Shown one piece after another: positions 1-44,447 of a DNA stretch of 44,447 nt. The notes beneath the pieces were generated by a model that saw nothing but the letters and a program-made list of their open reading frames with translations, was not told where the DNA came from and made no database searches. The stretch is from the NCBI GenBank assembly GCA_039030795.1, contig JBCCDM010000001.1, positions 1 to 44,447 on the forward strand, in the 5' to 3' direction. Each line of letters starts with the position of its first letter. Positions within the stretch are counted from its first letter, which is position 1. Both the position numbers and the translations under genes were made by a program. This DNA comes from Cyanobacteria bacterium P01_A01_bin.84. GTDB taxonomy: Bacteria; Cyanobacteriota; Cyanobacteriia; Cyanobacteriales; Nostocaceae.

Positions 1-2
1 AA

Positions 3-173
3 CGAAAATCAAAAAGACATAGTAATTTTTGGATAGGTACTTACGGTGATTTGTGGGTAATCGCTTGGGAATTTTTAATAGATATTATTCAAGATATGAT
101 GAATATTAATCGTCATAAACTTCCTTTATATCAAAAAGGATTAAGGGCAATGTCAATGCTACAAAACCTATGA
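3..173 (+). CDS. 3' end of a CDS cut by the window edge (hypothetical protein)
   Basis: Frame 3 is open from the window edge to TGA at 171-173. Composition is protein-like (..WIGTYGDLWVIAWEFLIDIIQDMMNINRHKLPLYQKGL..). No family recognised. Confidence 0.3.
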   Translation, partial: RKSKRHSNFWIGTYGDLWVIAWEFLIDIIQDMMNINRHKLPLYQKGLRAMSMLQNL

Positions 174-382
174 TTTTAACTCGTAAACATACTTTTCACT
201 TATTATAAAAAACTATTTAAGATTAGTTCTTAATCTTTTCTTCAAGCTTCCTTGTTGAAAAACAAATAAACTTGCCAATGGAAGAGAAGGAGAAACCGCT
301 TCGCGGTTGCTCCTTCTCTGATATGATGTTTTGTCATTTTCTTATCATTTTTGAAACAATTTTTTGGCATGCGTTGTTGCAT

Positions 383-634
383 CTATTCCTTGCTGTGACT
401 CTTTTTCACTTCTCTTGTCACCCCGTGAACGATGGCACGCTTAATAGTTGCATTACTTGCATCGCTACTATCAAGCTCGCGCAAAAAAGGCTCCACATCG
501 GAAGTTTGCATCTTTGCAGGATTCTTGACTCCTACATCAGCAAAAATATCCGCACATATCTCACTTTGTGCATCGCTTATTTCTAATTGAGATAATTCAC
601 TTTTGACTTTGCTTAAATCGCTCATCGTTCCCAA
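383..634 (-). CDS. hypothetical small acidic protein
   Basis: 83-codon ORF with ordinary soluble-protein composition. The overlapping + strand ORF 272..586 is Cys/His/Phe-rich and looks like an antisense shadow. The start could be the second Met (nt 625). Confidence 0.4.
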   Translation of the reverse strand: MGTMSDLSKVKSELSQLEISDAQSEICADIFADVGVKNPAKMQTSDVEPFLRELDSSDASNATIKRAIVHGVTREVKKSHSKE

Positions 635-802
635 CCAACACTATCTTACAATTATCTACAAATATTGAAATAATTGCTTCGATAAAAGCACAGATATTTA
701 TGAATTTTACAAACAAATATTAGATTAAACGTAAATCTCTAACTAAACCAATCAAGATTTTATTCCATCTAAAAACTTTGCACTAATTAATATAATTACA
801 AA

Positions 803-1702
803 GTGGAAATATACTTGATAACCGGCGATTGCGAATTTTCTCAACAGCTTGCAATTAAAGACATCGTAAAAGATTCAACCCTAGAAATCATTGAATCAAC
901 CATATCCGAAGAAGATGCCATCACAACAATCAACACTCCAAATTTATTTACTTCTAAAGTAACGATATTCAAAGATAAAACTATCAATAGCCTTGGGAAA
1001 ATTTTCATTCCCTACCTCTGTAAAACTAACAACAAGATAGTATTCATCATTCCCAAATGCGATAAGCGCACGGCTTTAGGAAAATGGTTATACCAAAATG
1101 CCCAAGTCAAAGAATGCAATCAAATATCCCAATGGGATACCCAAGCTCAACATACTCAAGCTATCTACCTATCAAAGCGCATAGGCTTCATTTGTACAGG
1201 TTCAGCTATCAACGAATTAGTTAAAAGAGTAGGTAATAACAGTCGCAGAATGCACGCCGAATTACAGAAACTCAAAGCATCTGTTGCACCGAGTCAGGTT
1301 GAAGCGAAGCACGTTGAATCACTGGTAAATGATGAAATAGGTAACGCCATTAATCTAGCAAATGCTTGTCGTCAAAGAAATATCCTTAAAGCTAATTCAA
1401 TCCTAAAAATCATTAATGCTGGTAATCAAAACCCAGCAGCTACATTTGCAACTCTAATCACCTACTTCAAAACATGGTTGATTACTAAGGAAGGATTGAT
1501 AAACCAAATTACTGATGAACAGATAGCTCAAAATCTATCACTCAGAAATCCTAACCGAATTTACTATCTTAAACGAGAAGTGGAGGAATGCAGCATCGAA
1601 GTATTGAAAAAGCAGTATTTAATCCTTCTCCAATCTTCCGTCAATCAATACCCAACACAACAAACTTTAGTCAACACCATAATCAAACTCTGTCAAAAAT
1701 GA
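803..1702 (+). CDS. DNA polymerase III delta subunit (HolA)-like clamp-loader protein
   Basis: 299 aa with a GTG start. The N-terminus (IYLITGDCEFSQQ) and overall helical layout resemble HolA. The stop overlaps the ATG of the next AAA+ clamp-loader-like gene (ATGA at 1699-1702). Confidence 0.55.
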   Translation: MEIYLITGDCEFSQQLAIKDIVKDSTLEIIESTISEEDAITTINTPNLFTSKVTIFKDKTINSLGKIFIPYLCKTNNKIVFIIPKCDKRTALGKWLYQNAQVKECNQISQWDTQAQHTQAIYLSKRIGFICTGSAINELVKRVGNNSRRMHAELQKLKASVAPSQVEAKHVESLVNDEIGNAINLANACRQRNILKANSILKIINAGNQNPAATFATLITYFKTWLITKEGLINQITDEQIAQNLSLRNPNRIYYLKREVEECSIEVLKKQYLILLQSSVNQYPTQQTLVNTIIKLCQK

Positions 1703-2469
1703 ATTTCAATCAAATCAAAGGACAAAAATTAGCCAAAATATTAATAGAACCCAACCTTAACAATCTCCCATCAATGCTATTTTACGGTATGCCAGGTATT
1801 GGTAAATCAACAATGGCAAGAATGCTTGCTAATTCAATACTAGGAAGCACCATAACCCACCCAGATAGATATGAAGTTGTAGAAGTACTAAAGATAGAAG
1901 AAGTACGCAATATTATCGCTTGGACAAACCAATCCCCAGCTATCAGCAATAAAAAAGTGGCTATAATCCACGATTGCGATACTGCATCCCATGCTGCATT
2001 CCAAGCTTTACTTAAGGTTCTAGAAGAAAGCAATACTGTATTTATATTGACAACTTCCAATATTGATTCTCTTCCTAGAACTATACCAAGCCGATTAACC
2101 AAAATCCCCTTTCTACCTTTAACTAAAGAGGAATTGATTCAAGTAATCGGTGAAGTAGACGTACCACCAACCTTCCCCAATTCACCAGGGCTAGTTTTGA
2201 CACTCAAAATAACACTAGCCAAGTTAAATCCTCATATCAGTCTATTACCACCACGAAGTATAACTCAAGCATTCAAAACTGCAAGCGCAATTAACCAAAA
2301 CCTTCATGACGCAACCACTCACAAAGCATTTGCACTTTATCTTATACATCTGTGGTATCACCTAGGATATTTCGATGAATCGGAAATAGTAAATAAGCAT
2401 ATTAATAAGCTCAGTGATAAGAATCCATCTTTAATTTGGGAGCAAATTATGATACTTTCAGCTAAATAA
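1699..2469 (+). CDS. DNA polymerase III delta-prime (HolB)-like AAA+ clamp-loader protein
   Basis: Walker A is GMPGIGKST. There is a DCD box in place of DEAD (AIIHDCD). A sensor-1 style TIPSRLTKIPFLPL matches the SRC motif region of delta-prime/gamma. I moved the start to ATG 1699 (MNFNQIKGQ); the 1588 start in the ORF track overlaps holA. Confidence 0.65.
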   Translation: MNFNQIKGQKLAKILIEPNLNNLPSMLFYGMPGIGKSTMARMLANSILGSTITHPDRYEVVEVLKIEEVRNIIAWTNQSPAISNKKVAIIHDCDTASHAAFQALLKVLEESNTVFILTTSNIDSLPRTIPSRLTKIPFLPLTKEELIQVIGEVDVPPTFPNSPGLVLTLKITLAKLNPHISLLPPRSITQAFKTASAINQNLHDATTHKAFALYLIHLWYHLGYFDESEIVNKHINKLSDKNPSLIWEQIMILSAK

Positions 2470-2572
2470 CTTTCAAGAAACTGCTTATTAAAGAAGACTT
2501 TATAGCAGTTTCGTAATCGCTAAATTAGAAATCAAAGTATGATTTAAAAATTAACAATTAACTAAGCTCACT

Positions 2573-3187
2573 ATGACCAGTACTTCAGACTTTAACAGGT
2601 TCAATTATATCAAGGGAGCTAACAAAGATATAACGATTGAATTAATTAGCTGGTTCACAAAATCGCAAGAATATATTAACCAGTACTTCGGAGGAGACAG
2701 AAACCAAATCAACAAGACCGTTTTTGGTGATTGCGTATCAAAAATAGAATCATTAATAGATTTAGTTATTGATGATAATTATTCATCAGAGTTTAGAGGA
2801 GTAAGGGATACAAATGGCCGCTTGCAAGCTGGCGCAATAATTTCAGAGCAGATAGGTGAACTTTACCCGTATACTGAAGAAAGAAAATATTTATCGATAG
2901 ACCCGTTTACTACTCCTCCTTGGAATTGTCTAAAATTAGAAGAGGTAGAATTTCCTGAAAAACAAAAAGGAGCAGCTACATGGTTGATAACAGAAATTGT
3001 TCGAGAAATAATTGATACAGAAATTGAAGGAGTAACTAAAGTATTAGCAATTGATAGAGCAAGAAACTTTTACTTAGATGTTGGATTTGAAGAAAATCCG
3101 GAGTATTTTAGAGAATTAATTTTAACGAAAGAAGCAGCAATATTTTTCTTAGAAGAACAATTAAATCGCAGAAGGAACATACAATGA
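2573..3187 (+). CDS. GNAT-family N-acetyltransferase-like protein (cassette copy 1)
   Basis: The C-terminal half has a GNAT motif-A-like segment (KQKGAATWLITEIVREI .. AIDRARNFYLDVGFEE). It is a paralog (roughly 80% aa identity by eye) of 23167..23778 on the minus strand. Confidence 0.55.
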   Translation: MTSTSDFNRFNYIKGANKDITIELISWFTKSQEYINQYFGGDRNQINKTVFGDCVSKIESLIDLVIDDNYSSEFRGVRDTNGRLQAGAIISEQIGELYPYTEERKYLSIDPFTTPPWNCLKLEEVEFPEKQKGAATWLITEIVREIIDTEIEGVTKVLAIDRARNFYLDVGFEENPEYFRELILTKEAAIFFLEEQLNRRRNIQ

Positions 3188-3450
3188 CCAACGAAAAATA
3201 TCAGCCAACAAAAGAAGATTTAGAAAGATGGGAAAGATTAGATGAACTAGGTCTGACCGCAATGTGTGGTACACCTATTTCTGATGAAGAGAAAGATAGA
3301 AGGATTCAATCGGTAATTGACGGAAGTTGCTTGTTAAAGTATTTAGACAAAATATTGAAGCAAAAGCAAGAAGCTTTAAAAAAGTTAGCAGATTTAGAAG
3401 AAATTGAGAAGGTTCTAAGAGAAAAAATTTCGATGAATAAAATCAGCTAA
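3184..3450 (+). CDS. small coiled-coil partner protein of the GNAT cassette (copy 1)
   Basis: 88 aa, translationally coupled to the GNAT gene (ATGA overlap). It is a paralog of 22892..23167 (-), sharing YQPT.E.. .W.RLDELG.TAMCGTP.S.EEKDRRIQSVIDGSC. Confidence 0.5.
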   Translation: MTNEKYQPTKEDLERWERLDELGLTAMCGTPISDEEKDRRIQSVIDGSCLLKYLDKILKQKQEALKKLADLEEIEKVLREKISMNKIS

Positions 3451-3508
3451 TAGAACAAATGTTCTGCTATATTTAAAGCATAATAAAGCTAATAACTAAG
3501 GCAGAATC

Positions 3509-3901
3509 ATGATACTACAAGCTGAAAAAACGCTATGGTGTTCGGGTGGCGGATTTGAAGAAGCGCTGGTGGACGTAAAAATTTATCATGATAGGAAAAC
3601 TCAAAAAGCAATCATCGTTATAGAAGATAACCCAGATACGCCTGAAACCTACGTGGGGTGCGGCACTATCATCGATGAAGTAATCGCTAAAATAGCCTTT
3701 GTTTTTGAATTAAATCCTAGCAAAACGAAATGGATTCACGTCCGAAATTTGCTTGGTGAAGAGCATGTAAGTGAAGTTGTTGCCAAAGATTGGAAAAAAT
3801 CACCTTCCTCTCAATTTAGTAATTTGAAGGTTAGGAAAGTAGCAACACCGCAATCTATTTATTGGGTTAGAACTAAGCTTGAGAATCTAAAAATTGATTG
3901 A
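3509..3901 (+). CDS. hypothetical protein
   Basis: 130-codon ORF preceded by aaggcagaatc. No family recognised. Confidence 0.45.
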   Translation: MILQAEKTLWCSGGGFEEALVDVKIYHDRKTQKAIIVIEDNPDTPETYVGCGTIIDEVIAKIAFVFELNPSKTKWIHVRNLLGEEHVSEVVAKDWKKSPSSQFSNLKVRKVATPQSIYWVRTKLENLKID

Positions 3902-3940
3902 TTTTATAAACACAGGAATTAGTATTACTCCAAAGCCACT

Positions 3941-3980
3941 GGGGACGTTTTTATTATTAAAGCGTCCTCAAGTTTTTTTA
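3941..3980 (+). terminator. candidate intrinsic terminator
   Basis: GGACG..(15-nt loop)..CGTCC stem followed by a T7 run, directly after the 3509..3901 CDS. Confidence 0.4.
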
Positions 3981-4010
3981 AAAAGCTTCGCTTAAATTAG
4001 GTGAAATTTA
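3980..4010 (+). promoter_or_regulatory. conserved upstream motif copy 1 (AAAAAGCTTCGCTTAAATTAGGTGAAA)
   Basis: One of six copies of AAAAAAGCTTCGCTT-N-RAAA-N2-3-TGAA, all on the + strand. This copy precedes a structured non-coding stretch rather than a CDS. Confidence 0.4.
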
Positions 4011-4019
4011 TCACCGTTA

Positions 4020-4210
4020 ACTCACTTCGTTCGTAAGGAAGAAGGAAGGAGACAGAGGGAAGAAGGGAATTGATTACTTCTTTCTTCTCCCTAAATATGG
4101 GATGAAGAATTCCCCACCGTCATACGGTGTAAGAATTGCGTTGGGGTTTAAATCCCCATTGCAATTCAAACTTCTTCCTTCTTCCTTCTTCCATCTTCCT
4201 TCGTTTTTTA
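4020..4210 (+). ncRNA. candidate structured small RNA (polypurine/polypyrimidine long hairpin)
   Basis: A GA-rich arm (4033-4070, aaggaagaaggaaggagacagagggaagaaggg) is complementary to a CT-rich arm (4168-4203, cttcttccttcttccttcttccatcttccttcg). They enclose ~95 nt and are followed by T6. It lies just downstream of motif copy 1. Confidence 0.3.
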
Positions 4211-4352
4211 AAATCATGACTATATTTAGTGCAAATACAACTAATAGCAATAATGAAGCAATTAGCCTTGTTCAATTTGATTCTGAAATTTATAAAATTG
4301 GTCAAGGTTCAAAACTCCCAGCCTTCGGGAGATGTAGAACGAGATAGCACGT

Positions 4353-4532
4353 TTACGTGCCCGACTCTTCAATCAGTGTATCAATATAATCTCTGAGCCG
4401 TTCCTGCCAGTTGGGAATGGCTTTCAATTTTTCAAGCTGTCCCTGTCGAGGCTTAAAACTTACAGGTTTGTGATTTAAAGGCTTATCCCCATAAGGTAGA
4501 GCGCCTAATTTGTTTCCTTTCCGAAAAGTCAT
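4353..4532 (-). CDS. hypothetical small basic protein, divergent from tnpB
   Basis: I trimmed the ORF to the internal Met (MTFRKGNKLGALPYGDKPLNHKPVSFKPRQGQLEKLKAIPNWQERLRDYIDTLIEESGT). The longer version overlaps the tnpB upstream region. Confidence 0.35.
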   Translation of the reverse strand: MTFRKGNKLGALPYGDKPLNHKPVSFKPRQGQLEKLKAIPNWQERLRDYIDTLIEESGT

Positions 4533-4591
4533 TGGTAGTAGCTGTAGTAGTTGGTATACTAACATTAAAACAAGCATTGAGAGGTCGGTCA

Positions 4592-5926
4592 ATGGCTAAA
4601 AAGAAAAGTAAAAAGCTAAGAAAGCAAATGGGTGTGCAGCAAATGCTATTACATCCAAGCAAGGAAGTAAAAGCAATCTTAGACTACTTATGCGAACAGT
4701 CAGGGAAGCTATATAACTGCGCTATTTATTTTGCTCGTCAAACATTTTTCAAAACGGGTACGTTACTTACAGGTAAGTTTGACTTGATATATGAGGCAAC
4801 CGTAGGAAAGTCAGTTATTGCTCAATCACTGCCATCAATTCCCGCTCAACAAACTTTACTCTCAGTCGCAGAAGCGTTTAAGTCGTACAAGGAACTAAGA
4901 GAAAAGCATTTTGCTAAAGACTTACATTTTAAACCTAAGCCACCTAGCTATCTAAAAGGTAAAAAACTGTTTAAGGTTGCTTACCCCAATTGCGGGGCAG
5001 GTAAACCGAGCTTAAGCGAAAAAAACATAAGGTTTCCTTTAGGATTGACTGTTAAACGGTGGTTTGGCATTAAAGAGTTTTTCTTACCAATGCCGTCAAA
5101 CATTGATTTCAATAAGGTCAAAGAGTTTACCATTCTTCCTAAAAACGGCGTATATTACCTTGAGTGCAGCTACGAGTTAACACCGCAAGCACCTAACTTA
5201 GACTTTGAACAAGCCCTATCTATCGACTTAGGAACAGCCGATAATTTAGCAGCTTGCGTCGATACGTGTGGTAACTCTTTCTTAGTAGATGCTCGCCACA
5301 TGAAAGCGATGAACCAGTTGTGGAACAAGAAAGTTGCTACTTATAAAGAAAACAAACCGCAAGGCTTTTGGAACGAATGGCTTGACCGAGTGACTAGGAA
5401 GCGCAATCACCAATTAAGAGACGGCATTAACAAAGCTGCAAAGCTAATCATTGACCATTGTTTAAAGCATGGTGTCGGCAACTTAGTAGTAGGGTGGAAC
5501 GAAAGCTTTAAAGTTAATGCCGATATGGGTCGGGTTAACAATCAAAAATTTGTTCAGATGCCACTAGGTAAGCTTAAAGACCGATTAGAACAACTTTGTA
5601 AGCTACACGGAATTAAATTCCACGAGACAGAAGAGGCGTACACTAGCAAATCTAGCTATCTAGATGGAGACTCCCTGCCCAAGTACCGGGAAAAACCGGA
5701 AGGGTGGAAAGCATCGGGTAACAGAACTAGACGTGGCTTGTATCGTACTTCTAAAGGATATTTAGTAAATGCCGACCTCAACGGGTCAGCGAACATAATG
5801 CGTAAAGTAAGCAGAAACTTAGGCTTAGACCTAAGCAAACTGTGTAGGCGGACATTGACAACCGCAGCTAGAGTCAAGCTATGGCACGGGTCGAGTCAGA
5901 CCCCTCTGTGTAGGACTTCTCTGTAA
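4592..5926 (+). CDS. tnpB: TnpB (IS200/IS605-family OrfB, IS1341-like solo copy), RNA-guided nuclease family
   Basis: RuvC-I is SIDLGTADNLA, there is a TEEAYTSK segment, and RuvC-III is VNADLNGSANIMRK. The Lys-rich N-terminus is MAKKKSKKLRKQ. No tnpA lies adjacent. The start is set at ATG 4592. Confidence 0.85.
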   Translation: MAKKKSKKLRKQMGVQQMLLHPSKEVKAILDYLCEQSGKLYNCAIYFARQTFFKTGTLLTGKFDLIYEATVGKSVIAQSLPSIPAQQTLLSVAEAFKSYKELREKHFAKDLHFKPKPPSYLKGKKLFKVAYPNCGAGKPSLSEKNIRFPLGLTVKRWFGIKEFFLPMPSNIDFNKVKEFTILPKNGVYYLECSYELTPQAPNLDFEQALSIDLGTADNLAACVDTCGNSFLVDARHMKAMNQLWNKKVATYKENKPQGFWNEWLDRVTRKRNHQLRDGINKAAKLIIDHCLKHGVGNLVVGWNESFKVNADMGRVNNQKFVQMPLGKLKDRLEQLCKLHGIKFHETEEAYTSKSSYLDGDSLPKYREKPEGWKASGNRTRRGLYRTSKGYLVNADLNGSANIMRKVSRNLGLDLSKLCRRTLTTAARVKLWHGSSQTPLCRTSL

Positions 5927-5985
5927 GCAAAAGAATCTCCCGCTTTTAGCGAAGCGCAAGCGGGAGAGTGTCAAAGAAGATTAAT
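5800..5985 (+). ncRNA. candidate omega-RNA (reRNA) of the solo tnpB
   Basis: It overlaps the tnpB 3' end and extends ~60 nt beyond the stop. It contains a strong hairpin CTCCCGC-ttttagcgaagcgcaa-GCGGGAG (about 5937-5967). This position is typical of TnpB guide-RNA scaffolds. Confidence 0.4.
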
Positions 5986-5991
5986 TTCACC

Positions 5992-6014
5992 AAAAAGGGG
6001 ATTCCCCTTTTTTA
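5992..6014 (+). terminator. candidate intrinsic terminator
   Basis: GGGG-att-CCCC hairpin followed by T6. Confidence 0.45.
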
Positions 6015-6084
6015 CTTTTTTACCAATCAAGATTCAAGTCTTCAATTAATATAATAAACATTAATTTTAGCTAGAACCGCAAAA

Positions 6085-6894
6085 GTGATACAAACCAATT
6101 CCCTAACACTCCCTCTCAGCAACACCACCGTATTAGTAACTCGTGCCGCTTCTCAATCCGATAATTTTATCAACCTGCTACAACAATATGGTGCAACTGC
6201 TTTATCAATGTCTTGTTTATGTATCAAACCTCCTACTAGCTGGAAATCAATTGATAATGCTATATCTGATATTGATAAGTTTGATTGGGTAATATTTACC
6301 TCCACCAACGGCATCGATTTCTTCTGCAATCGCATGATTAATAAACAAGGTAATATCAATGCTTTGAAGAATATAAAAATAGCAGTTGTTGGTGCTAAAA
6401 CACGATTATATTTAATCAACACTTACGGTATAATTCCCAGCTTCACTCCTCCGGATAATGTCTCCGACTCGCTCATAGAATGCTTCCCAAACCGCAATAA
6501 ATTGCTAGGAACTAAGATACTGTACCCCAAACTCGAAGCAGGTGGAAGAGAAAATATTCCAGAAGAGTTATCATCTCTCGGAGCAACAGTTACTGCAATT
6601 CCTGCTTATCAATCAAATTGTAGTACCGAGATACCAACCACTATTGAGAGGGCTTTTAAACAAGGTCGTATTAATGTTGTAACGTTTGCTAGTCCTAAAA
6701 CTGTCGAATGTTTTTATCAAATGATTCAATCAATTAGTAGAAAATCTTTATTAGACAATATTTGTATTGCTTCTATTGGTCCGGTTACATCTGTAGCTTG
6801 TAAGGAGATATTAGGAAGGGTAGACGTTGAAGCACAACCATATACTTTAGATGGATTAATCAATTCAATTATTAACTGGAAAAAATCAACATGA
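6085..6894 (+). CDS. hemD: uroporphyrinogen-III synthase
   Basis: Collinear HemD hallmarks are VLVTRAASQS..L...GA, WVIFTSTNG, IAVVGAKT, ..GGRE.., VVTFASPKTV and ASIGPVTS. GTG start. Confidence 0.75.
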   Translation: MIQTNSLTLPLSNTTVLVTRAASQSDNFINLLQQYGATALSMSCLCIKPPTSWKSIDNAISDIDKFDWVIFTSTNGIDFFCNRMINKQGNINALKNIKIAVVGAKTRLYLINTYGIIPSFTPPDNVSDSLIECFPNRNKLLGTKILYPKLEAGGRENIPEELSSLGATVTAIPAYQSNCSTEIPTTIERAFKQGRINVVTFASPKTVECFYQMIQSISRKSLLDNICIASIGPVTSVACKEILGRVDVEAQPYTLDGLINSIINWKKST

Positions 6895-7295
6895 GCCGAT
6901 ATTTAATCAAAGCCATAAATCCCAAGCATAGAGTTACTGTAGGCTACGACAGAGCAGCAGGAACAACAGGTGCTGGATATTTTGCTCAAATAGAAGATAC
7001 AGAAATTGAAAACGAGTTAGAAGAATTAATAAATTTAAAAGACGAACAAAAACCAGAACGTTGGCAAGAAGAAATTGATGAATTAGAAAGCAAAGTTGTT
7101 GTTCTTTGGATTGGTGACGATTATCGCAATCCTGTCAATTCTCCTGAAGAACTACAAAAACTTATAGCACCATACGCTACTTTAGATAAAGCAGTCAAAG
7201 CTCAATTACAAGAAGATGCTCAAGTTGAATCAGAACAATCGCCCGGAATCATGAAGAACTTTATTCAAAATTTTCTGGACAACCCAAAATCCTAA
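6891..7295 (+). CDS. hypothetical acidic protein, translationally coupled to hemD
   Basis: 134 aa with an ATGA overlap with hemD. Glu/Asp-rich. No family recognised. Confidence 0.5.
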   Translation: MSRYLIKAINPKHRVTVGYDRAAGTTGAGYFAQIEDTEIENELEELINLKDEQKPERWQEEIDELESKVVVLWIGDDYRNPVNSPEELQKLIAPYATLDKAVKAQLQEDAQVESEQSPGIMKNFIQNFLDNPKS

Positions 7296-7322
7296 AAAAG
7301 CTTCGCCTATAAAAATTGCAAT
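7294..7322 (+). promoter_or_regulatory. conserved upstream motif copy 2 (AAAAAAGCTTCGCCTATAAAAATTGCA)
   Basis: Motif copy ~20 nt upstream of the 59-codon ORF at 7342. Confidence 0.35.
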
Positions 7323-7341
7323 TAACAAGTTAACAAAAAAA

Positions 7342-7521
7342 ATGCAATTTATTAAACAAGCAGCTATCAACGAGTATTTACATATTCAAAAGCTAGAGCA
7401 AAATCTAACAGATTACGAATTGGAATATACTTGGACTAGCAAAAAAGGTAGAGAAGTAGAAAGAAGTTGGGAACGTTTCGGTTTATTGTGCGATTTTCTC
7501 GATTTATTCAACGCAAACTAA
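7342..7521 (+). CDS. hypothetical 59-aa protein (below the ORF-track cutoff)
   Basis: ATG 7342 to TAA 7519-7521 (MQFIKQAAINEYLHIQKLEQNLTDYELEYTWTSKKGREVERSWERFGLLCDFLDLFNAN). It sits between a motif copy and the strong hairpin at 7621. Confidence 0.35.
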   Translation: MQFIKQAAINEYLHIQKLEQNLTDYELEYTWTSKKGREVERSWERFGLLCDFLDLFNAN

Positions 7522-7618
7522 AATACCCAAGCTGAAATAACCCTAAAGTACTTTAAACCACGAAGAGGCGGAGACGGAACTCTTCCTGACTTCATCTAAA
7601 TACGAGTAACATCAATTA

Positions 7619-7652
7619 TAAATAACTTCCTAAATTAGGAAGTTATTTTTTT
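7619..7652 (+). terminator. perfect 13-bp palindrome plus T-run (terminator; could also be a centromere-like site)
   Basis: AATAACTTCCTAA-a-TTAGGAAGTTATT followed by T7, located 65 bp upstream of parA. Confidence 0.55.
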
Positions 7653-7718
7653 GTTATCAAAATCACATAATTTAAGCATCGAATTATATAATCCGGTTAT
7701 AGAATCATCATCACTATC

Positions 7719-8498
7719 ATGAGTACCAAAATAATCGCAATATTCAATATCGCCGGTGGAGTGGCTAAATCCACCATTGCCCATAACCTCAGCTACCACT
7801 TAGCAAAACATTCCAAAGTTCTTACAATTGATATGGACCAGCAAGGAAGCCTCACTCGTTTCATGGGACTACAACCCCAAAGCTTGGAACCAGAAGAAAC
7901 TGTATATACCAGTGTAGTCAGCAGTCCTGCCGAAGCACCCCCACTCCCTATCTGGCAAGAATCAATATATGGTGTAGACCTCGTTCCTGGCAACATGACC
8001 CTATCTTCACTTGACGAAAAAATAAAAGATTCAGGACTTGACCACCATCAAGCCCGTTTGAGAACTGCAATCAATAATCTAGAGAAAGAATACGATTACA
8101 TTATTATCGATTGCCCTCCGAACAAAGGCATCCACAGTATGCTTGCTTTATTCGCTGCAACTCACGTACTTGTACCTATTCAATGTCACGTTAAATCATA
8201 TTCTGGAGCAGTCGAAATTACTAAAACTCTCAAAGAAGTAATTAAATCTGGACATAAAATTAAAATAGCAGGATTTATTCCCAGTATCTATTCTAAAGGA
8301 ACCCGCCTAGAATCGAGCTTCCTAGAAAAATTAAAAGACGACACTCAAGGCAGCATTCATGTTACCCATCCAATTCCTCGCACTGTAGCAATCCCTGAAT
8401 CTCAATCAATGGGAAAACCTTTAGCAATCCATAAACCCAACAATGGAGCAGTAGGAGTTTTAGAAGAAATCAGTTCCTATATCGCAAGCTTAAATTAA
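7719..8498 (+). CDS. parA: ParA/Soj-family partition ATPase with a deviant Walker A
   Basis: The P-loop is IFNIAGGVAKST (canonical is KGGVGKTT). Walker B is YIIIDCPP. Size (259 aa) and position directly upstream of parB also fit. Confidence 0.8.
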   Translation: MSTKIIAIFNIAGGVAKSTIAHNLSYHLAKHSKVLTIDMDQQGSLTRFMGLQPQSLEPEETVYTSVVSSPAEAPPLPIWQESIYGVDLVPGNMTLSSLDEKIKDSGLDHHQARLRTAINNLEKEYDYIIIDCPPNKGIHSMLALFAATHVLVPIQCHVKSYSGAVEITKTLKEVIKSGHKIKIAGFIPSIYSKGTRLESSFLEKLKDDTQGSIHVTHPIPRTVAIPESQSMGKPLAIHKPNNGAVGVLEEISSYIASLN

Positions 8499-8501
8499 AT
8501 C

Positions 8502-9494
8502 ATGCCTAAGAAAAAAGAAGATTTCACTAATGGGGTCAGTCTCAAGGATAGTTTACTTGATTTCAAGGAGACTGAAGAACTTATAGCGACTCAAAGCGAA
8601 ATAGTCAATATATCTCTCGATAACGTAGTATTACCACCGAAGCAAGCCCGTAGGTACTTTGACGAATCAAAGTTAAAAACCCTTGCTGACAATATTAAAA
8701 AAGTAGGTCTACTCCAATTCCCCGTAATTCGCAAGCGTAGTGATGGCAAGTTCGACCTCATAGCAGGCGAACGCCGTGTTAGAGCAGGAAAAATAGCAGA
8801 ACTTAGCACTATAACCTGCCGAATTATCGAATGCGACGATAAAACTGCTAAAGAAATTCAGCTAGTAGAAAATCTTAAGCGAGAAGATTTAAATGCATGG
8901 GAGGAAACTCGTGCTATTATGGACTTGCTCTGTACCGAATTAGACATTGAAGAGAGAGAAGTTAAGCAACTTCTCAGTCGCATGAATAACGAGCAATCCG
9001 GTAGGGCAAGCAAGCTAACAAGAATTCAAAACGAAGATAATAGTAATCATAACGTTATGCTTACTGAGCGAATTAATACCATAAAAGCATTATTTGATAG
9101 CATGGGATTAATGACTTGGGAAAGCTACGTCAAAAACAGGCTTCCTCTGCTTAATCTCTATGAAGATGTAACGGAAAATCTCGCAACCGGAAAAATTGAA
9201 TATACCAAAGCAAAAGTAATCAATAAAATTAAAGATGATGCAAAAAGAATAGAAATACTCAACAAGGCCGTTACGCAAAAACTTTCATTAGAACAAATTA
9301 AAGCAATCGTTCCTAAGCCAATAATTCAAACAAACGAATCTGAATTCAAGCAAGCAAAGAAAAGAGTAGCGAATATCGGCAAGAAAATTAATGCGAAACT
9401 CTGGAAAGATACTGATAGGGCATTAGAAATAGATTCGCTTATATCGCAATTAGAAAAATTGTTGGAAGAAGATTCCTCAATTTCCACCGACTGA
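8502..9494 (+). CDS. parB: ParB-family partition / DNA-binding protein
   Basis: The ParB N-terminal domain box is DLIAGERRVRAGKIA, with upstream LPPKQARRYFD. It lies 4 nt after parA. Confidence 0.8.
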   Translation: MPKKKEDFTNGVSLKDSLLDFKETEELIATQSEIVNISLDNVVLPPKQARRYFDESKLKTLADNIKKVGLLQFPVIRKRSDGKFDLIAGERRVRAGKIAELSTITCRIIECDDKTAKEIQLVENLKREDLNAWEETRAIMDLLCTELDIEEREVKQLLSRMNNEQSGRASKLTRIQNEDNSNHNVMLTERINTIKALFDSMGLMTWESYVKNRLPLLNLYEDVTENLATGKIEYTKAKVINKIKDDAKRIEILNKAVTQKLSLEQIKAIVPKPIIQTNESEFKQAKKRVANIGKKINAKLWKDTDRALEIDSLISQLEKLLEEDSSISTD

Positions 9495-9497
9495 ATT

Positions 9498-9526
9498 AAA
9501 AAAGCTTCGCTTAAGATAATTGATGA
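9498..9526 (+). promoter_or_regulatory. conserved upstream motif copy 3 (AAAAAAGCTTCGCTTAAGATAATTGATGA)
   Basis: Motif copy immediately upstream of the ATG at 9541. Confidence 0.4.
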
Positions 9527-9540
9527 TTATCAAGTATCTT

Positions 9541-9825
9541 ATGAGCGACACAACTTTAAAGCAAGTTCACGAAATTGTTGGAGAAAATATACCAGAAGCT
9601 GTTTACAAAAATGCTCTTTTCTCATGGAAAATGTACACTAAAAGAGAACCCAGACAGCCTTTTATTGTTTGTGAATACGAAGCATTTCAACAATTATCTA
9701 GCCACTTTAACGCGAAACTAAATCACGTTAAAGCAGTATGTCGTAATGTTCCATATGCTTGTTTTGAGCTAATAGCCTTAAAAGAAGAATTAGCTCAAAA
9801 CAAGCAATTATCAGAATCAATATAG
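9541..9825 (+). CDS. hypothetical protein
   Basis: 94 aa from ATG 9541 (MSDTTLKQVHEIV..). The 9520 TTG-type start would overlap the motif. Confidence 0.45.
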   Translation: MSDTTLKQVHEIVGENIPEAVYKNALFSWKMYTKREPRQPFIVCEYEAFQQLSSHFNAKLNHVKAVCRNVPYACFELIALKEELAQNKQLSESI

Positions 9826-9923
9826 CCGTTTTCAGTTGAATGCAATACAAATGAAATTGCTGAGAATCTGATGGACAGGGATGTCCATCCCACAAGAGTG
9901 TATTATACTCAACCGAAAACCGC
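9825..9923 (+). other. imperfect inverted repeat enclosing a perfect 8-bp hairpin (structured element or terminator)
   Basis: GCCGTTTTCAGTTGA (9825-9839) pairs with TCAACCGAAAACCGC (9909-9923). The inner hairpin is GATGGACA-ggga-TGTCCATC (9870-9889). Confidence 0.35.
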
Positions 9924-10062
9924 TATATAAACAATTTCATACCACAGACAGCGTTTTCGTTAATTTGGAGGCGTTATTTTTTTATCACAACAATATTTAA
10001 TCAAGAATTAGAATAAAAAATTTCATTAAAAAAGCGGAAATTAAAAAATTGATTATTGTGTT

Positions 10063-10500
10063 ATGAGCAATATATTAAAAGTTAGACAGCTACCTCGGTC
10101 TTTTGTAGTCAACAATATGATGATAAACGGACGTTTAGGTGGTAATCCAGAGCGTAAAGAATTTGAATCAGGAACTGTGAAATACAAGTGTTCCGCTGCA
10201 TTCGGAAGAGATAAGCAAGGAGAAACCATGTGGATTGCTTGCGAAGCATGGGGAAATATGAGCGCTTATGGAGAAAAAGGAGTCGGTTCCATCATTGGGC
10301 GCTATGTAGGAAAAGGTCAGATGATGGAAGCATCTGGTCAATTACAAATACAAAACTGGAACGACAGGAACACGGGAGAACGTCGTGCAGCATCTGTATT
10401 AAAAGTAGTCAACGTCAGATTAGTTGAATCCAAAGCTAAACAAGAACAAACAACTCCCATCAATCAGCAAACAGTAAGTCAAATTAAGGAGAAGTTTTAG
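10063..10500 (+). CDS. ssb: single-stranded DNA-binding protein (OB fold) lacking the acidic C-terminal tip
   Basis: The pattern INGRLGGNPERKEFESGTVKYKCSAAF ... WIACEAWGN.. ..GKGQMMEASGQLQIQNWNDRNTGERR matches the SSB OB-fold. It ends ..QIKEKF without a DDxIPF-type tail. Confidence 0.65.
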   Translation: MSNILKVRQLPRSFVVNNMMINGRLGGNPERKEFESGTVKYKCSAAFGRDKQGETMWIACEAWGNMSAYGEKGVGSIIGRYVGKGQMMEASGQLQIQNWNDRNTGERRAASVLKVVNVRLVESKAKQEQTTPINQQTVSQIKEKF

Positions 10501-10502
10501 TT

Positions 10503-10919
10503 ATGGCTCAAATATCATTATCAATATCAATCCTTAAAAAGCAATTTTCTTCAAGTAGCGATACTAATTCCCATGTATCCGGGGTTGCTGAATTCTACCA
10601 GTACGATAACCAGGAAAAAGACCTGGTTTCAAAACCTATTGAATTCCGTGCAAGTGGATTGAGTGCATCTACAATCGCAGCACTGCCTGAATTAACATTC
10701 GGTACGGCAGTTGGTAATCTTGAAGTCGAAACCCGTAATCTAAATCGGGTTCCCGTAATCAATATAAGTGCGTTTGTGCCTACAGACCTAGACTATTTGC
10801 TCAATATCACTGGTGTAGAAGCCGAAAATGAAGACGAATACCCAGCAATAGAACCACCCCAAAGCGGAGTAGTTCTTCATGATGTAGAAGAAGAATCTGA
10901 AGAAGTTCCGCCATTCTAG
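10503..10919 (+). CDS. hypothetical protein ending in an SSB-like acidic tail (EEESEEVPPF)
   Basis: 138 aa, starting 3 nt after ssb. The C-terminal acidic run ending in PPF resembles the SSB C-terminal protein-interaction tip. Confidence 0.45.
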   Translation: MAQISLSISILKKQFSSSSDTNSHVSGVAEFYQYDNQEKDLVSKPIEFRASGLSASTIAALPELTFGTAVGNLEVETRNLNRVPVINISAFVPTDLDYLLNITGVEAENEDEYPAIEPPQSGVVLHDVEEESEEVPPF

Positions 10920-10962
10920 ATAAAGAAGAAAACTTTTTGCAAATAAATTAAGGCTTGGATAC

Positions 10963-10998
10963 AACCTGCTTGCAAGAGCAGGTTTTTTCTTTTTTTTT
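10963..10998 (+). terminator. intrinsic terminator
   Basis: AACCTGCT-tgcaag-AGCAGGTT perfect stem followed by a long T-run. Confidence 0.75.
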
Positions 10999-11010
10999 AA
11001 AGCAATAAAA

Positions 11011-11095
11011 TCCTGCGGAAACCCACCGCAAAGTAGCCCCTCTTCAAGTTACTTACTCCTAAAAAAGCTTCGCTTGAAAAAAGTGAATCACAACA
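11011..11095 (+). repeat. 85-bp intergenic direct repeat, copy A (contains motif copy 4)
   Basis: tcctgcggaaacccaccgcaaagtagcccctcttcaagttacttactcctaaaaaagcttcgcttgaaaaaagtgaatca. It is closely similar by eye to 11861..11945. Confidence 0.7.
11061..11090 (+). promoter_or_regulatory. conserved upstream motif copy 4 (AAAAAAGCTTCGCTTGAAAAAAGTGAATCA)
   Basis: It lies ~25 nt upstream of a GGAG ribosome-binding site and ATG 11113. Confidence 0.45.
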
Positions 11096-11112
11096 AATTT
11101 GGAGTCAAATCA

Positions 11113-11268
11113 ATGTTAACCTCTACCAAAAATAAAATCGCTTTAACTGCAGTTCTTATCATCAATTTTGCAATGACTAGTGGAGTTCTCGCTTCATTAT
11201 CGTTAGAAAGCAAAGCTACTACAAACTGCACAGCCGTCGGAAACTGCAACCACGGCAGACCCTACTAA
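11113..11268 (+). CDS. small secreted peptide (signal peptide plus two-Cys C-terminus)
   Basis: 51 aa from ATG 11113 with GGAG 8 nt upstream. The hydrophobic N-terminus is IALTAVLIINFAMTSGVLA. The mature part, ..NCTAVGNCNHGRPY, shares a C-x2-VGN-C motif with 11959..12144. Confidence 0.45.
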   Translation: MLTSTKNKIALTAVLIINFAMTSGVLASLSLESKATTNCTAVGNCNHGRPY

Positions 11269-11272
11269 GAAC

Positions 11273-11312
11273 AATGAATGCTGCTCAACGAGTAGCATTC
11301 ATTATTTCTTCA
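11273..11312 (+). terminator. candidate intrinsic terminator
   Basis: AATGAATGCT-(11 nt)-AGCATTCATT perfect 10-bp stem followed by a T-rich tract. Confidence 0.5.
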
Positions 11313-11364
11313 GAACGTTCCGAAAATACGTATCTCAATCTTTGTAAATAATCCAATCTTCAAT

Positions 11365-11393
11365 AAAAAAGCTTCGCTTAGAAAAGATGAAAT
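11365..11393 (+). promoter_or_regulatory. conserved upstream motif copy 5 (AAAAAAGCTTCGCTTAGAAAAGATGAAAT)
   Basis: It lies upstream of GGAG and ATG 11418. Confidence 0.45.
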
Positions 11394-11417
11394 TTAAAAT
11401 CAAAATTGGAGATAACC

Positions 11418-11795
11418 ATGTTTGACTTAAACGTGAACGGTACTGTTGTTGTTGGCTATTCCACATCAAAAGTAGTAGGCGACCGTAAAGTCCACGAGCT
11501 TTCTGTAGCAATCAAGTACCATTCAAAGGGTAACGAAGTTACCGAATGGATTCCTGCAAAGTACTGGACACGCGCTGGTTCAAAACTAGTAATTCCTAAA
11601 GGAACAACTTTAAGAATTACAGGTGATTTACGAACCAGCACTTGGAAAAGAGAAGACGGAACTACTGCGAAAGAAGTTTACGTATCCATCAAGAAGCTCG
11701 ACGTTATCAAATGGGGTAAGCCAGAAGAACCCAAACCTGAAGAACCTAAAGTTCAGCTTCTAGACCAACACGGTCAAGCTCTCGTTGCAATCTAA
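11418..11795 (+). CDS. second SSB-like OB-fold protein
   Basis: 125 aa from ATG 11418. The pattern NVNGTVVVGYS..KVHELSVAIKY...EWIPAKYWTRAGS..IPKGTTLRITGDLRTSTWKREDGTTAKEVYV matches an SSB-type OB fold. It has a Pro/Glu-rich tail. Confidence 0.5.
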   Translation: MFDLNVNGTVVVGYSTSKVVGDRKVHELSVAIKYHSKGNEVTEWIPAKYWTRAGSKLVIPKGTTLRITGDLRTSTWKREDGTTAKEVYVSIKKLDVIKWGKPEEPKPEEPKVQLLDQHGQALVAI

Positions 11796-11806
11796 ACAAA
11801 ATAAAA

Positions 11807-11842
11807 GGCTTATTCCAAAAGAATAAGTCTTTTATTCTTTTC
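11807..11842 (+). terminator. intrinsic terminator
   Basis: GGCTTATTC-caaaa-GAATAAGTC stem followed by a T-rich run. Confidence 0.6.
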
Positions 11843-11860
11843 TCCGCAAACCCAATAAGA

Positions 11861-11945
11861 GCCTACGGAAAATCACCGCAAAATAGCTCCTTATCAAGTT
11901 ACTTACTCCTAAAAAAGCTTCGCTTGAAAAAGGTGAATCATAATA
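11861..11945 (+). repeat. 85-bp intergenic direct repeat, copy B (contains motif copy 6)
   Basis: gcctacggaaaatcaccgcaaaatagctccttatcaagttacttactcctaaaaaagcttcgcttgaaaaaggtgaatca. It lies exactly 850 bp downstream of copy A. Confidence 0.7.
11911..11940 (+). promoter_or_regulatory. conserved upstream motif copy 6 (AAAAAAGCTTCGCTTGAAAAAGGTGAATCA)
   Basis: It lies upstream of AGGAG and ATG 11959. Confidence 0.45.
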
Positions 11946-11958
11946 GGAGTCAAGTCAA

Positions 11959-12144
11959 ATGAAATTTGCAATCGCATTGTTAGCAGTTACAACTATCGGA
12001 ACCATCACAGCAATTAATATTACACCTGCGTGCGGCACAGTAGGAAACCCTTGCAAAAGACTCGCTGAAGGAGAACCAGCTTGCGAGATGCTTGGCGGTG
12101 AATGGAACGAAAAGAGAAATTGCTGCAACATTAGCAAAAATTAG
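11959..12144 (+). CDS. small secreted Cys-rich peptide (6 Cys)
   Basis: The signal-like N-terminus is MKFAIALLAVTTIGTITA. The mature region, ACGTVGNPCKRLAEGEPACEMLGGEWNEKRNCCNISKN, is a paralog of the 11113 peptide. Confidence 0.5.
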   Translation: MKFAIALLAVTTIGTITAINITPACGTVGNPCKRLAEGEPACEMLGGEWNEKRNCCNISKN

Positions 12145-12153
12145 ATAGAGTTA

Positions 12154-12182
12154 GCCCCTCTCTGGGGCAACTTTATTTTTTC
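12154..12182 (+). terminator. candidate intrinsic terminator
   Basis: GCCCC-tctct-GGGGC followed by aacTTTATTTTTT. Confidence 0.5.
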
Positions 12183-12272
12183 TTCTCGCTCAAGCTAGAA
12201 GAACCTTCGGAAAATCAATTTCAATCGATAATAGGGAGGTGACAAACCTCCTTATTATTTTTTTCACCACAA

Positions 12273-13028
12273 ATGACAACATTAACAGAGACAGAAGCAC
12301 AAGTAGTAGTTAATAGCGGCATAGTTGATATAGATTTCGCACTATGGGTATTAATCCAACATGGATTACACGCATCACCATTTGATAAACACACTCAATT
12401 AAACGGAATACTTCAGGATAATGGAATAGACGCTTCCACCTGGTATGGGTGGTTAAAGTTAATCCTCATCAACCAAGATGATAGATTATCTTGGCATGTA
12501 GACAATATTCAAGAAGAAGCGCACAGAAGAACTGAATCCGACCGCTTAAAGCAAACACTCACTAACGATAATAATTTTTTTGATGAGCTATGGCACTCAT
12601 CCCGAGAAAGAGAGCATCGCAATCAACTTCAGATGCAAGAACAAAATTATAGAGAAGCAATTGCAGATTATCCAGGATTAGATGTAGCAACCATATATAA
12701 TTCAACTCCTCCACAATTATGGCAAAGTAATCAGCAATCACAAGCCATCATTAATCAAATGTGGGATGAATTTAATGTAAACTATCGCTCTAATTCCCAT
12801 ATCGATAATTACTTTACTAGCAACATAATGGAACAAATGCAATCGCAGACGGAGATAGATAATATTGCATCTGGATATCGCAAGATTTACCTAACACCTT
12901 ATGTAGCAGAAGTAGAGCTAATAGTACCACCCATCACTATCATAATCACGGTCAAAGATACACCAATCAACGCTCAACAATTAAACCAGCGAATGATTAA
13001 TACAGTACGGAAACTAGAAGCAAGCTAA
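12273..13028 (+). CDS. hypothetical protein
   Basis: 251-codon ORF, convergent with and overlapping the parM-like gene by 4 nt. Gln/Asn-rich. No family recognised. Confidence 0.5.
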   Translation: MTTLTETEAQVVVNSGIVDIDFALWVLIQHGLHASPFDKHTQLNGILQDNGIDASTWYGWLKLILINQDDRLSWHVDNIQEEAHRRTESDRLKQTLTNDNNFFDELWHSSREREHRNQLQMQEQNYREAIADYPGLDVATIYNSTPPQLWQSNQQSQAIINQMWDEFNVNYRSNSHIDNYFTSNIMEQMQSQTEIDNIASGYRKIYLTPYVAEVELIVPPITIIITVKDTPINAQQLNQRMINTVRKLEAS

Positions 13029-14146
13029 CCTACAATCTGGGCTTGACGCTCAAAACCAGTTATTCTATCCACCCCCCGAACAAAGGTTTCATGCATGGCG
13101 TAGCAATCAGCTAATCTATAGTCTAGGTCATGCTTATCAATAAATTCGGGTACTTCTACTCCCCCATCCCAAACTATTTCTATTCCTTCTTTATCAAAGT
13201 AACGCTCTAGGTAAGGTTTTACCAAATAAGCAGTACCACCACATAACAGCACCTCGTCGCATTCATCCAAGCTATCCGAGATAAACCTAACCAAAGCACG
13301 GGAGTATTCATCGAATAATACTCCCATCACTTCATCAAATATCTTGGCATCAGCAACCTTATCCTTACGTTCGCTCTTTCTAGATAAACCAACCAGAGCA
13401 TCTTTATCACCGTGCTGGTAAGCATCAACCAAGGCTTTAACTATCTTAGGTGTAGCAGAAGCAGACAAACCAACCGCACTACGGTCGATAAATCGAGATA
13501 CCATCCAATTCATCCCCAAATCAGATGTTGGACTAACAACTGGCACACCATTCTCAAATGCTAAAGCACTTGCATTGCGATAACCAACCATAGCCATCAC
13601 TACATTACGCTTAGACCATTTATCCTTACCCAATTCCTTAATCCGATAACCTAGCACGCCAGAACCTTCAACCGCTGTTTTAAATCCAGCAAGCTGCACT
13701 TTAAAGTTACCGTGGGATGATTGAATACCACCCCTACAAGCTAGCGTTATCTCTTTGCTTAACTTATCCCCATCGCTTATCTCCCCCGATGGCAACAAAC
13801 ACACCATATATATCTTGACTTCGGTTAAATTATGCCTTTTCATAGCAGCAGCTATCAATCCCAACAACTTAGGAACCGCTATCTCATACTTAAGCTTTTT
13901 TAGAGAACTTGTACCCGCAAATTCCTTTACCGACAAATCCCCTAATACAAAATACTCGTTCTTGTAAGCCACCCAAATCCCCGACTTTATGGGAACATCC
14001 GAGAATTTTCCTTCTACTGACTTCCTACCAACATCGGCAATCGCACTCCCCATAATCATAGAAGCACTCTTTTCTCTGGGATACTCTTTTACTATCGCTT
14101 TGGTTAAACTACCGCCCAAGTCGCAAGTTAATGTTAATGTTTTCAC
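13025..14146 (-). CDS. ParM/Alp-like actin-fold ATPase (plasmid segregation candidate)
   Basis: Phosphate-1 is LTCDLGGSLTK, there is a VEGSGVLGY segment (cf. PEG.GA), and the adenosine motif is VLLCGGTAYL. The expected phosphate-2 DxGxxT reads AMVGYRNAS, so the domain may be divergent. Confidence 0.6.
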   Translation of the reverse strand: MKTLTLTCDLGGSLTKAIVKEYPREKSASMIMGSAIADVGRKSVEGKFSDVPIKSGIWVAYKNEYFVLGDLSVKEFAGTSSLKKLKYEIAVPKLLGLIAAAMKRHNLTEVKIYMVCLLPSGEISDGDKLSKEITLACRGGIQSSHGNFKVQLAGFKTAVEGSGVLGYRIKELGKDKWSKRNVVMAMVGYRNASALAFENGVPVVSPTSDLGMNWMVSRFIDRSAVGLSASATPKIVKALVDAYQHGDKDALVGLSRKSERKDKVADAKIFDEVMGVLFDEYSRALVRFISDSLDECDEVLLCGGTAYLVKPYLERYFDKEGIEIVWDGGVEVPEFIDKHDLDYRLADCYAMHETFVRGVDRITGFERQAQIVG

Positions 14147-14184
14147 TGTTATTAGTTGATATTTAAGAATTTTAATTTGTAAAA

Positions 14185-14616
14185 CTAACTTAGCTGAGTT
14201 AAAAGATTTTGAGTTAAATCAAATTCATCACCCAAATCAATATCTAGGTTTTCTTCAATCTTCTCTTCAACCACCTCTTCTTCTTTATCTTCTGTTGTAG
14301 TTGGTACCGATGTTGTTACACCTGTAGGAATTGAGTAAGCCATCTGCATTTGCGGAGCAATACCAAACTTATCTTCAATCAAAGCTATTTGCCCCTTTAA
14401 TTCAGCAATCGCCCATATAGCAGCATCTCTTACCCTCTCTTTAGATGCTCTAGAATAGTGCAAACCAAAAGGCAACCATGCCATTCTCAATGTTCTAATT
14501 AATGTTTCTACTAATCCTAAATTGGGTACAACCCCATCGCTTCCCAAATAAGAAATTATTGCACCATCATCACCAGTCCTACATATCTTAGGAATGGTAT
14601 ACATCTTTTTCCGCAT
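14185..14616 (-). CDS. hypothetical protein with an acidic C-terminus, first gene of the parM-like operon
   Basis: 143 aa, ending 38 nt upstream of the parM-like start. It could be the adaptor (ParR-like) but no motif supports that. Confidence 0.45.
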   Translation of the reverse strand: MRKKMYTIPKICRTGDDGAIISYLGSDGVVPNLGLVETLIRTLRMAWLPFGLHYSRASKERVRDAAIWAIAELKGQIALIEDKFGIAPQMQMAYSIPTGVTTSVPTTTEDKEEEVVEEKIEENLDIDLGDEFDLTQNLLTQLS

Positions 14617-14763
14617 TATTTATCCTTACCTAAATTCTATTTTTTATATCCTCTATAACTCGCTTCTATTCAACTAAAATCACACTTTTATATAACTACT
14701 AGCCATATCTAAATGTATTAAGATAGCAGTTTTACCTATTTATCTATAGTTAATAAAATATCG

Positions 14764-14927
14764 AAATATCACATACAATACTCCATTCGACAATCAAATA
14801 TCCCCCATACGAATATCATCAAATACAACTATAAATATCTGCAATTATCCCTTCAAATATCATTACAAACAAATAGTAAATACCATCAAGTACTACCATA
14901 ATTTCAATTACGTAGAGGCGCAATATC
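14764..14927. repeat. six dispersed (A/G/C)AATATC repeats upstream of the parM-like operon (candidate centromere or operator)
   Basis: Copies start at 14764, 14796, 14811, 14833, 14855 and 14921. Spacings of 32, 22, 22 and 66 bp are near multiples of a helical turn. Confidence 0.35.
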
Positions 14928-16332
14928 CTCACACAATTTTAAACTAACCCTTCATCAATACTTAAATCAATAGAACATATATACCATACTTTATAGTACT
15001 TAAATACTAATTCAAAATCTTCACCCCTACTTGAAATTTTCTTCGTTTGGGCTTAATATTTTAGTAAGCTCTGTAAAGCTAGCTTTATATGTCTTCATGC
15101 CAAATTTATTTACTTAGTGATGCTAGTGTATTATACTACAATTAGGCTTAAGTGTGGCTGAAGTAAGTTAATGCCATCTCGCTGTTAGCTACAAACTATC
15201 TCAAACCTACTCCGCTATCACTTCAATGCTACCCGCTACTCCAAACAAAGCATTCCCCATACCATCATCTCTCGTTCACTCCCCTGCATTTCACCGCATT
15301 CCACTACAATTATGTGACACTCGCTGCAATACGACGGACAAGGTATGTCAACATGTGTATGTTTTGCCCTCGAAGCCTTATCCCGTTTACTACACTATGA
15401 GAACGATTCTCAAATTATCAGAAGCGATTGTGTACTACAAGATTGCATTCCAAAGCTTTGTAGGCAATACTAAATCTTGAAATGATTTTCAGCTATCCGT
15501 ACTTAATTTTATAGAAGACACACTAGTATAGTTAGTAATGCTTAGAGATATATAAACGCGATCGCATTGTTATATAGCCCTAAACATACTGCATAGTAAA
15601 GACTATAGCTATTATAATCTATTTTACTTGACAAACAAGTACTGTATTCAATATAACTATTTTGAGGTATACAGAATATTAAATACTAGCATGTGTATAT
15701 AGCAATAATTGCTTACTACCATTAGCAGTTATTGCTACTTTTATTATTTGTATATATCCGCCTTTGGTCGCTTCAAATACCGCTATGTCTAATACTACTA
15801 GTTGTAATACGACTTAAACTTTTATACCGCTATTAGAAATTCCTGAAAATGATGATGTTAGTTGATTGACGCTATTACATCTGTATAGTACAAATTTACA
15901 CCTTCATTTCAGGCTTTAACCAAGCTCTGGTCTAAATATACTTGGCTGAGTATTTATTAACAGTTTGATGATAGATTTATAGCCAATTTTATTTAATAGT
16001 TTTATTGCACGTTAATAGTGTCAAAAACTTATGCGCTGAAGCTTCGAGATGATAAGTATTGCAGTCACGGAAGGGTTAATCGAGAGCGTAACCCTGCTAG
16101 AATAAAAGGAAAATCACTAGTGGCACAAAACGCTACAATGCAAGCTAGCTAGAGATTTTAAGCCGCGAACTTGTCTATTAGCATACTCCTTGAAATAAAA
16201 GCATCAAACAAAAATACGATATCTTTTCAATTAATAGAATCAAGACAGAATATTGCATTTATATAAGGTGTGTATGAAAAGTAATGAAGTAGTTACTTTT
16301 CATCAGTAAACTGTTGATAATATTGAAGTTCC

Positions 16333-16560
16333 GTGATGATACAGAAAAACAATGCTATGAATTTTGAAGAAAACCAACCATCCAAACCGTTCTGGGAAAT
16401 GACTGTAGAAGAAAGAGATGCTCTCGCTCAAAAAGCTATAGATGATGCTAAAGAAAGAATGCATCAAAACGGTGTGGCTTATGTTGAAATAGTTGATGGC
16501 AAACAGCATCTGAGACACCCAGATGGAAGTTTAACTCCAATAGAAGAGTCTGAATCATAA
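16333..16560 (+). CDS. small protein upstream of zeta-like kinase 1 (antitoxin candidate)
   Basis: 75 aa, 51 nt upstream of the kinase gene. It shares an (H/K)PDG(S/T) segment with the analogous 20297..20509 ORF. Confidence 0.4.
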   Translation: MMIQKNNAMNFEENQPSKPFWEMTVEERDALAQKAIDDAKERMHQNGVAYVEIVDGKQHLRHPDGSLTPIEESES

Positions 16561-16611
16561 ATCCTAGCTTTCCCATACATAGTTTTTGGGAAAGAACCAA
16601 TCACAATCGTA

Positions 16612-17775
16612 ATGCAAGACCAAATGACAGATAATCCGCCTAAATTAGTAGTATTTGCTGGCCCGAATGGCAGCGGCAAATCAACAATAACATCGCAATT
16701 TCAACAATCTCCAGAATTCCCTAGCAAATATATTAATGCTGATGAGATTGCATTAACTTTAGATGAGGATAATCCTACTCGTAAGGCTTACCAGGCTGCA
16801 ATATTAGCTGAAGAACAACGACAAGATTCAATATCTCAAAGAGAGTCATTCGCTTTTGAGACTGTAATGTTACATCCTAGCAAACTCAAACTGCTGGAAC
16901 AAGCTAAAGATGCTGGCTATCAAGTCGAGTTAGTTTTTGTTGCAACTTCTAACCCTGACTTAAACGTAAACCGGGTAAAACAACGTGCAGCAGAAGGTGG
17001 TCATGATGTTCCTGAGAACAAAGTCCGCTCAAGATATCAACGCAGTATTGAGCTTTTACCCGCAGCAGCAGAAATAGCAAGCAGAACCTTTGTGTATGAC
17101 AACACGAAAGCACCCAGGCAAAAAGCAGAAATTGAAAACGGTACTGTTACCTTTCAAGCACAAGACTCACCCACCTGGGTACAAGATACTGAATCCCGTG
17201 CTGCTGACAGACAATCAATCGCTACTAACAGCGAATTACCTGTAAGTACAGCAAACATTGACACTGGCAAGTACGTAGGTGAAATTAGTCAAATCACCGA
17301 CAGTTACATCGCTCAGGAAACCGGTGATAATTTAACCATTCACGATAAAAGCATCGCTAAAGGGGATTTTGAAGTAGGACAAGATGTAAGAATCGCCTAC
17401 AAAGACGGTAATGTTGCTGCAAGCATTCAGCCTACGTCGGAAAACCAGCAGTGGGCTGAAGGTATATACGACACGGCTTCCTACATATTCCAAGCTAAGG
17501 AAAATGAAGGTCAGACAGAAATGCCTAGCAGAGGGATAAAAGTAGCTTCTGGAGATCAATACAGCGTTGAACTGAACAACAACAGCAAAACCCTCACTGT
17601 CTTATCGAATGGTGATAATCGCACTGTTGCTAGCTTCGATTTAGAAGAGCAATCCGTTATCGCTAGCAATCCTTCAGATGCTGACAAACAACAATGGGCT
17701 GGAATTATATCCCAAACCCAAGACAATATTCACCAGGTTCAAATACCAAATAACAAACCTGAAATTAACGATTAA
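16612..17775 (+). CDS. zeta-toxin/COG4185-like P-loop kinase with a ~200-aa C-terminal extension
   Basis: Walker A is VVFAGPNGSGKSTI. RVKQRAAEGGHDVPENKVRSRYQRS is typical of zeta-like kinases. The extension carries an SH3-like segment (YVGEISQITDSYIAQETGDNLTIHDKS..GQDVRIAYKDG) and the shared C-terminal module. Confidence 0.65.
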   Translation: MQDQMTDNPPKLVVFAGPNGSGKSTITSQFQQSPEFPSKYINADEIALTLDEDNPTRKAYQAAILAEEQRQDSISQRESFAFETVMLHPSKLKLLEQAKDAGYQVELVFVATSNPDLNVNRVKQRAAEGGHDVPENKVRSRYQRSIELLPAAAEIASRTFVYDNTKAPRQKAEIENGTVTFQAQDSPTWVQDTESRAADRQSIATNSELPVSTANIDTGKYVGEISQITDSYIAQETGDNLTIHDKSIAKGDFEVGQDVRIAYKDGNVAASIQPTSENQQWAEGIYDTASYIFQAKENEGQTEMPSRGIKVASGDQYSVELNNNSKTLTVLSNGDNRTVASFDLEEQSVIASNPSDADKQQWAGIISQTQDNIHQVQIPNNKPEIND

Positions 17776-17841
17776 AAATTTTATATTCATCCAACATCAT
17801 GCGTTGGTTTTTCTTTCAACAAATAATAAAGGTAATTAATC

Positions 17842-20187
17842 ATGCAAAGTATTCATTTCAAGTACAACAGCTATCAACTACAAGCTATCGTTACTCCATC
17901 TGGTAAGTTAGAATTCTTGGTTCCTAGTTTGATTGCTAGCTTTGGCAACAATAGCAGCAAGTTAGGAAGAAAGCTGATGAACGGTATTGTCAAAGAATAC
18001 AAACAGCGCAAGCTAATTCTATCCACAACCTCAAATAAACCATTCCGTCAGTTAACTATAGAAAAAGATGTTCTACTCGAATACTGCCGACACAACGTGC
18101 ATATCAAAGAGTTTGCATCCCTTGCTAACTTTCTAGCTAATGCCACTGTTCCACTTATAGATAATGACCAAGACCAAGATAGTCTTGCCTTACCTGGTAG
18201 TTCTATAGCTCTACAGCTAGAATCAACAATCAGTAAAACAGAGAATGGTTGGTATTATTTCCTCGATTCACTCAAAGCAATTGATTTCAAGCTCAAAGTT
18301 AATGCAGTTGAATTTAGAAAGCAACTATGGGATGCTATATCCCCCAAAAATAAAACATGTGCTGGACAACCAAAAGAATATCAGCAGTTTCTAATTAACT
18401 GCGATGGCTTAGATAATTTAGCTAACATCCTAGAATCTTATAAAGAGTTGGTCTACAGTAATGAGTTGCCACAAACCTGTTCCTGGGGATTGCTTAACGG
18501 ACAGATATATTACACCGCTAAAAGTACGGTAATAATATTGGCTAAATATTTTCAGCAAGAAGTTAATGAAAAATATGTAAGCAAATACCTCGACCTTGTT
18601 AGCGAAGGTAATAAAACCAAGCAAAGTATCTCTATTATGGGAGATACTCCATACTACGGGTGGTTATTAGCTGGTTCTGGTGTAAAGGAGTTAGCGATTC
18701 ACTTCGCTGCTCTACAACAATCACTTGCTTTAGAAAATCAGTTAAATACAATAACCGTTAATGTCACTGCCAATTACGATGACTTTACCAAGATTCCGGT
18801 TGAGGTAGTTTTTGAGCTAATTGATAACCTTGAAGGACACCCTATTGACTTCGATGCGGCTTGGAAATGGGCTGGTTATAGTAGGAAAGACAATGCTAAA
18901 AAAGTTTTACAAGCTAGATTTGATAAGGATTCCGACTTTTCCGTAACGCTAAGGAAAAGTAGTGGTGGTAGACAAGCCGAAAAAATTCACCTCACCATAG
19001 ATTGCTTCAAGCATTTCTGCATCATGGCTAATACTAAAAAAGGAGGAAAATGCAGACACTATCTCCTCAATTGTGAGAAAGAGCTACGCCAGAAACGTTC
19101 TATCTCGATAACGGGTACCACCAACTATACGGTGCATCAATTCATCAACAAAAAAATCCCAATCCTAGCGCTTACCCCAGCACTCAATAATCAAGAGTTC
19201 TATTCTAGATACGCTTATGCGGTAATTGCTCAATGCTTAACCGGTCGTAAAAATAGTTTCGAGGAGTTATGGCAAGAGTTAGTAATCGATTCACCTAATC
19301 TAAAGAATGCAGTAGCTTGGGATGCAAAAGTTATCAAAGAATCCATTCGCTGGGGATTTAGATCCCAGGATATGGAAACAATGTACCGCAACACTTTAAC
19401 CGCTACCGCATTGAAAAAGTGCGTTAAACAAGGAACCATATCAATCGAGAACGCACAAAATATAGAGGTGTTGCTAAAAGATATGCTACAAGTTATAAAA
19501 CCACTTACTACTGCACCAAAGCGACCCCGATTAATTCAACCATCAATTAGCGTTAATACTACTCCAGGTGATAAGGCTAAGGAACTAGAATCTTCTGAAG
19601 TCGTGGAGCTAATCGCACGCAAATGCGTTTCTTTAGAATCTAGGGGCGATACCTGGTACAGATGGATTGATTTAATACAAACGGTTAACCAAGACGTTGA
19701 CCGGATGGACTCAGAACTAGAAACTCACATCTGGAACAAACTTGAAAAATCTTACAAGCGCAAATATAGAGGCAGTAAATTTATCACTAAAAAAGGAATT
19801 GCCCAAACTATTATCGTATATTCTGGATTTGTTTATCCCGATTCCAAGATTAAAGCTTTACCAGAAGTAGCCAAAATATTTTTCAATAACCAAGAAATCC
19901 TAGAAGCAATAAACAACAAAAAAGCTTATCAACTCAGTCAAGCAATACATCAAATAGATACTGATGGAATTGCAGCCAATACATACATTTCTGATTGGGT
20001 ATCTATAGATGAAACAAATAAGTTTTACGTAGAATCTACTGCCTTTGGTGATAAGTACCAAGAAGTTTATATCAACAAGCTTGGCTTTGTACAGTTAATT
20101 CAATCTTATCTTAAGCGTAAAGAGAAGGTTAATAGCAGTAATTCCCAAAGTTTAGAAAGAGAGTTTGCACTATTAGATGTTTGGTAA
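17842..20187 (+). CDS. large BRO-N/AntA-like (antirepressor-type) domain protein
   Basis: The N-terminus FKYNSYQLQAIVTPSGKLEFLVPSLIASFG fits a BRO-N pattern. The central WKWAGYSRKDNAKKVL...DFS......GGRQAEKIHLTIDCFKHFCIMANTKKGGKCRHYLLNCEKEL fits the AntA/ANT pattern. Confidence 0.5.
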   Translation: MQSIHFKYNSYQLQAIVTPSGKLEFLVPSLIASFGNNSSKLGRKLMNGIVKEYKQRKLILSTTSNKPFRQLTIEKDVLLEYCRHNVHIKEFASLANFLANATVPLIDNDQDQDSLALPGSSIALQLESTISKTENGWYYFLDSLKAIDFKLKVNAVEFRKQLWDAISPKNKTCAGQPKEYQQFLINCDGLDNLANILESYKELVYSNELPQTCSWGLLNGQIYYTAKSTVIILAKYFQQEVNEKYVSKYLDLVSEGNKTKQSISIMGDTPYYGWLLAGSGVKELAIHFAALQQSLALENQLNTITVNVTANYDDFTKIPVEVVFELIDNLEGHPIDFDAAWKWAGYSRKDNAKKVLQARFDKDSDFSVTLRKSSGGRQAEKIHLTIDCFKHFCIMANTKKGGKCRHYLLNCEKELRQKRSISITGTTNYTVHQFINKKIPILALTPALNNQEFYSRYAYAVIAQCLTGRKNSFEELWQELVIDSPNLKNAVAWDAKVIKESIRWGFRSQDMETMYRNTLTATALKKCVKQGTISIENAQNIEVLLKDMLQVIKPLTTAPKRPRLIQPSISVNTTPGDKAKELESSEVVELIARKCVSLESRGDTWYRWIDLIQTVNQDVDRMDSELETHIWNKLEKSYKRKYRGSKFITKKGIAQTIIVYSGFVYPDSKIKALPEVAKIFFNNQEILEAINNKKAYQLSQAIHQIDTDGIAANTYISDWVSIDETNKFYVESTAFGDKYQEVYINKLGFVQLIQSYLKRKEKVNSSNSQSLEREFALLDVW

Positions 20188-20296
20188 TAATCCTGAATAC
20201 AAGAATAGGTTTACCTACTCTTGTATCATACATATCAAAATTGCTTTCTATCAATACAAAAGTAAAATAGAATATTGTTGATACAACTAAAACATT

Positions 20297-20509
20297 ATGA
20301 ATGGTAAAGAATTCTTAGATTGGACTTCAGAACTTACCCGGAAAGCACAATCCGGAGTAAGCGAAGAAATAACAGAACATAAAAAAAAAGGTATTGACAT
20401 CTTTTATATCCAAGATGATGTCCATATTATGGAAAAACCTGATGGCACCAAATATGAATACAAAATGGTAGATGATGAACCAGTTATCGTCAGAGAAATA
20501 AAACCATAA
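20297..20509 (+). CDS. small protein upstream of zeta-like kinase 2 (antitoxin candidate)
   Basis: 70 aa, 68 nt upstream of the kinase gene. It is positionally equivalent to 16333..16560. Confidence 0.4.
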   Translation: MNGKEFLDWTSELTRKAQSGVSEEITEHKKKGIDIFYIQDDVHIMEKPDGTKYEYKMVDDEPVIVREIKP

Positions 20510-20577
20510 TCATCGCTTAGTAAGATATTATTAAATATCTTACTGCCAATTTATTTTCATTTTATTACGATAAATAA

Positions 20578-21486
20578 ATGACGCAAGAACAGCCCACCTT
20601 AATAGTAATTGCTGGACCTAATGGTTCCGGTAAAAGTACCCTTACAAGAAGAACTCTTCAAGACTCTAATTTACCAATCATAGACCCCGACGCTATAGCA
20701 AGAGGAGTTAACCCCTCATCACCAGAAAGTGCTGCTATTACAGCAGGTAGGCAAGCTGTTAATCAAATTAATAACTACTTAAATAACAGTCAAAGCTTCA
20801 TCGCAGAAACTACTCTTAGCGGTAATAATTACCTCAAAATAATGGATAAAGCTAAGGAAAAAGGATTTGAAGTAAACTTGATTTACATAAATCTTAATAG
20901 CGTAGAGACAAATATAAACCGAGTCAGACAAAGGGTTCAAAATGGGGGTCATAATGTGCCACCATCAGATATTCGTCGTCGCTATGAGCGCAGTATAAAT
21001 AACCTACCAAAAGCGCTAGAAATAGCTAACAAAGCTGCAATTTATGATAATTCAACAGAGATTGGTCACAGAGAAATATTACTGCTAGTAAATAACCAAA
21101 TAGTTCAATCTTCTAAGGATATGCCTCAATGGGTAACGCAATCCGTACCGCAAGAATTATTTAATTCCTACAGCAATAGATTGAATATTGCACTCCAAAT
21201 ATACCCCACTATTAACCAGGTTAAAGGTATTCTAAATGATAGATTGATAGAAGTTAATTCCAACGTTCAGAAGCTTGAAGGAAATAAATATAATGTTGTT
21301 ATCAATAATAGCGCTCAAGAATTAACTCTGTCAGCAAAAGATAGCAGGGGTGACTTATTTATTTATAATCAATCTAGTAATGAAATGATATTCGTATCAG
21401 CTATTAATGATACGGATAAAAATACTTGGATGGCTATCTCCGATGAATTAAATCAACGTATTAATAAAAGAGATATAGAAATTTAA
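20578..21486 (+). CDS. zeta-toxin/COG4185-like P-loop kinase, paralog 2, with the shared C-terminal module
   Basis: Walker A is IVIAGPNGSGKSTL, followed by RVRQRVQNGGHNVPPSDIRRRYERS. The C-terminus GNKYNVVINNSAQELTLSAKDSRG...NDTDKNTWMAIS aligns with kinase 1. Confidence 0.65.
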   Translation: MTQEQPTLIVIAGPNGSGKSTLTRRTLQDSNLPIIDPDAIARGVNPSSPESAAITAGRQAVNQINNYLNNSQSFIAETTLSGNNYLKIMDKAKEKGFEVNLIYINLNSVETNINRVRQRVQNGGHNVPPSDIRRRYERSINNLPKALEIANKAAIYDNSTEIGHREILLLVNNQIVQSSKDMPQWVTQSVPQELFNSYSNRLNIALQIYPTINQVKGILNDRLIEVNSNVQKLEGNKYNVVINNSAQELTLSAKDSRGDLFIYNQSSNEMIFVSAINDTDKNTWMAISDELNQRINKRDIEI

Positions 21487-21493
21487 TCTTCAT

Positions 21494-21772
21494 ATGAATA
21501 CTCGCACTAGTAGAATACAAGTCTTGGTTAATAAAAATGAATTAGCAAAACTAAAAAATTTTGCTAATAACGGTTCCCTTTCTTCATACTTAAGAAAAAG
21601 CGGACTGGGGGAAAAGCAGCAAATATCTACCCCTAATATTCAGGTTAAACTCAAAGCCTACAAAGCTGAAATTCAGTATCACTTACACCAAGCTAAAACT
21701 GCTATCAACAACGGTCATTTACCCTCAGTAGAAACTATTGATAAGTTAATTGAAATTACTAGTAAATTGTAA
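21494..21772 (+). CDS. mobC: MobC-like relaxosome accessory protein
   Basis: 92 aa. TSRIQVLVNKNELAKLKNFANNGSLSSYLRKSGLG fits the MobC pattern. It abuts the relaxase gene (TAA-ATG). Confidence 0.55.
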   Translation: MNTRTSRIQVLVNKNELAKLKNFANNGSLSSYLRKSGLGEKQQISTPNIQVKLKAYKAEIQYHLHQAKTAINNGHLPSVETIDKLIEITSKL

Positions 21773-22873
21773 ATGCTAGCGGTAATCTATAAAAAGCCAT
21801 CATTTCTTAAAACCTTGAAATATGTTTTAAGTAAAGAAGATGCTGCAATTATTACAAAGAATATTGCTGGAGAATCACCCAACACCCTGAACAAAGAATT
21901 TCTGGAAAGCAAAAATACCAATCACAGGGTTAAAAACCATTGCGCTCACTTGATTTTAAGTTTACCCAAGCAAGAAAGCGTTGATGATTTAACCATGAGT
22001 TACATTGCAGGTGATTTCCTTGAATCAATGGGATACCGCAACAGTAATAATATTACCCAAAATGTTCCGTTTGTTGCTGTACGTCATCATGATAGGGAAC
22101 ACGAGCATATTCATATAGTGGCTTCGCGGGTACGATTTGATGGTAGCTGTGTTTCTGATTCCTGGGATTATCTCAAAGCTCAGAATATAACCAGAACTAT
22201 TGCTGCTAAATATGATTTTTCTGTAGCACCAGTCAGCAGTAATGCTGTTGCACAAGATTTAGCAGCAGCAGGTATTGATGCTACCGTTAGCCCCAATCGC
22301 TCTCCTTCTATTCGTCAAATTAATGCTAGTAGTAAAGAACCTTCTTTTAAGGAAACTATTGGTAAAGCAATTGAAAATGCGCTAATCAATAGTAAAAACC
22401 TTGCTGAGTATACGTCTAATTTATACGATAGTGGCGTAGTAGTTAAAGCCAAGTTTGATGATAAAGAGTTGCTTGGCTTTTCTTATGCTTACAAGGGTAA
22501 ATATGCTGCTGGCAATCAAATATCCCGCCGCTATAGCTGGAATAATATTCAAACAGAATGGGAGTTAGAATATAGTCCTACTCGTGATTATGAACCATTA
22601 AAACAAATTGCAGAAGTTGCTATTAAGTATAGAGGTAAAGAATTACCAGCATTAAGCATTTCTCACATGGCTAACCCTCATGCTAAGCTTTATACCCAAA
22701 TGAAAGCTATGCTTAATAAATCAGAGGAGGAAGAAATTTACCCCGACATCCCGGTAGAAGATGATTTGACAGAAAAATTATCTACAGTGGAAGTTAAGGA
22801 ACTAAAAAGTAATCCCGGTAAAGATAATCAATTACCAAAAACTAAGAAGAAAAACAATCAAATTGAATTGTAA
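21773..22873 (+). CDS. MobA/VirD2-family relaxase
   Basis: The histidine triad is VAVRHHDREHEHIHIVASRV, with CAHLILSLP upstream and an N-terminal Tyr region (LKYVLSK). It is 366 aa with a Lys-rich tail. Confidence 0.75.
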   Translation: MLAVIYKKPSFLKTLKYVLSKEDAAIITKNIAGESPNTLNKEFLESKNTNHRVKNHCAHLILSLPKQESVDDLTMSYIAGDFLESMGYRNSNNITQNVPFVAVRHHDREHEHIHIVASRVRFDGSCVSDSWDYLKAQNITRTIAAKYDFSVAPVSSNAVAQDLAAAGIDATVSPNRSPSIRQINASSKEPSFKETIGKAIENALINSKNLAEYTSNLYDSGVVVKAKFDDKELLGFSYAYKGKYAAGNQISRRYSWNNIQTEWELEYSPTRDYEPLKQIAEVAIKYRGKELPALSISHMANPHAKLYTQMKAMLNKSEEEEIYPDIPVEDDLTEKLSTVEVKELKSNPGKDNQLPKTKKKNNQIEL

Positions 22874-22891
22874 TCTATTAACTCAGATAAA

Positions 22892-23167
22892 TTATTTTTC
22901 CTTTCTAGCTTCCATTTCCGCTATTTTATCCCTTAATAACTTCTCGGTTTTTTCAGTAGCTGCTAATCTATCTAAAAGCCTTTGTTTTCTTTGCAATATA
23001 CCTTCGAGATACTTCTTAAAACAACTCCCGTCAATTACCGATTGAATTCTTCTATCTTTTTCTTCCTGAGACATAGGTGTACCACACATTGCGGTCATAC
23101 CTAACTCATCAAGTCTTTCTCTCCATTTTATTTCTTCTTCTGTTGGTTGATAATTTTGTTTATCCAT
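22892..23167 (-). CDS. small coiled-coil partner protein of the GNAT cassette (copy 2)
   Basis: 91 aa, paralog of 3184..3450. The start codon overlaps the GNAT stop by 1 nt. Confidence 0.5.
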   Translation of the reverse strand: MDKQNYQPTEEEIKWRERLDELGMTAMCGTPMSQEEKDRRIQSVIDGSCFKKYLEGILQRKQRLLDRLAATEKTEKLLRDKIAEMEARKEK

Positions 23168-23778
23168 TATTGTTCTCTAGTTCTCAACTCTTTATTTAAG
23201 AAAAATCTTGCTGCTTCTCTTGTCAAAATCAATTCTCTAAAATACTCCGGATTTTCTTCAAATCCAATATCTAAATAAAATTTTCTTGCTCTATCAATTG
23301 CTAATACTTTAGTAACTCCTTCAATTTCTGTACCAATTGTTTCTTGAATGATTTCCGCCATTAACCAAGTAGCAGCTCCTTTCCTTTTTTCTGGAAACTC
23401 TACTCCCTCTAATTCTAAACAATTCCACGGTGGAGTAGTAAATGGGTCTATCGATAAGTATTTTCTATCTTCAGCATACGGGTAAAGCTCACCTATCTGC
23501 TCGGAAATTATAGCTCCTGCTTGTAATCTACCGTCTATATCCCTCACTCCCCTGAAATCGGATAAATAACTATCGTTATATATAAATAATTCTGCCAAAG
23601 CCTCTACTTTTGACACGCAATCTCCAAAAATTGTTTTATTAATTCGACTTCTATCTCCTTCAAAATATTGATTAATATATTCCTGCGATTTTGTTACCCA
23701 ACTAATTATTTCATTTTCAATTTCATTGTTTGCGCTAATTACATAAGTAAATCGGTTAAAATTTGAAACATTTGACAT
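23167..23778 (-). CDS. GNAT-family N-acetyltransferase-like protein (cassette copy 2)
   Basis: Paralog of 2573..3187, sharing KRKGAATWLMAEIIQE..AIDRARKFYLDIGFEE. The start is set at the second ATG (23778). A 45-bp tandem duplication creates an alternative upstream ATG at 23823. Confidence 0.55.
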   Translation of the reverse strand: MSNVSNFNRFTYVISANNEIENEIISWVTKSQEYINQYFEGDRSRINKTIFGDCVSKVEALAELFIYNDSYLSDFRGVRDIDGRLQAGAIISEQIGELYPYAEDRKYLSIDPFTTPPWNCLELEGVEFPEKRKGAATWLMAEIIQETIGTEIEGVTKVLAIDRARKFYLDIGFEENPEYFRELILTREAARFFLNKELRTREQ

Positions 23779-23826
23779 AATAATTACATAAGTAAATCGG
23801 TTGAAATTTGAAACATTTGACATAAC
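23737..23826. repeat. 45-bp tandem duplication spanning the GNAT copy-2 start codon
   Basis: Units 23737-23781 and 23782-23826 are identical at 43 of 45 positions. On the minus strand this duplicates MSNVSNFNRFTYVI. Confidence 0.85.
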
Positions 23827-23947
23827 TTTAATGCTTGATATTTGAAGCAGTATTGCTCTGCTTTAAACGAAATAACATAATATGGAACCAGAAATTTATT
23901 AACTTTAGCTTACTAACTTAGTAAACCACTTCTCAGCTCGATACTCA

Positions 23948-25627
23948 TCAAGTAACTCTCTTAGCCATAGCTTCACGCCAACCTCTCAAATAATGGCGCA
24001 TCTCAATCTCATGATATGCTCTTTGTTCCCAAAGTATTTTACCTGGGAGTTTCACTTGATATACACCAACGGCAATCTCTTTGTACTCAGCTATAACACC
24101 ATCTTTCTTAGCTTGATTCAATACTTTCACTGTTTCCGGGGTAATATCAACGACTCTACGCTTTTGTTCTGAAGAGAGTGCATTCCAAGCCTGTTCTTTG
24201 ATTTCTGGATGTTCGTTGAATGTGTTTCGGATATCTTCCCAATTACCGTGTGACAAAATATCGATAGCCTTGTCAAGTAATGCTAGTTCTAACTCAATAT
24301 CAGACTCCTCTGGCTCTTCTGAATATTCACCTTCAGTAAGTTCTTCAACTGTTGTGTAATTAGAAAAAGTTTCTGCTTCAGTTATAATGTCGAGTTCGTT
24401 CCAATGAAAATAACCTTGAAAGTCATCGAATTTTACAAAGATAGGATTAGCATTATCTCCATGCAATTCAATTATCCTACCTTCACGACCTTCAAGGCTT
24501 CCCTGATTAATTCTTACAATGGCAGGAATTTTATATCCCATTGCAATCAGTGCGTCGGTACGAAAGATGATGCCGACCCATTCCAGTTCTTGCTCGAAGT
24601 TATAATAGCTTGCGAGCATTGCACCCCAACTGTGCCTCCATTCTGGATGATTACCGTATGCGTAGTTAGAAAGATGTTTAAGCATGGTTTCATCACCAGC
24701 TGCGATATTGGCGATCGCACTCCATTTTTTATTTGTTGGAACTGCTGCTTCCCATTGCTGGCAAGCTTCAAATATTAGCTGACCAGTTTCTTGACTAATT
24801 TCTCCCATACTGCCAATATCAGCTATCAAAAGTTGATTAAGCCGTTGCCATTTGTTTTCTACCGTTTCGTTAACCTGAATTACTGGTTCGCTATAATCAT
24901 TAGCGTCATTTTCTACTACATCATCGACATCTTGGGCTGCATTTCCTTCCTGCTGCCCTTTTGTAATTTTCTGGTATAAATCTGCTATGGCTTCTCTAAG
25001 TATCTGTTGGGGAATAAACCCATACTCATCCATCAGCTTTTGAGTTAATGTACCCGTTTGTTGGTCATCTTCATAAAGTGGGGGGAATGCTGCGTAGCGT
25101 TCTTGTCTACAGTTCCTTTTCCAAATTGAAGGTTTTTCTGGTAGCTGTGATTCTTTTTCCTTCTTGAGTTGGACTTCCCTCTCTTTAATTAGCTGAGTAA
25201 CGTAGCTGAAAGTTATCTCTTGCTCGGTGACTTCGAGCTGTTCAATTATTGGTTTGTATTTCTCAGGGCATAACCTCAACAAAGTTGTAACAGGAATTTG
25301 GATGAGAGCATGAGGACGGTATGCAAAACCTTGATAATGTTCGGCTAGCTTGAGCGCTCTTTTTTCTTCCGTCACCCCCTTATCCCAGCCGTATTCTTGA
25401 AGCAGTTCTCGATATTCTTTCTTGCTGTAATGGTTTTTGTACTCCCATAGCAAGAAACTAACATGGAGGTATTCTGCCGTACTGGCTTCTAGATGCTTGG
25501 TAGGATTAGCATCTATCTTCTGGGATTGAGAATAAGTTGATTTTTGAATTGTTTGCATGGTACTATCACAGTTCGTTTTTTGAATGTAGTCGCTTCTCAC
25601 TAAAGCGACTTTATTTATTTGAATCAA
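23948..25627 (-). CDS. hypothetical 559-aa protein (plasmid maintenance or replication candidate, unassigned)
   Basis: Long clean ORF, 8 nt downstream of the 201-aa double-HTH-like gene. No motif recognised. Confidence 0.55.
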   Translation of the reverse strand: MIQINKVALVRSDYIQKTNCDSTMQTIQKSTYSQSQKIDANPTKHLEASTAEYLHVSFLLWEYKNHYSKKEYRELLQEYGWDKGVTEEKRALKLAEHYQGFAYRPHALIQIPVTTLLRLCPEKYKPIIEQLEVTEQEITFSYVTQLIKEREVQLKKEKESQLPEKPSIWKRNCRQERYAAFPPLYEDDQQTGTLTQKLMDEYGFIPQQILREAIADLYQKITKGQQEGNAAQDVDDVVENDANDYSEPVIQVNETVENKWQRLNQLLIADIGSMGEISQETGQLIFEACQQWEAAVPTNKKWSAIANIAAGDETMLKHLSNYAYGNHPEWRHSWGAMLASYYNFEQELEWVGIIFRTDALIAMGYKIPAIVRINQGSLEGREGRIIELHGDNANPIFVKFDDFQGYFHWNELDIITEAETFSNYTTVEELTEGEYSEEPEESDIELELALLDKAIDILSHGNWEDIRNTFNEHPEIKEQAWNALSSEQKRRVVDITPETVKVLNQAKKDGVIAEYKEIAVGVYQVKLPGKILWEQRAYHEIEMRHYLRGWREAMAKRVT

Positions 25628-25634
25628 TCGAATA

Positions 25635-26240
25635 TTAAGCAGCTATTTTTTCTTGCTTTTTGTATGCGGTGAGTGCATAGGCAAGGGTATGTTCGTAATG
25701 CTTGGGCATGTCATTTAACTCGATATCGTTACCCCATTGGTAGATAGTATTTTTTGACAAGTGTAAAGTTGTTGAAATCAAGGAAAAACATCGTCCTCGA
25801 AATTTAGTAGAACTTACTGCTTTCTCTCTATCCGAAGGTGATAAACCTTTTAAAAGCATTTCCTCTATAAATTGTCTTGCACTTATTGACGGCGCTTGAG
25901 AATCAGAACAAACGATTCTGTCTAAATCTTCTTTTGATAGTGCCATCAGTGCATAATTACAGGTTACGCGAGCATGTTGGGGCATACCCTCGAAGTTCGG
26001 ATTGTCACCCCATTCCCGTATTGTCTTTCTTTGCAACCCTAATATTTTGGAAAGCAATCGAACGCATTTGGTGCAATATCCAAAGCTAGTTTCTTCTTCG
26101 AGAATTTCTTCAAGAAGAAACTGGTCGATGTCGAAGCAGTAACGTAAGAATTGTCGAGGTTCTACGTTTTCAGATGGCAGAATTCCAATAATTTTGTGAT
26201 TACTCATAATTTTTACGGCTTTAGTAACCTTAAAAAACAC
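25635..26240 (-). CDS. protein with two tandem HTH-like repeats
   Basis: Internal duplication: RQF..C.RLLSKILGLQRKTIREWGDNPNFEGMPQHARVTCNYALMA versus RQF..CFSLISTTLHLSKNTIYQWGNDIELNDMPKHYEHTLAYALTA. Confidence 0.5.
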   Translation of the reverse strand: MFFKVTKAVKIMSNHKIIGILPSENVEPRQFLRYCFDIDQFLLEEILEEETSFGYCTKCVRLLSKILGLQRKTIREWGDNPNFEGMPQHARVTCNYALMALSKEDLDRIVCSDSQAPSISARQFIEEMLLKGLSPSDREKAVSSTKFRGRCFSLISTTLHLSKNTIYQWGNDIELNDMPKHYEHTLAYALTAYKKQEKIAA

Positions 26241-26371
26241 ATTACCATAACTAGAGCATATTCAGAGAATCTTTAGAGCTACACTTTTCACATATTATTC
26301 TATAATTTTGATGAAAGAACACAAAACCAATTGAAATCTCTGGACTTGGCTCAAGGCATAAGGGAATATAT

Positions 26372-26641
26372 ATGAAACGTTCTATGGAACCTATTATGGC
26401 AATTGACCCAAACAACACGAGGCTGACAATCACAATATCTAAATATAACTATAAAAAACTCAGAGATTGGGCTAGGATTCATGGGAAACAGCCCACAGCA
26501 TTCGCTGGTCAAATCATTTCATCAAGATTAGAAGCAAACACCGGAGTAATTAAAGAACAAATTGCTGATATGGCTAAAAGCGAAGAAATTAGCGTCGAAG
26601 AATTAGAAAAAAGATGGGAAAACGAAGAAAATAAATCTTAA
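26372..26641 (+). CDS. ribbon-helix-helix (CopG/Arc-like) DNA-binding protein
   Basis: 89 aa. TRLTITISKYNYKKLRDWARIHGKQPTAFAGQIISSRLE fits a beta-strand plus two-helix RHH pattern. It is divergent from the 25635..26240 operon. Confidence 0.55.
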   Translation: MKRSMEPIMAIDPNNTRLTITISKYNYKKLRDWARIHGKQPTAFAGQIISSRLEANTGVIKEQIADMAKSEEISVEELEKRWENEENKS

Positions 26642-27166
26642 TTTTTCTGGTTAAGCACTTTAAAAGCAACTTCTTGTTCTAGGACGTTTGTCTTCCGCTT
26701 CATCTTGCTTCAATTCCTCCTTTGATACAGCGGGCGCGAACTACAAATCATACGAGCATATCAAGGCATTGCTTCCTGCGTTGAGACTATCAACATTAAT
26801 ATTGGTCAATACTGAAGCAACAACGTAGGAATCGCAATAGTTTTACCTTTTCGATCTGTAACCCAAAAATTATCGAGTTTTGCATCTAGCAAACTTCCTT
26901 GTACTGTTAATTTTCATAAACACAGAATTTCTTGATAAATAACTTTTCCGTACAAACTACTAGTTTTTCTATGAACCAGGAGAACGGCAAAATCCAAATA
27001 TATTACGGTTTTCGTCATTAACCTTCCATAGAAAAAATTTCAGTTAATTAGATAATAATACTTATCTGTACAAAAGTATATACAATTATGTACAAAAGTT
27101 TATCCGATATTGGCTATAAACTTCTGAAAGCCTTATGATATCGTTAAAAAAAGTGTGATTTAACTT

Positions 27167-27883
27167 ATGTTAAGCGATGGTGAACGCAGGCGACGGCTTT
27201 CAGCTTTGTGTAAGCGGCTCCGTGGTGATGAGTCGTTGCGTTCGTTTACTAAAAATCATAGTGAAGAACTTCAAGGTATTAGCCATTCGTCATGGAGTGC
27301 CTGGGAGGCTAGGAGAGCAGGCCTTAGTGCTGATTCTTTAGATAAATTCGCAAATTTTATTGGTTGCTCGCACCAATCTCTTTTTGCTTATTTAGATGGT
27401 TCTAAAACTTTAGATGAATTACTTCAACCAGATTTAAACATTGACGATTCAGAAGAACAATTCAACCTTTCTGGAAATGCAGCTATTACTTGGATAGAAT
27501 CTCTATCCCTTAGTGATAAATTTCTTATTACTTCGCAAGGTTTTAATTCACTTCAAACTGAACTTGATAAACTTATAGAAGAAAGAGCAGAGAAGTTAGC
27601 AGAACGAAAAGCTAAAGAACTGATTGAACAAGAAAATCAAAAGTTAATAAAAGATAAAGCCTCAGAGTTTGAAGAAGAAGTTATTCGCGAAATCGCTGGA
27701 GAAAGAGCCAAATTATTGGTAAATTTACTATCTGGCACTAATTATCCCCGTAGCGACGATATTTCAAAAGTTGCCCAGAAACTAAACTTAAAAACTGAAG
27801 ATTTAATAGAATTGTGCGATCGCCTTTATCCAAATAAATCAAAGAAAAAACATGAGCGTGGAAATACCCCTCATCTTGGGTGA
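27167..27883 (+). CDS. XRE-type HTH regulator with a coiled-coil C-terminal half
   Basis: The N-terminus is LRSFTKNHSEELQGISHSSWSAWEARRAGLSADSLDKFANFIGCS. The C-terminal half is Lys/Glu-rich and helical. Confidence 0.6.
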   Translation: MLSDGERRRRLSALCKRLRGDESLRSFTKNHSEELQGISHSSWSAWEARRAGLSADSLDKFANFIGCSHQSLFAYLDGSKTLDELLQPDLNIDDSEEQFNLSGNAAITWIESLSLSDKFLITSQGFNSLQTELDKLIEERAEKLAERKAKELIEQENQKLIKDKASEFEEEVIREIAGERAKLLVNLLSGTNYPRSDDISKVAQKLNLKTEDLIELCDRLYPNKSKKKHERGNTPHLG

Positions 27884-27893
27884 CGCTTTTCTT

Positions 27894-27968
27894 CCGAATT
27901 GAAAATTTTTCTGGTAGCTGCGATTCTTTCTCTCTCTTTAGTTGGACTCCCCTATCTTTGATTAATTT
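27894..27968. repeat. 75-bp relic homologous to an internal segment of the 559-aa gene (25121..25195)
   Basis: ccgaattgaaaatttttctggtagctgcgattctttctctctctttagttggactcccctatctttgattaat is compared with ccaaattgaaggtttttctggtagctgtgattctttttccttcttgagttggacttccctctctttaattag. Same orientation, about 80% identity by eye. Confidence 0.6.
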
Positions 27969-28076
27969 AAGAACGCAATATACTTATTAGTATTACAGTC
28001 AATACTAATTGTATAATCGCTATATTCGTAAACTCCTGAAACCCCTGTGGTATCCTAGAAAAAACTAAATTAACTT

Positions 28077-28679
28077 ATGTTAAATGATAGCGAACGCAGA
28101 CGACGGCTTTCCGTTTTGTGTAAGCGGCTCCGTGGTAATAAGTCGCTGCGTTCGTTTACTAAAAATCATAGTGAACAGCTTCAAGGTATCAGCTACGCTT
28201 CGTAGAGTGTATGGGAAAGGGGTGCAGGAAATTTAAGTCGGGATTCTTTAGAAAGATTGGTAAGTTTTATTGGTTGTTCTTACAAATCCCTTTTGAAATA
28301 CCTTAACGGCTTTATAACTTTAGAAGAATTGCTTGAGCCAACTCTACCAATCATTGATGAATCAGAAGAGGAATTAACTCTCTCCCCAGATGCAACAGCT
28401 TCTTGGATAAAATCACTCCCCCTTAAAGACCAATTATTTATTGTTTCGCAGGGTTTTCAGTCTTTTCAAAGTCATCTTGATAAACTCGTTGAAGAAGAAG
28501 CTAAAGAACTAATTAATAACGAGGTTAAAAAAGAAATTGCTCAAGAAGTCAAGGAAAATACATCTAAAACGTTACTTAGCCTATTCTCAAGTGGTGAATA
28601 TCCTAGTAAGTTAAAAATTACCAAAACCGCAGAAGAATTAAATTGGGATATTCAAGACATAATGGAAATATGCGAGTAA
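28077..28679 (+). pseudogene. paralog of the XRE regulator with an in-frame TAG (TGG->TAG) and a truncated 3' end
   Basis: From ATG 28077 the first ~120 nt are nearly identical to 27167 onward. Codon 28203-28205 is TAG where the paralog has TGG (SSWSAW vs AS*SVW). Homology to the paralog stops at about 28675, where the IS607-like element begins. Confidence 0.6.
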
Positions 28680-28960
28680 GCCATGAATTGGTGCAAAACG
28701 GATAATTCCGCGTCCTTTCCACAGTTGAATTTTGTAATCTCTCGAATAGTTCCCTTCTTTGTAGTTTTGGGAGTCGTAGACTCAACCACTCAGAGGATAG
28801 TTTCTAGAAACTACGAAGGTGCCTACTCTACACCCGCTATAAGTCCGAAGATGGCGCAACCCATCGGCACTAGCCGGACTATAGACCAGACAAGTCACCT
28901 TGCGAAGGCTTCCCCAGAGTCCACAAGGAACTCCAAGTCTTTTCGATGACGCAGTAGGGC
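28680..28960 (-). ncRNA. candidate omega-RNA scaffold of the IS607-like tnpB
   Basis: Dense nested hairpins, given in plus-strand notation: AGTTTCTAGAAACT palindrome, GAGTC-gta-GACTC, and AGTCCG..(GATGG-cgcaac-CCATC)..CGGACT. It overlaps the tnpB 3' end and runs to the inferred element end. Confidence 0.4.
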
Positions 28961-30250
28961 TTTGATTCCTACGTTTCTTGAAGCGTTGACACCGGAATGC
29001 GCGGTATACCCACTAGCTGTTTTCACCCAAGTGGCACCAGTTTCGTATACCTCTTCACCAGCCACAACTTTTTCTGGTATATGGTTCTGGCGATTCACAG
29101 GGTTGCCCCAGGGATCTAGCTTTGAGGTGTTTTTTGGGTTCACTCTCGTGGTCAAAATACCATGACGAGCAAAAGCTGCGTGTTTCACGTTGTTGTATAT
29201 TTTGGACTTGAGCCAGTAAGCGCGTTTTTGATTCGATCTTCGCGAATACTTTCCACGGCATGGCTTCAAGTTCGCAAGATGTTCAAATGCTATAACCTGA
29301 CAGCCATAACCTACCGCTAAGTTCAAAATCTGTGAAGCTACATCATAGCCCATTGCTTTTTCACGATTGCGAATCTTTTCCCACTGTTTGTGGCAAAAAC
29401 CTTTGTGAATAATACCTGTTGCATTCATTTTCAAAGCAATTCTACCTAAATCTCTCTTCCTACTAGCCACACCCTCGGGTTGTTTGATGAAATGTCTAGC
29501 TATTTCCCTAATGGTGCAACCGTCGATTTCTAGGATAGAAACTATTGCTGCGTGATCATCTAAATCTAAATCTGTAGCAAGAATACGAAATGTATCTTGC
29601 TTTGTAATTTTTGCGATTCCTCCTGTGGCGGGTACATATCTTTGTATACAAAAAGTGATGTAAGCGTGTCCATTTTTTAAGACTATTGACGGAGAACTCT
29701 TGATCCAATCTTTGCCAACAGGCTGACCTTTGTAGTGGAACTTCAGCGACATCCACTGGCTTTTGACACGAACCTTGAGCATAATGTCAAGCCCGGAGTC
29801 ATCCCAAAACATATTGCCGCAATAAACTGGCGAGAAATTGAATTTCCTGGGTTGAACTGGTGGACGATGGTGCTTGTGACGCTTTGGCCGATTCTTCCAC
29901 TTTTCGTAACGGGTTTGCCATGATTCATAAGCACCTATAGCCGCACGTATAGCAGCACGCCTGAAGTCTCTGGGGCAACCGTCAAACTCTTGAGGCAGCG
30001 GGTATTGAGCTTCAATACCACTTTTCTTTTTGCCTTGAGTCAGTATTTCATAATAACGCCAACCACTGTCGTTGCCAGTAGCAGACAAACCAGAAGGATC
30101 GGTATTGATGAGCATAAAGTAAAACTCAGCGATCTGATTGTAATAGCTTTTTATTTCCTCAAAGCCATCAAAACATTTTGCTTGCGGATACAATCTTTGT
30201 TCCGCTGATTGCGTAGCTATGCTGAATCCTTTCTTTTTGGGTATGCCCAT
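28895..30250 (-). CDS. tnpB: TnpB-like protein with an apparently incomplete RuvC triad and no zinc-finger cysteines
   Basis: RuvC-I (ILATDLDLDD) and RuvC-II (VIAFEHLANL) are present. The RuvC-III position reads AHSGVNASRNVG (expected ..ADxNAAxNI), with Gly420 at 28991-28993. The CxxC..CxxC region reads TSKLDPWGNPV...VKTASGYT. Confidence 0.75.
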   Translation of the reverse strand: MGIPKKKGFSIATQSAEQRLYPQAKCFDGFEEIKSYYNQIAEFYFMLINTDPSGLSATGNDSGWRYYEILTQGKKKSGIEAQYPLPQEFDGCPRDFRRAAIRAAIGAYESWQTRYEKWKNRPKRHKHHRPPVQPRKFNFSPVYCGNMFWDDSGLDIMLKVRVKSQWMSLKFHYKGQPVGKDWIKSSPSIVLKNGHAYITFCIQRYVPATGGIAKITKQDTFRILATDLDLDDHAAIVSILEIDGCTIREIARHFIKQPEGVASRKRDLGRIALKMNATGIIHKGFCHKQWEKIRNREKAMGYDVASQILNLAVGYGCQVIAFEHLANLKPCRGKYSRRSNQKRAYWLKSKIYNNVKHAAFARHGILTTRVNPKNTSKLDPWGNPVNRQNHIPEKVVAGEEVYETGATWVKTASGYTAHSGVNASRNVGIKALLRHRKDLEFLVDSGEAFAR

Positions 30251-30297
30251 GAGTCCGACCTCCTCTGGTTTGTTTGTATGTTCTTGTTATGTACGAT

Positions 30298-30888
30298 TTA
30301 TTCCGTTTCAGCAAACCCTGATTCAATCTTTTTTTTGATGTTTTTCTCGTAACTTCTTAGGAAATATAATTTACTACTGAATGTGTGAAATATACTCATA
30401 AAGTCGTCAAGTAATTCCTGTCTTGGGGTTTTGTACACATTATTTATCACGACAAGCGAGCAGTTGTGCTGCAAGCAAAACCACTCAACAAAGTCAAATC
30501 CAAACCTACATAACCTGTCCTTGTGAGCAACTACTATGCTTTCTATCTCTCCTGTCATAACTTCAGACATCAAGTTCAAAAACTTTTTTCGTTTAAAGCT
30601 CATTCCGGAACCAATTTCAGAGACACACCGACATCCTGGGTAATGTGACCCCAAATACTTTATCTGAGACTCAAGGTCGTCTTTTTGGCTATGTGTAAAA
30701 ACCCTCGCGTATAACACCACCTGTTTGCTTGTATCTGCTATATTTATCTTTTCTAAGCTTTTCTTATTGTATCGGCGATCCCCCCCAGGAGAACGTATGC
30801 AATCTATTAAGCCTTCATCAGCCCATCTAGCTAGCGTTTTTGGATGGAAGCCAAATTCTTTATATGCTTGATTAGGTGTTAAATACAT
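30298..30888 (-). CDS. tnpA: IS607-type serine recombinase TnpA (MerR-like HTH + resolvase domain) with the nucleophile Ser replaced by Phe
   Basis: The N-terminal HTH is LTPNQAYKEFGFHPKTLARWADEGLI..IRSPGGDRRY. The catalytic box reads VLYARVFTHSQKDDLESQ where YARVS(S/T)..Q is expected. Phe64 is codon 30697-30699. Downstream is KDRLCRFGFDF. Confidence 0.75.
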   Translation of the reverse strand: MYLTPNQAYKEFGFHPKTLARWADEGLIDCIRSPGGDRRYNKKSLEKINIADTSKQVVLYARVFTHSQKDDLESQIKYLGSHYPGCRCVSEIGSGMSFKRKKFLNLMSEVMTGEIESIVVAHKDRLCRFGFDFVEWFCLQHNCSLVVINNVYKTPRQELLDDFMSIFHTFSSKLYFLRSYEKNIKKKIESGFAETE

Positions 30889-31005
30889 ATTAGCAACGAT
30901 TTATTACTATTCGCACCAATATGTTACTAGATAAGCGTACCAGAAAAGTACGACCGAATATATTTGGATAAACCCAAAAAGCAACATAAACACAGCGCTT
31001 GATAA

Positions 31006-31662
31006 TTAATTTTTCTGTTCTTTAACATCATCAATACTTTTCAATCTAACCCTAATATCCTGCCCGACATAAAATAAATTCTGCCCAGCCAAGCAGTTGT
31101 CTAACAAAGAATCCAGCAACTTTTTATTAGTAGGAAGAACTGATAGCTTAATTTTCCTTGACGATAAATACTCCTTCGCTTCCGGTAATTTATCTGGAAC
31201 ACTAGCATTTAAATAATTATTCAAAAAATTACGACGAGCATCGTAAACTTTAATCTCTTGAGAGGTATTCTGCATGTAATATCTTTTGCTATCCCAAGAT
31301 TGCCACAATCCCGGCTTTTCTGGCAAAATTGTTTCGATACTAAAAGTATCACCTGGCTTGGTTCTGATAATACAACCTCGATTTTTATCCTCACTTAATC
31401 TAATCCAAACAACACCATCAGGTAATCTAACCCAAAAGTTATTCAACAAGTCATTACGTCCATCCACTTCAGATAAGGTTTTGATTTCATTCAATTCAGG
31501 AACTGATTCAACCAAAACATTCTTTTCAATTGGTTTCTCAGCTATTGAATTATCGGTTAATCCAACTTCTACTTTTGGTTGATTTTTACCACAACCAACG
31601 ACAACAAACAATAAAGCAAATAAAAAGTATTTATAAAGCATTTTATTCAAGAAATTTATCAA
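31006..31662 (-). CDS. putative lipoprotein
   Basis: The hydrophobic N-terminus ends in the lipobox-like LLFVVVGC-GKN. 218 aa. Confidence 0.55.
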   Translation of the reverse strand: MINFLNKMLYKYFLFALLFVVVGCGKNQPKVEVGLTDNSIAEKPIEKNVLVESVPELNEIKTLSEVDGRNDLLNNFWVRLPDGVVWIRLSEDKNRGCIIRTKPGDTFSIETILPEKPGLWQSWDSKRYYMQNTSQEIKVYDARRNFLNNYLNASVPDKLPEAKEYLSSRKIKLSVLPTNKKLLDSLLDNCLAGQNLFYVGQDIRVRLKSIDDVKEQKN

Positions 31663-31742
31663 CTAAATCGTACAAAAATATGATGCTCTACAGGTAAAAA
31701 AGCATCATATTTGTTTAATAAAACCATTAATTTAATATGAAG

Positions 31743-32318
31743 TTAATAACGCCGATGAATATTCGTGTATTCATCCAAATCTACATCTTCTGGCAAAGAA
31801 TCAATGTCCTCGCCATTGCGGATATCTTTAAGCAGCTGTTCTCTATCTGTAATTACTTCGGTTTTACCCCACCTATCCTCGTATTCTCGCTTGCTGTAGT
31901 TATATCCCCACACTGTTTCAGCCAGCTTACAACCTTCAGCAATATTCTGATAATCCCTGTAAAACTGCTGTTGCAAAGTAAGTTCATGGTTCATCAAGTA
32001 TGGGTCAAGCTTATCCAAAAATTCAGGTCTAAACTGCCTATCTTCAACCCGGTACTTCTTCCTAAATTCGCTATTAGAAGGACCAAAGGCAATTTCCTCG
32101 GGTGAATATACTAGCCATACTTCGGGGTTGTCTGCGTCTTCGGCTTGGGCTTTTTTGTAACGCTCTGAAAGCGAAAAATAAAAACGAGCAGAACCTTTTG
32201 GACTTCTTTTTACATATTCTGAGTCCTCTTTAATAGTTCCGTTCTTATTCATATGTTTAGTACGTGAATTAACAAACCGCAAAGCACGCGCATTAGGAAT
32301 TACTTTTTCAATCGGCAT
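31743..32318 (-). CDS. hypothetical protein divergent from the giant ORF
   Basis: 191-codon ORF only 35 bp from the giant ORF start, so one of the two starts may be further in. No family recognised. Confidence 0.5.
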   Translation of the reverse strand: MPIEKVIPNARALRFVNSRTKHMNKNGTIKEDSEYVKRSPKGSARFYFSLSERYKKAQAEDADNPEVWLVYSPEEIAFGPSNSEFRKKYRVEDRQFRPEFLDKLDPYLMNHELTLQQQFYRDYQNIAEGCKLAETVWGYNYSKREYEDRWGKTEVITDREQLLKDIRNGEDIDSLPEDVDLDEYTNIHRRY

Positions 32319-32353
32319 ATTAGTAACTAGTTTTAAATTTTAAGAATAATATT

Positions 32354-35300
32354 ATGTCTATCATATCCAAGCATTTTGATACTCGCCTCGGTCAGAACAT
32401 TGAAGCTTACGACAAGGAAGCGAAAAAACAGCAAAAACTAAATACTTCAGCACCTAAGACAGAGAAAATCACATCACTCAAAGAAGAACTCAATAACACG
32501 CTTCTGGAATATTTTTTCCCAGACACAGAATTCTCATTCGGACACGGTGACGAGTTCACTACAATAGATGAGCTTAAAAATCATCCCGATGACCATAAAT
32601 TATTAATCTCTTCAAAATCCCGATACTTGTATGCAGACGAATCGGCATTTGAAATAGTTGACGAAATATTCCCGGATAGGAAGGATAGGGGTGCTTACGG
32701 CTCAATACTACTTGGTGAATGTAATAAGGGAAAAGATTCCCCTCCACCACTATCAGGCAAATTAAACATATTAATAGTCGATGATGAAACCGGCGAGAAT
32801 GGAGGAATTATTGACAAAGAACAAGCTTATAGACTTACTGGAGACTGTTACGGTCAAATATCGGACGAAAAGTACAAAGAACTCACCGGACATAAAGAGG
32901 GAGACAAGTACCGCGTAATTCAGCATAGATTCGGATGGAAACCCCAAGAAGCTGACGAGCAATATCGCTTCGGGAAGGGTACGTTACGTCCAATGGATTT
33001 CAATGATATACAATATGAAACTGGAAAAGACTCCAAAATTGACTTAATTGTCCCCATATCATCGCTAAAAGGAACTGACAAACAACGTCCCGGTGGTGCG
33101 CTAAAACCCCAAATCAAGCCAGGATTGTACGAGCTTGATATTTGGATTGGTGAAAAATCTTTGTCTCAGCAAGGTAAAACCGCTACTTCCCAAATATGGG
33201 CATCATTCCCAGAAGGACAGAAGGATGCTTTGGAAAAGAGCAATGCAGAGGCTTTCAAGCTGTATTACGATTCTAAAGACCCCCGCAAGCTAGCTCAACT
33301 GTATTGCGAGAAGTACGAAAAGCGTAAGAAATTTGACCAAGAACGTTTACAGAAAGAAGAAGAATTAGCAGCATCTGGTAAAACTAGCACAATATCCAAA
33401 GAAGATTTAACGCCAGATGACCAAGAAGACGAGAAATCAAACCAGGTCGAAGATTTGATGATGTATCGCTTGGTTAAAGCTGACTTAACATCAGGTCACG
33501 GTCAATTACTAGAAACAGAAAAGGTCAAGCGAGAACTAGAGAAATTTGTAGTCAGGGAATACAAAGATATTGCCACTTTCAAAAATATCACCTTTGATAG
33601 GGCAATGGTTATCCCTTCCAAAGACCTAAAAAATGGTGAAATTTGCATACCAGGTAGAATTGATGACGACAAAGAAATACTAAACTTCCGCGCACCATTC
33701 CTCAACTCAAACGGGATGTGCGTTTCGCAACAAAAGCACACCGACGATATTCTTGGTCCCGACGGTAAACCAATTGAAGGCGTAATTTGCGTATCCGACG
33801 AAACAACTGAACGCATCTACGATAGGGTAACAAAGCAAATTAAAACTGCTTTAGCTCAAGTAGATGACGAAAAAATCCTAAATAGCTTACAATCATTCGT
33901 TGAAGGTGATATTACCTCAACCAAAGATGTCAAATTCAAAGATATCGGTGATTTGGAAAATATGCAGCGGGTTCGTTTCATAGATGCTCTCAACGAACAA
34001 ATTACCGAGTTGCAAAACCTTGGATTTGAAGTAGAATTACTGCCCAGAGAAAGCGAACAGGAACGCCAAGGTAGAGACTATGACGGAGATTGTGTTGGTT
34101 TCACCCTTGCTGAAAATTTTCCCAACCTAACCGCAGAAGCGATAGAGCGTAACAAGCCGGAAAACGCTTATCTACCAACAATCAAGGAAGCTAAGCAATC
34201 CTTCTACATCGGTGAAACAACAGAGCAACCCGAATTTGAAGCAATCGCACTCCAAATGTCAGACGGCATTAGCGTTGGTGTAATCAACAATCACCTTACA
34301 GCATTAGAAGCGCTTGAATCGGAAATTGAAATTATCCGCAATTCTGGCGATCGCCAATTAATAGCTAATTATGTTGATACGCTGAAAAGCAGTTACAGTA
34401 AAGTCCTGGAAAGAAACAACAAACAAGAAGACCCTTCTAAAAAGATTCCAGAAGCGCACCGCGACCACATGGAGCGCATCACAGAACTTGCTGATGCTAC
34501 AAATAGTCCGGAGGTGGTTGATAGAATATTTGACCTTAATCGGGATTTTTATCGCAGGCTAAATGAAGAAGCTTCTTACCAGAATCAAATAGCGGTTGAT
34601 TTATTCAAATCTAATAGAATACCGGATACAGATGCCATTAAACGTAACAGCAGCTATCTGCACCGCAACGTTAATTACATCCGCGATAAAAAGCAAGAGG
34701 GAGTATATCAAAATAAAGTAGTAGAAACCACGGGATATTCCCCTACAGAAATTAATATTAGAAGAGTTAATCGTCATTTCGCCAAACATAAGCTAGAATC
34801 TCGTCCCATATCCCAATTCCAGAATTTGTTTAAGGATATTGAATTTAGCTACCAGCAAAAAGCAGAAGCTACTCTTGCTAAGAGAAATTTTGATAAGTAT
34901 TTTAACGAAGCAGCTGAACTACAAAAACGTCAGAAGATTGATGAAGGACAGTCGGTATCCGTCCGCACCAGGAGTGGTTTAAATTTTGAAATTACTAATG
35001 TCGTTAGAACCGGCAACTTTAGTAAATTAAAAGAAGCGCTTGAGCAAGATAAAGCTTTCAGAATTGAGGTAAAAGAAAGCAAAAATAAAGCCAAGCCCCA
35101 CAAATACGAGGTATACGCCCAGTTCGATAATGAAAAAAGTGCTTTGGGTCATCCTAAATACCAAAAAATTGGTACGGTAATGCGGGATAACGAACACATA
35201 TTCAAAGATATGGATTCGTTACCCAAAAATCTTGATACGAGAATCAATGAATTTAAGGCAGCTATCAGCGACGCGCAGATAAAAGTTAGGTTTGATAAAG

Positions 35301-38300
35301 CATTAGAATCAGCAGACGCATTCCGCAGTTCTATACCGGAAAACCAATTAAAACAATACGCTGCTGCTACTTGGTCAATTTCTACTAAGAGAGATACTAG
35401 CGATACCGAATTAGGTTTTAATAAAAGCGCTAGTTTCGCTTTCAATGCTTTTACAAATGAAATAGTTGATAAAATAGAAGTTCTCCAGTTCGACGAGTTT
35501 ACGGTAAGTAACCTAAAAGAAGCTGAATTACAATCTGATTCAATTGATTTTAATACTCCCCAAGAAATTAGATTCGGCGCAGCAGCAATTGATAAAGATG
35601 GCGACACTGAAATTAAAAATGTTATTCAGTTAAAGACACCAGATGGGGAATATAAAGAAATTGGGGATATTTCTGCTACTGATGGTAGATTACCGTTAGG
35701 TACCACAGCATCCGCAACAATCAGTGGTGGTAATTTATCAACTGCAACCCTTAGTATTGATAACGTTTCAGTTAAAGTTAACGAACTAAATAAATACGAT
35801 ACTAAGGTAAATTCGGGTGAAGAAATCGAAGTATTAATTCAAGAGAGTGCTAGCTACAGCGACGGAGAAACTAAGATATTTATTGGTGACGATTATCTTG
35901 GTAAACTGCGACCAGAATCTCACGAAGAAGCGGTTAAAAACAATTGGTTGCAAAATAACCAACCCTTACAATTAAAGCTTGATTCAATTGTTGATGAAGG
36001 TAAACACCCTTATGCCATCGCTACAACCGGGGAAGGAAATAAACTTTACGTCAATATTGAAGACCAGTACAAATTGATTGATGAAGAAATGCAGGCTGTA
36101 CCTAATAAATTTAAGGGGTATAGCTTTGATGCAGAACAGGTACAAGCGCGACCTATAGTAGAAAAAACAGGACAGAAACCAATTGTCTACGTTAATGATA
36201 AGCCAGTAGGAACTATCAGCCAGGAAGATTTTAAAAAGATAGAACCAACTGGAGCATCTTTAATACCAAAGCTTGCAAAAATTGAAGGCAACGTTACTAC
36301 TTTAAAAGTTAGTTTAGATAAAGAAACTGTTCAATATCCAGAAACTTGGGTAAAGGAAAGGGAAGAGGTAACTGGTAAAGAATCTATCGCTATCAACACT
36401 TCCGAAGAATCTTACAAAGTTGATGAAACTAGCAGCAAACTTTATCAAAAACTAACCACAAGACAATCAATAGCATTCGAGGATACCGTTGATAGCTATA
36501 CTAATACCTTCAGCTTAGCTGTTGATGAGCGACAACTAGAAGCCACAGAAAAATACCTTAATAAGAATAATGTTGATTTTCAAGTTACAGAAAAGGAAGA
36601 CAAACCACTTGAAACCAATAAAGGTATGCGAGTAATTACCATAGATAAGGAATCACTCGACGACAAATTATTAGAAACGATAATTAGTAGAACTGGTGGA
36701 ATAAAATCTGACAAGTTTGAAATCCCAGAAATTCCTATTATTAAAGATGAATCCGTATATTATTTTGACCCAAAAGCTAATTATGGCGACAATGAATATC
36801 CTGCAATCGGTTTAGCTGTACCCGCACCAGATAGTCACATAGTAGACGAATTCCTCGGTAAGTATAATTTAGAAATATCTGGATTTAATGATAATAATAT
36901 CTATTACTTTTCTCTTATTGATGTTGAAAATTTTCCTTATGAAAAATACAACGAATTATACCCATCATCAGAGGAAGAATTTACAGAATACAAACAAGAT
37001 TTAGTTAGGTTAAAAAAGGATTTAAGTTCGCATCTAGGTAATCCTCTTGACTTAAGTGATGAAAATAATTTCAACACTTTTGATAAAAAAGTAGAAACAA
37101 TTCAAGAAAAACTCGATACTGGTTACAGTACCTTAGAAAGAAACAGAGATATTGGAACAGAATATCAACAAGCATTACAGAAGCTACCAAAAAGACCCAA
37201 TATTGAAGGATATGTAGAGCCACCAGCGCCAGACGTGAGTATCGTCAAAAAGCGCAAAGAAGCTCGTGCGATATTGCGTATTGGAAGTGCCTATAATCCC
37301 CAAACCCAAGAAAGTGGCGCATCTGCGATACTGGTATCTAATGATGGCAAAAATCAAATTGCACAAACTGCTAATTACTACCCTTCAGAAAAGAGTGATT
37401 TAAAAGCAGCGTACCAATCATTAATTCAAGGCTTGAACGAAGCAAAGGATAGGGGATACAAAGCGGTCAGAATCGAAACTAGCAATAATAACTTATACCA
37501 AAGATTGAAGTGCAATCCTCAGTATATGCACTTTAACGGTAAGAACAAAGAGTGCGAACCCCTCCATAAACAAGCAACAGATTTAATCAAAAGCTTTGAA
37601 TGGGGAATAACTCCGAAATTTACCAGCTATAAAAAATATCCCACTGCCGCACAAGCAAACCAAGTTGCTAATAATGCAATCGCTCAGAAAAGTTCGGTTA
37701 ATGATTTTGGTAGGAGTGAGCCACAACAAGCATCCGCGACACCAAATCAAACTCAACAAGTAGCATCGGTATCATCACCTTCACCAAACCAGCCTCAACA
37801 GGCATCACCTACACCTGCACCAAAACCAACTGTAAGTAGACAATCCCCACCACCCAAACAACAAACCGCAAGCAAGAAAAGAACGGGACTTACCGAAGGA
37901 CAAAAAGAAGCTCTATCAAAGATGATGGAGTTTTCCAAACAACCAAGAACCGATAAAGATAATAACGAATTCCTGCTTGAAGGTTATGCTGGAACGGGTA
38001 AAACTTTCGTAATTCAACAATTTCTTAAAGAGGTGCGTAAGTCGGGAGAAAATCCCAGAATCGCATTTACTGCTCCTACAAACAATGCGGTCAAAGTACT
38101 TAGGCAAATGGCAGAGAAACAAGGCATGACCGGGTTTGAAGCCAAAACTACGCATAAACTCTTAGGGCTAAAAAGAAATATTGATAAGATGTCAGGTGAT
38201 GTTAATTTCACCAGAAAAAAGACAGATGATAGACCAGAGCTTAAATACGATTACATAGTTGTTGATGAAGCATCAATGCTCAATGAATCGTTATACGAAC

Positions 38301-41300
38301 ATTGCAAAGAAGCTTCTCAAGCTGGTGTCAAAATAGTCTACATGGGCGACCCGGCACAACTTCCTCCGGTGAATGAATCAGAGAGTATGGTGTTCTCCCA
38401 AGTTAAAAATCGTTCTGAGCTTACTGAGGTGGTGCGCTACGACGGCGATATGGCAAGAATCGCCGAAGATATTCGTAATAATCTTAACTCAAAAAACCCT
38501 ACGCAAATACGGAATTCTCAAGACGGAACGGTCATTGCATTATCAAAAGAAGGCTTCAAAAATAAAGTCGAGGAATTATTTACTAGCGATGAATTCAAAG
38601 CAGACAACAGCAGCATCAAAGTTATAGCTTACACAAATAATAGAGTTGATGAAATCAATAAGCTTATCAAAGACAAGCTATATGGAGAAGATGCTCCAGA
38701 ATACTTGCCGGGAATGCGAATAATCGCCCGCGACCCGGTGAAAGGTGAATTTGGTACAGCACTTGATACTGCTGAAGAGATGACAATTACCAAAGCAAAA
38801 AAGGGTAAGGACGGCAATTTAGATATATGGATGTTAGAAGGGATCACCGAGAGTGGCGAACGCGCAGAATTCGATGTACTCGACTCCAAAAGTAAACCCC
38901 AGTTTCAAAGAGAACTTAGCAATTTAAGAAAGGAAATTTACAACGAGCCTATAGCACAACGAGATTGGTTGCCCTATTATGATTTAGCCGAACGATATGG
39001 TAACGTCCGTCCAGCCTATGCAATCACGGCACATAATTCTCAAGGTAAAACTATTCCTCAAGGTATAGTAGACCAAAACAACCTTAATCTACGCCTATCA
39101 ATGGCACTCAAAGAGGAAGACGGACAAGAACGTGCCAGAGGAATTAAAGAATATAATCAACTACGATACGTAGCAATGACTCGCTTTCAAAATGCAGTTT
39201 ATGTTGGTACCAATCAAAGAGAACAAGAAATAAATCACACTCAAGTAGAAAGTACCGATAATATAGATAGGCAAAATATTCAAGAATGGGCAAGGTATGC
39301 ACCTAAAGGTAAAGAGGGCTATGAACTATCGTCGGCCGGTGATAGTAGATTCAGCGCGCTAAATGCCAAGCTCAAAGATGGCAGAACTATCGAAGAAGCA
39401 TACCAACTTGACGTTAAAGGATACCGCTCTCAAAGTGATAATTGGCGGTTGGGGAAAGGTAAGCCACCGCTGACACCAATGACAAAAGAAGAAAGCTATC
39501 AGAAATATAAGGAATTGTGGCAACAGTGGGCTAACGAAAATCCCCAGCTTATCGATGAATTAGCTCAGAAATCTCAAGGCAAGGTACTTACCGATAAATT
39601 TGCCAGCACAAATATATCCCAAGCACGCGCATTAGTTGAGATATTAAATGAACGAAATATCCAAAGTCCGCAGCAAACACCAATATCTTTACCTTCATCC
39701 CAAGAAGCAGATAAAAGTAAATCGTTAGAAATAGTAGGTAAAATCAGCGAAAGCAAAGTAGACCAATTAAGACAGCATCTAGAAACCAATTACCAACCTT
39801 TAATGGATGCTGATAAATCCAGCTATGCTCCTGGAAGACAAGTAGCTTGGGTTGAAGCAAAATGGGAGTTAAAAGATAAAGATTTCTCTCCAGGGGTTAA
39901 AGACGACAAGTTAATGGAACTTGTCAAACAAATTTACCCCGATGCTGACATAGCACTTGTCACCTATTCGGAACAGCAAGGGCAAGGTATCGATTACCAC
40001 CGAGATGATTCCTACGCCGCAGCGGAAGCACGTAGTATTAATATCGGTGATTCTATGTGGGGGTATCAAGCATCAAAACAAGGGATGGTAGCATATGACC
40101 CAAACGCAAATGATAATGCTCCAATTCAAGAATTTAAACTGGAGTCAGGAACTGTAACGCGCTTCAACTCCAAAAATCCCCATGCAGCTTTAGAAACTAG
40201 TGCAGGAAGATGGAGTATAAATGTTTGGTCGATTAAAAATGATTTAGGTAAAAATAATAGCGTCCGCGAAAAGTTTGATAAGTTTGTTGAATCCAATCAA
40301 CCACCAACTGCTGTAGTTGAAACCAATACCGATTTAACTATTAAAGAATCGGAATGGACTCGTGGTGGTGAAATCAAAATTGAGCGGAGTTACCAAAATA
40401 TACAAGATGCAAATACAGCAGGAATAATTAGATTAGGTAACGCTACTCAAACACGAGCCGCTACACCAAAAATACCAGATAATCCCCAAATATCGGGTAA
40501 AACCATACCAATGACTTGGGAATTAAACCAATCCCCCGAACTAAAAAGTGTAAGCACTACAATCGATGCTATGCGCGGTAATGGTAGAGTGCATTCCACT
40601 AGGGCACAAAACTATTACCAAACCTACGGCATCAAGGAAGGAGATATCGCCGTAGCAAAAGGTAAAGATAATAAACAAGTAGCTTTTAGAGTTGGTAAAC
40701 AATACAAAATTACCCAAGCTATAATTAATAATCCCGATTATCAAAAAGCTTGGCAAAATTGGGAGAAACATTCAGTTAAAGAACTTACCGAGAATCAAGC
40801 TGCTAAAGGGAAAGAACGACAGCTATACGGCTTATTCATGGAGCCTTTAGGTGATTATCAAAATGGTAAAATTATTCCCTTTGAACAACATAAACAGCAA
40901 GAGCGCACTCTTAATATCACCTTCGATGGTGCCTCGCGTAATAATGGTAAACCCAACGCTCAAGCTTCAGCAGCTGCGGTACTTACCAATCCAGAAGGAA
41001 GAACTAAACAAGTTAGTCAATATCTAGGAAATAAAACCAATAACGAAACCGAATTCCAAGCTGCGATTATTGGCATGAAAGCAGCCCAAAAATTTGGGTA
41101 TAAATCTATTCAAATTCAAGGTGATTCGCAGTTAGTAGTTGAAGCGCTTCAAGGCAATAGAAATATCAAAGCAGCTAATCTAAAACCCCTCTACGAAGAA
41201 GCTAAATCTTTACTGAATTCATTTGATAAAGCTGAAATTAGCTATATTCCCAGAGAGCAAAATAAAGCTGCCGATGCACTAGCTAATAAAGCCCTTGATA

Positions 41301-43399
41301 ATGCTCAAAATATCAACCCCATCGCCAATATTGAGCCAGTTACCGAAGCTACTGCCAAGCATATGGTTAAAGATAAGGCTATGGCAGAGTTTGCGACGCA
41401 GTATATCGGCATCAGTGCAGCATCACCAGATACCCCATCAAGTACCAGGAATTATGCTGAAGCCTGGGGTGATAAAGCAAATACCGGCTCCTACACCAAT
41501 AAAGATGTAATCATGATTAGTGGCTCCGGTCCCTGGCGCGGGGTAACTCAAAGTCAGATTGAGGAAAACTTTAATAAAGAATATATACCGCTACTTGATA
41601 AAGCAATTGAGGCTAAGAGTAATATCGTTGTAGGTAATGCTAAAGGAACAGATGAATTAGTAAAAAATTATCTACAAGAAAAGGGATATAAATTAGAACA
41701 AACATCAAATAACTACGCTCAGTTATCTTCTCAAACTAGAGAAATACAGGCTTCTAACAAAATTTCAAAAATCACGAGTATAGGACAGTTGGGTGCTGAT
41801 TTAGGAGCATTGGAAGCAGCCAAAAATAAAGGTATAAAAACCGGAGGTGTTGCAGCAAACGGATATTTTACAGAAAAAGGTCAAGCACCAGATTTACTTC
41901 AAGGTTACGGACTAAGTGAAGGAGAAAAAGGTAAAGGATTCGGTCAAACTTACAAAAACGCTTATTCGGCTAATATCCGCAGTAGCGATGCAACAGTATT
42001 AATAGGACGTATTCTTAATCGCAACGAAGATACAGATAAGGATTTAATTGAAATTATCAGTCGCTACAACAAACCGTGCCTAGTAATCCCCAAAGAGGAA
42101 GTATTATCTAACCCTCAAGCAGCTGGAGAAAAGATTGCTCAATTTGCATCTCAAAATAATGCTCAAAATTTAAATATAATTGGCGAGCGAGAAAGTCATG
42201 CACCGGGGATGCAAAATGCCGTACAGGAAGCTATCGGTAAAACCTTAGAGCTAAATTCTCGTACTGAGTATAAAGTTAAAAATCCACCCTTTGAGCAGAA
42301 TGCAGCAGATTTGAAAACTGAACAAGTCGCGGCTAAACAGAAAAATGAACAACCAGATAAAGAGTCATCATTCATAAAAACACAGAGCAAAAGCCAACTT
42401 ACACAAAATGTTGGTACTACTATTAGTGCCTACAGTAATGATGGTTTAGGAGCAGCTCTATCCCCAGAAACTAAGCTAGCCTCCGATAATGGTAATTTAC
42501 AGAATAATTACCCTGTTAGCTATCAAGACAATAAAGAATTACCCGCTGGTAATTATGGTGGCGAAAATTACCCAGATGTCAAACCTATAGGTCAACCCTT
42601 TGTATCAGCGAACCAAGCCTATCATGCTTACAAAGAGCCGTCAGAGCAAGCAGCACAAAAGATAGCCAGGATGACGGAAGTACTCAAAGCCAAATTAGAA
42701 CAGCACCCAAGATTAGTTAGTGCGATCGCAAAACGTGGTGGTGTTGAATTCCTTGAAAATTCCACTCATATTTCTAGTTCCCAAGATAAATTTTGGGATG
42801 GTAGAGGTAAAGAATCTAAATTTATTCAGGCTTTGAGTGCGGCTTACACCACCATAGAAAAAAGTCAAGGTAAAGTATCGACACAAGAAGCAGATTCAGT
42901 GGCTCAATCCCTCCAGAAATGGACGGAGGATGCACAATTCCTTAATCGCAATTATGTAGACACAATCAATCAAATCCAAAATATATATGCTAATACCAAA
43001 AAGCCACTAACGGAAAATCACTTAAAAACTATGGATAAAGATAGTAAGGATGCGGCAGTTACTAAAGAAGTTAAAAACCTAGTCACGCGACTTACCAATA
43101 CCTTAGTGCAGGATAATAGGGAAGACGGTTCTAAACTAGTTCAAGGTAAAAGATATATTTTAGAATCTAATCAAAATACTGGCCTTACTCGTATAACTAG
43201 TACGAGTACTGCTGATATTTTATTGAGTATAGAAAACAATCAGGTTAAAGCTAACAACCTAAATAGTGACGTATACCAATCTTTGAAATCAGCAGTGCAA
43301 GCAGTAGATGAAAAAATAAAAGCTGCTCAAGAAATAACGGGTTATAATAACAGTAATTCTGAACGCAATATGACAGAAAAAATTCAAATAGCAAAGTAA
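32354..43399 (+). CDS. 3,681-aa multidomain 'polyvalent' protein
   Basis: Uninterrupted 11,046-nt ORF. All minus-strand ORFs inside it are short shadows. The domains (RdRP/YonO-like polymerase, degenerate RNase H, Dda/RecD-like helicase, AlkB-like, RNase HI, SLOG x2, NADAR-like) are listed as separate features below. Confidence 0.9.
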   Translation: MSIISKHFDTRLGQNIEAYDKEAKKQQKLNTSAPKTEKITSLKEELNNTLLEYFFPDTEFSFGHGDEFTTIDELKNHPDDHKLLISSKSRYLYADESAFEIVDEIFPDRKDRGAYGSILLGECNKGKDSPPPLSGKLNILIVDDETGENGGIIDKEQAYRLTGDCYGQISDEKYKELTGHKEGDKYRVIQHRFGWKPQEADEQYRFGKGTLRPMDFNDIQYETGKDSKIDLIVPISSLKGTDKQRPGGALKPQIKPGLYELDIWIGEKSLSQQGKTATSQIWASFPEGQKDALEKSNAEAFKLYYDSKDPRKLAQLYCEKYEKRKKFDQERLQKEEELAASGKTSTISKEDLTPDDQEDEKSNQVEDLMMYRLVKADLTSGHGQLLETEKVKRELEKFVVREYKDIATFKNITFDRAMVIPSKDLKNGEICIPGRIDDDKEILNFRAPFLNSNGMCVSQQKHTDDILGPDGKPIEGVICVSDETTERIYDRVTKQIKTALAQVDDEKILNSLQSFVEGDITSTKDVKFKDIGDLENMQRVRFIDALNEQITELQNLGFEVELLPRESEQERQGRDYDGDCVGFTLAENFPNLTAEAIERNKPENAYLPTIKEAKQSFYIGETTEQPEFEAIALQMSDGISVGVINNHLTALEALESEIEIIRNSGDRQLIANYVDTLKSSYSKVLERNNKQEDPSKKIPEAHRDHMERITELADATNSPEVVDRIFDLNRDFYRRLNEEASYQNQIAVDLFKSNRIPDTDAIKRNSSYLHRNVNYIRDKKQEGVYQNKVVETTGYSPTEINIRRVNRHFAKHKLESRPISQFQNLFKDIEFSYQQKAEATLAKRNFDKYFNEAAELQKRQKIDEGQSVSVRTRSGLNFEITNVVRTGNFSKLKEALEQDKAFRIEVKESKNKAKPHKYEVYAQFDNEKSALGHPKYQKIGTVMRDNEHIFKDMDSLPKNLDTRINEFKAAISDAQIKVRFDKALESADAFRSSIPENQLKQYAAATWSISTKRDTSDTELGFNKSASFAFNAFTNEIVDKIEVLQFDEFTVSNLKEAELQSDSIDFNTPQEIRFGAAAIDKDGDTEIKNVIQLKTPDGEYKEIGDISATDGRLPLGTTASATISGGNLSTATLSIDNVSVKVNELNKYDTKVNSGEEIEVLIQESASYSDGETKIFIGDDYLGKLRPESHEEAVKNNWLQNNQPLQLKLDSIVDEGKHPYAIATTGEGNKLYVNIEDQYKLIDEEMQAVPNKFKGYSFDAEQVQARPIVEKTGQKPIVYVNDKPVGTISQEDFKKIEPTGASLIPKLAKIEGNVTTLKVSLDKETVQYPETWVKEREEVTGKESIAINTSEESYKVDETSSKLYQKLTTRQSIAFEDTVDSYTNTFSLAVDERQLEATEKYLNKNNVDFQVTEKEDKPLETNKGMRVITIDKESLDDKLLETIISRTGGIKSDKFEIPEIPIIKDESVYYFDPKANYGDNEYPAIGLAVPAPDSHIVDEFLGKYNLEISGFNDNNIYYFSLIDVENFPYEKYNELYPSSEEEFTEYKQDLVRLKKDLSSHLGNPLDLSDENNFNTFDKKVETIQEKLDTGYSTLERNRDIGTEYQQALQKLPKRPNIEGYVEPPAPDVSIVKKRKEARAILRIGSAYNPQTQESGASAILVSNDGKNQIAQTANYYPSEKSDLKAAYQSLIQGLNEAKDRGYKAVRIETSNNNLYQRLKCNPQYMHFNGKNKECEPLHKQATDLIKSFEWGITPKFTSYKKYPTAAQANQVANNAIAQKSSVNDFGRSEPQQASATPNQTQQVASVSSPSPNQPQQASPTPAPKPTVSRQSPPPKQQTASKKRTGLTEGQKEALSKMMEFSKQPRTDKDNNEFLLEGYAGTGKTFVIQQFLKEVRKSGENPRIAFTAPTNNAVKVLRQMAEKQGMTGFEAKTTHKLLGLKRNIDKMSGDVNFTRKKTDDRPELKYDYIVVDEASMLNESLYEHCKEASQAGVKIVYMGDPAQLPPVNESESMVFSQVKNRSELTEVVRYDGDMARIAEDIRNNLNSKNPTQIRNSQDGTVIALSKEGFKNKVEELFTSDEFKADNSSIKVIAYTNNRVDEINKLIKDKLYGEDAPEYLPGMRIIARDPVKGEFGTALDTAEEMTITKAKKGKDGNLDIWMLEGITESGERAEFDVLDSKSKPQFQRELSNLRKEIYNEPIAQRDWLPYYDLAERYGNVRPAYAITAHNSQGKTIPQGIVDQNNLNLRLSMALKEEDGQERARGIKEYNQLRYVAMTRFQNAVYVGTNQREQEINHTQVESTDNIDRQNIQEWARYAPKGKEGYELSSAGDSRFSALNAKLKDGRTIEEAYQLDVKGYRSQSDNWRLGKGKPPLTPMTKEESYQKYKELWQQWANENPQLIDELAQKSQGKVLTDKFASTNISQARALVEILNERNIQSPQQTPISLPSSQEADKSKSLEIVGKISESKVDQLRQHLETNYQPLMDADKSSYAPGRQVAWVEAKWELKDKDFSPGVKDDKLMELVKQIYPDADIALVTYSEQQGQGIDYHRDDSYAAAEARSINIGDSMWGYQASKQGMVAYDPNANDNAPIQEFKLESGTVTRFNSKNPHAALETSAGRWSINVWSIKNDLGKNNSVREKFDKFVESNQPPTAVVETNTDLTIKESEWTRGGEIKIERSYQNIQDANTAGIIRLGNATQTRAATPKIPDNPQISGKTIPMTWELNQSPELKSVSTTIDAMRGNGRVHSTRAQNYYQTYGIKEGDIAVAKGKDNKQVAFRVGKQYKITQAIINNPDYQKAWQNWEKHSVKELTENQAAKGKERQLYGLFMEPLGDYQNGKIIPFEQHKQQERTLNITFDGASRNNGKPNAQASAAAVLTNPEGRTKQVSQYLGNKTNNETEFQAAIIGMKAAQKFGYKSIQIQGDSQLVVEALQGNRNIKAANLKPLYEEAKSLLNSFDKAEISYIPREQNKAADALANKALDNAQNINPIANIEPVTEATAKHMVKDKAMAEFATQYIGISAASPDTPSSTRNYAEAWGDKANTGSYTNKDVIMISGSGPWRGVTQSQIEENFNKEYIPLLDKAIEAKSNIVVGNAKGTDELVKNYLQEKGYKLEQTSNNYAQLSSQTREIQASNKISKITSIGQLGADLGALEAAKNKGIKTGGVAANGYFTEKGQAPDLLQGYGLSEGEKGKGFGQTYKNAYSANIRSSDATVLIGRILNRNEDTDKDLIEIISRYNKPCLVIPKEEVLSNPQAAGEKIAQFASQNNAQNLNIIGERESHAPGMQNAVQEAIGKTLELNSRTEYKVKNPPFEQNAADLKTEQVAAKQKNEQPDKESSFIKTQSKSQLTQNVGTTISAYSNDGLGAALSPETKLASDNGNLQNNYPVSYQDNKELPAGNYGGENYPDVKPIGQPFVSANQAYHAYKEPSEQAAQKIARMTEVLKAKLEQHPRLVSAIAKRGGVEFLENSTHISSSQDKFWDGRGKESKFIQALSAAYTTIEKSQGKVSTQEADSVAQSLQKWTEDAQFLNRNYVDTINQIQNIYANTKKPLTENHLKTMDKDSKDAAVTKEVKNLVTRLTNTLVQDNREDGSKLVQGKRYILESNQNTGLTRITSTSTADILLSIENNQVKANNLNSDVYQSLKSAVQAVDEKIKAAQEITGYNNSNSERNMTEKIQIAK
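32900..34640 (+). other. domain: eukaryotic-RdRP / YonO-like two-barrel RNA polymerase core
   Basis: Four collinear motifs: VIQHRFGW..RFGKGTLRP (32915-32992), ILNFRAPFLNSNGMCV (33677-33724), RDYDGDCVGF (DYDGD = 34076-34090), and GISVGVINNHL (34265-34297) followed by QIAVDLFKSNRIPD (34586-34627). Confidence 0.6.
37262..37690 (+). other. domain: RNase H-fold, catalytic carboxylates apparently all substituted
   Basis: It aligns with the second RNase HI domain (..GYKAVRIETSN.. vs ..GYKSIQIQGDS..). It has G, A, T and N at the positions of the D-E-D-D tetrad. Confidence 0.5.
37888..39215 (+). other. domain: Dda/RecD/TraA-like SF1 helicase
   Basis: LTEGQKEAL, Walker A GYAGTGKTF, APTNNAVKVL, Walker B YIVVDEASML, VYMGDPAQLPPV, AITAHNSQGKT and RYVAMTRFQNAVYV. 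Confidence 0.8.
39800..40240 (+). other. domain: AlkB-like 2OG-Fe(II) dioxygenase
   Basis: GIDYHRDD (H2549-x-D2551, 39998-40006), NPHAALE (H2610, 40181-40183) and GRWSINVWS (R2619, 40208-40210). Confidence 0.6.
40909..41310 (+). other. domain: canonical RNase HI
   Basis: LNITFDGASRNNG (D2858), TNNETEFQAAI (E2898 or the Glu two residues later), IQGDSQLVV and REQNKAADALANKAL. Confidence 0.8.
41497..41700 (+). other. domain: SLOG-superfamily-like Rossmannoid (DprA/LOG/YpsA-like), weak call
   Basis: VIMISGSGPWRG ... NIVVGNAKGTDELVKNYLQEKGY resembles the Gly-rich loop plus the G-x-A-x-G-x-D signature. Confidence 0.35.
41765..42250 (+). other. domain: YpsA / 'molybdenum-cofactor-carrier'-type SLOG domain
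   Basis: ITSIGQLGADLGALEAAKNKGIKTGGVAANGYFTEKG ... NIRSSDATVLIG ... KPCLVI ... LNIIGERESHAPG matches the GGQTGxDRAALDxA..GG.CPxGR..E..NVAGPRES pattern. Confidence 0.6.
42411..42870 (+). other. domain: NADAR (YbiA/DUF1768)-like
   Basis: FVSANQAYHAYK (cf. F.S.EH.FQA.K), KLEQHPRLVSAIAKRGGVEFLENS (cf. KF.QNP.L...LL.TG...L.E.S), DKFWDGRG (cf. D..WG.G) and FIQALSAAY. Confidence 0.5.
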
Positions 43400-43403
43400 A
43401 TAA

Positions 43404-44087
43404 ATGAGTAATACAGCAGTAATAGATAAAGTTAATTTTCTTAATAAAGGAAGCGGCTATTCAAACAATAGAATGGCATATGAATTATCAAAATTATTAA
43501 AAGAACGCAGCATAGAAAAAACAACACCACAACAAGAAACTTCCGCAAGAAAAGAATTTAGTCAAGTATTCTCATCGAAAAGTAATCCTCAGAAGGATAG
43601 AGAGGAATTAGCCAACCAATTCCGAGATAGATTCCTTAAACAGATGAAGCTTGAAGCGCCAGCAGCATCTAATATCAAAAAAAGTTTAGAAGTAAATAAT
43701 CAAAAGACTGAAGTAGAAATGGGTAAAGACAAAATAAAGCTTGAATTGCCCAAAATTGAAGAAGTACGTAAAGCTATTCCTAAAATCATACAAACTATTA
43801 TCTTTAAAGGTAAAGGCAAAGATACCAACAATAAATCGTTTGAAACTCATAGTTATAAAGCTAACCTAAAACTTGATGGCGACAATCAACAATTGACTAT
43901 AGAACGTAACAATGATAAATCTGTAGCCTTAGAAGCGATCAAAAAAGGTAAGGGAGAATTTGAAATTACCAACACCTCTATAGCTAAAGATGAGTTGAAA
44001 CAAATACAAAGCTCTATCAAACAACAATCACAAACCTCAACAAGAAGTCCTCGAATTAAAAACAAAAACAGCGATTTAGAGATGTAA
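43404..44087 (+). CDS. hypothetical Lys-rich protein carrying the shared C-terminal module
   Basis: 227 aa, starting 5 nt after the giant ORF stop. THSYKANLKLDGDNQQLTIERNNDKS..IAKDELKQIQSSI aligns with the C-termini of the giant protein and both zeta-like kinases. Confidence 0.5.
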   Translation: MSNTAVIDKVNFLNKGSGYSNNRMAYELSKLLKERSIEKTTPQQETSARKEFSQVFSSKSNPQKDREELANQFRDRFLKQMKLEAPAASNIKKSLEVNNQKTEVEMGKDKIKLELPKIEEVRKAIPKIIQTIIFKGKGKDTNNKSFETHSYKANLKLDGDNQQLTIERNNDKSVALEAIKKGKGEFEITNTSIAKDELKQIQSSIKQQSQTSTRSPRIKNKNSDLEM

Positions 44088-44177
44088 GAAAATAAGCATA
44101 TAGTTTATATCTATATGCTTTAGTTAAATTATTCTATTAGGGTGTGTTATAACCACACCCTTTTTTATTCTAAAATT

Positions 44178-44420
44178 TTATCCTATCCCCATAAATAATA
44201 TATATACAATACCCAAGCACATAATTAATCGTTTTATAGGTTTAGGAATTTTAACGAATGGAGAAATGACAAATGCCAATACTACAAAAATTAAAGCATC
44301 CCAACTCCCTGCTGAAATTTTTATAAAAACTGCAATGCAAAGACCAATAAATAATATATTCTCTACTAACTTTTCAAACCCGTTTTCATCATTCAACCAT
44401 TCGATTATTCTATGTTTCAT
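44178..44420 (-). CDS. small membrane protein (2-3 predicted TM helices)
   Basis: 80 aa with hydrophobic stretches ILFIGLCIAVFI, ALIFVVLAFVISPFV and LIMCLGIVYILFMGIG. Confidence 0.4.
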   Translation of the reverse strand: MKHRIIEWLNDENGFEKLVENILFIGLCIAVFIKISAGSWDALIFVVLAFVISPFVKIPKPIKRLIMCLGIVYILFMGIG

Positions 44421-44447
44421 ATTTAAAAAATCTCAAAAAAATTATCT

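Follow-up and report, generated by a model that had tools for sequence, protein, structure and literature searches.

The window, i.e., the whole analyzed stretch of 44,447 nucleotides from Cyanobacteria bacterium P01_A01_bin.84 (contig JBCCDM010000001.1), contains one copy of an insertion sequence of the IS607 family, in which two co-oriented, uninterrupted genes of the minus strand, tnpA first and a tnpB-like gene second, are located between recognizable ends (Table 1). The first-pass annotation of this DNA had placed the element at 28676-30990, close to the limits at which homology to the related loci L001 and L081 and to other copies of the family stops, and had described both open reading frames as full length, which they are (196 aa and 451 aa). 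The replicon that carries the element is plasmid-like; a megablast search of PLSDB plasmids with the element gave no match.

Table 1. Features of the IS607-family element and of its insertion site (coordinates of the window)
Feature	Position	Strand	Remarks
Interrupted target gene, pseudogene paralogue of 27167-27883	28077..28676	+	50% identity to the paralogue (tblastn)
Predicted guide	28656..28673	-	Flank directly 3' of the scaffold, GCAUAUUUCCAUUAUGUC
Whole IS607-family element, ~2.28 kb	28674..30954	-	Limits of homology to L001, L081, and other family copies
Structured RNA scaffold (omega-RNA/reRNA-like), ~240 nt	28674..28915	-	Begins within the tnpB 3' end, stops exactly at RE
tnpB-like gene, 451 aa, intact	28895..30250	-	GGAGG ribosome-binding site upstream
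RuvC-III box H418-S419-G420, replacing N-A-D	28991..28999	-	Register from the Cas12f alignment
Cys-less counterpart of the C4 zinc-finger (TNB) region, residues 372-416	29003..29137	-	Aligns with canonical CxxC...CxxC
RuvC-II Glu323, box AFEHL	29282..29284	-	Aligns with Glu of canonical VFEHL
RuvC-I box D227-L-D229	29564..29572	-	D227, canonical Asp; D229, clade-specific extra Asp
tnpA, IS607-type serine recombinase, 196 aa	30298..30888	-	ORF intact, nucleophile lost
tnpA codon 64, TTT (Phe)	30697..30699	-	Catalytic Ser position of YARVS(T/S)
tnpA codon 37, GAT (Asp)	30778..30780	-	His (GGHRRY, HTH domain) in ~96% of relatives; second private change
LE, upstream of tnpA	30889..30954	-	Subterminal motif TTCGCACCAAT at 30910-30920

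Comparison with related copies indicates that the left end (LE) of the element begins with GTCGTAC at 30954 and that its right end (RE) finishes with GGCTTACTC at 28674, the dinucleotide TC being present at both junctions (30953-30952 and 28675-28674). The TCG that precedes GTC in both the window and L001 was considered as a part of LE and rejected; it belongs to the flank, because L081 reads CTG there. Terminal inverted repeats were looked for at the ends of the element and none were found, while the LE motif TTCGCACCAAT is inverted relative to the RE motif ATTGGTGCAAA (28687-28697), and GGAGT/ACTCC repeats occupy the equivalent places of LE and RE in relatives. A search for a TAM-like motif upstream of LE in about 20 independent insertions revealed conservation of only the G that precedes the TC core. 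In the reconstructed empty site, TGC GAC CGA, the interrupted gene is back in frame, without target duplication. The displaced C-terminal tail of this gene is encoded at 30955-31002 (+), where RIYLDKPKKQHKHSA and the stop match RLYPNKSKKKHERGN of the paralogue. The target pseudogene contains also an in-frame stop at 28203-28205, and thus the element inserted in an already dead paralogue of the neighboring gene.

The organization described above is shared with IS607 elements, such as H. pylori IS607 and the C. botulinum IS607 IStron (Zedaveinyte et al.). They likewise encode a serine-recombinase TnpA with an N-terminal MerR-like HTH, have tnpA followed by co-oriented tnpB, lack terminal inverted repeats and target duplication, share a core dinucleotide at their junctions in addition to short inverted subterminal motifs, and have a guide-RNA scaffold whose end at RE is formed by the core dinucleotide. 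However, their core is GG (TAM TGGG, RE UCGG), and not TC as here (LE G/TC, RE ACTC), the group I intron of the IStron is absent from the window element, and in the window copy the TnpA nucleophile is missing and TnpB represents a non-canonical clade.

TnpA of the window copy belongs to the IS607 family transposases (NCBIfam NF033518, 176.5 bits at a cutoff of 110), with an N-terminal HTH_17/MerR-like HTH (residues 2-47) and a Resolvase domain (residues 57-181) detected by Pfam. Its recombinase box reads VVLYARVFTHSQ. At position 64, Ser is present in 118 of 118 relatives and Phe in the window copy only. The replacement of the nucleophile and the TCT to TTT transition had been proposed in the first-pass annotation, and the codon is indeed TCT in L001 and L081, which are the closest relatives whose DNA could be compared. 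To judge from this alignment, the nucleophilic Ser was lost by a private C>T transition (S64F). An equivalent change, S67A, abolishes the activity of IS607 TnpA in experiment (10.1101/2023.11.20.567912). The window copy is no longer able to be excised or integrated by its own TnpA and would move only by means of a related TnpA acting in trans; the element is an IS607 member by descent and non-autonomous. That Phe64 might have arisen in sequencing or assembly, TnpA being really intact, is an explanation to which we give hardly any credence, even though a single base separates the codon from TCT of the relatives. Logan assemblies of three independent runs (SRR22824269, SRR22824304, and SRR22824307) match the window at 100% identity over stretches of 3.1-5.9 kb that include codon 64, so Phe64 is not a read error, and for H37D, the other private change, two bases had to be altered. 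The dN/dS of tnpA versus L001 and L081 is 0.02, and therefore the gene was constrained until recently; the nearest relative of the window element is already at dS >1. The window copy is an ordinary stranded insertion sequence with a dead transposase.

In the alignment of the TnpB-like protein with canonical relatives, D227 corresponds to their Asp of RuvC-I and E323 to their Glu of RuvC-II, the RuvC-III region reads ...GYTAHSGVNASRNVG, with Gly420 (GGT at 28993-28991) at the position of the third catalytic Asp, and Cys is present at none of the four zinc-ligand positions. All these assignments had been made in the first-pass annotation, and the register of its RuvC-III and zinc-finger segments is correct, because a profile alignment to solved Cas12f pairs the same segments ('hsgLNAARNI' over 'NADfNAsqNI' and 'NADYNAARNI', and 'TSrldpwgn' over 'TSQRCSRCG'). 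The protein scores 47 bits with the guided_TnpB model (NCBIfam NF040570), under the cutoff of 100, and 18.2 with Pfam TNB, under the cutoff of 26.3. Searching the PDB sequences with a profile yielded only weak matches, which covered the C-terminal portion of Cas12f (E ~2e-3). The full-length AF2 model has a pLDDT of 91.3 and a pTM of 0.82, with the Cys-less counterpart of the zinc finger modeled confidently (pLDDT ~94-96), and its best Foldseek matches are Cas12f (E = 7e-14), ISFba1 TnpB, and Cas12g. The model indicates a WED-REC-RuvC protein of TnpB/Cas12f architecture. A relationship to Cas12k was also considered and dropped, as Cas12k was absent from the matches of the profile search and ShCas12k ranked 42 in the fold search.

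A search for homologs of this TnpB resulted in the identification of 214 proteins, and every named source of them is cyanobacterial, as are 80 of 80 genome loci. As far as these homologs indicate, the lineage is large and exclusively cyanobacterial. In the alignment of 111 cyanobacterial homologs, residues D227, D229, E323, S419, N422, and R425 are each present in all the sequences, G420 is present in 108 and never replaced by D or E, H418 is present in 103, and no column of the zinc-finger counterpart contains more than nine Cys. A motif scan recognized the H-S-G-(L/I/V)-N-A box in 45 of these 80 loci and its H-A-G variant in one more; it was empty for the other loci, the match there being partial or shortened, or the scan having demanded His at position 418. 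The whole clade, down to ~33% identity, shares the H-S-G box and the lack of Cys in the zinc-finger counterpart. Orthologs with the same substitutions are thus found in the case of TnpB and not in the case of TnpA (Phe64 in 0 of 118). The dN/dS of tnpB is 0.06-0.07, and the clade of TnpB is under strong purifying selection. Additionally, a full tnpA with the YARVST box is located directly upstream of tnpB in about 19 loci, and near-identical copies (99.95-100%) occupy different chromosomal sites in Phormidium R1S1 and Calothrix NIES-4105: L022 and L023 are 99.95% identical over 2202 bp, and L053 and L055 are 100% identical over 2323 bp. This pattern indicates that the clade transposed recently in other genomes. 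Judging from the family alignment, the clade inherited the H-S-G box and the absence of zinc-ligand Cys from its ancestor and has them fixed, and neither feature represents decay. For annotation, this means that a missing RuvC-III Asp or missing zinc-finger Cys is not a proof of TnpB inactivation unless the clade is viewed. Our literature search for experiments on cyanobacterial TnpBs found nothing on the H-S-G clade, and a search under the Pfam name Aq_aa04 (PF27142) found unrelated papers only.

The relatives of the clade differ in their RuvC signatures. Those with the canonical N-A-D box have D-L-N or D-L-G in RuvC-I, i.e., N or G at the +2 position, while all members with the (H/N)(S/A)G box have D-x-D. 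In a sister lineage, D-L-N is kept and the RuvC-III acid is moved by one position (SGEN, ASEN, or ASDN). In a neighbor-joining tree, the Cys-less clade is nested within canonical TnpBs that bear the zinc finger. Among the relatives compared, an invariant Asp at RuvC-I +2 was gained exactly where the RuvC-III Asp was lost, although this association of D-x-D with x-S-G represents one evolutionary event and is a correlation rather than replicated evidence. The pattern suggests that the RuvC site of the clade is rearranged and that the nuclease is probably still active, with D229 and H418 as candidate substitute residues of the active site. Thus, the first-pass description of both enzymes as disarmed is accepted in the case of TnpA and is doubtful in the case of TnpB. 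The cyanobacterial lineage makes a natural series that leads from N-A-D proteins with a zinc finger through Cys-less N-A-D proteins to two alternatives, in which either the acid was shifted by one residue, or the RuvC-III acid was lost and an Asp was gained near the RuvC-I Asp. This series could reveal the plasticity of the RuvC site, and the lineage may supply compact, zinc-independent RNA-guided enzymes.

Catalytically rearranged TnpBs have been described as classes RIIr and RIIIr by Altae-Tran et al. 2023 (PMC10691335). In RIIIr-4, the RuvC-III Asp is replaced by His and the C4 zinc finger is absent (PMC10691335); the loss of zinc finger is known in some TnpB branches. The H-S-G clade is similar to these classes in that the RuvC-III Asp is replaced in a conserved manner throughout the clade with the other catalytic residues kept, the zinc finger is lost, and the association with a transposase is retained; in both cases, the activity is presumed from conservation. 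However, His is at the canonical position in RIIIr-4, whereas in the H-S-G clade this position is occupied by Gly and a conserved His is two residues earlier, and the candidate replacement acid of the H-S-G clade is in RuvC-I (+2). Pro-Fanzors, which are cyanobacterial IS607 TnpBs with D-P-G in RuvC-I and a relocated RuvC-II Glu (Yoon et al. 2023, PMC10711439), are similar to the H-S-G clade in their cyanobacterial IS607 association and non-standard RuvC signature. They differ from it in that their CxxC zinc finger is intact and their RuvC-III Asp is present (PMC10711439), while the H-S-G clade has D-x-D, Glu at the canonical position, and neither of those two features.

The 3' region of the element had been described as densely structured. 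Its folding energy as a single sequence is not better than that of shuffles (z = -1.15), and therefore the case for structure rests on covariation, which supports it strongly. The consensus of 34 related loci contains 37 pairs, 31 of them with compensatory changes; 92.9% of scaffold cells are paired, versus ~40% in slid controls, and the covariation score is 0.593, versus ~0.09 in controls. The window copy keeps 33 of the 37 pairs, the same number as L001. An Rfam search of positions 27800-31300 at permissive thresholds gave a chance IRE match only, and neither RAGATH-18 nor any other family. The sequences of all related loci diverge directly after ...ACTC. By analogy to IS607 TnpB, the flank at this point would act as a guide; within the window, it matches only itself, as no second match with up to 3 mismatches was found.

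Two readings of the locus had been proposed in the first-pass annotation. According to one of them, the locus represents the early decay of an immobilized insertion sequence, with both genes drifting and the substitutions in TnpB being fresh damage. The presence of two private changes at conserved positions of TnpA (S64F and H37D), the location of the element within a pseudogene, and the departure of the window TnpB from the family at 10 of 133 conserved columns (family median, 3) are consistent with it. However, most of these departures are lineage features, because they are also present in L001, and both the clade-wide occurrence of the H-S-G box and the Cys-less region, down to ~33% identity, and the low dN/dS of tnpB (0.06) speak against fresh damage, as does the retention of scaffold pairs at the level of L001. 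As an account of both genes, early decay is very improbable: it is refuted for TnpB by the family alignment, while for TnpA, with its private S64F, it is the accepted reading.

The second proposed reading is local exaptation into a host or plasmid regulator similar to TldRs. A dead transposase beside an intact TnpB and its RNA resembles a first step of domestication, and the plasmid-like replicon might fit such a role. TldRs, as well as Cas12k, have the TnpB/Cas12 fold, lack a canonical RuvC residue, and keep a conserved guide-RNA scaffold, like the H-S-G clade. In contrast to the window element, which has tnpA, both ends, and the scaffold at RE, TldRs have neither tnpA nor LE/RE, are tied to specific host genes, and have guides that match promoters. 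The guide predicted here matches within the window only its own flank, inside a pseudogene, and the relatives are multi-copy, with identical copies at different sites. Because the transposon context is retained, this reading is unsupported, and we regard it as very improbable.

A more serious, although still unlikely, alternative is that TnpB of the whole clade is nuclease-dead, yet remains useful to the transposon by binding DNA under RNA guidance. Such a factor might mark the donor joint or shield it, regulate TnpA or direct its action, or keep a promoter in the flank repressed. None of the 111 sequences has the canonical RuvC-III Asp, the zinc finger is lost, and the NCBIfam score is far under the guided_TnpB cutoff. 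Moreover, Cas12k, Cas12m, and TldR are known dead relatives capable of RNA-guided binding, and a conserved RNA scaffold is required also by binding alone. The invariant D227 and E323 could serve RNA processing or folding instead of DNA cleavage. What argues against this alternative is that the known dead lineages, such as TldR and Cas12k, lost the insertion sequence context, became tied to host genes or Tn7-like transposons, and show decay of other catalytic residues, whereas the H-S-G clade remains in mobile IS607 elements with both acids and the extra Asp invariant, the latter having appeared exactly upon the loss of the old one, and its sister lineage keeps an acid by another route. That a still-transposing TnpB clade truly lost cleavage and maintains or directs its IS607 element by RNA-guided binding alone we therefore consider rather improbable. 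If the clade were nuclease-dead yet mobile, the reasons for which insertion sequences are currently believed to keep TnpB would have to be reconsidered, and a binding-only TnpB would represent a transposon-resident function besides the known cut-and-copy homing.

The explanation that we favor, with moderate confidence, is that the window contains an IS607 copy with a dead TnpA, in which the TnpB of a rearranged-RuvC clade, the RNA scaffold, and the ends are intact. The third carboxylate, formerly supplied by the RuvC-III helix, would now be that of D229, located two residues past the RuvC-I Asp, and the conserved His418 may assist the rearranged site. We infer that TnpB and its RNA are still functional from the RuvC site being apparently rearranged rather than dead. 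They would act as in other IS607 elements, by recognizing the empty donor joint, composed of a short motif that ends in the TC core and of the guide-matching flank, and the cut made there by TnpB would lead to recombination that reinstates the element. In the window copy, TnpB would find few targets, since the resident TnpA is unable to produce empty sites.

In ancestry and architecture, the element belongs to the IS607 family of insertion sequences; its uninterrupted tnpA and tnpB-like ORFs lie head to tail (table). Its TnpA scores 176.5 bits against the NCBIfam IS607 transposase model (cutoff 110), and among the features that define IS607 an active nucleophile alone is lacking, in the window copy only. 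The first-pass annotation regarded both enzymes as apparently disarmed. While this is true for TnpA of the window copy, the deviating features of the TnpB-like protein are conserved throughout its clade, and its catalytic site is most likely rearranged, as judged from sequence.

Coordinates of features in the window and in its products (nucleotides, unless residues are indicated)
Feature	Position	Strand	Remarks
Second TnpB	4532-5926	+	
ParB	8502-9494		
Zeta-toxin / KfrB fusion	16612-17775		
MobA/VirD2 relaxase	21773-22873		
HTH-like ORF	27167-27883	+	paralogue of interrupted gene
Interrupted gene	28077-28676	+	tail 30955-31002 (+)
In-frame stop	28203-28205		Trp in paralogue
IS element	30954 to 28674	-	inside interrupted gene
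Subterminal inverted motif	28687-28697 (RE), 30910-30920 (LE)		11 nt
RNA scaffold	28915 to 28674		from within last tnpB codons to RE
tnpB-like gene	28895-30250	-	451 aa
tnpA	30298-30888	-	196 aa
TnpA MerR-like HTH	residues 2-47		
TnpA resolvase catalytic domain	residues 57-181		
TnpB-like Asp (RuvC-I)	residue 227		111/111
TnpB-like Asp	residue 229		111/111
TnpB-like Asp	residue 231		108/111
TnpB-like Glu (RuvC-II)	residue 323		111/111
TnpB-like His	residue 418		103/111
TnpB-like Ser	residue 419		111/111
TnpB-like Gly	residue 420		108/111; Asp or Glu 0/111
TnpB-like Asn	residue 422		111/111
TnpB-like Arg	residue 425		111/111
Large ORF	32354-43399	+	3681 aa
SF1 (RecD/PIF1-like) helicase	residues ~1846-2085		of large ORF
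RNase H-like RVT_3	residues 2867-2980 (best)		two stretches of large ORF
Circularly permuted YpsA SLOG	residues ~3140-3296		of large ORF

The TnpA box reads YARVFTHSQ, with the Phe codon TTT at 30699-30697, where the first-pass annotation had placed it. In the alignment of TnpA with relatives that are 56-91% identical, the nucleophile column contains Ser in all 118 relatives and Phe in the window only. Codon 64 is TCT in the Rivularia locus L001 and in locus L081, the two closest relatives with DNA sequence, and thus S64F is a single C>T transition. A read error is unlikely, since the exact F64 protein is encoded by contigs from three sequencing runs, assembled independently, each matching the window at 100% identity across 3.1-5.9 kb. 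The equivalent mutant (S67A) of one IS607 TnpA studied in detail supports neither excision nor integration (10.1101/2023.11.20.567912). Neither T65 nor S67 of the window TnpA compensates for the loss, because both also occur in Ser64-bearing relatives. We conclude that the transposase of the window copy is catalytically dead. A second private change, H37D, which takes two base changes, affects GGHRRY, an HTH-domain motif kept by about 96% of relatives. The tnpA dN/dS of about 0.02 versus L001 and L081 indicates strong constraint through nearly all of the gene's history. Independent damage of tnpA is seen in other copies: in L001, about 100 bp are inserted close to the tnpA 5' end (3325-3428), and locus L049 (~3567-3971) has a truncated tnpA with the box YGRVAT, in which Ala occupies the nucleophile position.

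The clade of TnpB-like proteins is still part of a transposon. At about 19 loci, full-length tnpA with the YARVST motif is directly upstream of the tnpB-like gene, and the remaining loci contain tnpA fragments or no tnpA, which is usual for IS605/IS607 elements. In Phormidium R1S1, copies that occupy different chromosomal sites share 99.95% identity over 2202 bp, and in Calothrix NIES-4105 such copies share 100% identity over 2323 bp; homology stops abruptly at both ends in either genome. Exaptation into a TldR-like factor, a reading proposed earlier, is rejected because this transposon context is retained.

Across about 40 loci, right ends (RE) share the consensus ...GG(C/T)TAC(T/A)C, beyond which the sequences are unrelated. 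Left ends (LE) begin with GTC.... The element has no terminal inverted repeats. Its subterminal inverted motif (ATTGGTGCAAA / TTCGCACCAAT), the only feature of a related kind, resembles the short inverted motifs known from ends of IS607 and is located where relatives have GGAGT / ACTCC repeats, with GGTGC replacing GGAGT in the window lineage; these motifs and repeats are probably TnpA binding sites. In-silico removal of the element with one TC kept gives TGC GAC CGA and restores ...EICDRIYLDKPKK, corresponding to ...ELCDRLYPNKSKK in the adjacent paralogue. This pattern fits insertion by a serine recombinase, with the crossover at a TC core and no duplication of the target. The window ends (LE G|TC, RE C-TC) parallel the TAM TGGG and scaffold end UCGG of the C. 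botulinum element. The interrupted gene stands in tandem with the HTH-like ORF, to which it is paralogous at 50% identity. It already has an in-frame stop, and is therefore a pseudogene that was hit twice. The presence of ParB, zeta-toxin / KfrB, and MobA/VirD2 relaxase genes indicates that the window belongs to a plasmid or to some other replicon of conjugative or mobilisable type; a megablast search of PLSDB returned no match for the IS region. The window copy is a stranded element: its insertion site is a pseudogene, and the replicon is plasmid-like. While the locus itself is ordinary, the clade is worth a biochemical test.

The TnpB-like protein reads AHSGVNASRNVG, with GGT at 28993-28991, as in the first-pass annotation. 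A family profile compared with solved Cas12f structures confirmed the register of both deviating regions, aligning H-S-G on N-A-D of the RuvC-III box and 'TSrLDPWGN' on 'TSQRCSxCG' of the zinc finger. A large protein collection contained 214 homologues, the named ones being cyanobacterial, as were 80 of 80 loci from representative genomes. Among 111 aligned members, which share 43-69% identity with the window protein, the key positions are nearly invariant (table), and Cys occurs in at most 9 of 111 sequences in every column of the former zinc-finger region. The window protein is intact and differs from that of L001 mostly by conservative substitutions. Early decay of its gene, suggested previously, is contradicted by dN/dS of 0.059 (versus L001) and 0.072 (versus L081), and by the H-S-G box and Cys-less region being common to the clade. 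A confident AlphaFold2 model based on the family alignment (pLDDT 91.3, pTM 0.82; pLDDT ~94-96 in the Cys-less region) has Cas12f, IS607 ISFba1 TnpB, and Cas12g as best structural matches. The deviating features are a signature, rather than damage, conserved throughout a cyanobacterial IS607/TnpB lineage that is uncharacterised but evidently successful.

The protein resembles TnpB in fold, gene position and RNA, but departs from it at the sequence level: it lacks the canonical RuvC-III Asp as well as the C4 zinc finger, and it stays below the curated score thresholds (a weak 47 bits versus the guided_TnpB cutoff of 100; a Pfam TNB match below threshold). The precomputed Pfam family PF27142 'Aq_aa04' assigned to clade proteins also spans canonical zinc-finger-bearing outgroups. 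The protein is no pro-Fanzor either, since pro-Fanzors combine D-P-G and a relocated Glu with a zinc finger and an intact RuvC-III Asp, and Cas12k is not close by family profile alignment and structural matches.

The clade was placed in context by scanning 1.8 billion cluster representatives with HMMER and by a second search that started from a sister lineage. Outgroups, including Ktedonobacteria and other cyanobacteria, have RuvC-I D-L-N, VFEHL, CxxC...CxxC and (N/H)-A-D. The Cys-less cyanobacterial clade is nested within them in a neighbour-joining tree and comprises three branches: one with D-L-N and RuvC-III N-A-D-L-N; one with D-L-N and the RuvC-III acid moved by one residue (S-G-E-N, A-S-E-N or A-S-D-N); and that of the window, with RuvC-I D-x-D and (H/N)-(S/A)-G-(L/Y)-N, in which the acid is absent. 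Asp at RuvC-I +2 occurs in all sequences without the RuvC-III acid and in none with it, an association that goes back to one evolutionary event. In enzymes with the RNase H fold, the residue at +2 from the beta-1 Asp is on the same face as this Asp and lines the metal site, so the G/N-to-D change there could substitute for the lost metal ligand. Moreover, the remaining catalytic residues are invariant in the window's clade, whereas in known dead lineages they decay. This exchange and invariance favour a rearranged, probably active RuvC site over a dead one. Altae-Tran et al. (PMC10691335) catalogued sites of this general kind and describe a zinc-finger-less clade with altered RuvC-III that they presume to be active.

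A sister lineage (P0250, P0396-P0409; Calothrix NIES-4071, Scytonema NUACC26, and others), with a one-residue displacement of the RuvC-III acid (SGEN / ASEN / ASDN), has RuvC-II VFENL versus VFEHL and is multi-copy in Calothrix NIES-4071. Distant TnpB-like representatives of about 400-450 aa (P0279, P0283, P0297, P0307, P0313, P0327, P0329, P0358, P0384, P0389) have all three catalytic positions replaced (e.g., V-A-F, P-N-Y, N-T-A-L-N) and keep a CxxC...C..H zinc site; by sequence, this looks like a fully inactivated clade.

The description of the 3' region as densely structured is not reflected in its folding energy, which is unremarkable (z = -1.15), but is upheld by covariation across 34 related loci. 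The consensus structure contains 8 helices and 37 pairs, 31 of which show compensatory double changes. Paired cells amount to 92.9% versus about 40% with partners slid by 1-3 columns, and the covariation score is 0.593 versus about 0.09 in slid controls and 0.24 in shuffles, none of 500 reaching the observed value. The window keeps 33 of the 37 pairs, as does L001. The RNA has no match in Rfam; its anatomy is that of a putative TnpB omega-RNA / reRNA, the guide of which would come from the flank. A second target of the predicted guide (28673-28656) was not found in the window.

The second, unrelated TnpB of the window (Pfam OrfB_IS605 and TNB) has canonical D-L-G, a Glu, N-A-D-L-N, and a zinc-finger region without cysteines (YTSKSSYLDGDSL); the window contains no further detectable IS607 tnpA. 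The large ORF has no Pfam matches over most of its length, apart from the domains listed in the table.

Follow-up and report, generated by a model that had tools for sequence, protein, structure and literature searches.

Plasmid primases such as Sog (IncI) and TraC (RP4) are exported, and BID-type signals are common to relaxases and effectors. Among phages, crAss gp66 is a giant injected protein with a two-barrel polymerase; the N4 virion polymerase is of an unrelated, T7-like type. In P23-45, a 5,002-aa tape-measure fusion protein is described as starting with a two-barrel polymerase (bioRxiv 10.1101/2022.12.01.518664). The invariant set of two-barrel polymerases includes R-x-P (R962/P964 in QDE-1) and DxDGD (PMC2919709), and QDE-1 is described as accepting both ssDNA and RNA templates (PMC9508822). 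Cyanobacterial YonO/RdRP-like proteins were already listed in 2010 by Ruprich-Robert and Thuriaux (PMC2919709). In 2011-2012 Iyer and Aravind noted that some such proteins are fused to RNase H, and suggested that the RdRP-like enzymes of selfish elements act in a primase-like manner (PMC3417536). The passages on this family in the two papers describe it at motif level, place it in 'main genomes' and treat its function as an enigma. Polyvalent proteins of phages and conjugative elements unite many unrelated enzyme domains, as shuffled cassettes, in a single chain (Iyer et al. 2017, PMC5512222). That paper states a paucity of such proteins in cyanobacteria; RdRP/YonO, RNase H, AlkB, SLOG, NADAR, KfrB and Zeta toxin are all absent from its main text.

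We analysed 44,447 nucleotides of Cyanobacteria bacterium P01_A01_bin.84 (the whole stretch is referred to as the window), in which one giant ORF has 3,681 codons. The positions of its parts and of neighboring genes are listed in Table 1. The protein apparently belongs to the same family as the cyanobacterial YonO/RdRP-like proteins, which are likewise single-chain two-barrel proteins with R-x-P and DxDGD, some having RNase H. The initial annotation knew of no such domain combination, but it has precedents: cyanobacterial proteins of this type and their fusion to RNase H were already on record (PMC2919709, PMC3417536). The long shuffled tail (helicase, oxygenase, cpYpsA, NADAR-like and others), the relaxase-shared module, the ~1,600-aa extent of the head and the plasmid relaxase linkage are new relative to the passages on the family in those papers.

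The head showed 39-41% identity over residues 1-1430 or 1-1630 with eight plasmid proteins and with many database proteins (BLAST). It was present in all giant homologues and, by these alignments, is the family-defining unit of ~1,600 aa. The pCC7120alpha relative (1,596 aa) consists of the head and the C-terminal module only. An AF2 model of residues 1-1000 (pLDDT 85.5, pTM 0.81), a check proposed with the initial annotation, placed barrel 1 at residues ~186-280 and barrel 2, with a helical insert, at ~413-590; long helices followed. The best five PDB matches in Foldseek were the eukaryotic RNA-silencing polymerases QDE-1 (Neurospora) and RDR2 (plants), with E values from 1.6e-7 to 1.3e-4 over ~1,000 columns (QDE-1 7y7t, E 1.6e-7; 7y7r, TM 0.38/0.41; ZmRDR2 7w88, E 1.3e-4). 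The largest subunits of multisubunit RNA polymerases ranked after them. The best viral matches of the model (BFVD) were phage RdRP-like proteins (E 6e-11) and crAss-like giant proteins. QDE-1 and RDR2 resemble the head in having two double-psi beta-barrels per chain and a DYDGD motif; however, identity was 10-11%, TM was 0.27-0.41, and the Pfam RdRP profile did not match the giant protein. Unlike QDE-1 and RDR2, the giant protein has a bacterial plasmid context and carries ~2,700 more residues of other domains.

R446-A-P448 corresponds to the invariant second-barrel R-x-P of two-barrel polymerases, located upstream of DxDGD (R962/P964 in QDE-1). In the DYDGD motif, D575, D577 and G578 were invariant and D579 was at least 90% conserved (32-46 homologues). 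Further invariant residues, D164, R192, K208, D230 and K239, are candidates for the acidic and two basic first-barrel residues (D709, R738 and K743 in QDE-1). These findings support a QDE-1/RdRP/YonO-type RNA polymerase whose two barrels lie in a single chain and whose catalytic centre is predicted to be intact. The initial annotation had recognized an RdRP/YonO-like core at residues ~190-760; the polymerase assignment was borne out by the structural matches and conserved motifs, but the family unit is wider. Residues ~760-1630 had been described as lacking a recognizable motif. Residues ~860-1630 (pLDDT 80, pTM 0.51) indeed gave neither Pfam nor NCBIfam matches, nor a confident PDB match in Foldseek (weak LAGLIDADG-like ones only, TM ≤0.26); they belong, however, to the conserved head.

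Relatives of the head were found in 287 genomes, the best 80 of which were all cyanobacterial, and in at least 81 cyanobacterial plasmids, of which 43 were typed as conjugative and 25 as non-mobilizable. No phage record matched the head by sequence. As judged from these matches, the giant ORF belongs to a family of giant plasmid proteins that is spread across cyanobacteria. The nine loci examined showed all or part of the order relaxase, small divergent gene, giant gene, module-bearing downstream gene; the giant gene was directly downstream of the relaxase gene in most of them, and the downstream partner was retained in seven. A gene of similar size occupied the position of the small divergent gene in most related plasmids; in sequence, only those at loci L002, L003 and L007 were recognizably similar to it (~24% identity). 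A profile scan of the window confirmed the previously noted relaxase, two SSBs and ParA/ParB, and added a ParM-like gene; no type IV secretion genes were found in the window. The window's relaxase is shorter than its relatives and aligned to other relaxases over residues 1-285 only.

BLAST maps of the homologues showed that the head is kept and the tail is shuffled; one relative had 35% identity in the head versus 75% in the tail. The tail thus is, on these maps, a series of cassettes swapped between family members. At least nine distinct units are present on the single polypeptide. Four tail assignments are firmly supported by sequence profiles and motifs, and all four agree with the initial annotation. 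The predicted SF1B helicase, annotated as Dda/RecD-like, matched AAA_30 (80.3 bits; cut-off 27), AAA_19 (76 bits; cut-off 25.1), phrog_325 (Dda-like; E 9e-83) and RecD2/RecD NCBIfam profiles, and has Walker A (GYAGTGKT at 1877) and Walker B (DEASM at 1971) motifs. The predicted active RNase HI has a complete D-E-D-D set (D2858, E2900, D2924, D2974) and matched Halobacterium RNase HI (PDB 4e19, E 3.5e-21), with DGAS, NNETEF, GDSQLV and AADALAN aligned. In an alignment of the other RNase H copy to this active one (E 9e-9), A replaces the E and S replaces the second D; by eye, G and Q stand in for the first and last D. This copy is predicted to be an inactive RNase H fold from which all four carboxylates are gone. 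The domain annotated as YpsA/MoCo-carrier-type SLOG matched the cpYpsA family PF12694 at 69.5-72.4 bits (cut-off 26.2) and is assigned to it.

Other cassettes were assigned less closely. The presumed AlkB-like dioxygenase is supported as a 2OG-Fe(II) oxygenase at superfamily level only, with the predicted iron-ligand H-x-D...H and 2OG-binding Arg: H2549-R-D2551, H2610 and R2619 were at least 90% conserved in 53 homologues. Pfam 2OG-FeII_Oxy_3 was found in 22 of the 53 (E 0.0047 for the domain's own sequence), 2OG-FeII_Oxy in six and PhyH in three. Its homologues form 210 clusters, mostly of stand-alone proteins of 170-200 aa. The AlkB assignment itself was dropped; AlkB-type 2OG-FeII_Oxy_2 (PF13532) was found in three of the 53 members (best E 0.06), and no AlkB/ALKBH structure was among the PDB profile matches of the domain. 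The NADAR-like assignment is weakly supported. E. coli YbiA (2b3w) was the best PDB match (E 0.85, or 0.027 once the alignment was broadened), and Pfam NADAR was the sole recurrent family (8/23 members, best E 0.019), but all matches were under the 35.1-bit cut-off. Stand-alone homologues of this domain are 129-150 aa long and have no precomputed Pfam domain. The first of two SLOG-like domains in the initial annotation was not retained: residues 2988-3122 gave a YAcAr match of 30 residues (E 0.0055; 16.9 bits vs a 28.2 cut-off), no similarity to the cpYpsA alignment in hhalign and a negative PDB profile search. The ~125-aa domain following the helicase and the ~100-aa segment following the oxygenase, both left unassigned at first, lay where the initial annotation had placed them and proved to be discrete mobile units. 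The former, with the pattern 'YE.S..GD.RFSAL...DGRTIEEAYQLD', recurs as 55-76% identical copies in dozens of unrelated multidomain proteins, ArdC+N6_Mtase and ART-PolyVal ones among them; no PDB, Pfam or NCBIfam family was found for it. The latter gave no PDB, Pfam or NCBIfam match.

Table 1. Features of the giant ORF and of neighboring genes in the window (nucleotide positions counted from the first letter of the window)
Feature	Residues	Nucleotides	Strand	Basis
Giant ORF, unbroken, ATG at 32354 to stop ending 43399	1-3681	32354..43399	+	Translation
Conserved head	1-~1630	32354..37243	+	BLAST maps of homologues
Predicted QDE-1/RdRP-like two-barrel RNA polymerase core	~130-860	32741..34933	+	AF2 and Foldseek
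NFRAPFLNSNG motif (R446-x-P448)	444-454	33683..33715	+	Invariant in 32-46 homologues
DYDGD putative metal-binding motif, second barrel	575-579	34076..34090	+	Homologue alignment
Head part without assignable fold; beta-rich domains, then alpha/beta modules	~860-1630	34934..37243	+	AF2
RNase H-fold domain, catalytic carboxylates replaced, predicted inactive	~1640-1795	37271..37738	+	Pfam RVT_3 E 5.9e-8
P/Q/S-rich linker	1789-1844	37718..37885	+	Translation
Predicted SF1B Dda/RecD-like helicase	~1844-2293	37883..39232	+	Pfam, PHROG and NCBIfam profiles
Highly mobile ~125-aa unit (YELSSAGDSRFSAL unit)	2311-2434	39284..39655	+	phrog_9995 E 2e-46
Predicted 2OG-Fe(II) oxygenase superfamily domain	~2457-2647	39722..40294	+	Pfam matches of homologues, conserved residues
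Mobile unit	2713-2843	40490..40882	+	Separate recurring cassette in many homologues
Canonical RNase HI, predicted active	2855-2987	40916..41314	+	Pfam RVT_3 E 5.7e-35, RNase_H
Mobile unit, initially 'SLOG-like'	2988-3122	41315..41719	+	Sub-threshold YAcAr match only
Predicted circularly permuted YpsA (cpYpsA) SLOG domain	3140-3296	41771..42241	+	Pfam PF12694
Putative NADAR-like domain, divergent family	3357-3505	42422..42868	+	Weak profile matches
C-terminal module, candidate secretion/docking signal	3590-3660	43121..43333	+	HMM, hhalign
Downstream gene, 227 aa, module at aa 141-214		43404..44087	+	HMM; starts 5 nt past the giant ORF's stop
Small divergent gene, 191 aa		31743..32318	-	Its start and that of the giant ORF are 35 nt apart
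MobA/VirD2-type relaxase, 366 aa		21773..22873	+	Pfam Relaxase E 7.6e-29
Module copy ending Zeta_toxin + KfrB protein (ORF 16612..17775)		17530..17745	+	HMM, tblastn
Module copy ending second Zeta-toxin-like P-loop protein (ORF 20578..21486)		21259..21480	+	HMM

The giant protein ends in an invariant ~65-aa module, which the initial annotation had seen in three other proteins of the window. An HMM built solely from giant proteins of other plasmids ranked the giant ORF and exactly three further window ORFs as the top 4 of 149; these are the two Zeta-like kinases and the downstream gene. The module also terminates small NADAR-like proteins and, on related plasmids, MOBP relaxases. In ~30 of 33 proteins it lay 3-6 residues from the C-terminus. 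Relaxase C-termini matched it in hhalign over 60-66 columns (probability 87-88%, E 3-4e-6), the pCHRO.01 relaxase matched the HMM at residues 404-466 of 482, and a relaxase C-terminus used as tblastn query matched the module of the window's Zeta/KfrB ORF. Statistically, the module-relaxase match was of moderate strength: the top relaxase reached E 0.004 in the HMM search, and the hhalign probability was <90%. No Pfam or PDB family was found for the module. No C-terminal module was found on the window's own relaxase; the link to relaxases is drawn from other plasmids. On those plasmids, the same C-terminal domain occurs on the relaxase and on co-encoded proteins, as in BID-type systems. By analogy, the module may act as a recognition signal for type IV secretion, and its presence on the relaxase as well as the giant protein suggests possible delivery into recipients together with DNA.

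With its unrelated, shuffled and plasmid-encoded predicted domains, the giant protein fits the polyvalent class by its domain make-up, and the initial reading of a polymerase-headed, polyvalent-type multi-enzyme protein of a conjugative element is in keeping with the plasmid-like context. Its residues 2311-2434 unit is common to ArdC-N + N6_Mtase or ART-PolyVal proteins, as in the polyvalent class. Unlike the polyvalent proteins of PMC5512222, its family is defined by a large conserved polymerase head, and its module is common to relaxases.

We consider that the protein is probably (probability roughly 0.55) an exported enzyme that primes or transcribes, and repairs, incoming single-stranded DNA in the recipient. 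The C-terminal module would dock the giant protein on the plasmid's type IV secretion/coupling machinery for export with the transferred strand. In the recipient, the polymerase head would synthesize RNA on the incoming single-stranded DNA, and this RNA would act as primer for the complementary strand, as early transcript, or as both. The RNA:DNA hybrids so formed would be processed by RNase HI together with the helicase; the oxygenase, NADAR-like and SLOG cassettes might repair or reverse base modifications or clear nucleotide-derived defence signals. We infer the functions of the tail cassettes from family names only. In a Prochloraceae relative, PrimPol and PriCT-2 are fused ahead of the head, which fits a role in priming but could also indicate that the polymerase is not itself the primase. 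At 410 kDa, the giant protein is very large for a secreted substrate.

Transfer of the giant protein to recipients is inferred by analogy with two groups. As with Sog, TraC and the BID logic, the gene lies beside a relaxase gene, RNA synthesis on the incoming strand is proposed, and the end domain is shared with relaxases; neither protein nor module, however, has sequence or fold kinship to DnaG-type primases or BID domains. Like the proposed giant enzyme, the crAss-like gp66, P23-45 and N4 polymerases are very large, enter with the DNA and transcribe upon arrival, but these are phage virion proteins, whereas the giant is a plasmid gene product with proposed conjugative delivery. A broader claim, that conjugative plasmids of cyanobacteria send out an RNA polymerase of their own, that the module is a new type IV secretion signal and that RNA is synthesized on ssDNA without the host polymerase, we put forward tentatively, as possible at best. 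If true, the module would be a signal common to relaxases, the giant protein and a small effector set (Zeta-like kinases and NADAR-like proteins). The enzyme would then be the conjugative counterpart of phage virion RNA polymerases, and would illustrate, in a present-day system, the primase-like origin that has been proposed for the RNAi polymerases of eukaryotes.

The same polymerase fold and motifs, RNase HI, helicase and PrimPol fusion would equally suit replication priming in the resident cell. There the giant protein could prime replication or serve as the plasmid's dedicated transcriptase, with hybrid-processing and repair domains attached, and its module would be an assembly domain that gathers relaxase, kinases and the giant protein in a complex such as a relaxosome or replisome. 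The non-mobilizable typing of 25 of the 81 homologue-bearing plasmids, the position of the gene among partition genes, and the KfrB domain (a family tied to plasmid maintenance) of one module-bearing Zeta-like protein are consistent with such an enzyme. However, in most loci examined the giant gene is linked to a relaxase rather than a replication initiator. Relaxases and unrelated enzymes alike carry the module at their very C-terminal end, as is usual for secretion signals, and the oxygenase, NADAR-like, SLOG and ArdC/ART-PolyVal-shared units are typical of establishment or anti-defence proteins. A resident role is thus rather unlikely.

The nearest solved structures are RNA-silencing polymerases, and RNA-mediated regulation was considered possible by Ruprich-Robert and Thuriaux (PMC2919709). 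The head could target phages or competing elements by making, for instance, antisense or double-stranded RNA, with the tail providing effectors or regulators; Zeta-toxin-like kinases are nearby, and SLOG and NADAR-type domains are known in conflict systems. Such a defence function is nevertheless quite improbable: a scan of 20 window ORFs recognized neither an Argonaute nor a Dicer-like protein nor any other known partner, and the family is tied to plasmids and, in most loci examined, to relaxase genes.

The giant ORF is real, and an origin by frameshift is very unlikely. It was described initially as one uninterrupted 11,046-nt ORF, and this was confirmed; the next-longest ORF in the window has 781 aa. 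A 3,681-codon open frame in DNA of ~38-40% G+C cannot have arisen by chance. AT skew was positive throughout (0.18-0.27 in a composition scan), which matches the expectation for a single coding strand. The ATG in Table 1 is supported as the start by homologues, which likewise begin with MS/TI..KHFDTRL (BLAST). Continuous homologues in other assemblies bridged the junction between the head and the degenerate RNase H (P0125), the junction between helicase and oxygenase (P0103 and P0107), residues 2299-3235 (P0102), and residues 2431-3001 and 3120-3681 (P0101). Among the homologues mapped, the passage from the P/Q/S-rich linker to the helicase was the sole junction lacking an independent spanning homologue, and the maps across junctions gave no indication of a frameshift artefact. 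Assembly or frame errors joining ordinary genes, or a non-functional relic, could be suspected from the unusual size of the ORF, that one junction and a Richelia relative whose head is apparently split over two genes, but are hardly credible given the uninterrupted relatives of 1,596-3,310 aa on complete plasmids from independent projects, the conserved catalytic residues, the even strand composition along the ORF and the bridging of most junctions by other proteins. The P/Q/S-rich linker itself was found exactly where it had first been placed.

The giant ORF (32354 to 43399, + strand) was open throughout its 3,681 codons; the runner-up in the window encoded 781 aa. The head of the giant protein extended from aa 1 to ~1430-1630 and was found by BLAST mapping in every giant homologue at 39-41% identity. 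A 1,596-aa protein of pCC7120alpha consisted of this head and the C-terminal module, and nothing else. Searches of the head by sequence against Pfam, NCBIfam and PDB gave no match, and it was recognized as a polymerase through structure prediction alone. An AlphaFold2 model of aa 1-1000, made with 46 sequences, had pLDDT 85.5 and pTM 0.81. Of the top five Foldseek matches in PDB, four were structures of QDE-1 (E from 1.6e-7 to 1.4e-5; ~1,000 aligned columns; TM at most 0.38/0.41) and the fifth was maize RDR2 (E 1.3e-4). Below these came Arabidopsis RDR2, Pol IV, and, for cellular and poxviral polymerases, their largest subunits. Among viral models, a phage protein labelled "RNA dependent RNA polymerase" (E 6e-11) and giant crAss-like phage proteins matched best, and Cellulophaga phage phi14:2 was matched at E 0.018. 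Two motifs, R446-x-P448 (in NFRAPFLNSNG) and D575-Y-D577-G-D579, were invariant or nearly so among homologues and correspond to five of the eight residues that Ruprich-Robert and Thuriaux (PMC2919709) define as universal among two-barrel polymerases. D164, R192, K208, D230 and K239, all invariant, are candidates for first-barrel residues. The model, the matches to QDE-1 and RDR2, and the conserved catalytic motifs bear out the RdRP/YonO-like two-barrel core proposed in the initial annotation. They indicate that the head is a predicted RdRP-like two-barrel RNA polymerase, similar to QDE-1 and apparently intact in its catalytic residues.

A second AlphaFold2 model (aa 830-1650) contained beta-rich and alpha/beta domains over aa ~860-1630 (pLDDT 80), and Foldseek revealed no confident structural relative of it in PDB. 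Its top match, phytochrome, was discarded as spurious. Likeness to LAGLIDADG homing endonucleases was not accepted, the probability reaching 0.92 but TM being at most 0.26; these recurrent matches fell on paired alpha/beta modules at aa ~1370-1530 (nt ~36460-36945), placed from the secondary-structure pattern. In a Prochloraceae protein of 1,304 aa (P0083), PrimPol and PriCT-2 (aa 1-~400) were fused ahead of the polymerase head, and aa 408-1252 aligned to aa 6-888 of the giant protein.

The tail consisted of discrete cassettes whose orders and combinations varied between giant proteins in BLAST maps. The initial annotation had placed the cassettes accurately and had correctly recognized the Dda/RecD-like SF1 helicase, the YpsA/MoCo-carrier-type SLOG domain, and both RNase H folds. 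The degenerate fold aligned to the RNase HI copy at E 9e-9, with Glu replaced by A and the second Asp by S; replacement of the first Asp by G and of the last by Q was read by inspection. The canonical copy, its carboxylates four of four in place, is predicted to be active. The "AlkB-like" domain stood as a member of the 2OG-Fe(II) superfamily, not as AlkB. Among 1.84 billion representatives, its profile detected 210 clusters of homologues, mainly stand-alone proteins of 170-200 aa. Pfam matches among 53 members were to 2OG-FeII_Oxy_3 (22 members, weak; E 0.0047 for the window copy), 2OG-FeII_Oxy (6), PhyH (3) and an AlkB-type profile (3), and the H-x-D, second His and Arg were conserved in at least 90%. 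Because of these per-member matches and conserved residues, we regard the domain as a putative 2OG-Fe(II) oxygenase, not demonstrably AlkB. Its first profile had no match in PDB; eL39 matches obtained with a broader profile were spurious.

Features of the window and of the giant protein (gene starts in nt; domains in aa of the giant protein)
Feature	Position	Strand	Evidence
ParA	7719		Pfam
ParB	8502		Pfam
SSBs, two	10063, 11406		Pfam
ParM-like actin fold	13025	-	Pfam
Zeta-toxin-like P-loop protein, plus KfrB domain	16612		Pfam
Zeta-toxin-like P-loop protein, second	20578		Pfam
MobA/VirD2 relaxase	21773	+	Pfam
RNase H fold, degenerate	aa ~1640-1795		RVT_3 E 5.9e-8
P/Q/S linker	aa 1789-1844
SF1B helicase	aa 1844-2293		AAA_30 80 bits; phrog_325 (Dda-like) E 9e-83; RecD2/RecD matches; Walker A and B
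Discrete unit phrog_9995	aa 2311-2434		E 2e-46
Putative 2OG-Fe(II) oxygenase	aa ~2457-2647		Pfam scan of members; conserved residues
Mobile unit	aa 2713-2843		recurs in homologues (BLAST maps)
RNase HI, canonical	aa 2855-2987		all four carboxylates present
Mobile unit, initially "SLOG-like"	aa 2988-3122
cpYpsA SLOG domain	aa 3140-3296		69.5 bits (cut-off 26.2)
NADAR-like, distinct family	aa 3357-3505
C-terminal module, HMM rank 1	giant	+	E 2.5e-6
C-terminal module, HMM rank 2	ORF 16612		E 3.3e-4
C-terminal module, HMM rank 3	ORF 20578		E 0.02
C-terminal module, HMM rank 4	ORF 43404	+	E 0.048

The units at aa 2311-2434, 2713-2843 and 2988-3122 had no match in NCBIfam, Pfam or PDB profile searches. 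Dozens of multidomain proteins with no other relationship contained copies of the first, 55-76% identical, and some of these proteins also bore ArdC-N and N6_Mtase or ART-PolyVal domains. Matches of this unit to designed repeat proteins in PDB were an artefact of a short repeated motif, and DUF4326, present in relatives, falls outside the shared unit. The reading of aa 2988-3122 as SLOG-like was not upheld: hhalign against the cpYpsA alignment and the PDB profile search were negative, and the single supporting match was a sub-threshold one of 30 residues to YAcAr. The NADAR-like family also occurred as stand-alone proteins of 129-150 aa with no Pfam domain. YbiA was the top PDB match of its profile (E 0.85, and 0.027 with a broader profile), and no Pfam family other than NADAR recurred (matched by 8 of the 23 members, at best with E 0.019); this support lies below the family thresholds, and the NADAR assignment is likely but unproven.

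Multidomain proteins with no head (P0115, P0123, P0124, P0126, P0136 and P0139) carried the same cassettes in other mixtures. The aa 2311-2434 unit, oxygenase, aa 2988-3122 unit, cpYpsA and RNase H were joined there to DUF4326, a dual-specificity phosphatase domain or DUF488-N3. This suggests that headless and giant proteins draw on a common pool of exchangeable modules. That the tail units are highly mobile between unrelated proteins argues that they are functionally important. Together, the oxygenase, NADAR-like, SLOG and three unassigned units are a set of candidates for repair and anti-defence functions. On a Richelia sp. RM1_1_1 contig (8892-17955), the giant protein was 35% identical to that of the window in the head and 75% in the tail, a contrast pointing to exchange of tails between lineages by recombination. 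The first ~390 aa of the Richelia head were apparently on a separate upstream gene (295 aa), and the gene after the giant (P0215) encoded a NADAR-like domain and the C-terminal module.

The C-terminal module was not found by BLAST or phmmer with the window's own C-terminus. When an HMM built solely from C-termini of other plasmids' giant proteins was used to rank 149 window ORFs, the top four were precisely the giant and the three ORFs that had initially been said to share the module. Of 33 database proteins with the module, about 30 had it 3-6 residues from their C-terminus; small proteins consisting of a NADAR-like domain and the module were among them. On Chroococcidiopsis pCHRO.01, an HMM of the module also matched the C-terminus of the MOBP relaxase (E 0.004; aa 404-466 of its 482), and tblastn with the C-terminal half of this relaxase matched the window within the module of ORF 16612 (E 0.009). 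When relaxase C-termini were compared with the module by hhalign, four relaxases gave probability 88% and E 2.9e-6, and eight, including that of Richelia, gave 87%, E 4e-6 and 66 columns. The window's own relaxase (366 aa) had no module. The module matched no family in Pfam or PDB, and a suspected relationship to the KfrB domain gained no support from a search. A further HMM match was a 91-aa ORF on pCHRO.01, where a Zeta-toxin family gene, an IS4 transposase and this ORF lie in succession (7273-9524); the ORF looks like the end of a module-bearing Zeta-like gene split by IS4 insertion.

Pfam scans of 20 neighbouring ORFs placed the giant among plasmid maintenance and transfer genes. tblastn with its first 800 aa revealed relatives at 47-53% identity on at least 81 plasmids, all cyanobacterial, 43 of them typed conjugative. 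A phage origin was rejected, since tblastn against 50,697 phage records gave no match. Among species-representative genomes, 287 contained a relative; the best 80 of these were all cyanobacteria, the closest at 88% (marine "Cyanobacteria bacterium J06635_10") and 61% (Calothrix parasitica plasmid1). In most of nine loci compared (eight plasmids and the Richelia contig), the order was relaxase, small divergent gene, giant, and a gene of 220-300 aa, which, in the loci examined that have it, begins 5-45 bases past the giant's stop. The pCC7120alpha locus lacked this partner gene, and no relaxase was annotated at the Brasilonema locus. The starts of the small divergent gene (31743-32318, - strand) and the giant (32354) were 35 nt apart, and the head-to-head spacing was also tight, 30-48 nt, in pCHRO.01, pANACY.02 and pCC7120alpha, a gap so short that the promoters of both genes must extend into coding sequence. 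In pCC7120beta, the counterpart of the small gene bears the annotation class I SAM-dependent methyltransferase. The window relaxase (21773-22873) was ~130 aa shorter than related relaxases and ~8.8 kb from the small divergent gene, versus <1.5 kb in most related plasmids. The intervening stretch (22874-31742) has - strand ORFs, and 28895-30888 resembles by eye an IS607-type recombinase/TnpB pair; by eye, the stretch looks partly made of insertion-sequence genes.

Bacterial kin of the polymerases that act in eukaryotic RNA silencing have been described as enigmatic since 2010, when cyanobacterial YonO-like proteins were listed (PMC2919709), a listing repeated by the YonO paper in 2017. Iyer and Aravind, in work of 2011-2012 (PMC3417536), proposed a primase-like role and noted a cyanobacterial RNase H fusion. 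Polyvalent proteins are likewise a known class; the 2017 survey remarked on their paucity in cyanobacteria, and its main text has neither RdRP/YonO nor most of the domains found here (PMC5512222). Our literature search found nothing further on a plasmid- or conjugation-linked two-barrel polymerase. Of the combination initially described as unfamiliar, the polymerase family and RNase H fusion were known; delineation of the ~1,600-aa head, the cassette tail, the terminal module common to relaxases, and the relaxase linkage (most of nine loci, with relatives in 287 genomes) appear to be new. The family sets kin of the RNA-silencing polymerases beside a relaxase on cyanobacterial plasmids, including those of the model strain Nostoc PCC 7120, and this concrete setting makes the polymerase role directly testable.

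Relaxases are the canonical substrates of type IV secretion, and the BID signal was recognized as a domain common to a relaxase and co-encoded effectors. The giant protein combines on one chain the polymerase head, helicase, RNase HI, and a terminal module that it has in common with relaxases and several small enzymes. We propose that the module docks it on, or exports it by, the plasmid's type IV secretion system. The head would then synthesize RNA on the single strand as it arrives, and this RNA would serve as primer or early transcript. The resulting hybrids would be dealt with by RNase HI and helicase, and the oxygenase, NADAR-like and SLOG cassettes might undo or repair modifications of nucleic acids or clear nucleotide signals. 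We assign this overall picture a probability of roughly 0.55; actual export of an active polymerase is more doubtful and is put forward tentatively. The giant gene and the relaxase gene lie to the same side of the presumed origin of transfer; by analogy with RP4 and R64, the giant gene would be expected to arrive late in a recipient, and to act there early its product would have to be delivered as protein. Parallels lend support: giant proteins delivered by phages carry two-barrel polymerases, PrimPol and PriCT-2 are fused ahead of the head in P0083, QDE-1 uses ssDNA as template (PMC9508822), and Iyer and Aravind had proposed a primase-like role and noted the RNase H fusion. Several plasmid proteins are also exported by F-type systems (PMC8406263). 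If exported, the giant protein would be the first plasmid-delivered RNA polymerase, and phage infection and conjugation would have converged on one strategy. With the module, other secreted plasmid proteins of cyanobacteria could then be sought, and it could possibly be used to deliver proteins into these organisms.

The same chain could instead be a resident replication or transcription enzyme with the module as assembly domain, which we consider unlikely. An RNA-based conflict system is a distinctly poorer prospect. That the giant ORF is an artefact or decayed gene is scarcely credible: AT skew was positive and uniform throughout, the N-terminal start sequence was the same in homologues, and most domain junctions were bridged by proteins of independent assemblies, which bears out the single uninterrupted 11,046-nt frame and gives no sign of a frame artefact.

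Elsewhere in the window, the Zeta-toxin/AAA_33-type P-loop proteins (16612-17775 and 20578-21486) sit either side of the 781-aa ORF, and Pfam scans of the 20 ORFs revealed no antitoxin-like partner. Inverted repeats at 2774-3428 and 22923-23574, 19.5-20 kb apart, were complementary at 85% over 389 nt and at 74% over 246 nt, and correspond to a pair of paralogous genes (2573-3187, +; 23167-23823, -). Between them lie ParA/ParB, both SSBs, the ParM-like gene, both Zeta-like genes and the relaxase, and this segment could be invertible or recombination-prone. Two pairs of direct repeats, 83-84% identical, were also present: 27149-27306 and 28059-28216, at the starts of paralogous helix-turn-helix-type genes (27167, 28257), and 11003-11113 and 11853-11963, on either side of the second SSB gene.

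What the first reader, a model, noticed from the sequence alone, without database searches (positions are those of the whole stretch)
32900..34640. Eukaryotic-type RdRP / YonO-like double-barrel polymerase motifs, including an exact DYDGD loop
Seen directly, and collinear:
- VIQHRFGW-(9 aa)-RFGKGTLRP. Compare the Q-x-R-x-G-G-x-KG segment of cellular RdRPs, the counterpart of the Lys-rich barrel of RNAP beta.
- ILNFRAPFLNSNG. Compare R-N-P-x-L-H-P-G-D.
- GRDYDGDCVGF. The DbDGD Mg-binding loop is DYDGD in Neurospora QDE-1 and NADFDGD in beta-prime.
- GISVGVINNHL, then QIAVDLFKSNRIPD. Compare LG-x-I-x-N-x-H and AVDF-x-KTG.

Established knowledge: cellular RdRPs, the SPbeta prophage single-chain RNAP YonO and the virion RNAP of crAss-like phages all belong to this two-barrel family.

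Inference: a mobile-element-encoded single-chain RNAP, primase or transcriptase could act on incoming DNA independently of host RNAP. Fusing it to a helicase and RNase H would suit priming or R-loop handling.
Basis: partly seen in the sequence, partly recalled or inferred. Interest (0 to 1): 0.85.

Follow-up and report, generated by a model that had tools for sequence, protein, structure and literature searches.

The report
Plasmid giant protein with RdRP-like polymerase
The first 1,100 residues of a 3,681-residue cyanobacterial plasmid protein form a single-chain "two-barrel" RNA polymerase related to eukaryotic RNAi polymerases and phage YonO, a family that comparative-genomics papers had already noted but nobody has tested biochemically.

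Summary
All six motifs lie collinear in one 3,681-aa ORF (window 32354-43399, +), at aa 188-758.

- The eight residues that define two-barrel RNA polymerases map to D164, R192, K208, R446, P448, D575, D577 and D579. All are at least 90% conserved in 51 diverse homologues.
- AlphaFold2 models (pLDDT 81 and 86) show two beta-barrels in beta-like then beta-prime-like order.
- Foldseek's best viral matches are phage proteins, two of them annotated as RdRP (E 3e-6 to 1e-3), followed by crAss-like phage proteins. The best PDB match is Arabidopsis RDR2, then RNAP largest subunits, but those E-values are weak (0.02 or more).
- Sequence profiles alone fail: no Pfam RdRP hit, and hhalign against YonO gives P 0.01-0.03.

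The family has 394 clusters at 50% identity. Every member with an organism name is cyanobacterial, mostly on plasmids and often beside a relaxase gene. Its C-terminal tails vary; here the tail carries a degenerate RNase H, a Dda/RecD-like helicase, an intact RNase H and a YpsA SLOG domain.

Earlier papers (2010, 2012) already describe cyanobacterial YonO/RdRP-like proteins fused to RNase H and propose a primase role. This is therefore a new member of a known, uncharacterised kind. The function is inferred: RNA synthesis on plasmid DNA for priming or establishment.

The parts
32354..43399 (+). Giant ORF of 3,681 aa. The N-terminal ~1,100 aa are conserved across the family; the rest is a variable multi-domain tail.
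   Evidence: ORF list; Pfam, NCBIfam and PHROG scans; the family profile covers aa 1 to ~1100 in 394 cluster representatives.
32354..32749 (+). N-terminal conserved domain (aa 1-132), mixed alpha/beta, function unknown.
   Evidence: Conserved in the family consensus. Mostly confident in the model, but aa 21-36 have pLDDT below 50.
32750..33193 (+). First barrel (beta/Rpb2-like DPBB1, aa ~133-280). It carries GD164CYGQIS, QHR192 and GK208GT, with an ~11-aa loop inserted between the R and K motifs.
   Evidence: Strands at aa 133-142, 166-170, 189-195, 205-214, 231-234, 257-270 and 274-277. D164, R192 and K208 are at least 90% conserved. hhalign pairs them with YonO TDGCG and VKGLLVP. The assignment to QDE-1 D709/R738/K743 follows PMC2919709.
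33194..33589 (+). Helical linker between the two barrels (aa 281-412), including a low-confidence acidic stretch at aa ~338-366.
   Evidence: Secondary structure and pLDDT.
33590..34108 (+). Second barrel (beta-prime/Rpb1-like DPBB2, aa 413-585). It carries NFR446AP448FLNSNG and the Mg loop, and is split by an ~90-aa helical insertion (aa 485-572).
   Evidence: Six strands at aa 413-422, 429-431, 441-446, 456-460, 477-481 and 580-585. R446, P448 and G578 are invariant. Foldseek gives local matches of 81-98 columns at rmsd 1.9-2.9 A to the Pol IV largest subunit. With the insertion removed, hhalign aligns the region to YonO 467-548 (P 0.012).
34076..34090 (+). DYDGD catalytic loop (D575, D577, D579). 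The family consensus is RDFDGDCIG.
   Evidence: It lies directly before the last barrel strand, as NADFDGD does in beta-prime (placement in beta-prime is from established knowledge).
34109..34939 (+). Helical region after the second barrel (aa 586-862), with the conserved VGxINN (aa 641-646) and NQIAVDxFKS (aa 744-753) motifs. The long helix at aa 639-664 is a candidate bridge-helix equivalent (inference only).
   Evidence: hhalign pairs VGxINNxxT with YonO IGEISNNITK.
34940..35653 (+). C-terminal part of the conserved module (aa 863-1100), mixed beta/alpha (strands interleaved with long helices at aa 973-1043).
   Evidence: The family profile extends to here; model secondary structure.
37286..37633 (+). 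RNase H-like domain 1 (aa ~1645-1760), probably inactive.
   Evidence: BLASTP against RNase H domain 2 gives E 1e-8. The acidic catalytic positions are replaced: IGSAY versus FDGAS, and ETSNN versus QGDSQ (read directly from the sequence). Pfam RVT_3 reports two stretches.
37856..39478 (+). SF1B Dda/RecD-like helicase (aa 1835-2375).
   Evidence: PHROG Dda-like helicase, E 9e-83. Pfam AAA_30, AAA_19 and PIF1. NCBIfam RecD2 and RecD.
40907..41311 (+). RNase H domain 2 (aa 2852-2986) with the D-E-D-D residues present.
   Evidence: Pfam RVT_3 E 5.7e-35 and RNase_H E 4e-8; NCBIfam RNase HI families. The catalytic residues were read from the sequence.
41771..42241 (+). Circularly permuted YpsA SLOG domain (aa 3140-3296).
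   Evidence: Pfam PF12694, E 3.3e-19.
21773..22873 (+). MobA/VirD2-type relaxase gene of the same plasmid. It is the conserved upstream neighbour in related plasmids.
   Evidence: Pfam Relaxase, E 7.6e-29. It is 43% identical to the pCC7120beta relaxase, which lies ~1.2 kb upstream of the homologous giant gene. The same arrangement occurs in Chroococcidiopsis pCHRO.01 and in a TARA scaffold.
31743..32318 (-). Divergently oriented 191-aa gene, 35 bp from the giant ORF's start, function unknown.
   Evidence: Weak but reproducible homology to the equivalently placed genes of pCC7120alpha (E 1e-6) and pCHRO.01 (E 1e-4). No Pfam hit.
43404..44087 (+). Downstream 227-aa gene, a conserved neighbour.
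   Evidence: BLASTP E 5e-8 to the gene directly after the pCC7120beta homologue.

Best explanation
Shown: aa ~1-1100 of the 3,681-aa plasmid protein form a single-chain two-barrel (double-psi beta-barrel) nucleotide polymerase of the RdRP/YonO-like branch.
- The first barrel (aa ~133-280) supplies D164, R192 and K208.
- The second barrel (aa 413-585, interrupted by a ~90-aa helical insert) supplies R446, P448 and the metal-binding D575/D577/D579.
- Together these are the eight residues shared by all two-barrel RNA polymerases, so the domain is very probably catalytically active.

Inferred: the enzyme makes RNA on plasmid DNA, most likely single-stranded DNA. It would do this either to prime DNA synthesis (complementary-strand synthesis after conjugative transfer, or vegetative plasmid replication) or to transcribe plasmid genes independently of the host polymerase during establishment. 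The same polypeptide carries a Dda/RecD-like SF1B DNA helicase and an intact RNase H. Those fit unwinding DNA and removing RNA from RNA:DNA hybrids. The remaining domains (SLOG and others) vary among homologues, as in the 'polyvalent' proteins of conjugative elements.
For: Fold
- AF2 models have pLDDT 81 and 86 and pTM 0.78 and 0.82, with two six-stranded barrels.
- The top four Foldseek BFVD hits are phage proteins, two annotated RdRP, at E 3e-6 to 1.1e-3 and prob 1.0. crAss-like phage proteins follow.
- In the PDB, RDR2 is the best full-length match, and RNAP largest subunits fill the top ranks for both models.

Active site
- All eight signature residues defined in PMC2919709 are present in order and at least 90% conserved across 51 sequences down to ~21% identity.
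- An hhalign alignment to the YonO family is collinear for five motifs.
- Some YonO relatives carry Pfam RdRP PF05183, and YonO is a proven DNA-dependent RNAP (PMC5467207).

Context
- The window is plasmid-like: ParA/ParB, relaxase and Zeta toxin/KfrB genes.
- 80 cyanobacterial plasmids carry a homologue, 43 of them typed conjugative.
- A relaxase lies next to or near the gene in pCC7120beta, pCC7120alpha, pCHRO.01 and a TARA scaffold.
- One divergent member sits directly after clamp-loader-like and PolA genes. The same clamp-loader-like pair is in this window at 803-2469.
- RNase H is either fused (here) or encoded just downstream.
- QDE-1 copies ssDNA into RNA (PMC9508822).
- Aravind et al. 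2012, citing Iyer and Aravind, proposed a primase role for such enzymes (PMC3417536).
Against: - No sequence-only test is significant. There is no Pfam RdRP hit at E<=10 in 35 members or at E<=0.01 in 20 more. There is no PDB sequence or profile hit. hhalign against YonO gives P 0.012-0.15.
- PDB Foldseek E-values are all 0.02 or higher. With the longer model, RDR2 drops out of the top 50.
- I could not superpose coordinates, so the spatial clustering of the eight residues is not verified.
- Template type, product (RNA or DNA), priming versus transcription, and any transfer into recipient cells are all untested.
- One homologue (P0078) has a PrimPol plus PriCT-2 primase fused upstream of this module. 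That argues against a purely redundant primase role.
- Gene neighbourhoods are not uniform.
Confidence: 0.8

Rival explanations
1. Dedicated transcriptase. The polymerase transcribes a set of plasmid genes from double-stranded DNA, as YonO does for SPbeta late genes, or from incoming DNA, as the virion RNAPs of crAss-like phages and P23-45 do. It would have no role in priming.
For: YonO is a promoter-dependent DNA-dependent RNAP (PMC5467207). crAss-like phage proteins appear among the Foldseek matches. P23-45 fuses a two-barrel RNAP to a giant 5,002-aa protein that enters the host (abstract). The PrimPol fusion in P0078 suggests priming is handled by another domain.
Against: No promoter, sigma-like factor or target operon was identified. 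The fused or adjacent RNase H and SF1B helicase fit handling of RNA:DNA hybrids better than mRNA production. In one member the gene sits next to PolA and clamp-loader genes.
Confidence: 0.3
2. True RNA-dependent RNA polymerase. It would make double-stranded or antisense RNA for an RNA-based regulatory or conflict system, as in eukaryotic RNAi.
For: The best full-length PDB match is RDR2. The best viral matches are annotated RdRP.
Against: No Argonaute- or Dicer-like partner was found among the window ORFs scanned with Pfam. The fusion partners act on DNA or RNA:DNA hybrids. Characterised relatives (QDE-1, YonO) use DNA templates. The 'RdRP' labels on phage proteins are automatic annotations.
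Confidence: 0.08
3. Two-barrel DNA polymerase, analogous to archaeal PolD, serving as the plasmid's own replicase.
For: PolD shows that the fold can polymerise DNA (abstracts of PMC7708050 and PMC4996933). There is an association with clamp-loader-like genes and with a PrimPol fusion (P0078).
Against: No PolD chain appears in the top 50 PDB matches for either model. A PolA gene accompanies the divergent member, so a DNA polymerase is already present there.
Confidence: 0.05
4. Chance motifs, or an unrelated acidic-loop fold such as TOPRIM, or an inactive relic.
For: A lone DxDGD is expected 0.05 times by composition, and a second, apparently non-conserved copy exists at aa 1080. Sequence profile methods find nothing.
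Against: The motifs are conserved across 394 clusters. No TOPRIM or primase fold appears among the structural matches. The top matches in two libraries are two-barrel polymerases.
Confidence: 0.03

Closest known systems
Cyanobacterial 'YonO-like'/RdRP-like proteins noted by Ruprich-Robert and Thuriaux 2010 (PMC2919709) and by Iyer and Aravind 2011, as cited in Aravind et al. 2012 (PMC3417536)
   Same: [quoted passage not shown] A primase role has been proposed. This is almost certainly the same family: homologues sit on the PCC 7120 and A. variabilis plasmids, sequenced species that were probably available to those studies (my inference).
   Different: I could not read the primary paper or the supplements, so identity of the family is inferred. 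Three features are not mentioned in the passages I could read: linkage to a relaxase on plasmids, the constant ~1,100-aa module with highly variable multi-domain tails, and adjacency to replisome genes.
YonO of Bacillus prophage SPbeta (single-chain DNA-dependent RNAP)
   Same: Two barrels in one chain in beta-like then beta-prime-like order. The motifs are collinear: D-G-x-G, R..KG, RSP, DxDGD, IGxxxN. Both are encoded by mobile elements.
   Different: There is no significant sequence similarity. YonO is an 839-aa stand-alone protein. The protein here has a ~90-aa insert in the second barrel, an extra N-terminal domain and a 2,500-aa tail. YonO relatives hit Pfam RdRP; this family does not.
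Eukaryotic cellular RdRPs (QDE-1, RDR2; Pfam PF05183)
   Same: RDR2 is the best full-length PDB structural match. The Mg loop is the same DYDGD as in QDE-1 (PMC2919709).
   Different: The Pfam model is not matched. TM-score is only 0.32 over 766 columns. The host is bacterial, on a plasmid, with DNA-acting fusion partners.
Virion RNAPs of crAss-like phages (gp66) and of Thermus phage P23-45 (tape-measure-fused RNAP)
   Same: A two-barrel RNAP embedded in a giant multi-domain protein of a mobile element. For the phage enzymes, the protein enters the new host with the DNA and transcribes early genes (abstract). crAss-like proteins are among the Foldseek matches (E 0.03-0.4).
   Different: Here the element is a plasmid, not a phage. 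Transfer of the protein is purely hypothetical. No viral contig encodes a relative detectable by sequence.
Polyvalent proteins of conjugative elements and phages (Iyer et al. 2017, PMC5512222)
   Same: One polypeptide with many unrelated enzymatic domains. The gene lies beside a relaxase on plasmids, many typed conjugative. Domain tails differ among orthologues. A nucleic-acid polymerase or primase module is a common component.
   Different: That survey lists only Toprim, PrimPol and N4-type RNAP modules. It states that cyanobacteria show a paucity of polyvalent proteins. None of the marker domains used there was detected here by Pfam.

Membership tests
Two-barrel (double-psi beta-barrel) RNA polymerase superfamily | Two DPBB domains that together form the active site, in one chain in beta-like then beta-prime-like order. 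| tested here: met
   AF2 secondary structure shows two strand clusters. Foldseek top hits are two-barrel polymerases in both BFVD (E down to 3e-6) and PDB (RDR2, NRPD1, Rpb1). Barrel topology itself was not checked on coordinates.
Two-barrel (double-psi beta-barrel) RNA polymerase superfamily | DxDxD (DbDGD) metal-binding loop in the beta-prime-like barrel. | tested here: met
   D575-Y-D577-G-D579. D575, D577 and D579 are at least 90% conserved and G578 is invariant. The loop lies immediately before the last barrel strand.
Two-barrel (double-psi beta-barrel) RNA polymerase superfamily | R-x-P motif in the beta-prime-like barrel (Rpb1 R446/P448; QDE-1 R962/P964). | tested here: met
   NFR446-A-P448FL. 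Both residues are invariant in 51 sequences. hhalign aligns the motif to YonO LRSPHL.
Two-barrel (double-psi beta-barrel) RNA polymerase superfamily | An acidic residue plus two basic residues in the beta-like barrel (QDE-1 D709, R738, K743). | tested here: met
   D164, R192 and K208 are at least 90% conserved. The D-to-R spacing is 28 aa against 29 in QDE-1. An 11-aa loop is inserted between R and K. hhalign pairs these residues with YonO D249 and K271. The assignment rests on alignment, not superposition.
Two-barrel (double-psi beta-barrel) RNA polymerase superfamily | Template-dependent nucleotide polymerisation. | not testable with these tools
   Needs biochemistry.
Eukaryotic-type RdRP, Pfam PF05183 | Match to the family HMM above the gathering threshold. 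| tested here: not met
   No hit at E<=10 in 35 members or at E<=0.01 in 20 divergent members. No hit for the window protein at E<=1.
YonO-like proteins | Detectable sequence or profile homology to YonO. | tested here: inconclusive
   BLASTP and hhalign against single YonO are not significant. Profile-profile comparison gives P 0.012-0.15 but is collinear over five motifs.
Cyanobacterial RdRP-like plus RNase H family (Iyer and Aravind 2011, via PMC3417536) | Cyanobacterial RdRP-like polymerase combined with an RNase H domain. | tested here: met
   RNase H (Pfam RVT_3, E 5.7e-35) lies in the same polypeptide. All named homologues are cyanobacterial. The primary description could not be read.
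Polyvalent proteins of conjugative elements | Several unrelated catalytic domains in one polypeptide, with architecture that varies among orthologues. | tested here: met
   Polymerase, two RNase H domains, SF1B helicase and SLOG are present here. Other members carry different tails.
Polyvalent proteins of conjugative elements | Encoded by a conjugative element, linked to transfer genes. | tested here: met
   A relaxase is in the window and is adjacent in four other loci. 43 of 80 host plasmids are typed conjugative. No T4SS genes lie within this window.
Polyvalent proteins of conjugative elements | The protein is delivered into the recipient cell with the DNA. | not testable with these tools
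   Needs a translocation assay.

The most novel reading that the evidence does not exclude
The relaxase-linked giant protein would be the plasmid counterpart of the virion RNA polymerases of N4, crAss-like and P23-45 phages. In this reading it is made in the donor (or expressed first in the recipient) and acts on the incoming single strand. Its two-barrel polymerase lays down RNA, as primers or early transcripts, without host RNAP or DnaG. Its own helicase and RNase H then process the RNA:DNA hybrid. That would give bacterial RdRP-like enzymes a defined biological role and a plausible ancestral activity (ssDNA-templated RNA synthesis) for the eukaryotic RNAi polymerases.
Probability: 0.3. Interest if true: 0.75.

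Novelty: new member of a known kind. Interest (0 to 1): 0.5.

Why it matters
Bacterial relatives of the eukaryotic RNAi polymerases have been called an enigma since 2010 (PMC2919709). Only YonO has been characterised.

This family has several features that make it a practical route to their function:
- It is large: 394 clusters at 50% identity, and 254 loci in representative genomes.
- It is unannotated in the records examined ('hypothetical protein' in nearly all, 'Ribonuclease HI' in two) and Pfam misses the polymerase module.
- It is present in two copies on the plasmids of the genetically tractable Nostoc/Anabaena PCC 7120.

Its consistent plasmid and relaxase context, its fused helicase and RNase H, and its occasional adjacency to PolA and clamp-loader genes yield a concrete, testable hypothesis: ssDNA-templated RNA synthesis for plasmid priming or establishment.

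It also suggests that cyanobacteria have a class of polyvalent-like plasmid proteins that the 2017 survey, which reported a paucity of polyvalent proteins in cyanobacteria, did not describe.

If the enzyme proves to be an ssDNA-dependent RNA polymerase or primase, it would support the proposal that eukaryotic RdRPs derive from mobile-element primases.

Tried and rejected
Sequence searches that found nothing useful
- Direct PDB sequence and profile searches returned only spurious helical hits such as FliS and globin.
- Pfam, NCBIfam and PHROG found nothing in aa 1-1800.
- Pfam scans of 55 family members never hit RdRP PF05183.
- BLASTP and hhalign against YonO, alone or as a 22-sequence profile, were not significant. 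This held even after enlarging the family alignment and cutting out the insertions; the best result was P 0.012.
- YonO has no solved structure detectable by sequence in the PDB copy.
- tblastn against 50,697 phage genomes and a pattern scan of IMG/VR viral contigs found no viral relative.

Structure search
- A longer AF2 model (aa 1-1100) was more confident, but its PDB Foldseek matches were weaker than those of the 760-aa model.

Alternatives rejected
- TOPRIM or another acidic-loop fold: no such structural match.
- Chance DxDGD: the catalytic copy is conserved, while the second copy at aa 1080 lies where the family consensus shows no conserved residue.

Context and literature
- The divergent 191-aa neighbour is not homologous to the equally long 'methyltransferase' at the same position in pCC7120beta.
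- PDB sequence searches of the C-terminal 386 aa and of aa 2376-2849 gave nothing.
- The primary papers (Iyer et al. 2003; Iyer and Aravind 2011/2012) and the supplements of Ruprich-Robert and Thuriaux 2010 are not held.
Full report
**1. What is there**

The finding lies inside one very long ORF, window 32354-43399 on the + strand, 3,681 aa. The numbering D575/D577/D579 is correct.

A DxDGD pentapeptide alone is weak evidence. Composition predicts 0.05 per protein of this size. A second copy (DKDGD, aa 1080) is present and lies where the family consensus shows no conserved residue. The case therefore rests on conservation, collinearity and fold.

**2. The family**

A word-indexed search with aa 141-900 found 95 proteins. 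All come from cyanobacteria, nearly all are annotated 'hypothetical' (two as 'Ribonuclease HI'), and several are on plasmids.

An exhaustive profile search of 1.84 billion cluster representatives found 394 clusters at E<=1e-3 and 172 at E<=1e-30. Lengths reach 3,686 aa. The match nearly always covers profile positions 1 to ~1060, which is the N-terminal ~1,100 aa.

Divergent members that carry organism names are 'Cyanobacteriota' MAGs. A scan of one genome per species found 254 loci. The best 80 are all cyanobacterial: mostly Nostocales, with some Chroococcales and Hydrococcus. Many are on plasmids and some genomes have several copies. tblastn against PLSDB found the module on 80 cyanobacterial plasmids. 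Of these, 43 are typed conjugative, and they include both large plasmids of Nostoc sp. PCC 7120. No phage genome or viral contig encodes a detectable relative.

**3. Conservation of the motifs**

The alignment has 51 sequences, with members down to ~21% identity to the window protein. The positions that are invariant or at least 90% conserved are:
- D164, in GDCYGQIS
- Q190 and R192
- K208-G209-T210
- R446 and P448
- D575, D577, G578 and D579
- N646
- Q745, A747, V748, D749, K752 and S753

These results come, with the same picture in the 35-sequence alignment.

Ruprich-Robert and Thuriaux (PMC2919709) define eight residues shared by all two-barrel RNA polymerases. In QDE-1 they are D709, R738, K743, R962, P964, D1007, D1009 and D1011. 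These correspond to Rpb2 D837/K979/K987 and to Rpb1 R446/P448 plus the aspartate triad. They map one-to-one, in order, to D164, R192, K208, R446, P448, D575, D577 and D579.

The spacings are similar for D-to-R (28 versus 29 aa). The family has an ~11-aa loop between the R and K motifs. It also has a ~90-aa helical insertion between the R-x-P motif and the Mg loop.

**4. Fold**

An AlphaFold2 model of aa 141-900 built on 35 homologues has mean pLDDT 81 and pTM 0.78. A model of aa 1-1100 built on 51 homologues has pLDDT 86 and pTM 0.82. Both show two strand clusters:
- aa 133-277, containing D164, R192 and K208
- aa 413-481 plus 580-585, containing R446/P448, with DYDGD immediately before the last strand

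This is the arrangement expected of a beta-like barrel followed by a beta-prime-like barrel.

- 'RNA dependent RNA polymerase [Podoviridae sp. ctxqo3]', E 3e-6, 821 columns
- two unnamed phage proteins, E 3.8e-5 and 6.8e-4
- 'RNA-dependent RNA polymerase [Siphoviridae sp.]', E 1.1e-3

Proteins of crAss-like phages followed at E 0.03-0.4.

Against the PDB, the best match was Arabidopsis RDR2 (7eu0_M; 766 columns, prob 0.97, E 0.024). Next came 81-98-column matches at rmsd 1.9-2.9 A to the Pol IV largest subunit (prob 0.97-0.99), followed by looser, lower-probability matches to Pol II, archaeal and poxvirus largest subunits.

The longer model again ranked RNAP largest subunits first, but with low probabilities, and RDR2 was absent from the top 50. 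No PDB E-value is below 0.001. No TOPRIM, primase or PolD chain appears among the top matches.

**5. Sequence-only links are marginal**

- Pfam RdRP (PF05183) is not matched by the window protein or by any of 55 family members.
- PDB sequence and profile searches give nothing.
- I extracted YonO from the SPbeta record and built a 22-member profile. Some of those relatives carry PF05183, which ties YonO to the RdRP family.
- hhalign of the family against YonO gives E 0.15.
- It gives P 0.026 with a more diverse core alignment, and P 0.012 for the second barrel with its insertion removed.

These values are not significant, but the alignment is collinear and pairs the expected motifs:

| This family | YonO |
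|---|---|
| GDCYGQIS | TDGCGMI |
| FGKGTLRP | WVKGLLVP |
| LNFRSPFLNS | DVLRSPHLYR |
| RDFDGDCIG | FDNDGDKAL |
| VGxINNxxT | IGEISNNIT |

My reading is that this is a very divergent branch of the RdRP/YonO-like clade. It is recognisable by structure and active-site signature, not by current HMMs.

**6. The rest of the protein and its surroundings**

Downstream of the ~1,100-aa module the window protein carries:
- an RNase H-like domain (aa ~1645-1760), paralogous to the second one (E 1e-8), which appears to have lost the acidic catalytic residues
- a Dda/RecD-like SF1B helicase (aa 1835-2375)
- an intact RNase H (aa 2852-2986)
- a circularly permuted YpsA SLOG domain (aa 3140-3296)
- several conserved stretches without any database match

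Other family members share the N-terminal module but have quite different tails. One has a PrimPol plus PriCT-2 primase in front of the module (P0078).

The window itself looks like a plasmid. It encodes ParA/ParB, an actin-like segregation protein (weak Pfam match), a MobA/VirD2 relaxase, Zeta toxin/KfrB proteins, clamp-loader-like AAA+ genes and IS elements.

In pCC7120beta and Chroococcidiopsis pCHRO.01 the homologous giant gene follows a MOBP relaxase gene, with a small divergent gene in between. pCC7120alpha has a MobV relaxase ~8 kb away. A TARA scaffold has NikA/MobC plus a relaxase placed divergently, and a separate RNase H gene immediately downstream. The window's relaxase is 43% identical to the pCC7120beta one. 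The small divergent gene and the downstream gene are weakly conserved. In the window, an IS607-like insertion and a few other genes separate the relaxase from the giant gene.

Other neighbourhoods show ArdC-N/peptidase M78 with an SNF2 helicase and an MmeI-like methylase, ParA/McdB, or toxin-antitoxin pairs with a topoisomerase. One divergent member sits directly after DnaX-like, PolA and delta/delta-prime-like genes.

**7. How it most likely works**

Shown: the fold, the complete conserved active-site signature, and the fusion and plasmid context.

Inferred: the module is an active, Mg-dependent, template-directed polymerase that makes RNA on plasmid DNA. The arguments for a DNA template, probably single-stranded, are as follows:
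- The characterised relatives use DNA. YonO is a DNA-dependent RNAP (PMC5467207). QDE-1 copies ssDNA (PMC9508822).
- The fused partners act on DNA and RNA:DNA hybrids.
- The gene is linked to conjugative transfer and, in one case, to replisome genes.

I cannot decide whether the RNA serves as primer or as early transcript. Priming is favoured by the RNase H, by the PolA and clamp-loader adjacency, and by the earlier proposal of Iyer and Aravind cited in PMC3417536. Transcription is favoured by the analogy with YonO, crAss and P23-45 and by the PrimPol fusion in P0078. Delivery of the protein to recipient cells is speculation by analogy with polyvalent proteins.

**8. Comparison with what is known, and novelty**

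Ruprich-Robert and Thuriaux (2010) already listed a cyanobacterial group among ~50 'YonO-like' proteins carrying the eight invariant residues, and called their role an enigma. Aravind et al. [quoted passage not shown] That description fits this protein. Homologues are on the PCC 7120 and A. variabilis plasmids, sequenced species that were probably available to those studies (my inference).

The following points do not appear in the passages I could read:
- the relaxase and plasmid linkage
- the constant ~1,100-aa module with a polyvalent-like variable tail
- the adjacency to replisome genes

The 2017 polyvalent-protein survey lists only Toprim, PrimPol and N4-type polymerases. It says cyanobacteria show a paucity of such proteins. 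I found no experimental work on the family.

Verdict: a real feature, correctly interpreted. It is a new member of a known but uncharacterised kind, of moderate interest because it offers a tractable route to the function of bacterial RdRP-like polymerases.

Noticed in passing
window 28895-30888 (- strand); also 4532-5926 (+): An IS607-like pair lies between the relaxase and the giant gene: a 196-aa protein that by eye looks like a serine-recombinase TnpA (30298-30888; not scanned with any tool) plus a 451-aa TnpB-like protein (28895-30250; assigned by eye, not scanned). In related plasmids the relaxase and giant gene are nearly adjacent. A second TnpB/OrfB_IS605 ORF is at 4532-5926 (Pfam).
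   Followed up: partly
window 803-1702 and 1588-2469 (+); L006:1-7561: Clamp-loader-like genes (DNA_pol3_delta_C; DNA_pol3_delta2 plus AAA) sit on this plasmid. In a divergent relative (GCA_000331305.1) the same gene types, plus a family-A DNA polymerase, lie immediately upstream of the RdRP-like gene. This may indicate a plasmid-borne replisome in which the two-barrel enzyme is the primase.
   Followed up: partly
window 37286-37633 (aa ~1645-1760 of the giant ORF): The first RNase H-like domain is a paralogue of the second (E 1e-8). It has IGSAY in place of FDGAS and ETSNN in place of QGDSQ, so it has probably lost the catalytic acidic residues.
   Followed up: partly
window ~39480-40900 and ~42240-43396 (aa ~2376-2850 and ~3297-3681): Conserved tail modules have no Pfam or PDB sequence hit. 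They recur in other family members (P0217, P0218, P0222, P0302, P0356). One contains GIDYHRDDSY...NPHAA...RWSINVWS, which by eye resembles a 2OG/AlkB-like oxygenase. Another contains YPVS(F/Y)(R/Q)DN...F(V/A)SAEQAY...LEQHP...GG..WL...FW(E/D)G(K/R)G, which by eye resembles a NADAR/YbiA-like domain. These are untested guesses.
   Followed up: no
P0078 (Prochloraceae cyanobacterium protein, 1,304 aa): One homologue has a PrimPol plus PriCT-2 primase fused in front of the two-barrel module; the module matches at residues 404-1303. This bears on whether the two-barrel enzyme is itself the primase.
   Followed up: partly
window 16612-17775 and 20578-21486 (+): There are two Zeta-toxin-type kinase genes. 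The first is fused to a KfrB domain. A zeta toxin gene also lies upstream of the relaxase in Chroococcidiopsis pCHRO.01.
   Followed up: no
window 35591-35605 (aa 1080-1084): A second DxDGD pentapeptide (DKDGD) occurs in the same ORF, in a region where the family consensus shows no conserved residue. It serves as a useful internal control for chance occurrence.
   Followed up: yes
L010 (MAG Cyanobacteria bacterium J06635_10), L011 (Calothrix parasitica NIES-267 plasmid1): These are the closest relatives of the window's polymerase module in representative genomes, at 88% and 60% identity. The window probably comes from a plasmid of a related cyanobacterium that is absent from PLSDB, where the best identity is 52%.
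   Followed up: no
window 6085-6894 (+): A uroporphyrinogen-III synthase (HemD) gene lies on the plasmid, next to the ParA/ParB genes.
   Followed up: no
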